This document shows, piece by piece, positions 1 to 51,858 of a DNA stretch of 51,858 nt (position 1 is its first letter; every line of letters starts with the position of its first letter). Location: contig NIVC01004281.1 of assembly GCA_002269645.1 (NCBI GenBank), positions 1 through 51,858 on the forward strand, written 5' to 3'. The position numbers and the translations under genes are program-made. The notes under the pieces were generated by a model that was not told the DNA's origin, did not search any database, and saw only the letters and a list, made by a program, of their open reading frames with translations. This DNA comes from Macrostomum lignano (lineage: Eukaryota).

Positions 1-200
1 AATGCGCAATTGCAGCTAAAATGATAATGAAGAGCTGCTACAGAGAGTCCCAACCCAAGCGAGTCGAGTGGAGTGCATAGCAGCAATAGCCAACCAGACA
101 AGCAGTGTCCAGAAAAGCGAAAGTGCGAAGCCGGCACTGCATCGGTGCATTATAAGTACGGCAGCCAGGCAGACACCGGACCGGCTGAGATAAATCAGCG

Positions 201-3200
201 ATGGCGGCCCCACTGAAGACGTCCGGCCCTACGACTACGAAGGCGTGGAGCCGCAGTTTATCAGGCGGGCCGAGAAGGAGCTCAACGAGAAGCCCAGCCA
301 GCTGCCGGCCCACATCGCCAGCCTGAGACGCTGGCTGAGCAGCATGCCGCACCTCAGGTGCCGGACAGGTGAGTGACAGCTTGTGGCTCTGCTGCAGGCC
401 AATCATCTTACAGGGGGATTGTAGGAACGGCTGGACAACTGTGGCGGTTCGGGAAGAGGGGAATTAGAGGAGATCTGGGGAAGAGGGGAATTAGAGGATA
501 TCTGGGAAAGAGGGGAATTAGAAGAGATCTGGGGAAGAGGGGGAAGAGGGGAATTAGAGGAGATCTGGGGAAGAGGGGAATTAGAAGAGATCTGGGGAAG
601 AGGGGAATTAGAGGAGATCTGGGGAAGAGGGGAATTAGAGAAGAACTAGGGAAGAGGGGAATTAGAGGAGATCTGGGGAAGAGGGGAATTAGAAAAGAAC
701 TGGGGAAGAGGGGAATTAGAGAAGACATGGGGAAGAAGGGAATTAAATGAGATCTGGGGAAGAGGGGAATTAGAGGAGATCTAGGGAAGAGGGGAATTAG
801 AAGAGAACCGGCGAAGAGGGGAATTAGAGAAGACCTGGGGAAGAGGGAATTAAATGAGATCTGGGGACGAGGGGAGTTAGAGGAGAATAGAGGAAGAGGC
901 GAATTAGAAGAGAATAGGGAAGCTCTATCGCACAAAGTGAAGTCGCAAAGACCAGTCTAATTTGAGGCTGCACAGAGCGCAGCCAAGCGTGCTAGAACAG
1001 CAATAGAGCAGCTCAGAAACAAAAACTTGGTATTTATTATTGTTGTTTAAACTAAAAAACAAGCCCAAGAATTACTTTGCGAATCGGGGCAGCAAAACAA
1101 AGGAATAAAATTTGGGTTGCCAATCAACCAGGCTGAATATCCGCAGATAGCGCAGCGATAAAATAAAACTGGATTACATGCTGGATGAAGCAGGGAGCTG
1201 CGAGGTGCAGCTGCAAGCCTGGATAAACACATTTTATACCCAACTAATCTCAGTGTTGCAGTTGGCCTAAAATATTCGTTCTTCACAGACAGCAGAAAAA
1301 AAATCTATTAAAACGAGCAACTTTCTACAGTAGGAACAATATTAATAAAAGCAGAAAAATGAGTGAAAACGGAAACAAGCGACAGGATGGGAGATTACAA
1401 AATATTGAGTTGCTGGATAATCAGAAGCGGCATGCAGTCAAAGCGGGCTGTGTGGGGCTAACAAGACGGATTTTAGTGCTTGAAAAATAAAACAAAACAG
1501 TAAAAACCACGGGACCGCCACAATGACAAGTTTATCTGTCCAGCCAGAGAGTCGGCAGCCAACGGCTCAGCGCTCCGAGCTGCTGCACTCGCCATTGTGC
1601 CGCTGGCTCGGCTCGGAGTCGGCGGCCGAGGCGGCGCCTTCGGTGAGGGCGAGGCGGCGATTCTCCGCGGTCAAAGGGATCCACCAGGAACTGCTCCGGA
1701 GTGTAGTAGGACTGCGGGGGCGGCGGAAAAGGGGCAGTTGATGCGCAATATGCTGCTTAACTACTGCCAGTAGAGTAGACACCAGAGGGGAATCCAAGAC
1801 ACCAGAGGGAATCCAAGACACCAGGAGGGGAATCCAAGACACCAGAAGGGAATCCAAGACACCAGAGGGGAATCCAAGACACCAGAAGGGAATCCAAGAC
1901 ACCAGAGGGGAATCCAAGACACCAGAGGGGAATCCAAGACACCAGAGGGAATCCAAGATACCAGAGGGGAATCCAAGATACCAGAAGGGAATCCAAGATA
2001 TCAGAGGGGAATCCAAGATACCAGAGGGGAATCCAAGATATCAGAGGGAAATTCCAAGACACCAGAAGGGAATTCAAGACGCCAGAGGGGAATCCAAGAC
2101 ACCAGAGGGAATTCAAGTCGCAGGCTCATCCCAGCTCACCAGCCAGGCCACCACGCGGCCAGCGCCAGGCAGAGTCTCCAGGTCGGGCAGTCGGGCAGCC
2201 GCGAACTCGGCACCGGCCAGCGAGGCGGCTCGAGCCCGGCGCTTAGCGGCGGCGGCCGCAGCGAAGGCGGCCAGCTGGACGGCGGCGACTCCGTCCGCTT
2301 CAGCGCGCGTTGCTGATTCTCGTCATCGCCATCGTCGGCGGAGAGTCGGACAGCAAAGTCGGCGACGCGGCTAAACAGTCGGCGACGGAGCTTCTGGCGA
2401 ATGCCTTCAGGAGCCTCCGACTGCTGCTGCTGCTGTTGACGCCGCTCCTTCCCGGCCTCGCCGTCCTCGGGCAGGTAGTGGTCCACGCAGCGGTCAACCC
2501 AGGCCACCACCAGCTCGCCGCTGTCCTCCGACAGCCGCGTGCACTTGGCCAAGCCGTAGGCTTTGGCCGACTGCGCCTGCGGATTTGCGGATATGGCGAA
2601 GACGAGTTCAGGCATTCATGCGGCATTAGCCCGAATCAGTGTACTTGTTGAATCCCCTAACCCTAACGTAGCAGACAAGCAGTCATGCCCGACCCGCTCA
2701 CACAGGGTGTACTGCAGTCCAGAAATGTTCTCATCGCCGGGCATGTACAAACTCTGCAGTTTAGAGGCTGGACCTCAATGGTGTGAATAGCACGGCAAGC
2801 CCTAAGGACAATTTCCGTTATCGAACCCGGGACTTCAGCACGAGAGTCACACATAGCTATTCTGCGCCCCATCCTAAGCAACCCTGGTGGCCCTATTCGG
2901 TGCAGTTCGATGGCCTTATTGAGCGCAGGTTTCTCTTCTGCGACGTGCCAACTTTCCGCATCACAGCATGGCCACTGCCCCACCCCGTCACCTTGGCAAC
3001 GGCGCTATTCACCGGTGCCATCAGCGTCGGCTGGACAGCGTCGCGCGCCGAGGCGACCAGCTCCTGGGCAGTGGCCTCCTTCACGGCCGGACAGCGGGCC
3101 TCCAGCCGGTCCAGCAGCTGGGCGCAGGCCAGGCGGTCCAGGCGCGCCACAGCGGGCTCGAAGCGCGCCAGCAGCGGCGCCGCGGTGGCAGCGGCACGGC

Positions 3201-4761
3201 GCAGGCCGCCCTCGGTGAAGCCGGCGGCGGAGCGGACGCTGGGGCTGGCGGACAGGGCCCAGTCGTAGCAGCTGGCGGCCCGCTGCCAGGCGGAGGCCAC
3301 GGCCGGATAGGCGGTGACCCGTTGAACAAAATCGGCTACCATGGCGATTGAAGCGAATTTGAAATTTGCTGAAAAATAAACAGCAGTTTAGGATGGCGTC
3401 GCGTATAGCAACAAGCTTTTTACACTGGGTTGAAAACAGATATAAGAACTAAATTTAGAGACTTACATAATCTGGAGAAATTCAATTATGCCTTGAGCAC
3501 TAAAGTAAACAGACTCAGAGATATGCCTCAACCCAGACTCAAATAGTCACTTTCTTGGCTGCAGCAGCAGATAAGCGCCGGGGTCAAAGGTAACCCCAGA
3601 CACTGCAATGTGAACAGCATTGCCTGCCCTAGACAGGAAAACAGACGGAAGACCAAAGTCTAAAGTCAATTCTACAGATAGTAAACAGCACTATTGCCAC
3701 CAGAAGTGCGAAAACTTGCGAAATATTTCGTCATTATTGGGCTCCGAAAATGGGATTTTTTTACTTTGCTCGAATTTACGCGAATTTGTGTCTTGCCCAA
3801 CACACATGAGGATTAAGCCGCATCGAATCACTTCGCTCCGCAGACGACCGATTCCTGCTGCGCTTCCTTCGCGTGGCCAAGTTCGACCAGAGCCGCGCCA
3901 GATGCTGCTGGACAACTACCTGACCATCCGCAAGTCGCCCAAGGGCACGCCGTCATGGTTTGACTACCCTTCTGTGGACAGTCCAGAGGTTAAGGTGAGG
4001 CTGATTACTATTTAGCCAACTTTCTGGCAAACAGAGGCTCAGAAGTCCTACGCCACTTCCTTCGGCAGGAGTACCTCAGCCATCCTTTCCACGTGTTTCT
4101 CGGACACACAAGCGAAGGCGAGGGCGTCTACGTGTCCAACATGGGCTACTGGGACCAGCAGAAGATGACGTTCGATCAGCTGATCCGCTGCATGTACATG
4201 TCAGTGGACGCGGTGCAGCTGGACCAGTACAGCCAGATCAACGGCATCAAGGTCCTGATTGACATGAGCCGGTCCAATCGAAATCAACTGAGCTTCTTCG
4301 AGAACCGCAAGAACTTCTTCTCTCTGATGCGCAACTGGCAGGACGCCAGTCCCAATCGCACTAAAGCTGTCATTTTTGTGAACGAGCCGGCGTTCTTTGA
4401 CGTGATCTTCACCCTGATCAAGAACGCGCCGTTTCTCAAGGAGAAGTTCAAGAAGAAGCTGCACAAGGTCGGCAAGGACTACGCCAGGCTCAGGAAAGTC
4501 ATCGGGGAGCAGGACGCCGACCGTCTGCTGCCCAAGGAGCTCGGCGGCAGCAACGGCACCCTGCAGGAGCTGATGGAATGGACAAGAAACAACTTCGGCA
4601 GCGAGCGGATGCACAGGGAGTGGCGCCTTCAGCGGCAGGAGATGGAGGTTGACGAATCCAAGCGGCTGCCAACGACCAAGGACTACTTGCGCACCGAGGA
4701 CAGCGCAGCGGACGCGACCACTGGTATCCAGGGCACCTTCACCAAGCTCAACGTTGACTGA
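201..4761 (+). CDS. CRAL-TRIO domain lipid-binding protein (alpha-tocopherol transfer protein-like / clavesin family), 3 exons
   Basis: Exons ~201-368, 3844-3994, 4069-4761 with GT/AG ends. Reads ...AEKELNEKPSQLPAHIASLRRWLSSMPHLRCRT|DDRFLLRFLRVAKF (CRAL-TRIO N-domain), then INGIKVLIDMS, AVIFVNEP, LLPKELGG and terminal GIQGTFTKLNVD. Needs +1 base at the C-run 208-211 (to join ATG 201) and at 3898-3899; exon 2 is 151 bp where phases require 152. Confidence 0.88.
451..920. repeat. 27-bp purine-rich minisatellite (CTGGGGAAGAGGGGAATTAGAGGAGAT)n in CRAL-TRIO intron 1
   Basis: About 17 direct copies visible; source of ORFs 373..750 and 408..935. Confidence 0.95.
1532..3342 (-). CDS. Perilipin (PAT-domain lipid-droplet protein), 3 exons, nested antisense in CRAL-TRIO intron 1
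   Basis: Exons 3342-2992, 2576-2140, 1711-~1532, all phase 0 with GT/AG. N-terminus VQRVTAYPAVASAW...PLLARFEPAVARLDRLACAQLLDRLEARCPAV matches the PAT domain; exon 2 has VDHYLPED typical of the perilipin C-terminal bundle. Exon 2 is 437 bp (needs 438; probable lost base at 2291-2292). The true stop in exon 3 is uncertain (1532 or 1567). Confidence 0.8.
1787..2117. repeat. 20-21-bp minisatellite (GACACCAGAGGGGAATCCAA)n in perilipin intron 2
   Basis: About 16 tandem copies. Confidence 0.95.
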
Positions 4762-5595
4762 ATTAGATACCCGAGATGGCACCGGGCACAGAAACCTGAT
4801 AAAGTACCTGGTAAACCCAGACACCAGAAACTGCACCAGCGCATCACGAACTATAGGGCACTGGGAATCACTACGTGAAGGCTAACGACATGAATTATAA
4901 ACGGACTCTATGATGACTTTTATCGAAAAAATAGAAATAAGTACACAACAAAGAGTATTTCCGTGAACAAAGAGCCAACAAACACATCGGCTGTATATTT
5001 TCTAACAAAAAGTGACAAGTAAAAAAAGTGAAGAGGTTTCGCGACGAGCTAAAAGTACAAATATATATTTTACCAGAAGACAAACACGCAGTGATATAAA
5101 TATGGCATGCTTGTTTGCACCGAATTTGTTATTTCGCACGATAAAATCAGCACATTTTTCACAAACTCTAAGCTTTCTATGCTACAATAATTAGTGACAG
5201 GCATTGCACATGGATATGGATGCATACTGATACTAAAAAGCGATTGCAAAAAACTTCTAATGACGGCTCAGGTGGCTGCAGATGCGTTGCTAGGCCAGCG
5301 CAAGGGGGTGCAGATTGGGGCATAAGTATTAAAATTGGAATGCGGTTCGCTTGTTGCACGCCTGGCACTACTGCCGGTAGTGAGACGCGTGCATGATTGT
5401 TTACACAGATTGAACGGTGAGAGCAAAGTGCACAGTAGAATGGTGCCTTCGAATTGCATGGGTGCGACTGACTGAGACTAAAAAATTAAACGGAAAAAAC
5501 TTGCGCTTGACTATTTGAACTGGAGCGATGAAACTGTGGATGGGGTTTCTATTCAGGCATCAATCTGTTCAACTTTAAACACGGCTTAGCACTGG

Positions 5596-6180
5596 TAGGC
5601 GTAGCAGCAGCCGCTGAAAGATCAGGGAGGGGGTAGCAGCAGCCGCTGAAGGATCATCAGGGAGGGGGTAGCAGCAGCCGCTGAAGGATCAGGGAGGGGG
5701 TAGCAGCAGCCGCTGAAAGATCAGGGAGGGGGTAGCAGCAGCCGCTGAAGGATCATCAGGGAGGGGGTAGCAGCAGCCGCTGAAGGATCAGGGAGGGGGT
5801 AGCAGCAGCCGCTGAAAGATCAGGGAGGGGGTAGCAGCAGCCGCTGAAGGATCAGGGAGGGGGTAGCAGCAGCCGCTGAAGGATCAGGGAGGGGGTAGCA
5901 GCAGCCGCTGAAAGATCAGGGAGGGGGTAGCAGCAGCCGCTGAAAGATCAGGGAGGGGGTAGCAGCAGCCGCTGAAGGATCATCAGGGAGGGGGTAGCAG
6001 CAGCTGCTGAAGGATCAGGGAGGGGTAGCAGCAGCCGCTGAAGGATCAGGGAGGGGGTAGCAGCAGCCGCTGAAGGATCAGGGAGGGGGTAGCAGCAGCC
6101 GCTGAAAGATCAGGGAGGGGGTGGCAGCAGCCGCTGAAGGATCAGGGAGGGGGTAGCAGCAGCCGCTGAAGGATCAGGGA
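5596..6180. repeat. 32-35-bp minisatellite (CAGGGAGGGGGTAGCAGCAGCCGCTGAAGGAT)n, intergenic
   Basis: About 18 tandem copies, some with an extra CAT. Confidence 0.95.
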
Positions 6181-6557
6181 GCAAGAAGCATATAGTTCCC
6201 AGGAACATGGCCCACCCCAAACTTTCAAAGTCAAGAGTCATTTAGCATAGCAGGTATACAATACAATGTCATTTGCAGAGACGCGGAGATTAAATTAAAT
6301 AATCAGTTAAGAACAATTAACTTCGGTATAACTAGAACAGAAAACGATTTGCTTGCAGTATTAATAATAATACTACTTGCAGTAGGGTTTGCAATGTGAG
6401 AAAGGAAAATTTATAGCCAAACAGAGCCTAGCGACTTATAAAAAATGCAGTTTTAAAAATCTCCAGTCTCAAAACATCTTACAGCGGTGACCTTCATATC
6501 TGATTTTATTGCTTGAAGAAACTTACACCAGCCCTTGCTGGTCACGCGGGTCCATTG

Positions 6558-8839
6558 CTAGTACAGACCCCGGTTGCGGCTGCAGTGCCGGCACACTGTA
6601 GTGTACATGTTGGCACCGCGGCACACTCTGTGGGGGCGACGGGGTGAAGATGATGAAGAGGCTGTAATGTGAGCTTTTTAGAATCTGAGACAAGCTGGAG
6701 AGGTGGGACCGGGATCTGAGAAAGGCACAAGAGATGGCACGGGGATCTGAGACAGGACCTGGAGATGGGACGGGAATCTGAGACAGGAGCTGGAGATGGG
6801 ACGGGGATCTGAGACAGGAGCTGGAGATGGGACGGGGATCTGAGACAGGAACAAGAGATGGGACGGGGATCTGAGACAGGAGCTGGAGATGGGACGGGGA
6901 TCTGAGACAGGAGCTGGAGATGGGACGGGGATCTGAGACAGGAGCTGGAGATGGGACGGGGATCTGAGACAGGAGCTGGAGATGGGACGGGGATCTGAGA
7001 CAGGAGCTGGAGATGGGACGGGGATCTGAGACAGGAGCTGGAGATGGGACGGGGATCTGAGACAGGGCAAACACGAATACAGCTGACTCACTTGCACAGC
7101 CAGGGCCCCATCAGCAGCTGGGCAGCGGAAACCGATGTGCCGTAGCCAACAGAACCGAATCGCATCGCCATCGCGGCGGCTGGCGTCATCGGCTGCCGAT
7201 GCTGCGCGTTCCGGTAGGCAGCAGCAGCAGCAGCCGCAGCAGCAGCCGCTGCGGCCGCCGCCCGACTCTGCGGCGCTACCATCCGGATGGGCGTGCCAGC
7301 GACGCCCGAGACCGGGACGCGAAGGAAGCCGTAGGGGACGGATAGGACAGCGGCTGGTCGTGCGGCGCCGCCAGCGACGGCAGCGGCCGCCCTAGCGGCT
7401 GAGGCGGCTACAGCGGCGGAGACGGCAGCAGACGCAGCGGCGGAAGCAGCGGCAGACAGCGGCGGTTGAGGCGGAGACTCGCGTCGCTGGCGCCGCTGTT
7501 GCGGCTGCTCGGACTGTTCGGACTGCTGCGAGTTCCTGCGGTCGGTGTTGAAAACCGGGACGAGCTCCCGACAGCTGTTGACCATCTGCGGCGTCGGGGT
7601 GGTCGGATTGCTGGAGCCGCCGCCGACGCCTGCGCTGCCGGTGGCCGAGGTCGCCAGATCGAGGCGCGGCTGCTTGGCAACCGCGGCGGCTGCGGCAGCG
7701 GCGGTGGCGGCGGCAGTGGAGCCGAGCACGGGTGCCGTAGGCGGCCGCGGCGGGTTCGAGTCCTGCGAGGCGCAGCGCCTGCGTTTTCTGGCCGGCATGG
7801 CCGCGGCCGCGGCTACAGCGGCGGCGGCCACGGCGGCTGTGGCGGCGGCATCGGAGAAAGCAGCCGTGCCAGCGGCGATGGGTCGAAGCGCCACCTCCGG
7901 CCAGTCGGACCGCAGCTGCGCCGGCGAGGCGTCGACACAGACGACGTCAATGTCGGCAGTAAAGTAGGCGGCCAGGTCAGAGGCGGCGAGCTGCCGGGCC
8001 TGGACCAGTGTGCCGGGGTGGGCGGCCTTGACAGCGCGTGCGGCGGCGGTGCAGACCTGGATGATGAGTAAGGCGCTGAACATTGGATAATGCGGACACA
8101 AGATACCAGAGGAAGTATAGGGGGCTCTGACTCACACAGGACACTGTACAGGGGGCTCTGACTCACAGGACACTGTACAGGGGGCTCTGACTCACACAGG
8201 ACACTGTACAGGGGGCTCTGACTCACAGGACACTGTACAGGAGGCTCTGACTCACACAGGACACTGTACAGGGGGCTCTGACTCACACAGGACACTGTAC
8301 AGGGGGCTCTGACTCACACAGGACACTGTACAGGGGGCTCTGACTCACAGGACACTGTACAGGGGGCTCTGACTCACACAGGACACTGTACAGGGGGCTC
8401 TGACTCACAGGACACTGTACAGGAGGCTCTGACTCACACAGGACACTGTACAGGGGGCTCTGACTCACACAGGACACTGTACAGGGGGCTCTGACTCACA
8501 CAGGACACTGTACAGGGGGCTCTGACTCACAGGACACTGTACAGGGGGCTCTGACTCACACAGGACACTGTACAGGGGCTCTGACTCACACAGGACACTG
8601 TACAGGGGGCTCTGACTCACACAGGACACTGTACAGGGGCTGACACACACAGGACACGGTACAGGGGCTGACACACACAGGACACTGTACAGGGCCGCTG
8701 ACACACACAGGACACTGTACAGGGGCTGACACACACAGGACACTGTACAGGGGCTGACACACACAGGACATTGTACAGGGGCTGACACACACAGGACACT
8801 GTACAGGGGCTGACACACACAGGACACTGTACAGGGGCT

Positions 8840-8906
<67 letters not shown>

Positions 8907-11900
8907 GACAGAGGCTGATACACACACACACACACAAACACAGGACACTGTACAGGGGCTGACACACAAACACAGGACACTGTACAGGGGCTGACACACA
9001 AACACAGGACACTGTACAGGGGCTGACACACAAACACAGGACACTGTACAGGGGCTGACACACAAACACAGGACACTGTACAGGGGCTCACGTACACAGG
9101 ACACTGTACAGGGGCTCACGTACACAGGACACTGTACAGAATCTCTGACAAGCACACAGTCTCCAAGCGCCTCAATGCCTCACCTCGGCGCTGGAGCACT
9201 CCAGCATCACCAGATCGGCGCCGAGACGGCAGGCGCGCAAAGCTTCGGCCTCATCGGCGCAGACTGCGGCCACCCGGCCAAACGGAGCAGCGCAGCGCCT
9301 GGCGCCGGCCAGTGCGGACGCAACGCCGCTGCCGCCGCCCCCGCCGGCTGCGGTTGTATCGACAATCACGACAGCGCCGCCAGTTGACGCGGTTGAAGAG
9401 GCAGACGGTCGGACCCCGCCTACAAGGAGGCCGTGTCGCTCCAGCAGGCGCTGGCCGGGCGTGCAGCGGCTGTCAGAATCGGCGCAGACGGAGCCGGGCC
9501 AGTCGCACAGGGCGGCCTTTTCAACTAACCTGGCAGAGATAGGGGAAGGGCAAACATGTCGCTAACTCGTATTGCTCGATGCTGGCTGGCGTACTGCCAG
9601 TAGTATTATGCAAGAATAAGTACACAAAAACATGGTGGCATGATTGCAAGAATCAACGCGCCAACGCTGGCCTGGAAAAATATTGCAGATTATGGCATTA
9701 ATCTGCATAATCTGCAATATATTTTCAGGCCAGTATTGCGCAACACTAACACACTGTTTCTGGAGTTCAGTTTGGGGGATTCTGGAGATCAGTTTGACTA
9801 GACCATCGAAGTCTCACCTGTTGGCATAGGTGGCTAACCCGGACGCCCTGGAAAGCACAGCTGGCAGCAGCCGGCGGGCCCTGGCCAGGCAGACTGGGCT
9901 GCCGCTGATGGTGGCCACCCGCTGCGGCACGGAGGAGATGTAGGCGCCTTCAGCCACTGACCAGCTGGCTTCGCAGCGCAGACGGGTGAGCAACGCATCG
10001 GCAAATGGGACGCCAGCGAGTACACCTGAGCGAGCAGAGTTGGTTAACCAAAATATTCAGCATCCGAGTGATTTCTATCAACAAGTAATGCGAAGGCTGG
10101 TAGATAGATTAAGATACGAGGTCTCGTAGGTAATCATATCTTGAAATTGAAGTTTTTTATAGCATGCAAGATTAAGTGCTTTAGCTTGGTCAAAATTTTG
10201 CCAGTAACATTTCTATATAATACTTCATAAAGTATCACAAAGCAGTCACTAAAAGAGACTTAGTACACAAAAGGCTAAGCTTCAAATTAGTGTCAGAAGA
10301 GATTCTTTAAGTTTAACGAAAAATACAGCTTTGAAAATTGATAGCTCTATTAGTTAAATTATTTTTAAACTTGAAACTTACAACTAAAACCAAGTCAATT
10401 CAGTCACGAACTAGTATAGGTCCATGAAATCTCAATACGCATTATTTGTTAGCTTGTAGAAAGTTAACAGATTTTATTCTGTGCAATCTACATTTACATA
10501 TATTGACTACATCTCTATATCATTGAGAATTGCTTTACTTACACTCATACAGAAAAATAAACAACTGTAGGAATATGGATGTACTTTTGTGTTTTTAGAA
10601 AAACACCAACATGAACAATACTAAATTTTTGAACATTATATTTACAGTATTACAAATTGTAATAACTTGTATTGCAGAGTTTATATTATTATTAAGTATA
10701 TTTTTCAGCTAAATTTGATAAAAATTACCTTTGAGAAGCTAAATATACCAATATTTGAGTATAATATAGTATTTATATATTAAAAAATAATCACTATTGT
10801 GACCCAAATGCCTATCTGAACTGGTTTGTAACTTGTAAGCAAAGCAGACACAAGGGGAAAAGTATTCTAGGGCAAAATCTCCATGGCCAAAACAGTTGGG
10901 GGGAAACCGCCAGAATTCATATATTTATGGTAAATATTAGGCCTACAACTAATTTTTTGTGATTTTTTTATTTTAAATGAGCTTTAAACTTACAATGAGT
11001 TTACATTGTTGGTGTACAAAAAATGACAAAATTAAAATTTGGCATAATCTCCACATGCATAGATGGAATATCTAATTTTTGATAAAAAAAGTTCCCAAAA
11101 ATTAAAAAAAACTAGATTGAAAATTATGTTTAACTTACTAAGAAATTAAAAAGTAAAACAAAAAAGTAAAAAAATAGTTTCTTATAGTTCAGTAAAATGT
11201 AAGACAATTTTTTATTTAACTTTTTAGTAAAAATAAAAGAATTGCAAGTCTAAACTATAGCGTGTATTTTATGGTTGTCTTGGCATTTTTTGTATACAAT
11301 GTTAGTCTATTGGCATACAAGAGCTAAGGAAGCAAATTTCAGGGCGATTTCCTTGCCCTGAGGCAACTCTCACCTTTTAGCAGATTTCTGATACTCTAAA
11401 GGAAATGACTAAGTCTTTCAAACACTGCAACTAGCAATTTTAATACTTAGAACAAATTGTATTATCTTGCAACTTGCTTACTTTATAGTTGGCAGCAAGT
11501 TGTCTCTCTTGGCTTGCACTGAGCGTCTATTTATACCTAAATTATAAACTGTTTATAACAATAACAAAGAATGTTTTGCAAGAATATTTTTGGATGTCAT
11601 AAAAGTTAAACAAAGAAAATTATTTTTAGTGCGGTTTTGAAATATGATTTTCTAAGAAACATAATATGCAAAAACAAGTAATTATAGAACATATATACAA
11701 TATTATCAATGCCCTCATACATGCGCAACCTCCAAATTTCGGTCGGCCATGCGACTTAGTTTTAACAAAAATGCGACGTAGTTTTTGGCCAAAAATGCGA
11801 ATTACATGTAAAAAAACCCGAAAGCAAAATTAACGCAACTTTGGGTAAACGGCAGGAGTAACTATGACTGTCTTATAAAGCCAAAATGCCTCGTCAGCTA

Positions 11901-13507
11901 CTTAGTACTACTACTCTGTGTTTTTTCGGGTTGGCATTTTTGCGACTTCCTTGGTTGGCCGCCAAATCGGTCGGCCGGATCGGCCGACTCGGCCGACTGT
12001 TGCGCATGTATGAATGCCCTACTTCAAGTTCTCAATTTTTTAAAGTCAAGTTTTTAAATAGAAATTATATTTTTATATAAAATAGATAAAAATATAGTTG
12101 GCATTCTTTTGGTTAACAATTACCTTAAATAGTGATCATCAGCTCAAACAATGACAATCAGCACTAAAAACAGTTGTAATTGACATGAAACAAAATAAAA
12201 AGCTAGCAAACTGACTGTTTATTTCAAAAGATGATAAGATTATTATAGCTTATATTTTACCTTCAGTTTACAATCACCAACATGTATATTGCCTACTAAA
12301 ATGATTGCAAACCAAAGCTGGCCATAGTAAAGCCTGTCAAATAATTTCAATTGTCAAGTTGCAAGTTTGAGCTTGCAGCCTATATATATATCACTTTCAG
12401 TTTACAATCACCTAAACATATATTGCCTATTGAAATGATTGTGAACCACAGCTAGCTATAGAAAAGCATATCAAATACAAAAATATAGTCACGTGCAGAA
12501 AACTGCTGCTCATTCTAGATCAAGGGCATTGAAATCCCCTCTCATCTTTGTACCCCTTTACATTCAGTTTACAATCATTTCTATATATGCACTCTACTGA
12601 AATGATTACAAACTGAAGCTGGCAATATACCTTTACTATAAGTGTATATCCATTATATAGGCCTACAATATTAATTTTAACCTAGCTTCAGTTCATAGGC
12701 CCTAATCATTTCTATTTGTATTATATATTTAAATGATTGTATACCAAAGCTAATATATAAGCATCATCTAACAAACTGCACTTTCAACTTTGGATATTTT
12801 TTCAGTTTTCAGTTTTGAACATGCCATTTTTATGCTGCAATTGATCAAAATATAAGGTGACCATAAACCAAAAGTGGCAAAATAGAAGGTGATTGTAAAC
12901 CAAAAGAATGCCATTAGGTTAAATCAAGGGTTGGCATTAAAGAATACAAGCTAAAAAGAATAACATTTTAGGATTAATACAATTATTCCAAATGGAAAAA
13001 CCAATTAACTAAGGAAAAAAACTAGAGTCCCTAGACAGTAGTTATTAGTTAATAAGATCCTATAAAGACTTTGTCATTAGACATCACTTATTTTTATAGA
13101 CCTTAAAAAAGCCTTCTAATAATTATAGGGCTTAAGCAGCTAAGCACTAATATTCATTATTAGTATAAAATTTTTATTCATTAAATCAAATGCCCAGGCT
13201 AGGCAATAGTTTCTATTTCATCTAATCTAAATAGACATATGCCAATAATTTTTTATAGGTTCTATGCAATATACATACCTTTTGTTTCAAAAATGACTGC
13301 ACATAATACAGGGTGTTCATTAAAACTATTAACTTCAGTATCATCTTCACAAGTCTGACCATTTTCTCCAGTGTTGTGAAAATTTAGTCTGCTTGCATTA
13401 GAATCAAATTGAACAAAAACTCCACCAGAGTTGCTTATAATATTATCCTCCTCAATCCATAGTTTTACAATGTTCTTTATTGCACTAAGAGAAGTAATAT
13501 GCGTCAT
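6558..13507 (-). CDS. QPRT: Quinolinate phosphoribosyltransferase (NadC/QPRT)-like protein with degenerate active site, low-complexity tail and putative C-terminal zinc finger; 5 exons, ~605 aa
   Basis: Exons 13507-13279, 10025-9818, 9529-9184, 8056-7092, 6627-6558; all GT/AG, phases consistent, total 1818 bp with no internal stop. Colinear with animal QPRT: IVKLWIEED, G|VLAGVPFADALLTRLRCEASWSVAEG, LSRASGLATYA, TPGQRLLERHGLLVGG, GADLVMLE, ADIDVV. The last exon is inferred; without it the frame ends at TGA 7088. Confidence 0.85.
6683..7066. repeat. 31-bp minisatellite (GATCTGAGACAGGAGCTGGAGATGGGACGGG)n in the last QPRT-like intron
   Basis: About 12 tandem copies. Confidence 0.95.
8120..9140. 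repeat. Compound 28-31-bp minisatellite (GACTCACACAGGACACTGTACAGGGGGCTCT)n with embedded (CA)n tracts, QPRT-like intron 3
   Basis: Tandem units fill almost the whole intron; pure (CA)n runs at ~8843-8902. Confidence 0.95.
11716..12012. mobile_element. Non-autonomous hAT-type MITE (297 bp)
   Basis: Perfect 14-bp TIRs CATACATGCGCAAC / GTTGCGCATGTATG, flanked by the 8-bp duplication AATGCCCT (11708-11715, 12013-12020). Confidence 0.88.
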
Positions 13508-13752
13508 TATGAAATCAGTCGCAGTCAGTAACTTCAGTAAGACTTACTTAAGATAAGATTAGGAGCTAGGAGTCTAGGCTGTTTAGGACTAAGTCAAGCT
13601 TCTCAATAAATAGTATTAAAATGAAAATTGACTAAAGTAATAATTTTTCTTCTTGCTATTTTCGTTTAAAATATGTTTACTACTAGCGATAAATCAATAA
13701 AAACCGAATGAAAATTTCTGAAAAAAACTTTAAAGCATAATCGCCAAATCTG

Positions 13753-14773
13753 TGCAACAGTTGCCTATTATTTTGCCTACTTTGCCTATTTTTGTCTATT
13801 TTGTCTACTGATTTCACGTATAATACGACTATTTTTTTATATTCGATTGAAGAATTCTGTGCCTAATAAATATATGTTTTTAATATTGTTAAGTAGTAAA
13901 ATAGCATCAATAGTAGCTTTTAGCCTAATTCTGTATGTTTAATTAGTTTTAATACGTACGCCATTTTTGCCTGTAATACTATAAAAGGGAGAGAGAAAAA
14001 TAAACGAAGGAGAACTTGCGCTCGTTGGTTTCCTCCGCCTGCCAATTTTAGACTCCGGTCTTGGCCCCAGCGGTTGTAATTGTTCCAAAAATAGATCTGA
14101 ATTGGTCTTAGTCATTTAAAGGCGCTCCGCCTTCCCTCTCCCACGGAGCTTCGTACAGCCAGAAGCGTACAGGCCTCCTTTCCCCACTCTCCCCAGGACG
14201 TGCAGTCCTACCCCAAGCCGCTCCCCTTTCCTCCTCTTTCCCAGAGAATATACGCCCCGCCCCTCAATCCTCTCCCCTCTTTGTGGACATTCTGTCTGCA
14301 CAGGTGTACAGCCTTATTCCCTCGGACTTACAGTCTGATCCTCCCCCAAGCATCCCCGCTCCCGACCCTTCCTAGTAGAAATTTCCCACATTCATTAGGC
14401 AGATTGCCTTCTTATCTAATGCTGTCAGCATTCCCTATTAGTATTTAGAAGTTCCCATTAGTGTGCTTTCCCAGGCAACTCTGATCCATCGCGAAGCCCT
14501 TAATTCCCCTCTCCCATCTTTATTCCCTCGGACTAGTTAAGTTTAATTTAGACAGTGTCTTGCCGCTCGGACACTCACGCCACCAGGAGCAACCATTGGC
14601 TTACTCCTATTAGTAATAAAACTAGCACATCTATCAGAAATCCCCAAGAATCCCATAACTTACCCTACAACAAATTTGGTGTCAGCAATAGGAAACTTCC
14701 CTCCCCCAAGACCCCTATAACAGATTTTGGTAACAGCGGTGGGATTTTCTTAAAAATAAACAGCCCTGTAACA
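13753..14773 (+). repeat. 5' LTR
   Basis: Differs from the 3' LTR, by eye, at one substitution (GGGAG/GAGAG after the TATA-like motif) and two single-C indels. TATAAAA at 13980-13986. Confidence 0.97.
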
Positions 14774-14777
14774 AATT

Positions 14778-14790
14778 TGGTGGCAGCGGT
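14778..14790 (+). other. Primer-binding site, probably tRNA-Leu
   Basis: TGGTGGCAGCGGT 4 nt after the LTR end; complementary to the remembered 3' end of metazoan tRNA-Leu(AAG/TAG), ...ACCGCUGCCACCA. Confidence 0.75.
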
Positions 14791-14856
14791 AAAGGATCAG
14801 AATCTGGAGAAACGCGCAACCCCAGCCTAATTTCCCATCCCAATCCCTGAAGTATA

Positions 14857-15822
14857 ATGGCCGCAGGAATCAATGAAGCCCTTGCGCTCTTAGCCGAAGA
14901 GCTCCGCAACCGACTCGAATTAGGCCCCCTTAGACATGTGAAAATCCAGAAATACCTCCCCAGCCAAGATATCAGAATCTGGCTTACCGCATTTGACCAA
15001 AGATGTGAAAATGAAGGAATAGATGAGGAAAACCGAAAGCAGGAATTATTGACCAACTTAGATCTAAGCACTGCGTTTGCAGCAGTTCAACGCCTCAACC
15101 TCCCAGCTAATCTCCCCTATGAAGAATTCAAAGAGAGACTGATCGAAAGATTTGGAAAAGTAGGTAGCTCCGCCGAATTTCGCGAAGAGTTTAGGAATCG
15201 CTGCCAAGGCAGAAACGAATCCACTGACAGCTTTGCCGATGCCCTGATCGAATTAGCCTCCCGCGCATTCCTGAACATGGATGCTGAGCAGAGAGAGGAA
15301 GAACTGGTTGAGCAGTTCATTAAAGGTGTGAGAACCCCTCCCGACACCCGTGAAAAGCTAATCTTTGCCCAACCTGCTAGTCTCCAAGCCGCCCGCAGAA
15401 TGCTGCGCAGAATTGAAGCTGCTTACCAGATGTCCCATAAAGGTGGAATCCGAGTAACTAAGGAAGAAAAAGAGGAGTATAAAGGCAGAACTGACCAGTT
15501 GATCATCAATCAGCAGAACCAGATTGATCGCCAAGAACGAGTCATCCAGGACTTAAAGAAGCAGCTAGCAGCGCAAAGCGCTCCGCCACCCCAAGCCTAT
15601 CCCCAGCAACAGTATAGACAGCCACCCCCTCAGCAGTATAGACTGCCACCTCCTCAGCAGTACAGACCGCAACCCCAGCAGCAGTTCAGACAGCCACCCC
15701 AGCTGATGAACCAACCACCAAGGCGTGAACCCCCAAGAAGGAATGAGCGTCAGCCCCCCAATCCCAGATATGAGCCGCTGAAGTTCCGTAACCCCCGTGA
15801 CTCCCAGAAGTCGGGAAACTGA
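14857..15822 (+). CDS. gag: Gypsy Gag (321 aa)
   Basis: Capsid-like core (WLTAFDQRC, YEEFKERLIERFG, RCQGRNESTDSFADALIELASRAF, EQFIKGV), Q/P-rich PPPQQYR repeats, no CCHC knuckle seen, ends SGN-stop. Confidence 0.92.
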   Translation: MAAGINEALALLAEELRNRLELGPLRHVKIQKYLPSQDIRIWLTAFDQRCENEGIDEENRKQELLTNLDLSTAFAAVQRLNLPANLPYEEFKERLIERFGKVGSSAEFREEFRNRCQGRNESTDSFADALIELASRAFLNMDAEQREEELVEQFIKGVRTPPDTREKLIFAQPASLQAARRMLRRIEAAYQMSHKGGIRVTKEEKEEYKGRTDQLIINQQNQIDRQERVIQDLKKQLAAQSAPPPQAYPQQQYRQPPPQQYRLPPPQQYRPQPQQQFRQPPQLMNQPPRREPPRRNERQPPNPRYEPLKFRNPRDSQKSGN

Positions 15823-18800
15823 GAAGCCAGGGTCGAGTTAAGAGGCCACGCCCCTCAGGCCAAAATATTGCTTACTCTCCGGCCTCCCCATCATTCGAAA
15901 ATGCCCCCCAACCAAAATACCGGCAACCTCCCCAGTACGGTTTCCGCTATCCCCGCAAAACCTCCCATGTACAGCCAATGCCTGTAAATAATGCGATATC
16001 TGTCTCCCCCAATAATTTTTCACTTCTTACCTTTGATGATGCCGACGATGCTATGCCAAATGCCCCCCATGACCCTCATGTGTACAATTCCCCCCATGCG
16101 ACCGCCTCTCATGTAACCAATGCGACCAAAGCTTATGTACATCATGCGTCCGCACCCCGTGTACCCACTGCGCTTGCACCCCATGTACCCCATGCGAGTG
16201 AAACCAATAATGCTCTATCCAGTGCTGAAACCCGCTCAAAGAAGCGACAAAAGCCAAAAACCAATTCCCCATCTCGAATCGACCTGACCAAGCTAGAAGG
16301 CTATGAAGCTGTAATAGTCGGCGATATCCAGAAAGAATCGATTAATTTCTTGCTAGACACAGGCGCCAGAAATAACTTCCTGAGCCGCTCAACCTGGTCT
16401 AAGCTATTCCGTGCCGATCAAATCCGAGACACTAGCAAAAGCATCAGTACATTTGACGGTACCCCAGTACAATTAGAAGGAGAAGTATCTGCCCAAGTGA
16501 AGTTTGGCGATATCCAAATCGAAGTAGACTTCCTCCTATGCCGACACGATTGCGATAATATCTTAGGAATGGAATTTTTCCTGTCCCAATGTGAAAGCAT
16601 TCAGCTAGCCAAAGGAATGCTAGTGCTTAATGAAGGTACCTGTATACCCATGCAGTATACCCGCCTACCCGTGAAAGTTTGTCGAGTTTATACTCAAGAA
16701 AGAGTAATCATCCCAGCTAATAGTGCCCTCCGAATACCCGTGAAGTTAGCCAAGAATTGTGAATCGAATTATGGCACCCCCATGACCATTGAAGCCATTG
16801 GCGATACTGTCCGAACCCGAGATTTCTCCCTAGAAATGGTTCCGACCCTAGTAACCATGAAAGAAGGCAAAGGAATTGTCGAAATTATTAACCGCCACCC
16901 AGTAGACGTGAATCTAACTAAAACTTCCCTAATTGGCTTAGCCAGACCCATGAAAGCTAAAGATCTAACCTATTGGCAAACCCCAACTCCCAACCCCCAA
17001 CCCTCTGCGAAAGTCAACCAGACTCAATGTACTGAAGATTCCTGGATTAATGAAGTGAGTCTTGGCCCTGAACTGTCAGATGAACAGCGACAAGCAGTCA
17101 TCGACTTAATGAAAGAAAACCGTGAAGCCTTTTCCCAGAATGAATTAGACATGGGCCTGACACATTTAGTAACCCACGAAATCTCTATCAAAGACCCCAC
17201 CCCCGTTAGAATCCCAGCTAGACGCATCCCCCCACACTTGCAAAAGCAAGTTGACGCCCAATTAGACGATATGTTAGCCAAAAACTTAATTAGACCCTGT
17301 TATTCGACTTACTCCACTCCCCTAGTAATTGTCCCCAAGAAAGACGGTTCTATCAGAATCGTGAGCGATTTCCGAGTGCTCAATTCAAGAGTTAATTATT
17401 ACCCCTACCCCCTCCCCAATATCCAAGAGACCTTCTCCCACCTAACTGGTAGCCAATACTTTAGCAGCCTTGATTTAAACTCAGGATACTGGCAAGTCCC
17501 CATCAAAGAAGAAGATAAGCATAGAACCGCCTTCTCCACCCTAACTAGAGGCCAATTTGAATACCAAGTAATGGCCCAAGGACTTTCCAATGCCCCCGGA
17601 ACCTTCCAACGCCTGATGAATTTAGTACTATTAGGAATCCAACACAAGTTCGCCATGTCCTATATCGATGACATAATAGCCTACTCCCAAACTTTTGCCG
17701 ACCATTTAGAGCACTTAAGAGAAGTATTTAAGCGACTTATTGCCGCAGGTCTGAAGTTGAGACCCAAAAAGTGCAATCTTTTCCATCACGAGTTGAAATA
17801 TCTAGGACACGTGATTGGCCGGCAAGGCATTCAAACAGACAAGACGAAGATTGAAGCAATTCAAACTTGGCCCCGTCCCAAAGACGTAAAGGAACTACGC
17901 AGTTTTCTTGGCCTATGCAATTATTATTGCCGATTCGTGAAAAATTATGCCGAAGTGGCTCACCCCCTATTCCAATTGACTCGAAAAGGAGTCCAGAATT
18001 TCCAATCTAAGTGGAGCAAAGTGCATGACGAAGCCTTTGAGTCCCTGAAGCAGAGAATGATGTCTACTGAAGTGTTAGCCTACCCCGAATATGTCGAAGA
18101 TGAAAATGTGAAAATGGTGCTCGACACAGATGCCAGTGACGACAGGATTGGCGCATGCCTTGGCCAAATCCAGAGTGATGGCATAGAGCGACCAATAGCC
18201 TATTTTAGTAGAGCAATGAAAGAATCAGAGAAGCGATACCCCATTACCCGGAAAGAATTGTTAGCCCTTGTCGACGCTATGAGGCATTTCAGATTTTATC
18301 TGATCGGCAAGAAATTCTTAGCCCGAACTGATCATAAAGCGATAATTTGGCTCATGAGACAAACTGAAGCAACCGGAATCCTAGGAAGATGGATAGAGCG
18401 TCTGAATGAATTCAGGTTCGACATTGAACACAGAAGCGGCGCAAAACATTCCAATGCCGATGGATTGTCGAGAAGACCAGCTGAGATAGCTGAAGCCCCT
18501 GAAGTATCCCCTGAAGCAGCCCCTGAACTTGCTGGAACAGCACCTGAAGTTTCCGAAGTCCCTGACGCAGCCACTGAGCCTGCTGAAGCGATCCTTGAAA
18601 CCCCTGAAGTACCTGAAGCGATTCCTGAGAAAATTGAGCCAATCCCTGAGAAAGTTGAGAAGTTGACCCCTGTTCCCCTGAGAGATGAGAGTGCTCCCGC
18701 TGAAACTAAGGACAACCCCATGTCCCAGTCACCTGAAGCTCTGATAGAAAGCGAGACCCAGCTTGAATATCCCGAATCTAGGATACAGCTGAATGTCTCA

Positions 18801-20629
18801 GGTAGAGAAGTAGAATCAGAAGAAGAGACAGGAAAGTGTGAGAAACTATTAACTGATTACCTCCCCAACCCCCTGAAGAAAGAACAGATTGAAGAAGCCC
18901 AAGCTGCTGATCCCATCATTAAAGCCCTGCTAGAAGCCAAGAAACAGAAATTGAGCCAATTTCCCAAATCACCGGACGTGCCAGAAAAGATCAGTAAGCA
19001 TTATGCACTGATGAAAATCGATAACGAATTATTAATAATCACCGAAGGCGAAAAGGACAAAGTAGTTTTGCCCCCATCCTTAGATAAAGCAGTCTTTATT
19101 GACCTTCACTGCAGCCCCCTCGCAGGACATCTAGGAAGAGATAAAACGCTCCAAAGAATCAGAGAAAGATTTTGGCGACCCGGACTGAGCACTGCAGTTG
19201 AGCAGCTAATTGCTGAGTGCATCCCCTGCCTTGAGAGCAAGAAAGGACATTTTGTTCAGGCCCCAGTCCAGTCATTCCCCATTGGTGAAGCATTTAGCCG
19301 CCTGCATATAGACATTATCGGCCCAATATCTAAAGAAAGCAAACGAGGCCATAAATATGTCCTGACAGTTGTTGACAGCACAACTAGATATCCCTTCGCT
19401 TTTCCCATTAGAAACCAAAAGTCAGACACAGTTATTAAGATACTACTTGAACGGATAGTAGCAGAATATGGACAGCCCACCTGGATCCACACAGACAATG
19501 GAAAAACTTTCGCTAGTAAACAATTTAGAGCTTTTTGCGAACTTTATAATATTCGCCACACCTTCACTACCCCCTATCATGCCCAATCTAATGGCTTAGT
19601 AGAACGGTTTAATAAGCAAGTCAAGTCAATCATCACCTGTCTGATCAATAAGGATCATGGTGATTGGGATTTACTAATTCCCGCAGCTCTAGTAGCAGTC
19701 CGCACCAGCCCCAATTCAACCACAGGTTTTTCCCCTCACTTCCTATTATTTGGCAGAGAAGCCACCTTACCTCTAGACACTCAGATCAGAAGTACAGCAG
19801 AACACGCTGATTATCCCGCCTACATTACTAAGCATGCCGAAAGATTAGAGGAAGCTCATAAGATAGTCAAGAAGAAGTTGGAAAAAGTAGTAGAGAAAAG
19901 ACAAGTCGCCGCTGAAACTAACAAGTTACCCCCTAGAATCCCTATAGGTTGCCTTGCACTGATTAATAACCCCCAGTAGATAGCGAAGAATCCCACAAGT
20001 TCCACCGAAAGAAGAGATCCGCCTTTAGAGTTTTAGCCCAATTATCAGAAGTGGTTTTCAAAGTCCAGAAAGAAGAAGAAGGAGAATTAGTAGGGAAAGA
20101 AATGCTCGTGCATCGAGATAACCTAACTCCAGTCCCGAACTCAACCCCAGAACAAATCACTAAGGAAGGCCAGCGAGATGCCCCTGATTCCGCCCCTGTT
20201 CCCATCCCCACTTCCGCTAAACCTAAGAGACAACCTGTAATTAAGGAAGGCCAACCCAGCCGAAATTCCCAAAAATTAATCTTGCCCGAACCAGTTGAAT
20301 CTGAAGAAGAATCCGATGAAGAAGAAATTAATTGGAGATGCCAAATTAGAGAAGCAGAGAACGAAGAGTTAGAAGAGGAAATCCAGCCAGAAGAATGGAG
20401 TGAAGCCCAAACAGAGGAAGAGAATGAAATGACCGATGAGTCAGAGAGTGAGGCTCCAAACGAAGAGATCCCTCAGCCCCAACCCCCCTCTCCTGCCCCG
20501 CGAGATCCCGAACCCCTGCGCCGTCACCCCTACAATTTAAGGCCCCCACCCCAGAATAAACAGCGTTGCAACTGTCATCTAGACAGACTACTATTAGCAC
20601 TAAACCTCTTGCGCAACTTAGAATTTTAG
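15813..20629 (+). CDS. pol: Gypsy Pol (protease, RT, RNase H, integrase) in the -1 frame of gag
   Basis: Protease LLDTGA; RT FSSLDLNSGYWQV and YIDDI; RNase H LDTDAS; integrase HCSPLAGH..C..C, HIDIIGP, HTDNG, NGLVERFN. Frame is open from 15813. One lost C at 19970-19974 separates ORF 15978..19979 from its C-terminus (20051..20629, with VHRDNL and RRHPYNLRP). Confidence 0.95.
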
Positions 20630-21001
20630 CCCGTCTACACCTTCCTACCCCTCCCTCGCCGTCCCCATTCGCCCAACAGACCCCAAATTTTAGACAAAGA
20701 GAGCCCTCGACTAGACCCTTGCTATGCACAAAGGACCCCTCAAATTATCGATCGACAAAGAAACTAGAGCCCAAAGAGCGTAGAAAAATGAGGTTGGTCA
20801 CGAAAACAAGAGGACCTCCCTTGTCTGTGAACAATAGTCAGTAAATATAAGCATTTTTAGGCCATTGCACAATCAGATCCCAAGCCTTCTGCTCTCCAAA
20901 ATTCCCACTCCTCGCTAATTAATACTGTCGAGCCCGACTTTTAAATTTTTACTATCTGAGTGATCTTTATACCCTGCGCTGATTAGGCAATCAGATTCCC
21001 A

Positions 21002-22033
21002 ATGTATTCAGAAGAGAGTCTTAAGCAGCTGGAGGACGACCTTCGTCTCAGCGACTCTAATGACAGTGAGTTCGACGAGGAATCGGACAATGATTTGCCC
21101 ATCCCTGAGCGCCAACCCACAAGGCCAAGCAAGCCAGGTCCTAAGCCTCGCATTGCCTCAGTTGTGACTCGTCCGCCGCAGCCGTCCACCTCTGACGCGC
21201 ACTCGTCGTCAGCTATCTCAGATGCCCACCCGCCATCGGTTGCCCCTGATCGTCAATCGCCGATCACCAATCGCCAATCGCCGACCGATTCAGTTTCCCG
21301 TCGATCAGACGAGCGAGTTAAATTGCTCCGACGCCATGCTGATGCCCCTGTCAGCATCCCCCCGACCGCCATACAGCGCCAGCCCCCTGATGCCAGATCT
21401 GCTATCGTGTTAACGACTAATGAAGCACCCCGGCCAGCCATCCGCCAGAGACTTGGGCCTCGCCCTTCATCAACATCGCAGAAGCATCGATCCCGATCCA
21501 GGTCTCCGCCTAAGCAGCAGCCCGAGCAACCATTAGTCACTCCGCCATCGACTTATGGGGTTCGACCGATGAACCAACCGCGTCCCCGCCCCGTCCCACC
21601 TATCAAGATGGAACCGTTGGACTCCAGCATACCACCTCTGATGGCTGGATTTGTGAGACAGGACCAACCCCTGCGGGAGATTGGCGAAAATTTTACGCAG
21701 GCCATCGAGAGTCTGCCAGAGGCCCAACGCGCCGATTATCGCCGTATGGTTACAGCGATCAAGCTGTATTTCATTCATGCTGGCCGATTCCGAGACGGCC
21801 GCGAATTCCCTCAACGCGAGACGCTGCGGCCAGTGCTGCATAATCTTCGCCGTCTGCAGCCAATGCACGCTGTCGCCGCCTGGCGGCGTGCGGCCCACTA
21901 CGCACTGACAGACCTCCGCCGAGGTCCGCGCCGCTACAATGCGCAAAGCTTGCAGATCGAGATTCGCTGGCTAGGCCGAGAATGCGGCTGGCCCCATCAG
22001 CATCGGCTGCCGAGCGAACTCAATTTGAATTAG
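21002..22033 (+). CDS. Retrotransposon accessory ORF3 of unknown function (343 aa)
   Basis: Intact ATG-to-stop ORF between pol and the 3' LTR; acidic N-terminus, P/S/R-rich middle, helical-looking C-terminal ~120 aa; no signal peptide or TM segment. Confidence 0.75.
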   Translation: MYSEESLKQLEDDLRLSDSNDSEFDEESDNDLPIPERQPTRPSKPGPKPRIASVVTRPPQPSTSDAHSSSAISDAHPPSVAPDRQSPITNRQSPTDSVSRRSDERVKLLRRHADAPVSIPPTAIQRQPPDARSAIVLTTNEAPRPAIRQRLGPRPSSTSQKHRSRSRSPPKQQPEQPLVTPPSTYGVRPMNQPRPRPVPPIKMEPLDSSIPPLMAGFVRQDQPLREIGENFTQAIESLPEAQRADYRRMVTAIKLYFIHAGRFRDGREFPQRETLRPVLHNLRRLQPMHAVAAWRRAAHYALTDLRRGPRRYNAQSLQIEIRWLGRECGWPHQHRLPSELNLN

Positions 22034-22178
22034 TTATATCGCTGACGAACATTTATTCTGCAATTTTATTAACTTCCATTATTCTTGTTTATTAACTATT
22101 TTGTTCTATCATTGCTATTTTACGTATCGTTTTGAAAATTCTCACTATATTCAAATTTATCAAGCCAGGAAGGCCAGT

Positions 22179-23197
22179 TGCAACAGTTGCCTATTATTTT
22201 GCCTACTTTGCCTATTTTTGTCTATTTTGTCTACTGATTTCACGTATAATACGACTATTTTTTTATATTCGATTGAAGAATTCTGTGCCTAATAAATATA
22301 TGTTTTTAATATTGTTAAGTAGTAAAATAGCATCAATAGTAGCTTTTAGCCTAATTCTGTATGTTTAATTAGTTTTAATACGTACGCCATTTTTGCCTGT
22401 AATACTATAAAAGAGAGAGAGAAAAATAAACGAAGGAGAACTTGCGCTCGTTGGTTTCCTCCGCCTGCCAATTTTAGACTCCGGTCTTGGCCCCAGCGGT
22501 TGTAATTGTTCCAAAAATAGATCTGAATTGGTCTTAGTCATTTAAAGGCGCTCCGCCTTCCCTCTCCCACGGAGCTTCGTACAGCCAGAAGCGTACAGGC
22601 CTCCTTTCCCCACTCTCCCAGGACGTGCAGTCCTACCCCAAGCCGCTCCCCTTTCCTCCTCTTTCCCAGAGAATATACGCCCCGCCCCTCAATCCTCTCC
22701 CCTCTTTGTGGACATTCTGTCTGCACAGGTGTACAGCCTTATTCCCTCGGACTTACAGTCTGATCCTCCCCAAGCATCCCCGCTCCCGACCCTTCCTAGT
22801 AGAAATTTCCCACATTCATTAGGCAGATTGCCTTCTTATCTAATGCTGTCAGCATTCCCTATTAGTATTTAGAAGTTCCCATTAGTGTGCTTTCCCAGGC
22901 AACTCTGATCCATCGCGAAGCCCTTAATTCCCCTCTCCCATCTTTATTCCCTCGGACTAGTTAAGTTTAATTTAGACAGTGTCTTGCCGCTCGGACACTC
23001 ACGCCACCAGGAGCAACCATTGGCTTACTCCTATTAGTAATAAAACTAGCACATCTATCAGAAATCCCCAAGAATCCCATAACTTACCCTACAACAAATT
23101 TGGTGTCAGCAATAGGAAACTTCCCTCCCCCAAGACCCCTATAACAGATTTTGGTAACAGCGGTGGGATTTTCTTAAAAATAAACAGCCCTGTAACA
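22179..23197 (+). repeat. 3' LTR
   Basis: Near-identical to 13753-14773; preceded only by a weak purine-rich stretch (AAGCCAGGAAGG). Confidence 0.97.
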
Positions 23198-23727
23198 TCT
23201 GTACTCATCACTGATGATGTTGTGATATTCACAAGTTCACAGATTCGATATTTCCAAGAACTATGCAATCAAATAATTTCCAGAACAAGGACTGCTAAAA
23301 CAACTGTTTAACTCTACCGAAGCGACATACATTGCTTGCATTGAGAATGAATTGCTTAGGATAAATCAAGGTAGCCGTGAGGCCGTTTTAGTTTTATATT
23401 TATTTAAATGAAACCCATATTGGCGAAATTTCAGCGAAAAGCTTTCTATGAAACAAAAAATTTTCTTATCAAACTCAATCGATTTATCTGTTTTGAATCT
23501 TATCTAATGTATACTGTCTAGGCCCTGTTTTTTTAGATTAATCCATTTTGGTCTGAATTTCAATCTCTAAAATTTACAACATCAGTCTTGCACATTAGCT
23601 ACGTCTATATTTTTTCATTATTTAAATAAGCCTATTGTCTTGCCCAGTCTTGCAGCCTTGTATTGTTGAATAATTTTAGGCCCTACTTACCTCTAGACAG
23701 TAAAACAGCTTTAATTACTTCACTAAA

Positions 23728-26700
23728 ATGTCACAAGTTATGCTTTTTAATCGATTTCTTTCTGCCTTGAATTTCGTTTATTTGATAGCATTTGTTTCCA
23801 TATATGTACAGCTGCCCGGTAAGTTTGTTAAATCAAGTTAACTTGTAGGAACTTGTAGTCTTGCTAAATATTTAGCTTTGGATTCTTGGAGTATAATATA
23901 GTTGATAGTTTTATTAACTATAATATAATAGGTGTTTTAATAGGTTTTTTGATTGGTATATTTATTGCTACATGTTTTAATTTTAACTCAGTTATAGGGC
24001 CCTATAGACTAATCCTATGCTATTATTACAAGTTGAAATACACTTTTTAATATGGCCAATAACCCATAGTTTGGATTGTGTATTAGTGTATGCCAGGTAC
24101 AGTTGGATGAAAAAGTATAGGACCACCTTTGTATGCCAGGACTAAAAATGTTTTCAACTTTGTATACTAGAGTTAGTTATTCTTGAATTTATTTTTCATA
24201 CAGAATAATAATCTTAAAAAGTATGCACATTTGCAACATGGATGATGCACTGAGAAAAGACAATTATTAAAGAAGTATTTTAAATACTTTTATTTGCTAA
24301 CAATTGAGAAAAATATTTAAGGCACAAAGTTTAAAATTATTTTTTTATTGTTATTTGTTCAATAAATCTATATTTTTATTTTTTTTATTAGTATTGCATT
24401 GCATATAGCATAGCAGTGTTGGGCACCATTAATGAAAATCTTAACTTCCGTTAATAGCAAAAGTGTTAGCATTAAAACAAAAAAATCTTAACTTTTTAAC
24501 TCCTAATTTCGTTAAGTTAACTGAAAGTTAACTGATAATCGTTAATAAGCGTTAATCCATTAAAGTTAACATAGAAAATACAGAAATCTTGCATGTTTTT
24601 TCCAAAACAGACTTTGTATTGCACGTCTTTGCTATTCCATCTTTTTAGCGAAATATAGAGGTCAAATCTAAGCAATTTGAAAGCTAAAAAAGTAATAAAT
24701 AATCATTTTAAAAACTTGCATGTATAATACTATTAAAAGTAAAGCATATGGTAAAAAAGTAACTTATTTTATTTGAAACCTAAAAGCTAATAGTGAGAAA
24801 TTCATAATTAAATATGCATAGGATAGTTGTTTCAGTATGTATTGGTTTCCCGACAGACATTCAGACAGACATTCAGAAATCGTTCATTAAATGTTTAACA
24901 AAATTTTCTATTTATTACGCAAGATACTGTGAATTTATAGAAACTTTTACGCATGTCTCTGCTTTAAAAAGACACCTCAGACACACACAAAGACGCTTCA
25001 CAAGCTGAGATATTCCCTAGCAACTGTTGTTACGACGTTTCCCAATATACCGAATACTGTATATAGTAGTTTTTTGAGAAGCCGCTACATCGTCCCACTT
25101 TGGTCTTTCTGCATGAAATTTGCACAGCTGTTTTACGCATGTCTCTGCTTTAAAAAGACACCTCAGACACACACAAAGACGCTTCACAAGCTGAGATATT
25201 CCCTAGCAACTGTTGTTACGACGTTTCCCAATATACCGAATACTGTATATAGTAGTTTTTTGAGAAGCCGCTACATCGTCCCACTTTGGTCTTTCTGCAT
25301 GAAATTTGCACAGCTGTTTTACGCATGTCTCTGCTTTAAAAAGACACCTCAGACACACACAAAGACGCTTCACAAGCTGAGATATTCCCTAGCAACTGTT
25401 GTTACGACATTTCCCAATATACCGAATACTGTATATAATAGTTTTTTGAGAAGCCGCTACATCGTCCCACTTTGGTCTTTCTGCATGAAATTTGCACAGC
25501 TGTTTTACGCATGTCTCTGCTTTAAAAAGACACCTCAGACACACACAAAGACGCTTCACAAGCTGAGATATTCCCTAGCAACTGTTGTTACGACATTTCC
25601 CAATATACCGAATACTGTATATAATAATTTTTTGAGAAGCCGCTACATCGTCCCACTTTGGTCTTTCTGCATGAAATTTGCACAGCTGTTTTACGCATGT
25701 CTCTGCTTTAAAAAGACACCTCAGACACACACAAAGACGCTTCACAAGCTGAGATATTCCCTAGCAACTGTTGTTACGACGTTTCCCAATATACCGAATA
25801 CTGTATATAGTAGTTTTTTGAGAAGCCGCTACATCGTCCCACTTTGGTCTTTCTGCATGAAATTTGCACAGCTGTTTTACGCATGTCTCTGCTTTAAAAA
25901 GACACCTCAGACACACACAAAGACGCTTCACAAGCTGAGATATTCCCTAGCAACTGTTGTTACGACGTTTCCCAATATACCGAATACTGTATATAGTAGT
26001 TTTTTGAGAAGCCGCTACATCGTCCCACTTTGGTCTTTCTGCATGAAATTTGCACAGCTGTTTTACGCATGTCTCTGCTTTAAAAAGACACCTCAGACAC
26101 ACACAAAGACGCTTCACAAGCTGAGATATTCCCTAGCAACTGTTGTTACGACGTTTCCCAATATACCGAATACTGTATATAGTAGTTTTTTGAGAAGCCA
26201 CTACATCGTCCCACTTTGGTCTTTCTGCATGAAATTTGCACAGCTGTTTTACGCATGTCTCTGCTTTAAAAAGACACCTCAGACACACACAAAGACGCTT
26301 CACAAGCTGAGATATTCCCTAGCAACTGTTGTTACGACGTTTCCCAATATACCGAATACTGTATATAGTAGTTTTTTGAGAAGCCGCTACATCGTCCCAC
26401 TTTGGTCTTTCTGCATGAAATTTGCACAGCTGTTTTACGCATGTCTCTGCTTTAAAAAGACACCTCAGACACACACAAAGACGCTTCACAAGCTGAGATA
26501 TTCCCTAGCAAATGTTTTTACGACATTTTGATGAGGACGCACTTTTTCCCAAATCCCGCGCTGGCACATGGGCTCTAAACTTACTAGCCTACTGACAGCA
26601 GGCTAAGGGCATTTTTATTCTCTTTTATCTTTTATCGAGATAGCAAATTTGTCGAACGACTACCAGAATAAAGTAAGACCTGACTCTCAAAATGGCAAAG

Positions 26701-29700
26701 AAAGTTTGCGACTAAATTATGACTGGAGAGTATCAGGTATCACTTTAAGAAATTGATCTGCCTACCGCAGAAGCAAATGAGTCTCAAACCGATTCGCAAT
26801 TGACAACTCCGACAAGGGTAAGCGAAATCGCCCACCGAACAACTGCAGAACGTGCAAACGCCAAAGACAGGCGCCAAACGTCGGAAAAGTGATCACTTTG
26901 CTAAACAGTGCACATTAGTAAAATCGAACAGAATTAATGTTATCGACTCAGACGATGGGGTAATCCCGTCAGCAACTGAGAATCAAACTACAGAAAATAA
27001 GCATCAAAACATTTCGTGCAACGAAACATAAAACAACCCATAAATATCACGTCAGACTTGATCCGCGATAACTGCATTGTCCCTTTCTTTATTCAACATC
27101 ATCATTCAATAATACTGCTAGTAGTCTAACACTCCAATAAAAGATAAAAGAGAATAAAAATGCCCTTAGCCTGCTGTCAGTAGGCTAGTAAGTTTAGAGC
27201 CCATGTGCCAGCGCGGGATTTGGGAAAAAGTGCGTCCTCATCAAAATGTCGTAAAAACATTTGCTAGGGAATATCTCAGCTTGTGAAGCGTCTTTGTGTG
27301 TGTCTGAGGTGTCTTTTTAAAGCAGAGACATGCGTAAAACAGCTGTGCAAATTTCATGCAGAAAGACCAAAGTGGGACGATGTAGCGGCTTCTCAAAAAA
27401 CTACTATATACAGTATTCGGTATATTGGGAAACGTCGTAACAACAGTTGCTAGGGAATATCTCAGCTTGTGAAGCGTCTTTGTGTGTGTCTGAGGTGTCT
27501 TTTTAAAGCAGAGACATGCGTAAAACAGCTGTGCAAATTTCATGCAGAAAGACCAAAGTGGGACGATGTAGCGGCTTCTCAAAAAACTACTATATACAGT
27601 ATTCGGTATATTGGGAAACGTCGTAACAACAGTTGCTAGGGAATATCTCAGCTTGTGAAGCGTCTTTGTGTGTGTCTGAGGTGTCTTTTTAAAGCAGAGA
27701 CATGCGTAAAACAGCTGTGCAAATTTCATGCAGAAAGACCAAAGTGGGACGATGTAGCGGCTTCTCAAAAACTACTATATACAGTATTCGGTATATTGGG
27801 AAACGTCGTAACAACAGTTGCTAGGGAATATCTCAGCTTGTGAAGCGTCTTTGTGTGTGTCTGAGGTGTCTTTTTAAAGCAGAGACATGCGTAAAACAGC
27901 TGTGCAAATTTCATGCAGAAAGACCAAAGTGGGACGATGTAGCGGCTTCTCAAAAAACTACTATATACAGTATTCGGTATATTGGGAAACGTCGTAACAA
28001 CAGTTGCTAGGGAATATCTCAGCTTGTGAAGCGTCTTTGTGTGTGTCTGAGGTGTCTTTTTAAAGCAGAGACATGCGTAAAACAGCTGTGCAAATTTCAT
28101 GCAGAAAGACCAAAGTGGGACGATGTAGCGGCTTCTCAAAAAACTACTATATACAGTATTCGGTATATTGGGAAACGTCGTAACAACAGTTGCTAGGGAA
28201 TATCTCAGCTTGTGAAGCGTCTTTGTGTGTGTCTGAGGTGTCTTTTTAAAGCAGAGACATGCGTAAAACAGCTGTGCAAATTTCATGCAGAAAGACCAAA
28301 GTGGGACGATGTAGCGGCTTCTCAAAAAACTACTATATACAGTATTCGGTATATTGGGAAACGTCGTAACAACAGTTGCTAGGGAATATCTCAGCTTGTG
28401 AAGCGTCTTTGTGTGTGTCTGAGGTGTCTTTTTAAAGCAGAGACATGCGTAAAACAGCTGTGCAAATTTCATGCAGAAAGACCAAAGTGGGACGATGTAG
28501 CGGCTTCTCAAAAAACTACTATATACAGTATTCGGTATATTGGGAAACGTCGTAACAACAGTTGCTAGGGAATATCTCAGCTTGTGAAGCGTCTTTGTGT
28601 GTGTCTGAGGTGTCTTTTTAAAGCAGAGACATGCGTAAAAGTTTCTATAAATTCACAGTATCTTGCGTAATAAATAGAAAATTTTGTTAAACATTTAATG
28701 AACGATTTCTGAATGTCTGTCTGAATGTCTGTCGGGAAACCAATACATTGTTTCAGTACCATTAGCAGGTGCAGCAGAAAGTTGCGAAAGATTGGAACAG
28801 AAGTGAATCAAAGCAATCAATGCTCACGCGCAAGAAATAAAGTTTCACACTATTTTAATTCATTATTATAAAGTTTATTTGTAAGAAGTTGTTAATTACA
28901 TGTACGTCCATATGATCATTGTCATAAATAAAGAGATTATATTTAGGCATATAGGTAAGCTCAAATACATTTGTAATGTTTAAACTTCTTGTAAGACTTC
29001 TATTTTTCGTTTCTTCTTTGTGTCTTTGGTCATTGACATAGACACTACCGTTAACGATGAATTTATCATTAGTTCACAAAATTTTTAACGCAAATTTATT
29101 AATCCGTTAGTTCAAAAAAATCTTAACGACAGTCCGTTAATGTTAATGAAAAATCTTAATGCTTATTAATGCTTATTAACAGATTAACGCTTATTAACGG
29201 ACTGGTGCCCAACACTGTAGCATAGTTTATATAAAAAGTCACTTTATTTGATCCTAACATATACATAGGTATGCCATAGATCTAAGCCAAAATTTTTCCA
29301 CTGTGTCATATATACTAAGATGTATACTAATATATACTAAAAAATGGCAAGTATTTGTGTTAGGGCCTATTCACTAAGAAATCTTGGCATAAATGTTGCC
29401 TTCCAAACTATGGGTATGGCAAATAACTTGTAATAGCAAAAAATAATATAAACTATTGATATTTAAAGTTAATTTAAATGTTTAAAATTTGTTTAAGCAT
29501 GAAAATATACCAATTGATTTCTTTATCTATATAAAATGCTATTTAAGCCTATGTAGGTCCTTATTTGCTGTAATAAAATCAAGATATAATTAATAAATAT
29601 ATTATAGGCATAGTCAGAAAAAAGGTATATACACTAGAAATTTTCTAGGATACACTCAAGAAATTTGGCATATATTTTAGTATAGAAAAATGATTTTGGG

Positions 29701-32700
29701 CTTTTGCTATACATATGACATATCAAAATTGAAAAAATTACATTATCAATTATAGGCACAATGGTTGTCCTAACTTTTCCATGTATATATAATTGTAAAA
29801 ATTGATAGCTATTTAAATAAAAACTGATTTGCATGTTTTTACAAGGTAAAGATATGAAATTTTAACAAAAATGCACAAAGGGCCTTTCAACTTAAGTTCA
29901 TAAAGTGGAGCACAAGTAACTTATGTATAAAAATAATATATCATTCTGCTCACAATGACACTAGGAAACTAGATTTGGCAATTTTTTTTTACAAAAATTG
30001 GACCTAGAGAACAAGCAAAGCGATAATTAGGAACTTTAGCTTGTAAGGTGGAGTCCCTAATTATCCCCTTAATTATAGCTTATTTTAGCTTGATTTAATT
30101 TAGCCTTTCAATTTGAATTTTTTTAATTTGAATTTAATTCCAATTTTCCTTAAATTAGCCTTAATCTAGGTAATTATAAAGCATTATTTTTATAAATAGA
30201 CCCAAACCAAAATTCTAACTTAGCCTTAAGTTAATTGACTATATTTAAAATTGGGGTTAAGTCACTTTTTATCTGTTATTAGTTTGTCTGCTAGAAGATA
30301 AAATTACTTTTTAGTGATAATGTTATTATTAACTAAACCAACTAAATTAAATAAAATAAGCTTAACTAATTACACTTGCACAAAAACAATTTGTTACAGT
30401 TTGTATATACACAACATAGCAGAATTTAAAAAGCTAACATTTTCCATGTTTGTCCATTTCTACAAACTTTATATTACCTTTAGCAATAAAACTTAGCAAT
30501 GCCATATATGATAGTTATAATTGTATTTTTATGAATTAGGCTCATTTTCTTAAAATGTTGAACTATTTATTGATAAGGTCAAATAGTAAATAAATCTATG
30601 TACTAATTTTATGCTGTTTATCTGTCTGTCTGTCTGTTTGTCATTGATTTTTTCAAGAACTGTCTGACCAATTTTTTTCAAATTTGCTTTAAAAAATCTA
30701 ATTTTTTTGGGGATTATGCTTAACTTTTTGATGAAAAATTCAAATGGGAAGTGGGTCAAATATTTGAAAAATTAATTTCCTAATGTTTTCAATGGGCACT
30801 CTATTTCTAAATTTAATTGCTCAGTTCAACCATTTAGGCCTCTCCTTTGCCAATGTACAGTGTAGGATATACACTCACCACAATTAAGCAAAAGGATTTT
30901 TATGACCCTTTGTGTGGCAGGCTTGCAATTTGTGGGGTTGGTTGGTTGAATTCTATTATCCTTGATAAAAGAGTGGGTGCATGGGGGTTAAAAAGCTGGC
31001 CTAAAATTTATCAACCCCCTAAACTGATCTGATTTTGTTTGTCTTATTTTATGAATACAACACTGGGTGGTGCAGTTGTAGATGGTGGGCAGTAGCTAAT
31101 GGGCCCAATTGATTTAAGTTCATTTGGCAAATCAGTATATAAATTTCTACCAATTGTTAGTGGGTCAAATATTTGAAAAACAAAGTTGTTAATGCTTTCA
31201 ATGTTTGAGTTTTTTACTTGAAAGCCCACCATCAGGGGCTGGGTGTCATAGTGTGCTTATACTCAGGAACATCAAAAAGTCTGTGGTTGCCAATTTTTAG
31301 AGTGTAGGTAAGCTTCTCCATCTTTCTAAGTGACGCAACTTGCAATGTCGTGGCAGGCTTGAGTTGAGGAATGAAGTGAGAGGGATGTGGTGTGCGAGGG
31401 TTTTGTTGGATGGATTAAAGCTACCCAATCAGTTTTCTTGTATATTTTATTTCAGAATAGTCCAAGAGAAATTGCTCACTGGCGCCATAGTGGCAACTTT
31501 TCAATGTTGCTGGAGTATATATAAAATTTCAAACAATGAAAAATAGATTTAGAAGAGGGTCAAATATTCAAAAAAAACAATTTTCATGCTTTCAATGTTT
31601 GGATTTTGAATTCAAATGCCCCCATGGGGGCTTAATGCACTAGTGTATACTATTATAGATATATACTATGTATATAGCAAGATTTATACCAATGTGTAGG
31701 TCTTTCTACTCATAGTAGATATTCAGATAGACATACTCGTAAAAATGGACAGTTAATAAGTTTACCTGGATCATTTAGCTTAGTACAAAAGGTTAACCAA
31801 TTTTGATTTATTTAATTACTATAATGGAATTTTTTATTTGTAATTTATTTTGAAAATAGTAACATAAATGGTTTTATATTAAATATTACCTATAAGAATG
31901 ATTAAACGAATTTTAATTTATATTCTGTATTCTTTTTACTTTTTCCCTTCAGGATTATATGGAGACAATGGCATTTTACCTATCTATGCCAGCATTTCAA
32001 ATGATGGTATGTATTTAATGAATAACTTTTATTCTCATAGTTATAAACTATTGGCTTATCATGTTTAATTGTCATTATAGCTACTTCTGGAAATAGTATA
32101 TATATATAATAGTATAATAGTATATTCAATCACAGTCTTTGTAGCCGGAACCCCGTCAAACATCCCACATGCGCCACTGTCCTGTCGCAGAAGTTCACTC
32201 GGTGCAGCAGCTGTTCAGCGGCCAGCCGTCTCTGCTGCGCCTGGCCCCCCAGCTGGGCCTCAGCTACGCTCAGGCGGCTGAACTGGTCGCCAGCCTGGGC
32301 TGTCTGCTCGCCTTCGCCGCCTGCGCGCTGCCATGGTTCGGCAGCCTGCCAGTGTACGCCCTGCTCTGGCTGCTGTACCTGTCACTGTTCAGCGTCGGCC
32401 AGACGTTCATGTGGTTCCAGTGGGACATCCTGCTGCTGGAGGCCGGCTTCCTGGCCATCGGCCTGTCCCTCCGCCTGCCCATCGAGGGCTCCGATCGGGT
32501 CAGCAGCGGCCTGGGCATGTTCGCCGTCAAGTGGCTGCTGTTTCGCCTCATGCTGGCCTCGGGTGTGGTCAAGCTCACCAGCGGCTGTCCCACCTGGTGG
32601 GGCCTCACGGCGCTTGATTGGCACTACGAGTCCCAGGTGAGCTGCAGGCTGTCGGCTGAATGCTGAAGCAGTTTAGACACAGGCAATGCTGAAGCAGTTT

Positions 32701-35700
32701 AGACACAGGCAATGCTGAAGCAGTTCAGACATTGGCAATGCTGAAGCAGTTTAGACACAGGCAATGCCAAAGCAGTTTAGACACAGGCAATGCTGAAGCA
32801 GTTCAGACACAGGCAATGCTGAAGCAGTTTAGACACATGCAATGCTGAAGCAGTTTAGACACAGGCAATGCTGAAGCAGTTCAGACACAGGCAATGCTGA
32901 AGCAGTTCAGACACAGGCAATGCCAAAGCAGTTCAGACACAGGCAATGCTGAAGCAGTTTAGACACAGGCAATGCTGAAGCAGTTCAGACACAGGCAATG
33001 CTGAAGCAGTTCAGACACAGGCAATGCCAAAGCAGTTCAGACACAGGCAATGCTGAAGCAGTTTAGACACAGGCAATGCTGAAGCAGTTCAGACACAGGC
33101 AATGCTGAAGCAGTTCAGACACAGGCAATGCCAAAGCAGTTTAGACACATGCAATGCTGAAGCAGTTCAGACACAGGCAATGCTGAAGCAGTTCAGACAC
33201 AGGCAATGCCAAAGCAGTTTAGACACAGGCAATGCTGAAGCAGTTCAGACATAGGCAATGCTGAAGCAGTTTAGACACAGGCAATGCTGAAGCAGTTCAG
33301 ACACAGGCAATGCTGAAGCAGTTTAGACACAGGCAATGCTGAAGCAGTTCAGACACAGGCAATGCTGAAGCAGTTCAGACACAGGCAATGCTGAAGCAGT
33401 TTAGACATTGGCAATGCTGAAGCAGTTTAGACACATGCAATGCTGAAGCAGTTTAGACACAGGCAATGCTGAAGCAGTTTAGACACAGGCAATGCTGAAG
33501 CAGTTTAGACATTGGCAATGCCAAAGCAGTTCAGACACAGGCAATGCTGAAGCAGTTTAGACACAGGCAATGCCAAAGCAGTGCTGGGTATACTGTGTAT
33601 ACCGAGGAATAACAAATAATCTGCACATGTTCCTACTGCAAGTAGTTTTTAGAGGTTAGAGTAAATTTACAGTAAATGCTCGTAGAATGCAAAACTCTGT
33701 GTCCCGAACTCAGGCCATGATTATCTCCCCGTCTCCGCCAGTGCCTGCCGACTCCGTTGGCCTGGTTCTCCCACCAGCTGCCGCCCTGGTTCCAGGCTCT
33801 GTGCGTTGTGGCCACCTTCGTTATCGAAATTGCTGTGCCGTTTCTGTTCTTTGTGCCCGTCCGGGCGGTTAGGAAGTTCTGCTTCTTCTCGCAGGTGAGA
33901 GGCTGAGGTTAACTTGCTAGGTGTATCTATAATAGTTATAAACTGGGCTAGATCCTCAGTTGCTGGGCTACCGCCACCCCTCCCCCAGATCCTCAGTTAT
34001 GGGCCACTGCCACTCCCCCCAGATCCTCAGTTGTGGGCCACTGCCACTCCCCCCAGATCCTCAGTTGTGGGCCACTGCCAAGTGCCACTCCTCCCAGATC
34101 CTCAGTTGCTGGGCCACAGCCACTCCTTCCAGACTCTCGGTTGCTGGGCCACCGCCACTGCCCCCCCCCCCACCCAGACCCTCAGTTGCTGAGCCGCCAC
34201 CCCAGACCTAGACACTATTACATATTTACACACTATTAGTATATCACTGTACCAATTTTTCAGCTGCTCCTGCAATGCTCCATCATAGTGTCCGGCAACT
34301 ATAATTTCTTCAACTTGCTCACCATCTGTCTGTGTCTGTCGCTGCTTCACGATGACGATTTCTCGACTAGAAAAGGGCCCAGGCGAGCCGCGGGTGAGTG
34401 ACTGGTTTGTGGTTTTCTCACCGCACAGCCTTGATTCCCATCAGGAACTCATTTCCCAGCAACTGCATCCCACGCAGGACTGAAGCTGCTGGAGTGGGGC
34501 ATCTCAGCCACTCTGTTTGTGGGGCTCTTCTATCTGACCGTGCGCCTGTTCAGCCTGTCTGTGGGCCCGGATTTCGCGTCAACAGTAAAGTTGGTGAGCG
34601 CTTAAATAGTGTATAAAAAGAATTTGAACCTTTCAAGTTAGTTTTTTATATTCGAAAATTCTCCGCTGCAAAATTCTACCAGCCTTCAGCATGAACGATC
34701 TGGTGAAGTTCAACCGCAGCGGCCTGGTGCTGTCTGTGTATGTGGGGCTGGCCTGGCTTGTCTACGAGGTGCTGGCGGCTGTTGTCCGGTGAGTTCCTGT
34801 CTGGGTATGGGTTGGAGTGTGGGGTTTCTGTCTGGAGATGGGTTGGGGAGTGGGGTTTGTGTCTGGGTATGGGTTGGAGTGTGGGGTTTCTATCTGGAGA
34901 TGGGTTGGGGTGTGGGGTTTGTGTCTGGACATGGGTTGGGGTGTGGGGTTTCTATCTGGGGATGGGTTGGGGTGTGGGGTTTCTATCTGGGGATGGGTTG
35001 GAGTGTGAGGTTTCTACCTAGGGATGGGTTGGAGTGTCAGTTTCTATCTAGGGATGGGTTGGAGTGTGGGTTGCTATCTGGGGATGGGTTGGAGTGTGGC
35101 GTTGCTATCTGGGGATGGGTTGGGGTGTGGGGTTTCTATCTGGGGATGGGTAGGAGTGTGGGGTTTCTATCTAGGGATGGGTTGGAGTGTGGGGTTTCTA
35201 TCTAGGGATGGGTTGGAGTGTGAGGTTTCTATCTAGGGATGGGTTGGAGTGTCAGTTTCTATCTAGGGATGGGTTGGAGTGTCAGTTTCTATCTGGGGAT
35301 GGGTTGGAGTGTGGGTTGCTATCTGGGGATGGGTTGGGGTGTGGGGTTTCTATCTAGGGATGGGTTGGAGTGTGAGGTTTCTATCTAGGGATGGGTTGAA
35401 GTGTCAGTTTCTATCTAGGGATGGGTTGGAGTGTCAGTTTCTATCTGGGGATGGGTTGGAGTGTGGGTTGCTATCTGGGGATGGGTTGGGGTGTGGGGTT
35501 TCTATCTGGGGATGGGTTGGGGTGTGGGGTTTCTATCTGGGGATGGTTGGAGTGTGGGGTTTCTATCTGGGAATGGGTTGGGGTGTGGGGTTTCTGCCCG
35601 AGCTCTATGAAGACAGGGCAAATGGGCCTCCCCACAGCGCTGCTCTGCACTGCCGAGGCGTTCTCGGCAGGCTGCTCGGCCTGCTGCAGGCAATGCTGCT

Positions 35701-37255
35701 GTCAGCTTTCGTTGCCTTCGTGTTCACAGCCAGCCTGGTGCCCCACGCGGCCACCGACGAGGCTCTGCAAGCTCAGCTGCCGTATGCGGTGCGCAGCGTC
35801 TATGGCCGAACCAGCGGCCTGGAGATTGTCAACAGCTACGGACTTTTCAGGCGGTGAGCTCGGATTTTTGCTTGCCTCCCAGATCTCCCACAGTCCCCCA
35901 TCAGATCTCCCTCAGTCCCCATCAGATCTCACACTGTCTCCATCAGATCTCCCACAGTCCCCATCAGATCTCCCACAGTCCCCATCAGATCTCCCACAGT
36001 CCCCATCAGATCTCCCACAGTCCCCATCAGATCTTCCACAGTCCCCACCAGATCTCCCACTTACCCCCATCAGATCTTCCTCAGTCGCCATCAAATCTCC
36101 CACAGTCCCCATCAAATCTCCCACAGTCCCCCCATCAGATCTCCCACTGTCTCCATCAGATCTCCCACAGTCGCCATCAGATCTCCCACAGTCGCCATCA
36201 GATCTCCCACAGTCCCCATCAGAGCTCCCACAGTCCCCATCAGAGCTCCCACAGTCCCCATCAGATCTCCCACAGTCCCCCATCAGATCTCCCTCAGTCC
36301 CCCCATCAGATCTCCCTCAGTCCCCATCAGAGCTCCCACAGTCCCCATCAGAGCTCCCACAGTCCCCATCAGAGCTCCCACAGTCCCCATCAGAGCTCCC
36401 ACAGTCCCCATCAGAGCTCCCACAGTCCCCATCAGAGCTCCCACAGTCCCCATCAGAGCTCCCACAGTTCCCATCAGAGCTCCCACAGTCCCCATCAGAG
36501 CTCCCACAGTCCCCATCAGATCTCTGACAGTTCCCATCAGAGCTCCCACAGTCGCCATCAGAGCTCCCACAGTCGCTATCAGAGCTCCCACAGTCCCCAT
36601 CAATCCCCGATCCCGCAGCATGACGGGCGTGGGCGGCCGGCCCGAGCTGGTGCTGGAGGGCTCGCACAGCGCGGAGGGGCCGTGGCTGGAGTTCGGCTTC
36701 CCGCACAAGCCGGGCAACCTCAGCCGAGCCCCCAGCCTGGTGGCGCCGCACCAGCCCCGCCTGGACTGGCAGATGTGGTTCGCCGCTCTCGGCAGCTACC
36801 AGCAGAATCCCTGGCTGCTGCACCTTGTTCACCGGTTGCTAAGCAACGAGCCCAGCGTCCTGGCCCTGCTTGATGAAAATCCGTTTGCCGGGTCGTCGCC
36901 ACCTCGGTACATCCGTGGCCAGCTGTACATCTACCGGTTCACCAGGCGGGGCGACCCCGACAGCCGGCGAGGCCGCTGGTGGCGGCGGGAGCTGCAGGCT
37001 GAATACCTTCAGCCGGTGAACCTGGCCACCATGGCTCGCTTCGCCGAATCGCAGGGCATCTCTAAGAATCCACCGCCGCCACCGAAGCCGACTGGCGGGC
37101 CGTCGGCGAGCTCCGCGGTTGCCGCTGCCGCTGCTCGACTGGCGACGACCATCAGAGCGGCGATCGGCCAGCCAGACGGCTTTTGGGCGGTGGTGTCCGC
37201 AGCGGTGACCGCGGCCTGCGTTCGGATGGCTTCCCGGGCCGTCCTTGCAGGCTGA
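23728..37255 (+). CDS. LMF2: Lipase maturation factor 2, 9 exons
   Basis: Exons 23728-23818, 31953-32006, 32191-32636, 33742-33894, 34264-34393, 34460-34593, 34683-34788, 35638-35853, 36619-37255. Motifs [11 protein letters not shown]|[48 protein letters not shown]|[23 protein letters not shown]|[25 protein letters not shown]. One base is missing near 34575-34578 (exon 134 bp, needs 135). Confidence 0.93.
24945..26520 (+). repeat. 186-bp satellite array, left arm of the foldback element
   Basis: GCCGCTAC-type anchor recurs at 25081, 25267, 25453, 25639, 25825, 26011, 26197, 26383; nine copies of the TTTTACGCATG half-unit. Confidence 0.95.
27255..28640 (-). repeat. 186-bp satellite array, right arm (inverted)
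   Basis: Eight copies of the CATGCGTAAAA anchor; one unit carries a 1-bp A deletion near 27770. Confidence 0.95.
32658..33581. repeat. 26-bp minisatellite (GCAATGCTGAAGCAGTTYAGACACAG)n, LMF2 intron 3
   Basis: About 35 tandem copies. Confidence 0.95.
33948..34210. repeat. ~33-bp C-rich minisatellite (AGATCCTCAGTTGTGGGCCACTGCCACTCCCCC)n, LMF2 intron 4
   Basis: About 7 diverged copies. Confidence 0.88.
34799..35595. repeat. ~30-bp G/T-rich minisatellite (GGGGTTTCTATCTGGGGATGGGTTGGAGTGT)n, LMF2 intron 7
   Basis: About 26 copies; many G-runs, so G-quadruplex potential. Confidence 0.93.
35878..36602. repeat. 21-bp minisatellite (CCATCAGAKCTCCCACAGTCC)n, LMF2 intron 8
   Basis: About 33 copies; AGATCT variant at the 5' side, AGAGCT variant at the 3' side. 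Confidence 0.95.
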
Positions 37256-37410
37256 GATCCCATAGGCCCAGCCTATGGTCCATGGACTGCCAACTTGATA
37301 AGCCCAGCCTATTGGACTGGTCCATGGACTGCCAATTTGATAAGCCCAACCCATTGAACTGGTCCATGGACTGCCAATTTGATAACTCAACCCGTTTTGA
37401 CTCGTCCATG
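37255..37410. repeat. ~43-bp repeat (GGTCCATGGACTGCCAATTTGATAAGCCC...) in the LMF2 3' UTR
   Basis: 3-4 diverged copies directly after the stop codon. Confidence 0.8.
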
Positions 37411-38784
37411 GACTACGAGCTAATGGTAATGTGGTGTCATTTTGAGTCGTGTTTCTCTCTTTAGTTTAAACGATGCGCGTGTATTTATGGGGTTACAGTT
37501 AGCAGCAGTTGTGCATTTGCAATCAGCGCTGGTTGTAACTCGTTTTATGTTTCCTGTTTTTTCTCGGTGTGCTTGTAGTGCAACTTGCCCGTAGGAATTA
37601 CTTGTTTTCCAAGCCTTACGTAGCAATTATCTAAATTTAGCAGCTTATTAACCAATTTTTCTGCAACTTTATCCGTGTAGGCTCTGTAGGCAGTTCCTTG
37701 TGTGCTCCTCGTTCTCAGCAAACTTTATTAAAACTGACAGCTAGCCATCATGCAGTGGTGATTTATTCAATGTATTTCTTGCTCTCTTCTACTGCTCTAC
37801 TATCAGTAGCACAATGGGGCGTTCGAGTTTTTGCCTTATTAATTACCTCAAAAAATGGGGGACTGCTACGTGAACAGAATTGAAAGTTTTTTAATACAGC
37901 TAACGAATAAGCGTACATGAACTTGTTCGGTAAAGCGCGCAAAGTTTTAAATGCGAAATTTTAATACGAGTACGAATGTAGCGCAGTGCGTACGGATTGG
38001 TGCGGTACGGACCAATTCTGCTCTTGTAAAAACAAGCCTTTGCAAAGATCAGGCGAGCGCTTGGGTGGTTTAACTCGGCTGTCCTGTTGAAACATTCATT
38101 TAAAAAGTACAGTCTGTCTTAGCTGATAAGGTGGTGATTTCCATATCTACTGTACTTGAACAGGCGGTCTTGTCTTGCTGAGACAGATATTACAATACCT
38201 TCGGCAGAGGTATGGTGCGCGAAAAGTGGCGTTTGCCCTCTTTGGGTTAGAGGGCACAAGCACTGGTCATCACAATGCAAGTTGTAGAATCCTCGGCTCC
38301 CCATTTACTCCACCAGCTCCCCAGTACTCCAACAGCTTCCATTGACGTCACCAGTCCTTGTGACTAAACAAATACTAAAAGATGCATATGATAATCAATG
38401 GACTGGAGAGGGCAGCGCAGGCCCCAGAACCCTCTGTGCTGATCTCATTGAACCTTGCAAATCGATCTCTCACCGCAACCTGAGTGGGGCATTCTAATTA
38501 AAGAAGCTCTCGGTTGTTCTGAAGCTGTCATCGAACGAAAACATGACAGGAAACCGATCGAATGGGGTGAATGTGAAAGTACGACGTGACTTGTATACGC
38601 ATCAGGTGATTTCGATAGCGAGATATACGCTCATGTTTGCATGATTTTTGTGGAATCGATGCTCAAAAGCGAGACGCAAAGGATGGAATGGAGATTGAAA
38701 ACACGACCTTTAATTTTTATGATTAGTAAAGAAGTACGAGAGGGAGTCAGAGCGAGGCGAGAGTAGGAAAGTTCGAGCGATAGC

Positions 38785-39190
38785 AGGGAGTCAGGGCGAG
38801 AGCAGGGGAGTCGGGGTGATAGCAGGGGTTAGGGCGAGAGCAGGGGAGTCAGGGCGAGAGCAGGGGAGTCAGGGTGATAGCAGGAGTCAGGGTGATAGCA
38901 GGGGTCAGGGCGAGAGCAGGGGAGTCAGGGTGATAGCAGGAGTCAGGGTGATAGCAGGGGTCAGGGCGAGAGCAGGGGAGTCAGGGTGATAGCAGGGGAG
39001 TCAGGGTGATAGCAGGAGTCAGGGTGATAGCAGGGGTCAGGGTGATAGCAGGAGTCAGGGTGATAGCAGGGGAGTCAGGGTGATAGCAGGAGTCAGGGTG
39101 ATAGCAGGGGTCAGGGTGATAGCAGGGGTCAGGGTGATAGCAGGGGAGTCAGGGTGATAGCAGGGGAGTCAGGGTGATAGCAGGAGTCAG
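38785..39190. repeat. 18-21-bp minisatellite (AGGGTGATAGCAGGGGAGTC)n, intergenic
   Basis: About 21 copies. Confidence 0.93.
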
Positions 39191-39980
39191 GGGAGTGGTA
39201 TGGAGCTTTATATAGCCAATATAGCCTTTTTGAGTGGCATGGTAGATCAGTCAGTGTGGCTAAAGGATTAACATAGGCATTAGTTGTACTTGCTAACGAA
39301 GTACACAAAACACTCTGGGGGGAAACCGGAGCCTCCCAAATGGAAAGTACACGGCAATCTTTATAGGCTTGGTCAACTAAACCTAGCAGTAAAAATGCAT
39401 TACCCCGCCCAAGCCAAATAGCTAAGGCTAACAGTTGCAGTTAGCAGTTACTGCAGTGCCAGATAGGGGGCTGGCGGGCATACCGCATGAAGGGCAGATA
39501 GGCAAACTAGGCCAGTTAAAAGTGCACGCATGCACCGCAAACGCAAGCCGGCGCATGCCAAAATGGAAATTTCCATGCGCTGGTACCAGGCCTCGTGCCT
39601 GTGAGCAGCTCTGTAAGTGAAAGCAGACAGTTGAAGGCCAGTGCCGCTGAACCGTATGCACAGGTGTTTAACATAATTAACTAAATCAAGGTACAAAGCA
39701 TGTGCATATTTTTATTAAGCTAATCAACTTGGAAAATTAATCAGGCGCACCAAATCAGGCGGATTGCGATTGGAGAAAGTAAAAACCGTAATTCATTGAC
39801 ATGGTTAACATTCAGAAAAATTATCCACGGAGTCAAAATAAATGATTGGATGCTACAGAATGTCTGATAGATTTGCTGGCGAATAACTTCAGTTTCGATT
39901 TTTGCTGTAAGCACAATCAGAAAGTTGCTCATTTGTCGTTAAGCTCACAATGACTCGCTCAGGAGAGACTAATTCGCAAA

Positions 39981-40237
39981 CTGACTCGATAATTCCCCCA
40001 GACTGACTCGATAATCCCCCACACTGACTCGATTCTCGATAATCCCCCACACTGACTCGATTCTCGATAATCCCCAAGACTGACTCGATAATCCCCCAGA
40101 CTTGACTCGATAATCCCCCACACTGACTCGATTCTCGATAATCCCCAAGACTGACTCGATAATCCCCCACACCGACTCGATAATCCCCAAACTGACTCGA
40201 TAATCCCAAACTAACTCGATAATCCCCACACTGACTC
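39981..40237. repeat. ~21-bp minisatellite (ACTGACTCGATAATCCCCCAC)n downstream of the MEST-like gene
   Basis: About 11 copies with internal GATTCTC duplications. Confidence 0.9.
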
Positions 40238-40339
40238 GGTTAGAAAGGGAATTCAGCCGAGCAGATTATAAACGTCTGAACCGGCCAGCAACTGCAGCAG
40301 CTTTCGCTCAGAAGCTCCGCAGCCCCAGCTCGGGCAGTT

Positions 40340-41824
40340 TTAAACCTTCGCCCCTCCTCCGCCCTCCTCAGTCTCCTTGGCAACGCTGATAAGAAAATCG
40401 GCCCAGCTAATGGGCGCCTCCATCATGAGGAAGTGGCCCACGCCAGTCAGGAAGTGCAGCCGGCACTGCGGCAGGTAGCGCGAGTGCAGGGTCCGGGGAA
40501 TCGCCTGCGGGCTGACCGCGTCAGAGTCGCCCCAGAGCAGGCGGCAGGGCAGGCGCAGAGAGCCGAGCGAGTCCAGCCAGCGCTGCTCGAACAGGAAGCG
40601 GTCGTCCAGGTACCGGATACTCCGGTGCAGGTTCCAGGCGGCGCCGAACTCCCGGTTCAGGTCCAGCAGGTCGGCGATGTCGGCGTTTCGCTGGGCCTCG
40701 TCGGCGCCGGGGCCCCAGATGGAGCGGAGCTGCTGATTGACGAAGCCGGGGGCTGCAGGCCGCTGGCGCCGAGCCAGGCCAGCGCCGGGCCGAGCAGCGG
40801 CAGGCGGAGGATGCGCTGGCTGAGGCGCAGACTGGCCAGGCCGATGATCATGCCGCCGTTGGTGAACGTCACCGACTGGAAGAAGCCGTGCTGGAACCGG
40901 TCGGGTAGGAGGCCGCGCGAGTGCCGCGTCAGCAGCTCCGCTAGCACGGAGTCGCCCATGTCGTGCGCGACCGCGTGGCACCTGCCAGAAGAGTTGGTGT
41001 CGGTGGAATGCTGTATGAAATCAACATTCGAGTCAAGGCTCGTGAGCGCCCCAGGCACTCATTTTGGCGCCGCAGGCACTCATTTTAGCATCGCAGGCAC
41101 TCATTTTAGCACACAGGTACTCATTTTGGCGCCGCAGGCACTCATTTTGGCGCCGCAGGCACTCATTTTAGCGCCGCAGGCACTCATTTTGGCGCCACAG
41201 GCACTCATTTTAGCGCCGCAGGCACTCATTTTAGCGCCCCAGGCACTCATTTTAGCGCCCCAGGCACTCATTTTGGTGCCGCGAGCGCTATATTTTGTCG
41301 CCCTGAAGCAAAATTATTGATTTTTTGAAAAGCATTGGCATGACGCCCCTGATTCAAGTGCGCAAGCCTCACCGCCGCACACCGAGCGCCTTCCACACGG
41401 CCAGCGTGACATCGGCGTGGTCCTGGATGGAGTAGGAGTAGTTTGCCGGCAGCTGGCCGGAGAAGCCGAAGCCAACGTGGTCGAACATCACCACCCGGTG
41501 GAAGCCGGCCAGCAGCCGGGGCAGCGCTTTGCGATAGTCGAAGCTAGACGAAGGGAAGCCGTGGATGAGGCACAGCTGCCTGGCCTCGGCGGCGTTGGGG
41601 TCGCCGGACCAGTTGGGCCGGTCGGCGGTCAGGGTGAACACCCGGTAGCCCGGGAGCACCTCCAGGATGCGGCCGGCCGCGTGCCACTGCTGCAGCGCCG
41701 GCGACAGGTTGGCGAGGTTGGCCGATGGCCGCTCGGGCGGCTCCGGCACGTTGAGCAGCAGCCCCAGCAACAGGGCGACCGCTGCGATCAGGACAGTGCC
41801 CAGCCAGCGGGCGCAGGCAGACAT
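40340..41824 (-). CDS. MEST: MEST-like alpha/beta hydrolase (epoxide-hydrolase subfamily), 2 coding exons
   Basis: Exons 41824-41373 and 40981-40340. N-terminal hydrophobic anchor, LSPALQQWHAAG, HGFPSSSFD, FDHVGFGFS, AHDMG (Asp nucleophile, cf. SHDYG), TNGG, LLWGDSD, GHFLMMEAP. One base is missing in the G-run 40748-40752. Acceptor AG lies 2 nt before the ATG; a probable 5' UTR exon donor lies near 42355. Confidence 0.9.
41045..41285. repeat. 21-bp minisatellite (GCGCCGCAGGCACTCATTTTR)n, MEST-like coding intron
   Basis: About 11 copies. Confidence 0.93.
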
Positions 41825-41827
41825 GGC

Positions 41828-42325
41828 TGCGGGGGCGGTTTCGGGTTTGGCTGGGGGCGACTCTGGGTTTGGCTGGGGGCGATTCTGGGCTTAGCTTGGG
41901 GAGATTCTGGGTTTGGCTGGGGGCGATTCTGGGCTTAGCTTGGGGAGATTCTGGGTTTGGCTGGGGGCGATTCTGGGCTTAGCTTGAGAAGATTCTGGGT
42001 TTGGCTGGGGGCGATTCTGGGCTTAGATGGGGGCGATTCTGGGTTTGGCTGGGGGCGATTCTGGACTTGGCTGGGGGCGATTCTGGACTCAGGTTGGGGA
42101 GATTTTGGGTTTGGCTGGGGGCGATTCTGGGCTTAGCTTGAGGAGATTCTGGGTTTGGCTTGGGGCGATTCTGGGTTTGGCTGGGGGCGATTCTGGGCTT
42201 AGCTGGGGCGATTCTGGACTTGGCTTGGGGCGATTCTGGGCTTAGCTGGGGCGATTCTGGACGTGGCTTGGGGCGATTCTGGGTTTAGCTGGGGCGATTC
42301 TGGGTTTATCTGGGGGCGATTTTGG
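41828..42325. repeat. 21-22-bp minisatellite (GGGGCGATTCTGGGYTTRGCT)n, putative MEST-like 5' UTR intron
   Basis: About 23 copies. Confidence 0.93.
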
Positions 42326-43124
42326 GTTTATAAATTGGCCAGGAGAATGCTCACCTTCAAAGCTGGATAAAGGCAGTTCTCAAGTCTCAGTGGAATTCGA
42401 GTGCCGATTCCGATTAAAATTGGTAGGAAAGGCTTTAGAATGACTAACTAACACCTACTTCTCTTTTGTAAGCAAATCTGATTAATAAACGAACAAAGAA
42501 CTCGAAGCGGTAATGAATTATATGGAACTGCAACCGCCGCTTCATCAACTCGTGCCTTTCGCCGGCCGCGGGAGGGCAAAGCAGTTTAATATTGATGTAT
42601 TCGTTGCCAATAAAACAGAATAAAACGATGCAAAAATTCTAGTCTATCGCGGAGAAAAAGTGAACACGGCAGAGAGAGCAGCAGAGCCCAGCAGAAGCCC
42701 CCGGGCTGCCCAGGGACTCGCGGCTTGTGCAAAATCAACGAAAACTCGCTAGTTGTTAAATCGAGTGTTCTCGGTTAAATAATTAATTTAAGGAATAGAT
42801 CATTTGCTACTCGAATTCTTCGCGAGCGAGAAGCCCTGGAACTGTGCCAAATTCGCTATTATCAAAGATGCAGATCTTCAGAAACTTCTGGCACATCCGA
42901 ACAGTTCCCGACAGTGGCACGAATCAAATTCCACGGCTTCTCAGCTCCAATGTGGCAATTAAAGAGAAAAATATTTTCTATCTGACTGCTTCAGAAAATA
43001 TGATAAAAATGGAATACGCTGTTTAAACGCCTGCTTTCTTTTTTGTATCACGCAGGGAACTCTGTTTGCCTTCGATTCATTTCCCATCTGTACAGGATAG
43101 AACCAGACTTATTTCGAAAAGATA

Positions 43125-43762
43125 AGGGTTCCGCTTGTACCAGACTGTGGGTTCCGCTTGTACCAGACTGTGGGTTCTGCTTGTACCAGACTGTGGGTTC
43201 CGCTTGTACAGACTGTGGGTTCCGCTTGTACCAGACTGTAGGTTCCACTTGTACCAGACTGTGGGTTCCGCTTGTACCAGACTGTAGGTTCCGCTTGTAC
43301 AGACTGTGGGTTCCGCTTGTACCAGACTGTAGGTTCCACTTGTACCAGACTGTGGGTTCCGCTTGTACCAGACTGTAGGTTCCGCTTGTACAGACTGTGG
43401 GTTCCGCTTGTACCAGACTGTAGGTTCCACTTGTACCAGACTGTGGGTTCCGCTTGTACCAGACTGTAGGTTCCGCTTGTACAGACTGTGGGTTCCGATT
43501 GTACCAGACTGTGGGTTCCGCTTTGACCAGACTGTGGGTTCCGTCTGTACCAGATTGTGGGTTCCGCTTGTACCAGACTGTGGGTTCCGTCTGTACCAGA
43601 CTGTGGGTTCCGATTGTACCAGACTGTGGGTTCCGCTTGTACCAGACTGTGGGTTCCGCTTTGACCAGACTGTGGGTTCCGCTTTGACCAGACTGTGGGT
43701 TCCGTCTGTACCAGATTGTGGGTTCCGATTGTACCAGACTGTGGGTTCCACTGATGGGTTCC
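43125..43762. repeat. 21-23-bp minisatellite (GTACCAGACTGTGGGTTCCGCTT)n, intergenic
   Basis: About 28 copies. Confidence 0.95.
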
Positions 43763-44533
43763 ACTGATCCACTGAGAAACAACTGATGCGATACAAAAAA
43801 GAAAGCATTTCTACAAAAGGTGATAAGCAATCCAACTGGCAAGGGCATCTCACCGATCAAAAAGTCGAACTCGCAAGCAAACCAAAAATAAAGCAGAACA
43901 ATTTCGATGGCAACTCCGTCAAAAAACAACCAACAGAAAGACGCTCAAAACACAGAAAAAAACTTAACTATCAAAAAATGAAAAAGCGCCTGAGAAGAGG
44001 CAGGTATTAAAAAGGTGCACAGGAGCTAGTGGTCAAACAAACAAAAAACTGCAGGTCCATGTTGCCGTCGAAATAGCGTGCAGAAGCTTCGCATAGCAAC
44101 TGGATAACCACTGAAAATCGTGCCGCTGCGCAGACGACAACAACAAATACGAGATAACAAAGCGTGAGAAAAAATTAGGCTAGTGAAAATGACTTATAAA
44201 TATTTTGATAAAACTATAAAATACGACAGAGTCTAAGAAGCTACGGGCTAGGCAACTATAAAGCAGATTAGCAACAGCATTTGGTGTGCCAGACCGCCCT
44301 TGCCCAGTGCTTCCGTCTGGTGCGGGTCGACACCCACAGAAACACTGGGCTGGCGGCTGCGGTCGGGCCGGGGGAGGGGGAGGCGGCGGCGGACACGAGC
44401 TGACGGCGGGGAGGCTGGCCGCAGCGGATGCAGCAGCGGCGGCAACTGGGCGGCTTGGTGGCGGCCGCCCGGCGCGATACGCATAGGGGTGGGGCGGAGG
44501 GGATTAGAATCCCAGCCGCTCCACCCCGAGTCC

Positions 44534-47477
44534 CTAAAAGTACGGGCCCTCGCCCTGGCACCAGACGTCGCGAGGATCCGGCTCGCGCGGGTCGCCAGCG
44601 CTGGCGTCGGTCTCCAAGACGGCAGCAGCGACGAAGGCGGCGCCATCGTCTGGCGGAGGTCCGGCAAGCCGGCGGCTCTCGAAGCGGGCAAAGGTGGCGG
44701 TCTGGTGGCAGAACATGGCGAACTGGAACTCGCAGCGCTCGTAGCCGGCCACGAGGTCGGCGCTGCGCAGCTGGCCGTGCACGTCCGCGTGGCTGCTCTG
44801 CAGTGCGGGGGGCACAGGGAGCCTTGGTTGGACTTTAATGGCGTCAGACTAAGTATGACTGTCTTAGTGTCTCAGTTTTTTATGTCTTAGTGTCTCCGTT
44901 TTTTGTCTTAGTGGCTCAGTTTTTATGACTTAGTGTCTTAGTGTATCCGTTTTTTTGTCTTAGTGGCTCAGTTTTTATGACTTAGTGTCTCAGTTTTTTG
45001 TCTTAGTGGCTCAGTTTTTATGACTTAGTGTCTTAGTGTCTCCGTTTTTTGTCTTAGTGGCTCAGTTTTGTATGACTTAGTGTCTCAGTATCTCAGTTGT
45101 TTTATGTCTTAGTGTCTCAGTTTTTTATGACTTAGTGTCTCAGTTTTTTTATGACTTAGTGTCTCAGTCTTTATGTCTCAGTGTCTCAGTCTTTATGTCT
45201 CAGTGTCTCAGTCTTTATGTCTCAGTGTCTCAGTCTTTATGTCTCAGTATCTCAGTTTTGTATGACTTAGTGTCTCAGTTTTTAATGTCTTAGTGTCTCA
45301 GTTTTTACTGTCTTAGTGTCTTTGTGTGTCAGTTTTTTGTCTTTGTTTCTCAGTTTTTAATGACTGTCTCAGTTTTCAATGTCTGTGTCTCAGCGTCTGA
45401 GTTTTTAATGTGATTGTGTTTGTATCAATGCCTCAGTATCTGTCTAATGTCAGCCTGAATGACTCGGTGTCCATGGTCTTAGACAAAACTGTACAGATCC
45501 CGTCAGCCCGGCTTCCCCAGGCCGCCATCCTCACCTCGTCGCTAATGACGGTAACGATGAAGCGACTCGGCTGGAAGATGGCCACCACCTTGCCGACCAG
45601 TTCGGCCGCGTTCTCGCAGTGGTCAGTCTCGAAGCTGGCGTAGGAGGCGCACTTCTCCGGGGTCACGTGGACAGTGAAGTAGCGCTTCTGAAATGCAAAG
45701 CATTTGCTTGTAGCTGGCAATGACCATCTCTGGTTGGCGATGACCAATTTGAAGACCAATTATGACCAACCATTGGCAAAACTATTTTGTGAATCGGGTC
45801 TGGTCTGCTGCAATTGTGACAGGGCCCCTGTAGTTTCTGTGAACTTTAGCGGCACTGGCTGTGACAACAGCCTCCCATAGTTGCAGGTGCCCAGGCGCCC
45901 ATTGTCATGGAAATTTGCACAAGCGGTAAAATTCTCTGACAAGCCAGAATAATCTGTTTTATCTGGCGGAGTATCGAGATTTCAATCCACGTCTTCCCGC
46001 GGCAGACATTCAGGTTTTATCAAAATTGCTGACGCACTCGGTGAAGCACAGCCGAGTTTCTGCAGCAAATGCCCGCACAGATTACACCGAATGACGTCAC
46101 AGCTTCACGAAACGAGCCGCCTCTTGTTGCAGGCCGAGCAAAGGTCGCAGACGCGGTGACCGCAGTTGCCCGATAATTGGCCTGAATTACACAACTGCGC
46201 CAAATTAACCTGGCTGGTTAGCGAAAGGCAAAGTCTAGGGAGGAAGCGAGGGGCGTCGAACTCACGACTGAAAGACCCACTCGGAACAATTTTTGTCCTT
46301 GAGCAAGACACTTAACTCTGCATTGCTTCAGCTCACCCAGCTGTAAAAATCGGTACCAGCATTAGCTGGGGTAATTGAGGCTGTGTGTGGCGACCCCCCT
46401 CCCCCAAGTCCCTGGACTGAACAGCCGTACGCCGCCTTCAGACGTGCCGCGTAATAGCTGCGGCTGAGCTGTCGGTTGCACATCTGATCCAACTGGGGCA
46501 GGTGTAATAAATAAATATAATTATTATATTACTGCCGGCCTGATAGACCGCTGCAGATCCGCACACTAGCAAGAATGAATTTGATGAGCTGACGCCAAAC
46601 CAACCAGTCTATACTATTTCACACTGTACTAATCATGCCAATGTATCGGGTCTTTACTTTTGAGTCATCCATTGTATCGATTGATGAACAAATCCCCATT
46701 GCGTGAGTCATCACGCGAAATCATACACAGCCATACACACTGCATGCAAAAAACAGATTAAAAAACAACTTGCATTCTCCAGAAATTACTTACAGCAGGT
46801 GCAAACAATTTGCATTAATTATCAATAACCAATTAATATTTGCGATACAACAGAGACACGGCAGAAGCGCCACTAAGCAACTAACCTGGTCGATAATGCC
46901 ATTCACCGAGTAGCCGCAGGGCTCGAACAGGTAGTCATCGATCATCACGCTAGAGTTGGTGAACAAATCCGCGATGCCGGCAGACTGCGGGAGGGAGAGT
47001 ATCAGATTTGACAAGTGCAGCAACAGCCTGAGCCAATTCAGAGCTCAGTTAATAAACTGGCGCATGCTCGATGCTCACCTTGGTGACGTCCGAGGCGGTC
47101 CTGTCGCCTTCCTTGAAGAACAGCATCCGCTTGTCATTGTCCAGCGAGTTCATGATCACCTGCAGGCGGGAATGGGGGGAAGGTAAAGGGGAAGAAAAGC
47201 TGATTATTCTGGCGATCGGGAGCTGTCAGAGCAGAGGTACTAAGAGGGCCTCAGGGCTCACCTCAACAGTGCAGTTGGACCGGCGAGGGCTCCTGTTGCG
47301 GGAGAAGCAGAACAGATGGTAGCAGTCCGAGTTAGTGCTGCCCAGCACCCTAGCCAGGCCCTTGTCGAAATAGTTCAGCAGAGTCTCCGTCTCGCGCTTG
47401 AACTTCTGGTGCCTGAACGGCTGCTCGTCCGGATTCAGAAACTTCGGCCTCGAATAGAACACCTCCTGTGTCGGGGG

Positions 47478-47525
<48 letters not shown>

Positions 47526-49798
47526 TGATAGATCTAGGCACATAACAAACAGGTGGAGCAATCAGGCAACTCACAGCCACAGAATCAAACCCGACGCTCT
47601 TTCCCAGTCCAATGAAATCCTCGATAGCATTCAGCAGGTTGGTCTGGCCGCAGGTCTTCACAATCATTCTGTCCTCAAAGATGAACAGGCTGCTCTCGCT
47701 GTGAAAGACAGATTGATGCAGACAATAAATGAATATTCAAGTAAAAAGTTTAAAGTAAATTTAAACCAAAAACCGGACTTACCTGAGCAGGTAAGCAGTG
47801 ACTTGATCTGAGCGACATTCATTCAAGATGCTGCAGTTCACCTTGTCCAGAATCTTCTCAACATCATCTCTAAAAAAGAAACCCAGTTGTATAATTACAT
47901 AGGTTGTCTAGAACAATAAAAGAATACATTTCAATAGGGATAATATACTTGCAAATTTACTCAAAAATATTTTTTTTCTATTGTAATTATTACCTTAATC
48001 ATCTAAATCACAAGTTAAAAACATAAAAATTATAACTATGATTAGCTTTGTTAAATTAAACCAAGTTAATTATATCTTTAAACATCTTTGTTATTCCTGA
48101 AGGCCTATTAAAATATTTATTGGTTTTTTAACCAATTTTTTAAGATTAATAGAATAATGAAACTACCTATTATATTGGCTCAATTCAATTAAAATAAATA
48201 AAATACAAAGTTAGCTAATCAATATTATCATTCATGTTTTTTTTCATTTAATGAAATAAAATTAGATTTTTATACAATGTCAATGCTAATAAGATGAAAA
48301 AAGGAGGAAAAAAGTAATTTAGATATAACCTCATATTTATTGATAAGTTTTATACTTACTATTAAAAAGATAGTTTTTATAAATTTCAAAGAAAATAATG
48401 CTACTGAATAGCATTTTAAATCAAATCATTTAATGATGACAAATATTTACATTATAGACCTAAATATACTTATAATACAATAGCCTTATTATGAGAAAAA
48501 ATTATGGTGATGTTTTACTTTTGTGCAGTTAATTATTTTCTTAGAAAGCTACTATTTACTACTTAAATAGACATAAAATTTTATAACTTCATATTTTCTC
48601 TAATATAGTCTCTGATGATCAATTGAATAGGTAGATTCAATCAATTGTCAATTATTATGGCCAATATAGGGCCAATGCAATAGACTTATAACTTGAGCAG
48701 CTACACAATACAATTATTTTAGCTGGCTGCATACTAGCACTTAAAAGTATAACTCGAGCTATTTATTTTTGCTTTATTAATTTATAGCACTATTTACTTA
48801 GTTGATAATTTATCATTTATCCATTAAAATGCATCAATCTTTCCATTGAACCCATTTAGTATTCATTGTTAAACTAAACAGAAACTACAAATTTCTAAGA
48901 GAAAATATTACTTACTAAACTTCTAAAGTGAAAAGCTGCTACTAAAATACTTATTGATAGCTATAGGCATAGCTAGCTAAGCCTACAATAAGAAAAGGCA
49001 AAAAATCAATGATAATTTTCATAAGTGAAGACAAAAATATTTTATTTGCATACATGCTTGGGCGCAACCTAGGGATTCACCCAGCCGTTTCTATTGGCAA
49101 CACACACATGTAAGTTGCTATTGGACAGAATAGTAGTCACGTGACTGCTCTCAGCCAATAGCGACTTACATGCGTGTGTTGCCAATAGAAACGGCCGGGT
49201 GAATCCCTAGGTTGCACATGTATGTTTGCATAGAAGTTTAAATTTTTTTTAGTAATTTAATAAGTCTCTTAACTGATAAAATTAGGCCCCTGGTAGAAAT
49301 TGCAACACAGTTTTTAATTAGAATAAAAGATATGAGAACTAGAAACTGATTGCTTGAAATCCTAATTATAATAACACCAACTAAACTTACTCCTTAAAAT
49401 CTGTTTTATACCATTTTTTTGCTTTATATAGCATCTAATCATTTTGAGCTAATAAAATTAAAGAACTATGATATGAAACTTTTGTAATTTTGAATTCCTT
49501 TTAGGGCTAGTCTACCGTTTTTCATTTACTTGTTTGTGTGCAATTAATCATGGTATGAAAATTACCTGCGAAGGCGCAGTAAGTTTATCTCTGGCTCAGA
49601 GTCATTCTCGACAAGCTTCATTCTATTCGCTGCATAGCTTCCATTCCGAAATTTAGCAATGTGCCGACGAGGCCTTTGGAAGGAAATCTCCAACAGCTTT
49701 TCAGCTCCCTCAAAAGGCTTATCGACAATTGGATCTACAATTGATCCCATCTCCGAAGACGAAGGGGAGCTTGCGAAATCTTCTTGAAAACGTACCAT
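44534..49798 (-). CDS. AMD1: S-adenosylmethionine decarboxylase proenzyme, 8 exons, 414 aa
   Basis: Exons 49798-49566, 47869-47783, 47698-47575, 47465-47262, 47159-47079, 46984-46886, 45687-45535, 44797-44534 (1245 bp, in frame). Motifs FEGAEKLLE, YLLS|ESS (pyruvoyl cleavage site), KTCG, FEPCGYSVNG, TVHVTPE, SYASFET. Confidence 0.96.
44850..45400. repeat. Degenerate ~22-bp T-rich repeat (TAGTGTCTCAGTTTTTTATGACT)n, AMD1 intron 7
   Basis: Tandem degenerate copies. Confidence 0.88.
46205..46532 (+). mobile_element. Probable tRNA-derived CORE-type SINE in AMD1 intron 6
   Basis: A-box-like TGGCTGGTTAGCG, B-box-like GGCGTCGAACTC, central CCTTGAGCAAGACACTTAAC...CAGCTGTAAAAATCGG (46297-46353) resembling the MIR CORE, and an AATAAATAAATATAATTATTAT tail. 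TSD not clearly seen; ends approximate. Confidence 0.62.
47478..47533. repeat. (GATA)n microsatellite, AMD1 intron 3
   Basis: About 13 copies. Confidence 0.97.
49053..49224. mobile_element. 172-bp palindromic hAT-type MITE in AMD1 intron 1
   Basis: 8-bp TSD TTTGCATA (49045-49052, 49225-49232); right TIR GTTGCACATGTATG shared with the 11716 MITE; arms pair over most of their length around a central AGTCACGTGACT. Confidence 0.85.
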
Positions 49799-51316
49799 TA
49801 GCTTAGTACGCAGCACGCAGCACGTAATATGCCACGATACTTAATTTTCGCGTTCTTAGATTTTTACTATATTTAAAAACAGTTTGCAAATCATTTAAAC
49901 AAGTTGAACATAAAAACATTGACAACCTGCCATATATTCGGCAAAAATGCTTCATTTTACTAAATAATGATCTGTATACAAGTTTTGATCCCTTCTCTTG
50001 TATACAAGCCAGCAAAACAGCGTGTTTGACGACACATGTAGGAAGAACTGTATATTAACTATTAGTAAGATAAAAATCAAAATTTGTAGACATTTATCAA
50101 TTAAGTTATGAAAATGAATTTGTAAGAATTTACATACTTACGGTATAAAGATAATAGGGCCAAACCAAGACTTGTGGCAACAAAAGAACAAATTACTATT
50201 CGATCTCTCAATGTACATGATCCAGTGTGTGTACAGCTAGATAGATACATAGATAGATAGATAGATATCTAGTTCTATAGATTTGAGCATGAAAATAAGC
50301 AAATATAATAATTTGTTCAAAGTAATCAGTTAAATACCACCGTTTCCTTCAATGTCACGTACGAGTACCTGAGGAGCGTTGCCCATCGCTCATAGCAGTT
50401 AAAACGCTACATGTATAAGCACTCAGTCTGCCACTGAGCTGCCTGGTCTTTCATCAGGGCCAGATTCACTCGGGGCCAAACCCCGACGTTTGCAGACTAG
50501 AGAGCATACCGCTCCAAGGACTACTTGAGTATATGCTTTAGCTGTCCTTGACCGCTGCTTGCCCGGACGAGCTGAGTTCTCCCCATCACCGGTGAGGAGG
50601 ACCGCGCTGCAGGCGAGACGACGGGACTTAATTCGATGGAAGTCATTGGTCGCTACACCAGGGGATGGGCGGTCTCCTCCGCCTCCTCACTGCATCCGCT
50701 GGTCGATGCCCCTGGCGGCAAAGTCAAGCAAAGTCAGATACTATAGCCATAGCCTATGCTATTTAAATTCGCCCTCATAATATAAAAATATAAATGTTAA
50801 TCCTAAAGAATACAGAGATAGCGAATTATTTATTTATTGAAAATTAGAACGGGGGATCAGCATGAGAAGTTTATGCTTCTAATGGAGGGGAATATAGAAA
50901 AATTTCATGCTTGAAACTGACCTTATTTTGCAATTATTCTACATTTTGCTGCACATGCAGATTTAACTGATATGATTTCCAAATCTTGATGCAACAGCGC
51001 GCGTTCCACCAAATTTGACTGACTCGCGAATGAGTCACACACTTTCACATATAGACGGTAGATACAGGTACAGGTAAGATAGCAAACTATGTATATTGCA
51101 GTGCAATTTTGGGCGTAAAAGCACAGCCTGCTGGCGTAATTTGAATCTTGCATAAACAGAATTCAATCACCGCCAGTTAAGGAAATTTTGATTTCCGTTT
51201 GCGATGTCTGCTAAAATTCGAACGCTATAAATGCGGTGCACCAGGGGCGGATTGCAAAACATTTTTCATCAGCTCAGTCAGCTTAAAACTTCACAAGCAG
51301 AGCAGCCAAGTTAAGC

Positions 51317-51858
51317 ATGCCTTCAAGATTTAGGGGCTTCTCGGTGCTGACAGTCTGCTACACGCTGCTGCTGGTTGCGCTCTGCTCTCAGCCGCAGCTC
51401 ACAGCCGCAGGAGTCAACAGCTCCGTGAGCTCGATTTCAATCAGCCAGGAAATATCGATTGTGTCAGCCTCGGTGAACAGCTCGGTGCACAGAGAGGCTC
51501 TGAGAGTCCTGGAGATTGACGGCTGCCAGGCGGCGGTGCACAAGACCCAGCTGAGCAAGGCCAGCTTCCTGCTGGAGCCGCTGCTGTGCTGGCGGCCGGC
51601 ATGGAGCAGCTGCTCTGTCCGGGCTTCGACTACGCCAGGTCGCGCCACTTCCTGCGCATTCCCGTCCTGCTGGCCGACCGGCGTTCGCTGACAAGGCCAA
51701 GCGGCGGCTGCACGATCTGTTCCCGACATCCGTCAACTTCATGAACATTGGCGCGATCCAATTCCAGCTGTCAACTGACAGCGCTGCAGTGGAAGCCGAA
51801 CTGGAGAAGAGGCTCGGCGTTGCTGGCGCCGCACCTACCTGCTGCTGAGGTCCTACTG
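51317..51858 (+). CDS. 5' part of an unidentified, probably secreted or membrane protein; runs off the window
   Basis: ATG followed by hydrophobic VLTVCYTLLLVALCS and GC3-rich codons. A coherent frame (LLVLAAGMEQLLCPGFDYARSRHFLRIPVLLADRAFADKAKRRLHDLFP...) appears only if single bases are restored near 51586, 51680 and 51818. No family recognised. Confidence 0.5.

What the first reader, a model, noticed from the sequence alone, without database searches (positions are those of the whole stretch)
6558..13507. Intact QPRT paralogue that has lost its catalytic residues: candidate pseudoenzyme with a new function
Seen: five exons splice into a stop-free 605-aa frame, colinear with animal QPRT over ~300 aa. 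Established: QPRT binds quinolinate and PRPP through GTRKT (human R138/K139), HR (H160/R161), VKDNH (K171), EVE (E201), LDN (D222), ASGG (248-250) and SMG (G270); numbering is from memory. Here these read DSDSRCT, RPSASSTAST, IVDTT, AAV, LEC, QARQ and CVD, so essentially every ligand-binding motif except the R102-equivalent is replaced while structural positions persist. Exon 1 also carries a ~35-aa insertion. Inference: selection keeps the fold but not NAD-synthesis activity, so this may be a scaffold or sensor.
Basis: partly seen in the sequence, partly recalled or inferred. Interest (0 to 1): 0.82.

Follow-up and report, generated by a model that had tools for sequence, protein, structure and literature searches.

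The report
Dead QPRT enzyme fused to zinc-ribbon tail
This is an intact five-exon gene for a quinolinate phosphoribosyltransferase look-alike that keeps the enzyme's fold but has lost most substrate-binding residues, and it belongs to a so far undescribed flatworm family joining this dead enzyme to a disordered tail and a terminal zinc ribbon.

Summary
On the minus strand, five exons with canonical GT-AG borders (13507-13279, 10025-9818, 9529-9184, 8056-7092, 6627-6558) give a 605-aa frame. Residues 68-302 match human QPRT at E=2.5e-30, and the model has the QPRT fold (pLDDT 83). Of eight substrate-binding positions invariant in 99 canonical homologues, one is kept, two change conservatively (K139 to R, D222 to E) and five change radically. 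The phosphate-binding SGG loop is gone. The protein scores 78.6 bits against a 198.4-bit nadC cut-off.

The gene is the orthologue of a family found in trematodes, cestodes and a monogenean. That family has a degenerate QPRT domain, a roughly 260-aa disordered tail with a basic NLS-like patch, and a C-terminal four-cysteine zinc ribbon. All four window introns match flatworm orthologue introns in position and phase, including one inside the zinc ribbon.

Published work reports that flatworms have lost the kynurenine/de novo NAD pathway. I therefore read this as an exapted, non-catalytic QPRT scaffold. Its exact role is inferred; a nuclear or SH3-linked adaptor is my best guess. "Paralogue" is unproven, and expression in this organism is untested. 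A young LTR retrotransposon lies 245 bp upstream of the start codon.

The parts
13279..13507 (-). Exon 1. ATG at 13507; codes aa 1-76 plus the first base of codon 77. Contains the N-terminal helix of the QPRT N-domain and a roughly 30-aa lineage-specific insertion (aa 33-68, window 13411-13304). GC is 32%.
   Evidence: The N-terminus aligns from residue 1 with cestode orthologues. The AF2 model has a helix at aa 7-24, and the insert has low pLDDT. The donor falls in phase 1 in the Gly codon that starts GVLAG, the same position and phase as in Calicophoron, Dicrocoelium and Mesocestoides.
10026..13278 (-). Intron 1 (3253 nt, 30% GC).
   Evidence: GT...AG borders. tblastn finds no alternative QPRT-like exon inside it.
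9818..10025 (-). Exon 2 (aa 77-146). Rest of the QRPTase_N domain, including the retained R102 equivalent (R128).
   Evidence: Pfam QRPTase_N 28.6 bits. tblastn HSPs from 14 QPRT or QPRT-like proteins end at the exon borders. The donor is in phase 2 in the R codon of YAN[R]L, as in four flatworm orthologues.
9530..9817 (-). Intron 2 (288 nt).
9184..9529 (-). Exon 3 (aa 146-261). First two thirds of the QRPTase_C barrel. It carries the replaced R138/K139, H160/R161, K171, E201 and D222 positions.
   Evidence: The phase-0 donor lies at the ancestral QPRT intron position, which is also present in Mytilus and Tetraodon QPRT.
8057..9183 (-). Intron 3 (1127 nt), almost entirely 31/60-bp minisatellite plus an AC microsatellite.
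   Evidence: arrays at 8115-8837 and 8134-9139.
7092..8056 (-). Exon 4 (aa 262-583). It begins with the end of the QPRT-like domain (to about aa 322, window 7874). The rest is an Ala/Pro/Arg/Ser-rich tail predicted to be disordered. Tail features: NLS-like PARKRRR (aa 349-355, 7795-7775), PxxP-rich NPPRPPTAP (7756-7730), R/Q-rich patch (7507-7478), poly-Ala (7261-7217), MRFG motif (7174-7139), and the first Cys of the zinc ribbon.
   Evidence: Tail motifs are colinear with the trematode and cestode tails. Full-length AF2 gives pLDDT 30-45 for aa 347-577.
6628..7091 (-). Intron 4 (464 nt), mostly a 31-bp minisatellite (6683-7066). It interrupts the zinc ribbon one codon after its first Cys.
   Evidence: Both trematode orthologues have an intron at the same position and phase (phase 2, C[K/R]xC). 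If the intron were unspliced, the frame would stop at a TGA immediately after ...PWLCK, giving 584 aa.
6558..6627 (-). Exon 5 (aa 583-605 plus TAG). It completes the C-terminal four-cysteine zinc ribbon CKVCRGANMYTTVCRHC (aa 582-598, window 7096-6582 across the intron).
   Evidence: The ribbon aligns with the C-x2-C-x3-N-x6-C-x2-C ends of the Calicophoron, Dicrocoelium, Mesocestoides and S. japonicum proteins, with the four Cys and the Asn invariant. pLDDT rises to 64-68 with two short strands.

Best explanation
The locus encodes a non-catalytic descendant of quinolinate phosphoribosyltransferase. It is orthologous to a flatworm-wide family in which a QPRT-fold domain without a working active site is fused to a long disordered tail and a terminal zinc ribbon.

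Shown here:
- The gene is intact and spliceable.
- The QPRT two-domain fold is retained.
- Five of eight substrate-binding residues are radically replaced and the phosphate-binding SGG loop is gone.
- The domain-tail-ribbon architecture and all four intron positions are shared with trematode and cestode orthologues.

Inferred:
- The lineage no longer makes NAD from quinolinate. Published work reports that flatworms have lost the kynurenine pathway.
- The protein was therefore kept for a structural role. QPRTs are obligate dimers that assemble into hexamers, so the dead domain most likely serves as an oligomerisation hub.
- That hub would display several copies of the tail. The tail carries a basic NLS-like patch, suggesting nuclear import. 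It also carries proline-rich PxxP segments. An S. mansoni clone annotated Qprt, probably the orthologue, was fished out by the SH3 domain of the Src kinase SmTK3 in a yeast two-hybrid screen.
- The small eL40/NZF-like zinc ribbon would bind a nucleic acid or protein partner.

In short, I read it as a multivalent adaptor, not an enzyme.
For: - Gene model and open frame.
- Homology and fold: E=2.5e-30 to human QPRT; pLDDT 82.9, pTM 0.84; Foldseek top hits all QPRT; core pLDDT 85-93 even with only flatworm sequences in the MSA.
- Loss of catalytic residues. One search gives nadC TIGR00078 at 78.6 bits against a 198.4 cut-off, with mussel QPRT at 319.8.
- Roles of H160, R161 and K171 in binding quinolinate/NAMN: PMC4726147.
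- Family: one search finds degenerate QPRTs among the hits. name them: Mesocestoides corti VDD74806.1, Calicophoron daubneyi CAL8092355.1, Dicrocoelium dendriticum CAH8449879.1, Schistosoma japonicum cDNA AAW26440.1, Hymenolepis diminuta, Protopolystoma xenopodis, and Dibothriocephalus latus.
- Architecture: searches show the same domain-tail-ribbon layout, and one search shows the invariant Cys/Asn of the ribbon.
- Introns: all four window introns coincide in position and phase with flatworm orthologue introns, and two of them are absent from mussel and pufferfish QPRT.
- Constraint: dead domains are still 37-60% identical between trematodes and cestodes, which indicates constraint.
- Pathway context: schistosomes lack de novo NAD enzymes, and Trp/Asp do not rescue NAD (PMC7252647). 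The kynurenine pathway is lost in flatworms except basal Rhabditophora (bioRxiv 10.64898/2026.06.05.730449).
- SH3 link: an S. mansoni 'Qprt' clone (E=3e-18 to mouse) was a two-hybrid partner of SmTK3-SH3 (PMC2734992).
- Zinc ribbon: weak profile matches to eL40 (E=0.006-0.02) and TAB2/3 NZF (E about 1-2). The flatworm tails give sub-threshold Pfam hits to Zn_Ribbon_1, DZR and DUF7577.
Against: - There is no transcript, protein or activity evidence for this organism.
- The window protein is as far from the flatworm relatives (27-31% identity) as from canonical QPRTs (32%). The NJ tree that groups it with them (94.5% bootstrap) also drags in unrelated degenerate Blumeria QPRTs, so it suffers long-branch attraction. 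Orthology therefore rests on introns and architecture.
- The window protein is more degenerate than its relatives. It lacks the R161-, H174- and E201-equivalents that most of them keep. Its zinc-ribbon loop is one residue shorter.
- Two replaced residues are conservative (K139R, D222E) and R102 and D172 are kept, so a residual or altered ligand site is not strictly excluded.
- The tail is extremely Ala-rich and GC-rich, which suggests mutational drive.
- A very young LTR retrotransposon sits 245 bp upstream of the ATG and may disturb transcription.
- Nuclear localisation, oligomerisation, SH3 binding and the ribbon's ligand are all inferences. The identity of the S. mansoni two-hybrid clone with this family is likely but was not checked at sequence level.
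Confidence: 0.6

Rival explanations
1. It is still an enzyme: a divergent phosphoribosyltransferase, for quinolinate or another acid, that uses a remodelled active site.
For: - The fold is fully retained.
- R102 and D172 are kept, and K139->R and D222->E are conservative.
- Public databases name the flatworm relatives as nicotinate-nucleotide pyrophosphorylase.
Against: - R138, H160, R161, K171 and E201 become S, S, T, V and V, and the SGG phosphate loop is lost.
- These positions are 8/8 in 99 canonical homologues.
- The nadC equivalog score is 78.6 against a 198.4 cut-off.
- The pocket residues that remain are not the same in the window protein and its flatworm relatives, so no alternative site is conserved.
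- Schistosomes cannot use Trp or Asp for NAD (PMC7252647).
- The database names are automatic, by domain.
Confidence: 0.07
2. In this organism the copy is a dying or silenced gene. On this view it is a recently inactivated unitary pseudogene whose frame has not yet been hit, shaped mainly by GC-biased drift and repeat invasion.
For: - It is the most degenerate member of the family.
- Exons 2-5 are 61-73% GC with 29% Ala in the tail, while exon 1 is 32% GC.
- Introns 3 and 4 are filled by minisatellites.
- An LTR retrotransposon with 99.7%-identical LTRs lies 245 bp upstream of the ATG.
- No expression data are available.
Against: - There are no in-frame stops where about 15 are expected (P about 1e-7), including in AT-rich exon 1.
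- All eight splice sites are canonical with conserved phases.
- All four ribbon cysteines and the Asn are kept, even though an intron splits the ribbon.
- Fold-determining residues are kept well enough for E=2.5e-30 and pLDDT 83.
- The retrotransposon insertion is so recent that it cannot explain the long-term divergence.
Confidence: 0.15
3. The 605-aa model is a chimera. A short QPRT-like gene (exons 1-3 and part of exon 4) and an unrelated GC-rich open frame are joined only by prediction, and exon 5 is spurious.
For: - GC-rich low-complexity DNA stays open in several frames: exon 4 has only 3-5 stops in the other frames.
- Read-through at the exon 4 donor stops immediately at a TGA.
- Pfam finds nothing in the tail.
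Against: - Orthologues from four flatworm genera have the same single-protein layout, including an S. japonicum cDNA.
- The tail landmarks are colinear: basic patch, R/Q-rich patch, MRxG motif and ribbon.
- The exon 4/5 junction reconstitutes the four-Cys ribbon at exactly the intron position and phase seen in both trematodes.
Confidence: 0.03
4. The dead pocket is a metabolite sensor. It would bind quinolinate, NaMN or a related host-derived tryptophan catabolite without turnover, and signal through the tail.
For: - Pocket-forming fold elements and the TPG loop, E176 and R128 are retained.
- From general knowledge, pseudoenzymes often keep ligand binding.
Against: - The carboxylate-binding residues H160, R161 and K171 (PMC4726147) are all replaced by small or neutral residues here.
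- R102 is not conserved in most flatworm relatives (GEL, SEH, YEK, CEL, CEN, GEQ), and they keep R161/H174/E201 equivalents that the window protein lacks. No common ligand-binding set therefore exists across the family.
Confidence: 0.08

Closest known systems
Canonical quinolinate phosphoribosyltransferase (QPRT / NadC / BNA6; type II PRTase, Pfam QRPTase_N + QRPTase_C; e.g. human 5ayx, 4kwv, 2jbm)
   Same: It has the same two-domain fold and colinear sequence over about 235 residues (E=2.5e-30; Foldseek TM 0.84-0.85 on the target). It shares the ancestral phase-0 intron in the barrel. Structural residues W98, G118, R136, G158, TPG169-171, E176 and G184 are kept.
   Different: - Five of eight substrate-binding residues are radically replaced and the SGG loop is lost.
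- It fails the nadC equivalog cut-off.
- It carries a roughly 30-aa N-domain insertion, a 3-residue Ser/Thr-rich insertion in the H160/R161 loop, a roughly 260-aa disordered tail and a zinc ribbon, none of which canonical QPRTs have.
- It evolves about twice as fast: 27-32% identity to all comparators, against 60% between mussel and pufferfish.
Uncharacterised flatworm 'QPRT' proteins: Mesocestoides corti VDD74806.1 (577 aa), Calicophoron daubneyi CAL8092355.1 (537 aa), Dicrocoelium dendriticum CAH8449879.1 (512 aa), Schistosoma japonicum SJCHGC09401 / AAW26440.1, plus partial models from Hymenolepis, Dibothriocephalus and Protopolystoma
   Same: - The layout matches: degenerate QPRT domain, low-complexity tail with a basic K/R patch and an R/Q-rich patch, and a C-terminal four-Cys/Asn zinc ribbon.
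- All four window introns match theirs in position and phase.
- Similar N-terminus.
   Different: - Identity is only 27-31% in the domain.
- The window protein has lost the R161/H174/E201 equivalents that most of them keep.
- It has the exon-1 insertion and an Ala-rich rather than Gln/Asn/Gly/Pro-rich tail.
- Its ribbon loop is one residue shorter, and a Trp lies two residues before the first Cys.
- Its introns are 288-3253 nt, against 30-42-nt micro-introns in the orthologues.
- It lacks the extra trematode intron.
Degenerate QPRT homologues of the powdery mildew Blumeria (CCU82247.1, EPQ66240.1)
   Same: This is another obligate parasite lineage with QPRT-fold proteins that have lost several catalytic residues (0/8 and 6/8 kept; names).
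   Different: They are fungal, have no zinc-ribbon tail and arose independently. They group with the flatworm proteins in the NJ tree only through long-branch attraction.
Small zinc ribbons of the eL40 / RanBP2-NZF type
   Same: It has a four-Cys motif with an invariant Asn and similar spacing. The profile of the five ribbons hits eL40 at E=0.006-0.02 and TAB2/TAB3 NZF at E about 1-2. The flatworm ribbons give sub-threshold hits to Pfam Zn_Ribbon_1, DZR and DUF7577.
   Different: No Pfam model reaches its cut-off. The window's own ribbon hits none of these three models; its only Pfam hit is a sub-threshold Zn_Ribbon_Prim match. The resemblance to RanBP2-type fingers is a recollection of spacing, not a tested membership.
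ModD (TIGR01334), a bacterial QPRT-like protein of unclear function
   Same: It is a QPRT-fold relative that is not the NAD-pathway enzyme.
   Different: The window protein scores 26.3 bits against a 178.85 cut-off, so it is not a member.

Membership tests
QPRT / NadC enzyme (EC 2.4.2.19) | QRPTase_N + QRPTase_C two-domain fold | tested here: met
   Pfam QRPTase_C 24.8 bits (cut-off 23.1); QRPTase_N 28.6 bits on exon 2 (cut-off 27). PDB phmmer E=2.5e-30. AF2 pLDDT 82.9. Foldseek top 48 hits are all QPRT/NadC.
QPRT / NadC enzyme (EC 2.4.2.19) | Score above the curated equivalog cut-off (NCBIfam TIGR00078 nadC, 198.4 bits) | tested here: not met
   78.6 bits. Flatworm relatives score 138-141 bits. 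The mussel QPRT control scores 319.8 bits.
QPRT / NadC enzyme (EC 2.4.2.19) | Quinolinate/PRPP-binding residues (human R102, R138, K139, H160, R161, K171, E201, D222) and the SGG phosphate loop | tested here: not met
   The window has R, S, R, S, T, V, V, E at these positions, and SGG becomes RQ-gap. All eight are kept in 99 full-length canonical hits. The roles of H160, R161 and K171 come from PMC4726147. The roles of the other residues are from my recollection of the QPRT structural literature.
QPRT / NadC enzyme (EC 2.4.2.19) | Catalysis of quinolinate + PRPP to NaMN | not testable with these tools
   There are no biochemical data. [quoted passage not shown]
Flatworm dead-QPRT + zinc-ribbon family (undescribed; e.g. 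VDD74806.1, CAL8092355.1, CAH8449879.1) | Degenerate QPRT domain (at most 3 of 8 catalytic residues kept) | tested here: met
   The window keeps 1/8 and the relatives keep 1-3/8.
Flatworm dead-QPRT + zinc-ribbon family (undescribed; e.g. VDD74806.1, CAL8092355.1, CAH8449879.1) | Long low-complexity tail with a basic K/R-x-R patch soon after the domain and an R/Q-rich patch | tested here: met
   The tail alignment shows colinear PARKRRR / PKKTR / KKLR / KRLK motifs and R/Q-rich segments. The tail is predicted disordered.
Flatworm dead-QPRT + zinc-ribbon family (undescribed; e.g. VDD74806.1, CAL8092355.1, CAH8449879.1) | C-terminal four-Cys ribbon with conserved Asn at the extreme C-terminus | tested here: met
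   C16, C19, N23, C30, R31 and C33 are invariant in the five-sequence alignment. The window's loop is one residue shorter.
Flatworm dead-QPRT + zinc-ribbon family (undescribed; e.g. VDD74806.1, CAL8092355.1, CAH8449879.1) | Family-specific intron positions and phases ([G]VLAG phase 1; A-x-[R/K]-L phase 2; C[K/R]xC phase 2 in the ribbon) | tested here: met
   4 of 4 window introns coincide. The first two are absent from Mytilus and Tetraodon QPRT, and the ribbon intron is shared with both trematodes.
Flatworm dead-QPRT + zinc-ribbon family (undescribed; e.g. VDD74806.1, CAL8092355.1, CAH8449879.1) | Closer in sequence to family members than to canonical QPRT | tested here: inconclusive
   27-31% identity to family members against 32% to canonical QPRT. 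The NJ clade has 94.5% bootstrap, but the Blumeria control shows long-branch attraction.
RanBP2 / NZF-type zinc finger | Match to the curated domain model (Pfam zf-RanBP) | tested here: not met
   No zf-RanBP hit appears even at E<=10 for the window or the flatworm ribbons. There are only marginal PDB profile hits to TAB2/3 NZF (E about 1-2) and better ones to eL40.
Non-functional pseudogene | In-frame stops, frameshifts or broken splice sites | tested here: not met
   No stops or frameshifts occur in 605 codons, and there are eight canonical splice sites. P of an open frame by chance is about 1e-7.

The most novel reading that the evidence does not exclude
A core NAD-synthesis enzyme was exapted in the flatworm ancestor into a hexameric, catalytically dead hub. 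On this reading, the hub's disordered low-complexity tails and terminal zinc ribbons make it a multivalent nuclear RNA- or protein-binding scaffold wired to Src-family kinase signalling in the gonads. It would be a flatworm-specific regulator that outlived the loss of the whole kynurenine pathway. It would also be a parasite-specific protein, widespread among parasitic flatworms, with no host equivalent.
Probability: 0.2. Interest if true: 0.8.

Novelty: new variant of a known kind. Interest (0 to 1): 0.66.

Why it matters
Pseudoenzymes derived from kinases, phosphatases and proteases are well studied, but I found no description of a QPRT-derived one. Here the dead enzyme is conserved across trematodes, cestodes and a monogenean, and it carries an added zinc ribbon.

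Three things would follow if the reading is right:
- It would show what happened to the last enzyme of the de novo NAD route after flatworms abandoned that route.
- It would correct public annotations that still call these proteins active nicotinate-nucleotide pyrophosphorylases. This matters for metabolic reconstructions of parasites, in which NAD salvage is being considered as a drug target (PMC7252647).
- It would point to a flatworm-specific protein, with no catalytically dead counterpart in the vertebrate host, that may link to Src-kinase signalling in schistosome gonads (PMC2734992).

The window copy adds the most divergent member so far. It sits outside the sampled Neodermata in a weak tree, which may push the origin of the family deeper into the phylum.

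Tried and rejected
- The full-length protein search was swamped by poly-Ala words and returned one hit. The domain-only search found only canonical QPRTs at about 30% identity.
- The exhaustive representative search found no hit below E=1e-30, so no close orthologue is in about 15 billion proteins. The flatworm family emerged only when I tabulated catalytic columns over the 150 hits.
- The profile search with the family alignment returned only two flatworm members because of the word-index cap.
- Species identification failed. The retroelement pol ORF is not on record. Rfam and tRNA scans found nothing. Looking up further top hits gave snakes, turtles, mussels and unnamed metagenome proteins, and no flatworm canonical QPRT. 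The organism is therefore inferred to be a flatworm or close relative from the gene itself.
- The phylogeny groups the window with Neodermata, but the Blumeria control shows long-branch attraction, so I do not rely on it.
- dN/dS could not be computed because no close orthologue DNA is available.
- RanBP2-finger membership is not supported by Pfam.
- I looked for an alternative exon 1 or a second QPRT locus in the window and found none.
- PMC4726147 does not mention R102, R138 or K139 in a searchable form, so their roles rest on my recollection plus their invariance.
- PMC4217691 says nothing on flatworms.

Full report
**1. The observation**

The minus strand between 13507 and 6558 carries five open segments. 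They join through canonical GT-AG sites with consistent phases into an 1818-nt CDS of 605 aa plus TAG. The exons are 13507-13279, 10025-9818, 9529-9184, 8056-7092 and 6627-6558. Nucleotide shuffles of each exon expect 14.9 in-frame stops in total, and the joint probability of none is about 1e-7. Exon 1 is 32% GC and has 5 and 13 stops in its other frames, yet it is open in the coding frame. If the last donor is not used, the frame ends at once at a TGA, giving 584 aa.

**2. It is a QPRT homologue with the QPRT fold**

- phmmer against all PDB chains gives human QPRT (4kwv, 5ayx, 2jbm) at E=2.5e-30 over aa 68-302. Pig, yeast and bacterial NadC follow.
- Pfam finds QRPTase_N (28.6 bits on exon 2, cut-off 27) and QRPTase_C (24.8 bits, cut-off 23.1).
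- An AF2 model of aa 1-330 with a 56-sequence alignment has mean pLDDT 82.9 and pTM 0.84. Low confidence is confined to aa 47-57 within the exon-1 insertion, the Ser/Thr-rich loop 191-196 and the last five residues.
- Foldseek's first 48 PDB matches are all QPRT/NadC. Human QPRT leads at E about 2e-26 with TM 0.84-0.85 on the target.
- The core stays at pLDDT 85-93 when only nine flatworm sequences form the alignment.

**3. The active site is gone**

The results are:

| Human residue | Window residue | Type of change |
|---|---|---|
| R102 | R128 | kept |
| R138 | S166 | radical |
| K139 | R167 | conservative |
| H160 | S191 | radical |
| R161 | T192 | radical |
| K171 | V202 | radical |
| D172 | D203 | kept |
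| E201 | V235 | radical |
| D222 | E256 | conservative |
| S248-G249-G250 | R282-Q283-gap | loop lost |

- H160, R161 and K171 contact the carboxylates of quinolinate/NAMN in the human structures (PMC4726147). The roles of the other residues are from my memory of the QPRT literature.
- Independently of memory, all eight positions are identical in the 99 canonical hits that cover them. The window protein keeps 1/8.
- Against the curated nadC equivalog model the window protein scores 78.6 bits (cut-off 198.4). A mussel QPRT scores 319.8 bits.

The nuance is that two replacements are conservative.

**4. It is not an isolated oddity**

No close orthologue exists among about 15 billion proteins. 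The best hit is 108 bits at 32% identity. When I tabulated the catalytic columns over the 150 best hits, a set of other degenerate QPRTs appeared. Their source names show they come from parasitic flatworms:
- The trematodes Calicophoron daubneyi, Dicrocoelium dendriticum and Schistosoma japonicum (a cDNA, SJCHGC09401).
- The cestodes Mesocestoides corti, Hymenolepis diminuta and Dibothriocephalus latus.
- The monogenean Protopolystoma xenopodis.

The full-length members (512-577 aa) have the same layout as the window protein. A dead QPRT domain is followed by about 220-290 aa of low-complexity sequence, and the protein ends in C-x2-C-x3-N-x6-C-x2-C. The window protein ends in C-x2-C-x3-N-x5-C-x2-C. 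The four Cys, the Asn and the Arg after the third Cys are invariant in the five-sequence alignment. The tails are colinear: a basic K/R patch about 25-30 aa after the domain (PARKRRR here), an R/Q-rich patch, an M-R-x-G motif, and then the ribbon.

**5. Introns settle orthology and the gene model**

I mapped the exons of four flatworm orthologues and two canonical QPRTs on their genomic loci (L001-L006). All four window introns coincide in position and phase with flatworm introns:
- Phase 1 in the Gly codon that starts GVLAG: shared with three flatworms and absent from mussel and pufferfish.
- Phase 2 in the R/K codon after the (Y/F)A(N/S/R/A) motif: shared with four flatworms and absent from the canonical genes.
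- Phase 0 in the barrel: also present in mussel and pufferfish, so ancestral.
- Phase 2 in the codon after the first ribbon Cys: shared with both trematodes.

The last intron shows that exon 5 is real and that domain, tail and ribbon are one gene. By contrast, sequence identity is uninformative: 27-31% to the family and 32% to canonical QPRT. The NJ tree places the window protein as sister to Neodermata at 94.5% bootstrap, but it also attracts the unrelated degenerate Blumeria proteins, so I discount it. The organism itself could not be named. I infer a flatworm, possibly outside the sampled parasitic classes.

**6. Context**

- Schistosomes are reported to lack all de novo NAD enzymes, and Trp or Asp do not restore NAD when salvage is blocked (PMC7252647). 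That study did not list this QPRT-like gene.
- A 2026 preprint reports loss of the whole kynurenine pathway in flatworms except basal Rhabditophora.
- An S. mansoni cDNA annotated Qprt, with only E=3e-18 to mouse Qprt, was recovered as a two-hybrid partner of the SH3 domain of the Src kinase SmTK3 (PMC2734992). I think this is the schistosome orthologue, captured through its proline-rich tail, but I could not check the sequence.
- I found no paper that describes these proteins as pseudoenzymes.

**7. How it probably works**

Shown:
- The fold is kept and catalytic residues are lost.
- The tail and ribbon are conserved, and the tail is predicted disordered (pLDDT 30-45 for aa 347-577).
- The last 25 residues are more ordered, with two short strands.

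Inferred:
- The dead QPRT domain serves as an oligomerisation hub, since canonical QPRTs are dimers of dimers and hexamers (PMC4726147).
- The hub would present several tails with an NLS-like patch, PxxP segments and a small zinc ribbon.
- The ribbon's nearest solved relatives are the eL40 ribbon (E=0.006-0.02) and, marginally, NZF fingers.
- Together this would make a multivalent adaptor, probably nuclear.

A sensor role is unlikely, because no pocket residue set is shared between the window protein and its relatives. Residual catalysis is unlikely for the reasons given in section 3.

A recently silenced gene cannot be excluded. This copy is the most degenerate. It is strongly GC- and Ala-biased in exons 2-5 but AT-rich in exon 1. 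Minisatellites fill introns 3 and 4. A complete LTR retrotransposon with 99.7%-identical LTRs lies 245 bp upstream of the ATG.

**8. Verdict**

The word 'paralogue' and the 'sensor' option are not supported. Novelty is a new variant of a known kind (pseudoenzyme). Interest is moderate to high.

Noticed in passing
window 13753-23197 (+), LTRs 13753-14773 and 22179-23197: A complete Ty3/gypsy-type LTR retrotransposon of about 9.4 kb. Its LTRs are 1021 nt and 99.7% identical, with TG...CA ends and a 4-bp flanking duplication. It has a gag-like ORF at 14857-15822, a pol ORF at 15978-19979 (protease, RT, RNase H, integrase), and two further ORFs (20051-20629, 21002-22033) without Pfam hits. I counted no stops or frameshifts inside the gag-like and pol ORFs. 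The element lies only 245 bp upstream of the start codon of the QPRT-like gene, so it may affect that gene's promoter.
   Followed up: partly
window 6558-13507; whole window: There is a sharp compositional split inside one gene. Exon 1 and intron 1 are 30-32% GC (GC3 0.20), while exons 2-5 are 61-73% GC (GC3 0.74-0.79). The whole window is a mosaic of blocks at about 23-33% GC and about 50-71% GC. The cause is unexplained; GC-biased conversion and isochore-like structure are possibilities.
   Followed up: partly
window 6683-7066, 8115-9139, and 451-913, 1777-2117, 5601-6181, 32659-33582, 34793-35595, 35880-36602, 38779-39192, 41831-42329, 43126-43749: GC-rich minisatellites with periods of 18-44 bp fill introns and spacers throughout the window. 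Introns 3 and 4 of the QPRT-like gene are almost wholly such arrays, both with a 31-bp period. Many of the long 'ORFs' in a mechanical ORF list are just these repeats.
   Followed up: partly
window 24945-26528 and 27244-28640: Two arrays of the same 186-bp satellite (8.5 and 7.5 copies, 99% matches) lie in opposite orientation about 700 bp apart. Together they form a large inverted repeat of tandem arrays.
   Followed up: no
window 2893-3342 (-), 4093-4761 (+), 32169-37255 (+), 41369-41824 (-; second ORF 40340-40981 untyped): The neighbouring genes are a perilipin-family exon (Pfam 54.5 bits), a CRAL/TRIO-domain exon (71.5 bits), a lipase-maturation-factor gene (LMF1 89 bits, LMF1_C 168 bits) whose introns are full of minisatellites, and an alpha/beta-hydrolase exon (Abhydrolase_1 33.6 bits on ORF 41369-41824; the nearby ORF 40340-40981 has no Pfam hit). 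Three of the four are lipid-related. No QPRT or NAD-pathway gene is nearby.
   Followed up: partly
loci L001, L004, L005, L006 (flatworm orthologues): Inside the QPRT-like domain the trematode and cestode orthologues have micro-introns of 30-42 nt, apart from one 163-nt intron in Mesocestoides. The same intron positions in the window gene hold 288-3253 nt. The trematodes also keep the ancestral QPRT intron before A-[VI]-x-x-[IA]-R that the cestodes and the window gene have lost.
   Followed up: partly
proteins P0123, P0124 (Blumeria graminis / B. hordei): Powdery-mildew fungi, which are obligate biotrophs, also carry QPRT homologues with degenerate catalytic residues (6/8 and 0/8 kept). This is an independent case of QPRT decay or exaptation in a parasite.
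   Followed up: no
public records of P0024/P0168, P0037, P0044, P0153: UniRef names these flatworm proteins 'Nicotinate-nucleotide pyrophosphorylase [carboxylating]' or 'Quinolinate phosphoribosyltransferase [decarboxylating]', although they keep only 1-3 of 8 catalytic residues and fail the nadC equivalog cut-off. This is probably an over-annotation by domain.
   Followed up: partly

Follow-up and report, generated by a model that had tools for sequence, protein, structure and literature searches.

A 70-nt final exon that very probably completes a four-cysteine zinc finger on a presumably inactive QPRT relative in Macrostomum lignano

The window is the whole stretch of 51,858 nucleotides of Macrostomum lignano DNA that was analysed. 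The gene described here lies on its minus strand (13507-6500) and consists of five exons encoding a protein of 605 aa. Exon 1 (13279..13507) begins with the ATG at 13507-13505, is AT-rich (32% GC) and ends in phase 1 within the Gly codon of G-VLAG. Exon 2 (9818..10025) encodes the QPRT N-terminal domain (GVLAGVPFADA...YAN) and ends in phase 2 within an Arg codon, while exon 3 (9184..9529) encodes the first part of the QPRT C-terminal domain, with SDSRCTPG and VDTT where QPRTs have TRKTTPG and KDNH, and ends in phase 0. Exon 4 (7092..8056) contains the end of the QPRT-like domain, the basic cluster PARKRRR, the motif AKQPRLD, and a low-complexity tail that finishes on ...MGPWLC and two further bases, AA. 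There are no stops in the frame of exon 4, compared with five and three in the other two frames, and this single frame joins the QPRT homology to the donor of the last intron. The exon is GC-rich and also has long antisense ORFs of 140-201 aa. The exact 5' structure of the gene is less certain, because the protein has an N-terminal insertion of ~30 aa relative to its orthologues. A scan of the whole window against Rfam gave no matches, and neither the gene models, spliced or unspliced, nor tail-like proteins were present in a collection of 15 billion proteins; two single-exon ORFs, looked up by exact match, were likewise without a record.

The 3' end of exon 4 at 7092 reads GGG CCC TGG CTG TGC AA, where the TGC at 7096-7094 encodes the first cysteine of the finger. 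It is directly followed by the donor of intron 4, a phase-2 GTGAGT (7086..7091, context CAA|GTGAGT). The first-pass annotation had placed an apparent stop inside this donor, and the letters of the minus strand bear this out (TGA, 7090-7088). Because the donor is in phase 2, the unspliced reading ends immediately (TGC AAG TGA). The ORF track accordingly finishes on 'LCK*' at 7088, and the finger is therefore hidden from an ORF-based view. Intron 4 (6628..7091) is 464 nt long and consists mostly of a 31-bp minisatellite (6683-7066; 12.4 copies, 92% matches). The minisatellite is followed by a polypyrimidine tract and a CAG acceptor (6661-6628), ...cttcaccccgtcgcccccacag|A, and the first base of exon 5 is 6627. 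The coding part of exon 5 (6558..6627) is 70 nt long; it completes a Lys codon and continues with VCRGANMYTTVCRHCSRNRGLY to a TAG at 6560-6558. An AATAAA polyadenylation signal (6505..6510), the sole copy within 900 nt 3' of the donor, lies 48 nt past the TAG. Joining 7092 to 6627 gives ...GPWLCK|VCRGANMYTTVCRHCSRNRGLY-stop, which reads W-x-C-x2-C-x3-N-x5-C-x2-C, exactly the pattern first proposed. Exon 5 contributes the last three cysteines of the finger together with its Asn and its basic C-terminus.

Completion of such a pattern exceeds chance expectation, which was estimated from 20,000 dinucleotide-preserving shuffles of the 220 nt 3' of the donor. C-x2-C-x8-12-C-x2-C was completed by any AG acceptor in 58 of these (0.3%), and the spacing that includes the Asn in two of the 20,000. 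Exon 5 shows a GC3 of 0.83 in the proposed frame, against 0.45 and 0.57 in the two remaining frames; the values for exons 2-4 are 0.74-0.77. The acceptor at 6627 has a strong pyrimidine tract of 33 nt (6661-6629) and comes after the sole unique, non-repeat sequence. About 22 more YAG acceptors with pyrimidine tracts of >=70% lie upstream of 6627 in the minisatellite, so the choice of acceptor is not settled by sequence alone. An acceptor near 6662 was considered and rejected; its pyrimidine tract is weak (aaaaagctcacattacag) and the resulting frame has no counterpart in the orthologues. We infer that 6627 is the acceptor mainly used in Macrostomum lignano, and the 70-nt final exon very probably provides a catalytically dead QPRT relative with a four-cysteine zinc finger.

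The protein upstream of the finger had been described as QPRT-like, an assignment upheld by a phmmer search against the PDB in which human and pig QPRT were matched at E=2e-30 over residues 68-302 (about 230 aa). Homology to human QPRT (PDB 2JBM/4KWV/5AYX) extends across both the N- and C-terminal domains, and both Pfam models score it marginally (QRPTase_N, 26.0 bits with a cut-off of 27; QRPTase_C, 24.8 bits with a cut-off of 23.1). All 292 library matches to the protein are QPRTs. Shorter library matches with 37-43% identity were considered as closer orthologues and rejected, as each of them retains TRKTTPG and is either an ordinary QPRT or a fragment. When all 605 aa were used for a word-indexed homology search, only one unrelated canonical QPRT was returned, low-complexity words having swamped the candidates. 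Substrate binding and catalysis by QPRT depend on the motifs TRKTTPG, HR, KDNH, EVE, LDN and SGG. All six are substituted in the window protein relative to human and canonical QPRTs: TRKTTPG of the human enzyme is replaced by SDSRCTPG, SHRYD by SSTAS, KDNH by VDTT, VEVEC by VAAVC, LLDN by MLEC and EASGG by QARQ. Due to these substitutions the protein is filed as QPRT-derived rather than as an enzyme, and it presumably lacks enzyme activity. It further differs from human QPRT in an extra C-terminal extension of ~300 aa that carries the predicted finger.

Proteins with the same layout are found in trematodes. The set consists of five representatives, from Calicophoron daubneyi (CAL8092355.1, P0020), Dicrocoelium dendriticum (CAH8449879.1, P0046), Paragonimus heterotremus (P0151), Fasciola gigantica (P0152) and Schistosoma japonicum (SJCHGC09401, AAW26440.1, P0038). 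In each, a QPRT-like domain with degenerate motifs precedes a tail that is long and disordered, and the protein ends in a finger at its C-terminus. The first-pass annotation knew of no QPRT-zinc-finger fusion; since the trematode gene models share this layout, the fusion is not unique to the window, and it is already present in databases under the labels "nicotinate-nucleotide pyrophosphorylase" or QPRT. In the literature, no description of a QPRT pseudoenzyme or of a QPRT-zinc-finger fusion was found. The five trematode C-termini all read C-R-x-C-G-x2-N-x6-C-R-x-C-R-x-(L/F)-R, and Cys1, Cys2, the Asn, Cys3-Arg and Cys4 are invariant in an alignment with the window. The pattern shared by all six is C-[KR]-x-C-x3-N-x5/6-C-R-x-C, ending <=7 residues from the C-terminal end. 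Conservation of the Trp had also been suggested as a check, but the Trp at -2 of the window finger is absent from all five trematodes. Compared with the trematodes, the window finger has a loop shortened by one residue and a Val instead of Phe before Cys3, and Cys4 is followed by 7 residues in the window and by 5 in the trematodes.

All four introns of the window gene match introns in the four trematode genomic loci (Calicophoron, Fasciola, Paragonimus and Dicrocoelium) in both position and phase. The trematode counterparts of introns 1, 2 and 3 lie at codon 48 (phase 1), codon 117 (phase 2) and codon 221 (phase 0), respectively. The finger intron is in phase 2 and one codon past Cys1 in all four loci, as in the window. 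Together with the Cys4 finger of the five proteins, this supports the terminal exon and the 7092|6627 junction as originally drawn. The trematode donors at this position are CG|gtgagt (Calicophoron), CG|gtaagc (Fasciola), CG|gtaagt (Paragonimus) and CG|gtacgt (Dicrocoelium), and a stop also lies inside the first three. The stop is no sign of regulated intron retention, because phase-2 GTGAGT/GTAAGx donors simply produce it. The trematode genes have an additional phase-0 intron at codon 177 that is missing from the window, and they encode the tail in four exons, whereas the window uses a single exon of 965 nt. Identity to the trematode family over the QPRT-like domain is just 26-30%. In a neighbour-joining tree of this domain (286 columns, 28 sequences, 300 bootstraps, numpy distance matrix), the window and the flatworm pseudo-QPRTs form one clade in 299 of 300 bootstraps, although long-branch attraction may inflate the grouping. 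The window gene adds a new and divergent member to an undescribed flatworm family. Among cestodes, the Hymenolepis models (P0027, P0052 and P0007) have no finger, and a scan of the Hymenolepis diminuta locus up to the contig end, 1.8 kb past the gene, detected no finger exon.

The tail encoded by exon 4 is about 270 aa long, of low complexity, and rich in Ala, Pro and Gln. The Ala-rich composition contrasts with the Gln/Pro/Gly/Asn-rich tails of the trematodes, and only short motifs align between them, including a basic motif of the KK.RL(D/N) type. An HMM built from the C-terminal 60 aa of three trematode proteins scored the window tail at 2.2 bits, inside the range of shuffles (maximum 11.1). 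Applied to each of the 39 C-termini that the window gene could have, the same three-trematode model gave ~2 bits throughout, like the shuffles, and did not discriminate between them. Because the tail HMM scores the window no better than shuffles, homology of the tail rests on the pattern, the layout and the intron position. A word-indexed homology search with a 64-aa tail spanning the junction gave no matches. An AlphaFold2 model of the tail from a six-sequence alignment is of low confidence (mean pLDDT 59), and a Foldseek comparison of this model with the PDB gave nothing below E=3.9.

The predicted finger of the window protein, C-K-x-C-x3-N-x5-C-R-x-C, is a basic Cys4 finger, and its four cysteines would be expected to bind zinc. 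It was originally proposed to be RanBP2/NZF-like, a likeness that is fair for the spacing but overstated as membership of the class. RanBP2-type fingers follow the signature W-x-C-x(2,4)-C-x3-N-x6-C-x2-C. The window has x5 in place of x6, and the five trematodes have x6 but lack the Trp. The Pfam model zf-RanBP (PF00641), suggested as a check on the spliced peptide, gave no match at E<=10 to the 41-aa window tail, the full protein or the five orthologues; as HMMER filters discard most matches above E~0.1, this is to be read as 'no better than about 0.1'. RanBP2/NZF fingers (NPL4 1NJ3, TAB2 3A9J, Nup153 3GJ5 and ZRANB2 2K1P) are, like those of the family, ~30 aa in length; in both, the four Cys form two CxxC knuckles, with an Asn at the fourth position past Cys2. 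Unlike them, the family finger occurs as a single copy at the extreme C-terminus. A comparison of the family profile with the PDB gave only marginal matches to this class, namely NPL4 (E=0.029), TAB2 (0.038), Nup153 (0.088), HOIP (0.098), MDM4 (0.52) and ZRANB2 (0.7). The zinc ribbons of eL40 (E 0.009-0.03), themselves marginal matches, are equal to or better than these. The best of them (E=0.009) reads C-R-N-C-G-A-R-N-P-P-D-A-E-K-C-R-R-C-R and shares with the trematode fingers its spacing, the G past Cys2, the R past Cys1 and Cys3, and its basic character. However, eL40 is a ribosomal protein, whereas the family finger lies at the C-terminus of an apparently dead enzyme. Generic zinc-ribbon models score the orthologues below their curated thresholds. 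For the Calicophoron protein these are DUF7577 (PF24463; E=6.9e-5, 22.8 bits with a cut-off of 28), Zn_Ribbon_1 (PF13240; E=0.008) and DZR (PF12773; E=0.016), while the window tail matches just Zn_Ribbon_Prim (E=0.012), also under its cut-off. The most fitting description of the finger is therefore that of a basic C4 zinc ribbon whose spacing is eL40/NZF-like.

It seems unlikely that the finger represents a genuine RanBP2-type/NZF domain, recognising ubiquitin, Ran or GGU-containing RNA as known members do. Such a domain would account for the exact C-x2-C-x3-N-x6-C-x2-C spacing of the trematodes and the W-x-C start of the window, and NPL4, TAB2/3, Nup153, HOIP, MDM4 and ZRANB2 are indeed among the top PDB profile matches. 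These matches are marginal (E 0.03-0.7), however, and the eL40 ribbons do at least equally well; the lack of a zf-RanBP match, the unconserved Trp and the x5 loop of the window also argue against this assignment. Known ligand determinants are T-F for ubiquitin, L-V for Ran and N-F...R-R for GGU RNA (ZRANB2), and all three are absent from the family finger. At the two positions past Cys2 where NPL4 carries T-F in the profile alignment, the window has R-G and the orthologues have G-S, G-T, G-A or G-F. Because the determinants of ubiquitin, Ran and ZRANB2-type RNA binding are missing, the sequence does not reveal which ligand the finger has. The finger contains 4-5 Lys/Arg and no acidic residues in 27-28 aa.

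The existence of the terminal exon itself must be weighed against other readings of the locus. The gene could truly end at the TGA at 7088, with a 3' UTR running through the minisatellite to 6510 and with the donor context and the Cys-rich frame being coincidental. The ORF track has a clean stop here, and the same AATAAA would serve this UTR of ~580 nt. However, four things must then coincide: a consensus donor sits precisely at the stop, a strong acceptor lies in the correct frame, the Cys4-N pattern is completed (0.3% or less), and both position and phase equal those of the finger intron in four trematode orthologues. The protein would moreover finish on the lone Cys1 of a C-terminal motif that the family conserves, and we consider this ending very improbable. 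Marginally more room can be given to splicing of intron 4 mainly to another acceptor, which would produce a Pro/Ser-rich tail without a finger and leave 6627 minor or unused, although this too is improbable. The alternatives consist of minisatellite sites such as ...ctgtctcag| or ...catctccag| and the site near 6662, there being about 22 YAG sites upstream of 6627, and several of the frames stay open for 60-165 aa. Yet these frames are translations of the repeat that resemble no orthologue, and the conserved C-terminus of the family arises from 6627 alone, which also has the strong pyrimidine tract and a frame in which GC3 periodicity favours coding.

The least probable of these readings is that the locus is a decaying QPRT pseudogene, in which the Ala-rich frame is merely open in DNA of 73% GC and the tail and finger are never made. 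The lost catalytic motifs, the marginal Pfam scores and the antisense ORFs of exon 4 would all fit with decay. Against this, 605 codons are intact over five exons with four conserved intron phases, and the frame of exon 4 alone is free of stops. The trematode orthologues are equally degenerate, yet are expressed and have kept the tail motifs and the finger across the Digenea. The SJCHGC entries of S. japonicum are derived from cDNA (PMC1435792), and a Qprt-like cDNA of ~1.7 kb is expressed in S. mansoni and was recovered as an SH3-domain interactor (PMC2734992). Expressed and conserved degenerate orthologues indicate a conserved pseudoenzyme rather than decay. Taking all of these observations together, it is highly likely that exon 5 is a real terminal exon and that it completes the conserved Cys4 finger of a dead-QPRT protein; this claim concerns the structure and not the ligand.

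With its catalytic motifs destroyed, the QPRT fold would thus represent a pseudoenzyme in a QPRT-derived family of flatworms. In the proposed order, the QPRT fold is followed by a basic cluster resembling an NLS, then by a long linker that is disordered and of low complexity, and finally by a C-terminal basic Cys4 zinc ribbon. The phase-2 intron would split this ribbon, with Trp and Cys1 supplied by exon 4 and Cys2-4 by the 70-nt terminal exon. More tentatively, the finger might mediate nucleic-acid (probably RNA) or protein contacts for an oligomeric scaffold of QPRT shape, an idea based on its basic character and its resemblance to the rRNA-binding eL40 ribbon and to NZF/RanBP2 fingers. A further step, which we consider speculative and rather doubtful, is that a QPRT that had lost catalysis became a regulatory protein, nuclear or associated with RNA, before the window lineage separated from trematodes and cestodes. 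It could have done so by gaining the NLS-like basic cluster, the disordered linker and the basic C-terminal zinc ribbon. To our knowledge, a nuclear or RNA-associated role of this kind has not been attributed to any QPRT homologue. If true, a former scaffold of the NAD pathway, which may still bind quinolinate or nucleotide-like ligands, would have been coupled to nucleic-acid or protein recognition.

The locus also bears on annotation. A phase-2 GTGAGT/GTAAGx donor makes the last intron look like a stop codon, and a terminal exon of 70 nt that is preceded by a minisatellite can easily be overlooked; the correct product would be 605 aa with the finger, rather than 583 aa without it. The flatworm genes labelled "nicotinate-nucleotide pyrophosphorylase" appear to form a conserved family of dead enzymes with a zinc ribbon, which now reaches a much more divergent lineage. 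Since members of this family would not be NAD-synthesis enzymes, metabolic reconstructions should not take these entries as evidence of de novo NAD synthesis, a point of relevance for those of parasitic flatworms. The family also points to an unstudied protein expressed in schistosomes, the SH3-domain interactor noted above. If its S. mansoni counterpart is Smp_246230, which is a candidate only, the gene is also listed among those with a daily rhythm.

The window gene, in a eukaryotic (animal) locus, was rebuilt on the minus strand as five exons (exon 1, 13507-13279; exon 2, 10025-9818; exon 3, 9529-9184; exon 4, 8056-7092; coding part of exon 5, 6627-6558) that together encode 605 amino acids, with every junction GT-AG and in frame. 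Exon 4 ends at 7092 with ...ATG GGG CCC TGG CTG TGC AA, followed by GTGAGT (7091-7086). Unspliced reading past this point gives Cys-Lys-TGA, and the ORF list contains a 337-aa frame stopping at 7088. The 464 nt separating exons 4 and 5 include a 31-bp minisatellite (6683-7066, 12.4 copies, 92% matches) and close with a 33-nt pyrimidine tract and CAG, directly 5' of base 6627. When 7092 is joined to 6627, AA and A form a Lys codon, which is followed by VCRGANMYTTVCRHCSRNRGLY and the stop TAG (6560-6558). An AATAAA lies 48 nt 3' of this stop and is the only one within 900 nt of the donor. The first-pass annotation had proposed this terminal exon and the Cys4 finger that it completes; on re-reading of the minus strand all of its coordinates and residues are correct.

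When the 220 nt downstream were shuffled 20,000 times with dinucleotides preserved, the pattern C-x2-C-x8-12-C-x2-C was completed from the upstream Cys via some AG acceptor 58 times, and the Asn-containing finger spacing twice. In the proposed frame the 70-nt exon has a GC3 of 0.83, versus 0.45 and 0.57 in the other two; the former value is in line with exons 2-4 (0.74-0.77), and GC falls to 40% 3' of the TAG. The minisatellite carries ~22 pyrimidine-rich YAG sites, potential competing acceptors for intron 4, so the choice of acceptor is not settled by sequence alone.

Comparison with relatives bears on this choice. Word-indexed homology searches with the window protein did not recover them, and neither window gene model was found in the public protein collection. 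An exhaustive search with HMMER, covering 1.84 billion representatives, returned 292 matches, all limited to the QPRT domain, a few of which are long proteins with the QPRT-like domain at the N-terminus. In these long relatives the catalytic motifs are degenerate (VPYCLTPGF, VHRSLTPGF and similar); they also carry a KK.RL(D/N) motif and a long tail rich in Gln, Pro and Gly. Three of them, from Calicophoron daubneyi (CAL8092355.1), Dicrocoelium dendriticum (CAH8449879.1) and Schistosoma japonicum (SJCHGC09401, AAW26440.1), have the C-terminal ends ...SCRTCGSANPPGMMFCRNCRSQLR, ...TCRACGTTNGLGSPFCRTCRVPLR and ...NCRLCGFPNPSSMPFCRNCRSGLR, and a profile search added two more with the same ending, from Paragonimus heterotremus and Fasciola gigantica. 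In alignment, the window protein and all five trematode proteins have in common Cys1, the basic residue next to it, Cys2, Asn, Cys3-Arg and Cys4. The sequences of SJCHGC entries derive from cDNA contigs (PMC1435792), and SJCHGC09401 is, to judge from its clone name, one of these; the S. japonicum finger would thus be contiguous with upstream sequence in mRNA.

The genomic loci of four of the trematode genes were examined, each protein being threaded exactly onto its own DNA. Each of the four has a penultimate exon with the 3' end TGC/TGT CG^gt... (caret, splice site) and a final exon opening with ...ag^N NNN TG(C/T) GG..., which places a phase 2 intron of 84-2941 nt in the codon directly after Cys1. 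As in the window, reading on in frame through the donor meets a stop at once ('C R *') in Calicophoron, Fasciola and Paragonimus. The proposed window splice, TGC AA^gtgagt ... cag^A GTG TGC, is the exact counterpart of this intron. The other three window introns match introns common to all four trematodes in position and phase, at the Gly of G-VLAG (phase 1), at the Arg after YAN/FAR (phase 2) and between AE^V and K^E (phase 0). In a bootstrapped neighbor-joining tree built on the QPRT-like domain, the window protein is sister to the pseudo-QPRTs of trematodes and cestodes in 299 of 300 replicates, a grouping to which long-branch attraction may contribute. Because trematode endings, intron positions and phases, and the tree agree, the 7092 to 6627 splice and the finger are very probably genuine and inherited from the ancestor of the family, as judged from sequence comparison. 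The same results suggest that the window comes from a flatworm, or a close relative of flatworms, lying outside Digenea and Cestoda. Regulated retention of intron 4 is unsupported.

The layout is not unique to the window, being shared by the five trematode proteins, although literature searches found no paper describing a QPRT-finger fusion. The window gene adds a divergent member to a so far undescribed family whose entries are already in databases, wrongly labelled as enzymes. In cestode members of this dead-QPRT family, the annotated models have no finger at the C-terminus and close with unrelated sequence (Hymenolepis diminuta locus L005; Hymenolepis proteins P0052 and P0007). The finger exon was not found in H. 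diminuta UYSG01011524.1 (8001-16034), searched up to the contig end; either a terminal micro-exon was missed by the models or the finger was lost. The QPRT-like domain of the four trematode loci (L001-L004) contains four micro-introns of 30-42 nt and their tail introns range from 84 nt to 19 kb, while the homologous window introns span 287 nt to 3.2 kb.

QPRT homology covers residues ~66-305 of the window protein. The Pfam models QRPTase_N and QRPTase_C both come out close to their thresholds, and the structures of human and pig QPRT match at E=2e-30. In alignment to canonical QPRTs, TRKTTPG is replaced by SDSRCTPG, SHRYD by SSTAS, KDNH by VDTT, VEVEC by VAAVC, LLDN by MLEC and EASGG by QARQ. 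As every motif kept by canonical QPRTs is replaced, the domain is a predicted pseudoenzyme. A ~30-aa insertion, FDSNASRLNFHNTGENGQTCEDDTEVNSFNEHP (13405-13310 in exon 1, residues ~35-66), is absent from all QPRTs and flatworm relatives and could be lineage-specific or an overlooked small intron in the AT-rich exon. Past the QPRT domain, exon 4 encodes a basic PARKRRR cluster, an AKQPRLD motif and ~270 Ala/Pro/Gln-rich amino acids; its coding frame has no stops, compared with five and three in the other two.

The finger had been called 'RanBP2/NZF-like', a description that holds for the spacing; neither the RanBP2 signature nor its profile is matched, Pfam zf-RanBP giving no match at E<=10 to the window peptide or any orthologue. 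The RanBP2 spacing is found in the trematode fingers, which lack the signature Trp; the window finger carries this Trp, but its loop is shorter by one residue. The Trp is thus not characteristic of the family. The T-F positions of NPL4 align with R-G or G-x in the window and trematode fingers. Sub-threshold Pfam matches of the orthologue fingers were to DUF7577 (E=7e-5), Zn_Ribbon_1 and DZR, and the single window peptide matched only eL40, rubredoxin and thymidine-kinase ribbons in the PDB (E>0.4). A profile of all six fingers gave only marginal PDB matches, to archaeal and eukaryotic eL40 zinc ribbons (E=0.009-0.03) and to the NZF/RanBP2 fingers of NPL4 (0.029), TAB2 (0.038), Nup153 (0.088), HOIP (0.098), MDM4 (0.5) and ZRANB2 (0.7). 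All six fingers contain 4-5 Lys/Arg and no acidic residue, and structure prediction of the finger-bearing tail was uninformative. We read the finger as a putative basic Cys4 zinc ribbon that belongs, by its spacing, to the eL40/NZF class.

Proteins with a QPRT fold assemble into dimers and hexamers. A dead QPRT scaffold that also carries an NLS-like cluster, a disordered linker and, at its end, a basic ribbon would most simply serve as a nucleic-acid- or protein-binding adaptor. Two schistosome observations bear on expression. A ~1.7-kb S. mansoni Qprt-like cDNA, only presumed to be of the same gene family, was recovered in a yeast two-hybrid screen with the SH3 domain of SmTK3 (PMC2734992), which fits a Pro-rich tail, and Smp_246230 ('nicotinate-nucleotide pyrophosphorylase'), a candidate family member only, is listed among daily-rhythm genes (PMC8638415).

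Within 6001-14000, the window gene crosses a sharp GC boundary: its first exon and the 3.2-kb intron 1 are about 30% GC. GC3 is 0.20 in exon 1 versus 0.74-0.83 in exons 2-5 (61-73% GC), and the entire window is a kilobase-scale mosaic of ~30% and ~60% GC blocks. Besides the intron 4 array, 31-32-bp minisatellites lie just downstream of the gene (5601-6181, 17.9 copies) and in intron 3 (8115-8837, 24.3 copies, followed by an (AC)n tract at 8841-9139); the three differ from one another, with 92-94% matches. The gene is neighboured by a perilipin-family exon (2893-3342, minus, E=1e-14), a CRAL-TRIO domain exon (4093-4761, plus, E=9e-20), the lipase maturation factor LMF1 with its C-terminal domain (32169-37255, plus, E=4e-25 and 1e-49), which seems to have similar repeat-filled introns at 34.8-36.6 kb, and an alpha/beta-hydrolase exon (40340-41824, minus, E=4e-8). 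An apparently intact Ty3/gypsy retrotransposon (14857-19979, plus) encodes a 321-aa gag-like ORF with no Pfam match and a 1333-aa pol with protease, RT, RNase H and integrase; further ORFs of unassigned function lie at 20051-22033. Two opposed arrays of a ~183-bp (61-codon) tandem repeat, at 25074-26531 (plus) and 27241-28511 (minus), together form a large inverted satellite structure, and each keeps one long open frame (ORFs of 485, 175 and 248 aa) with near-identical units.
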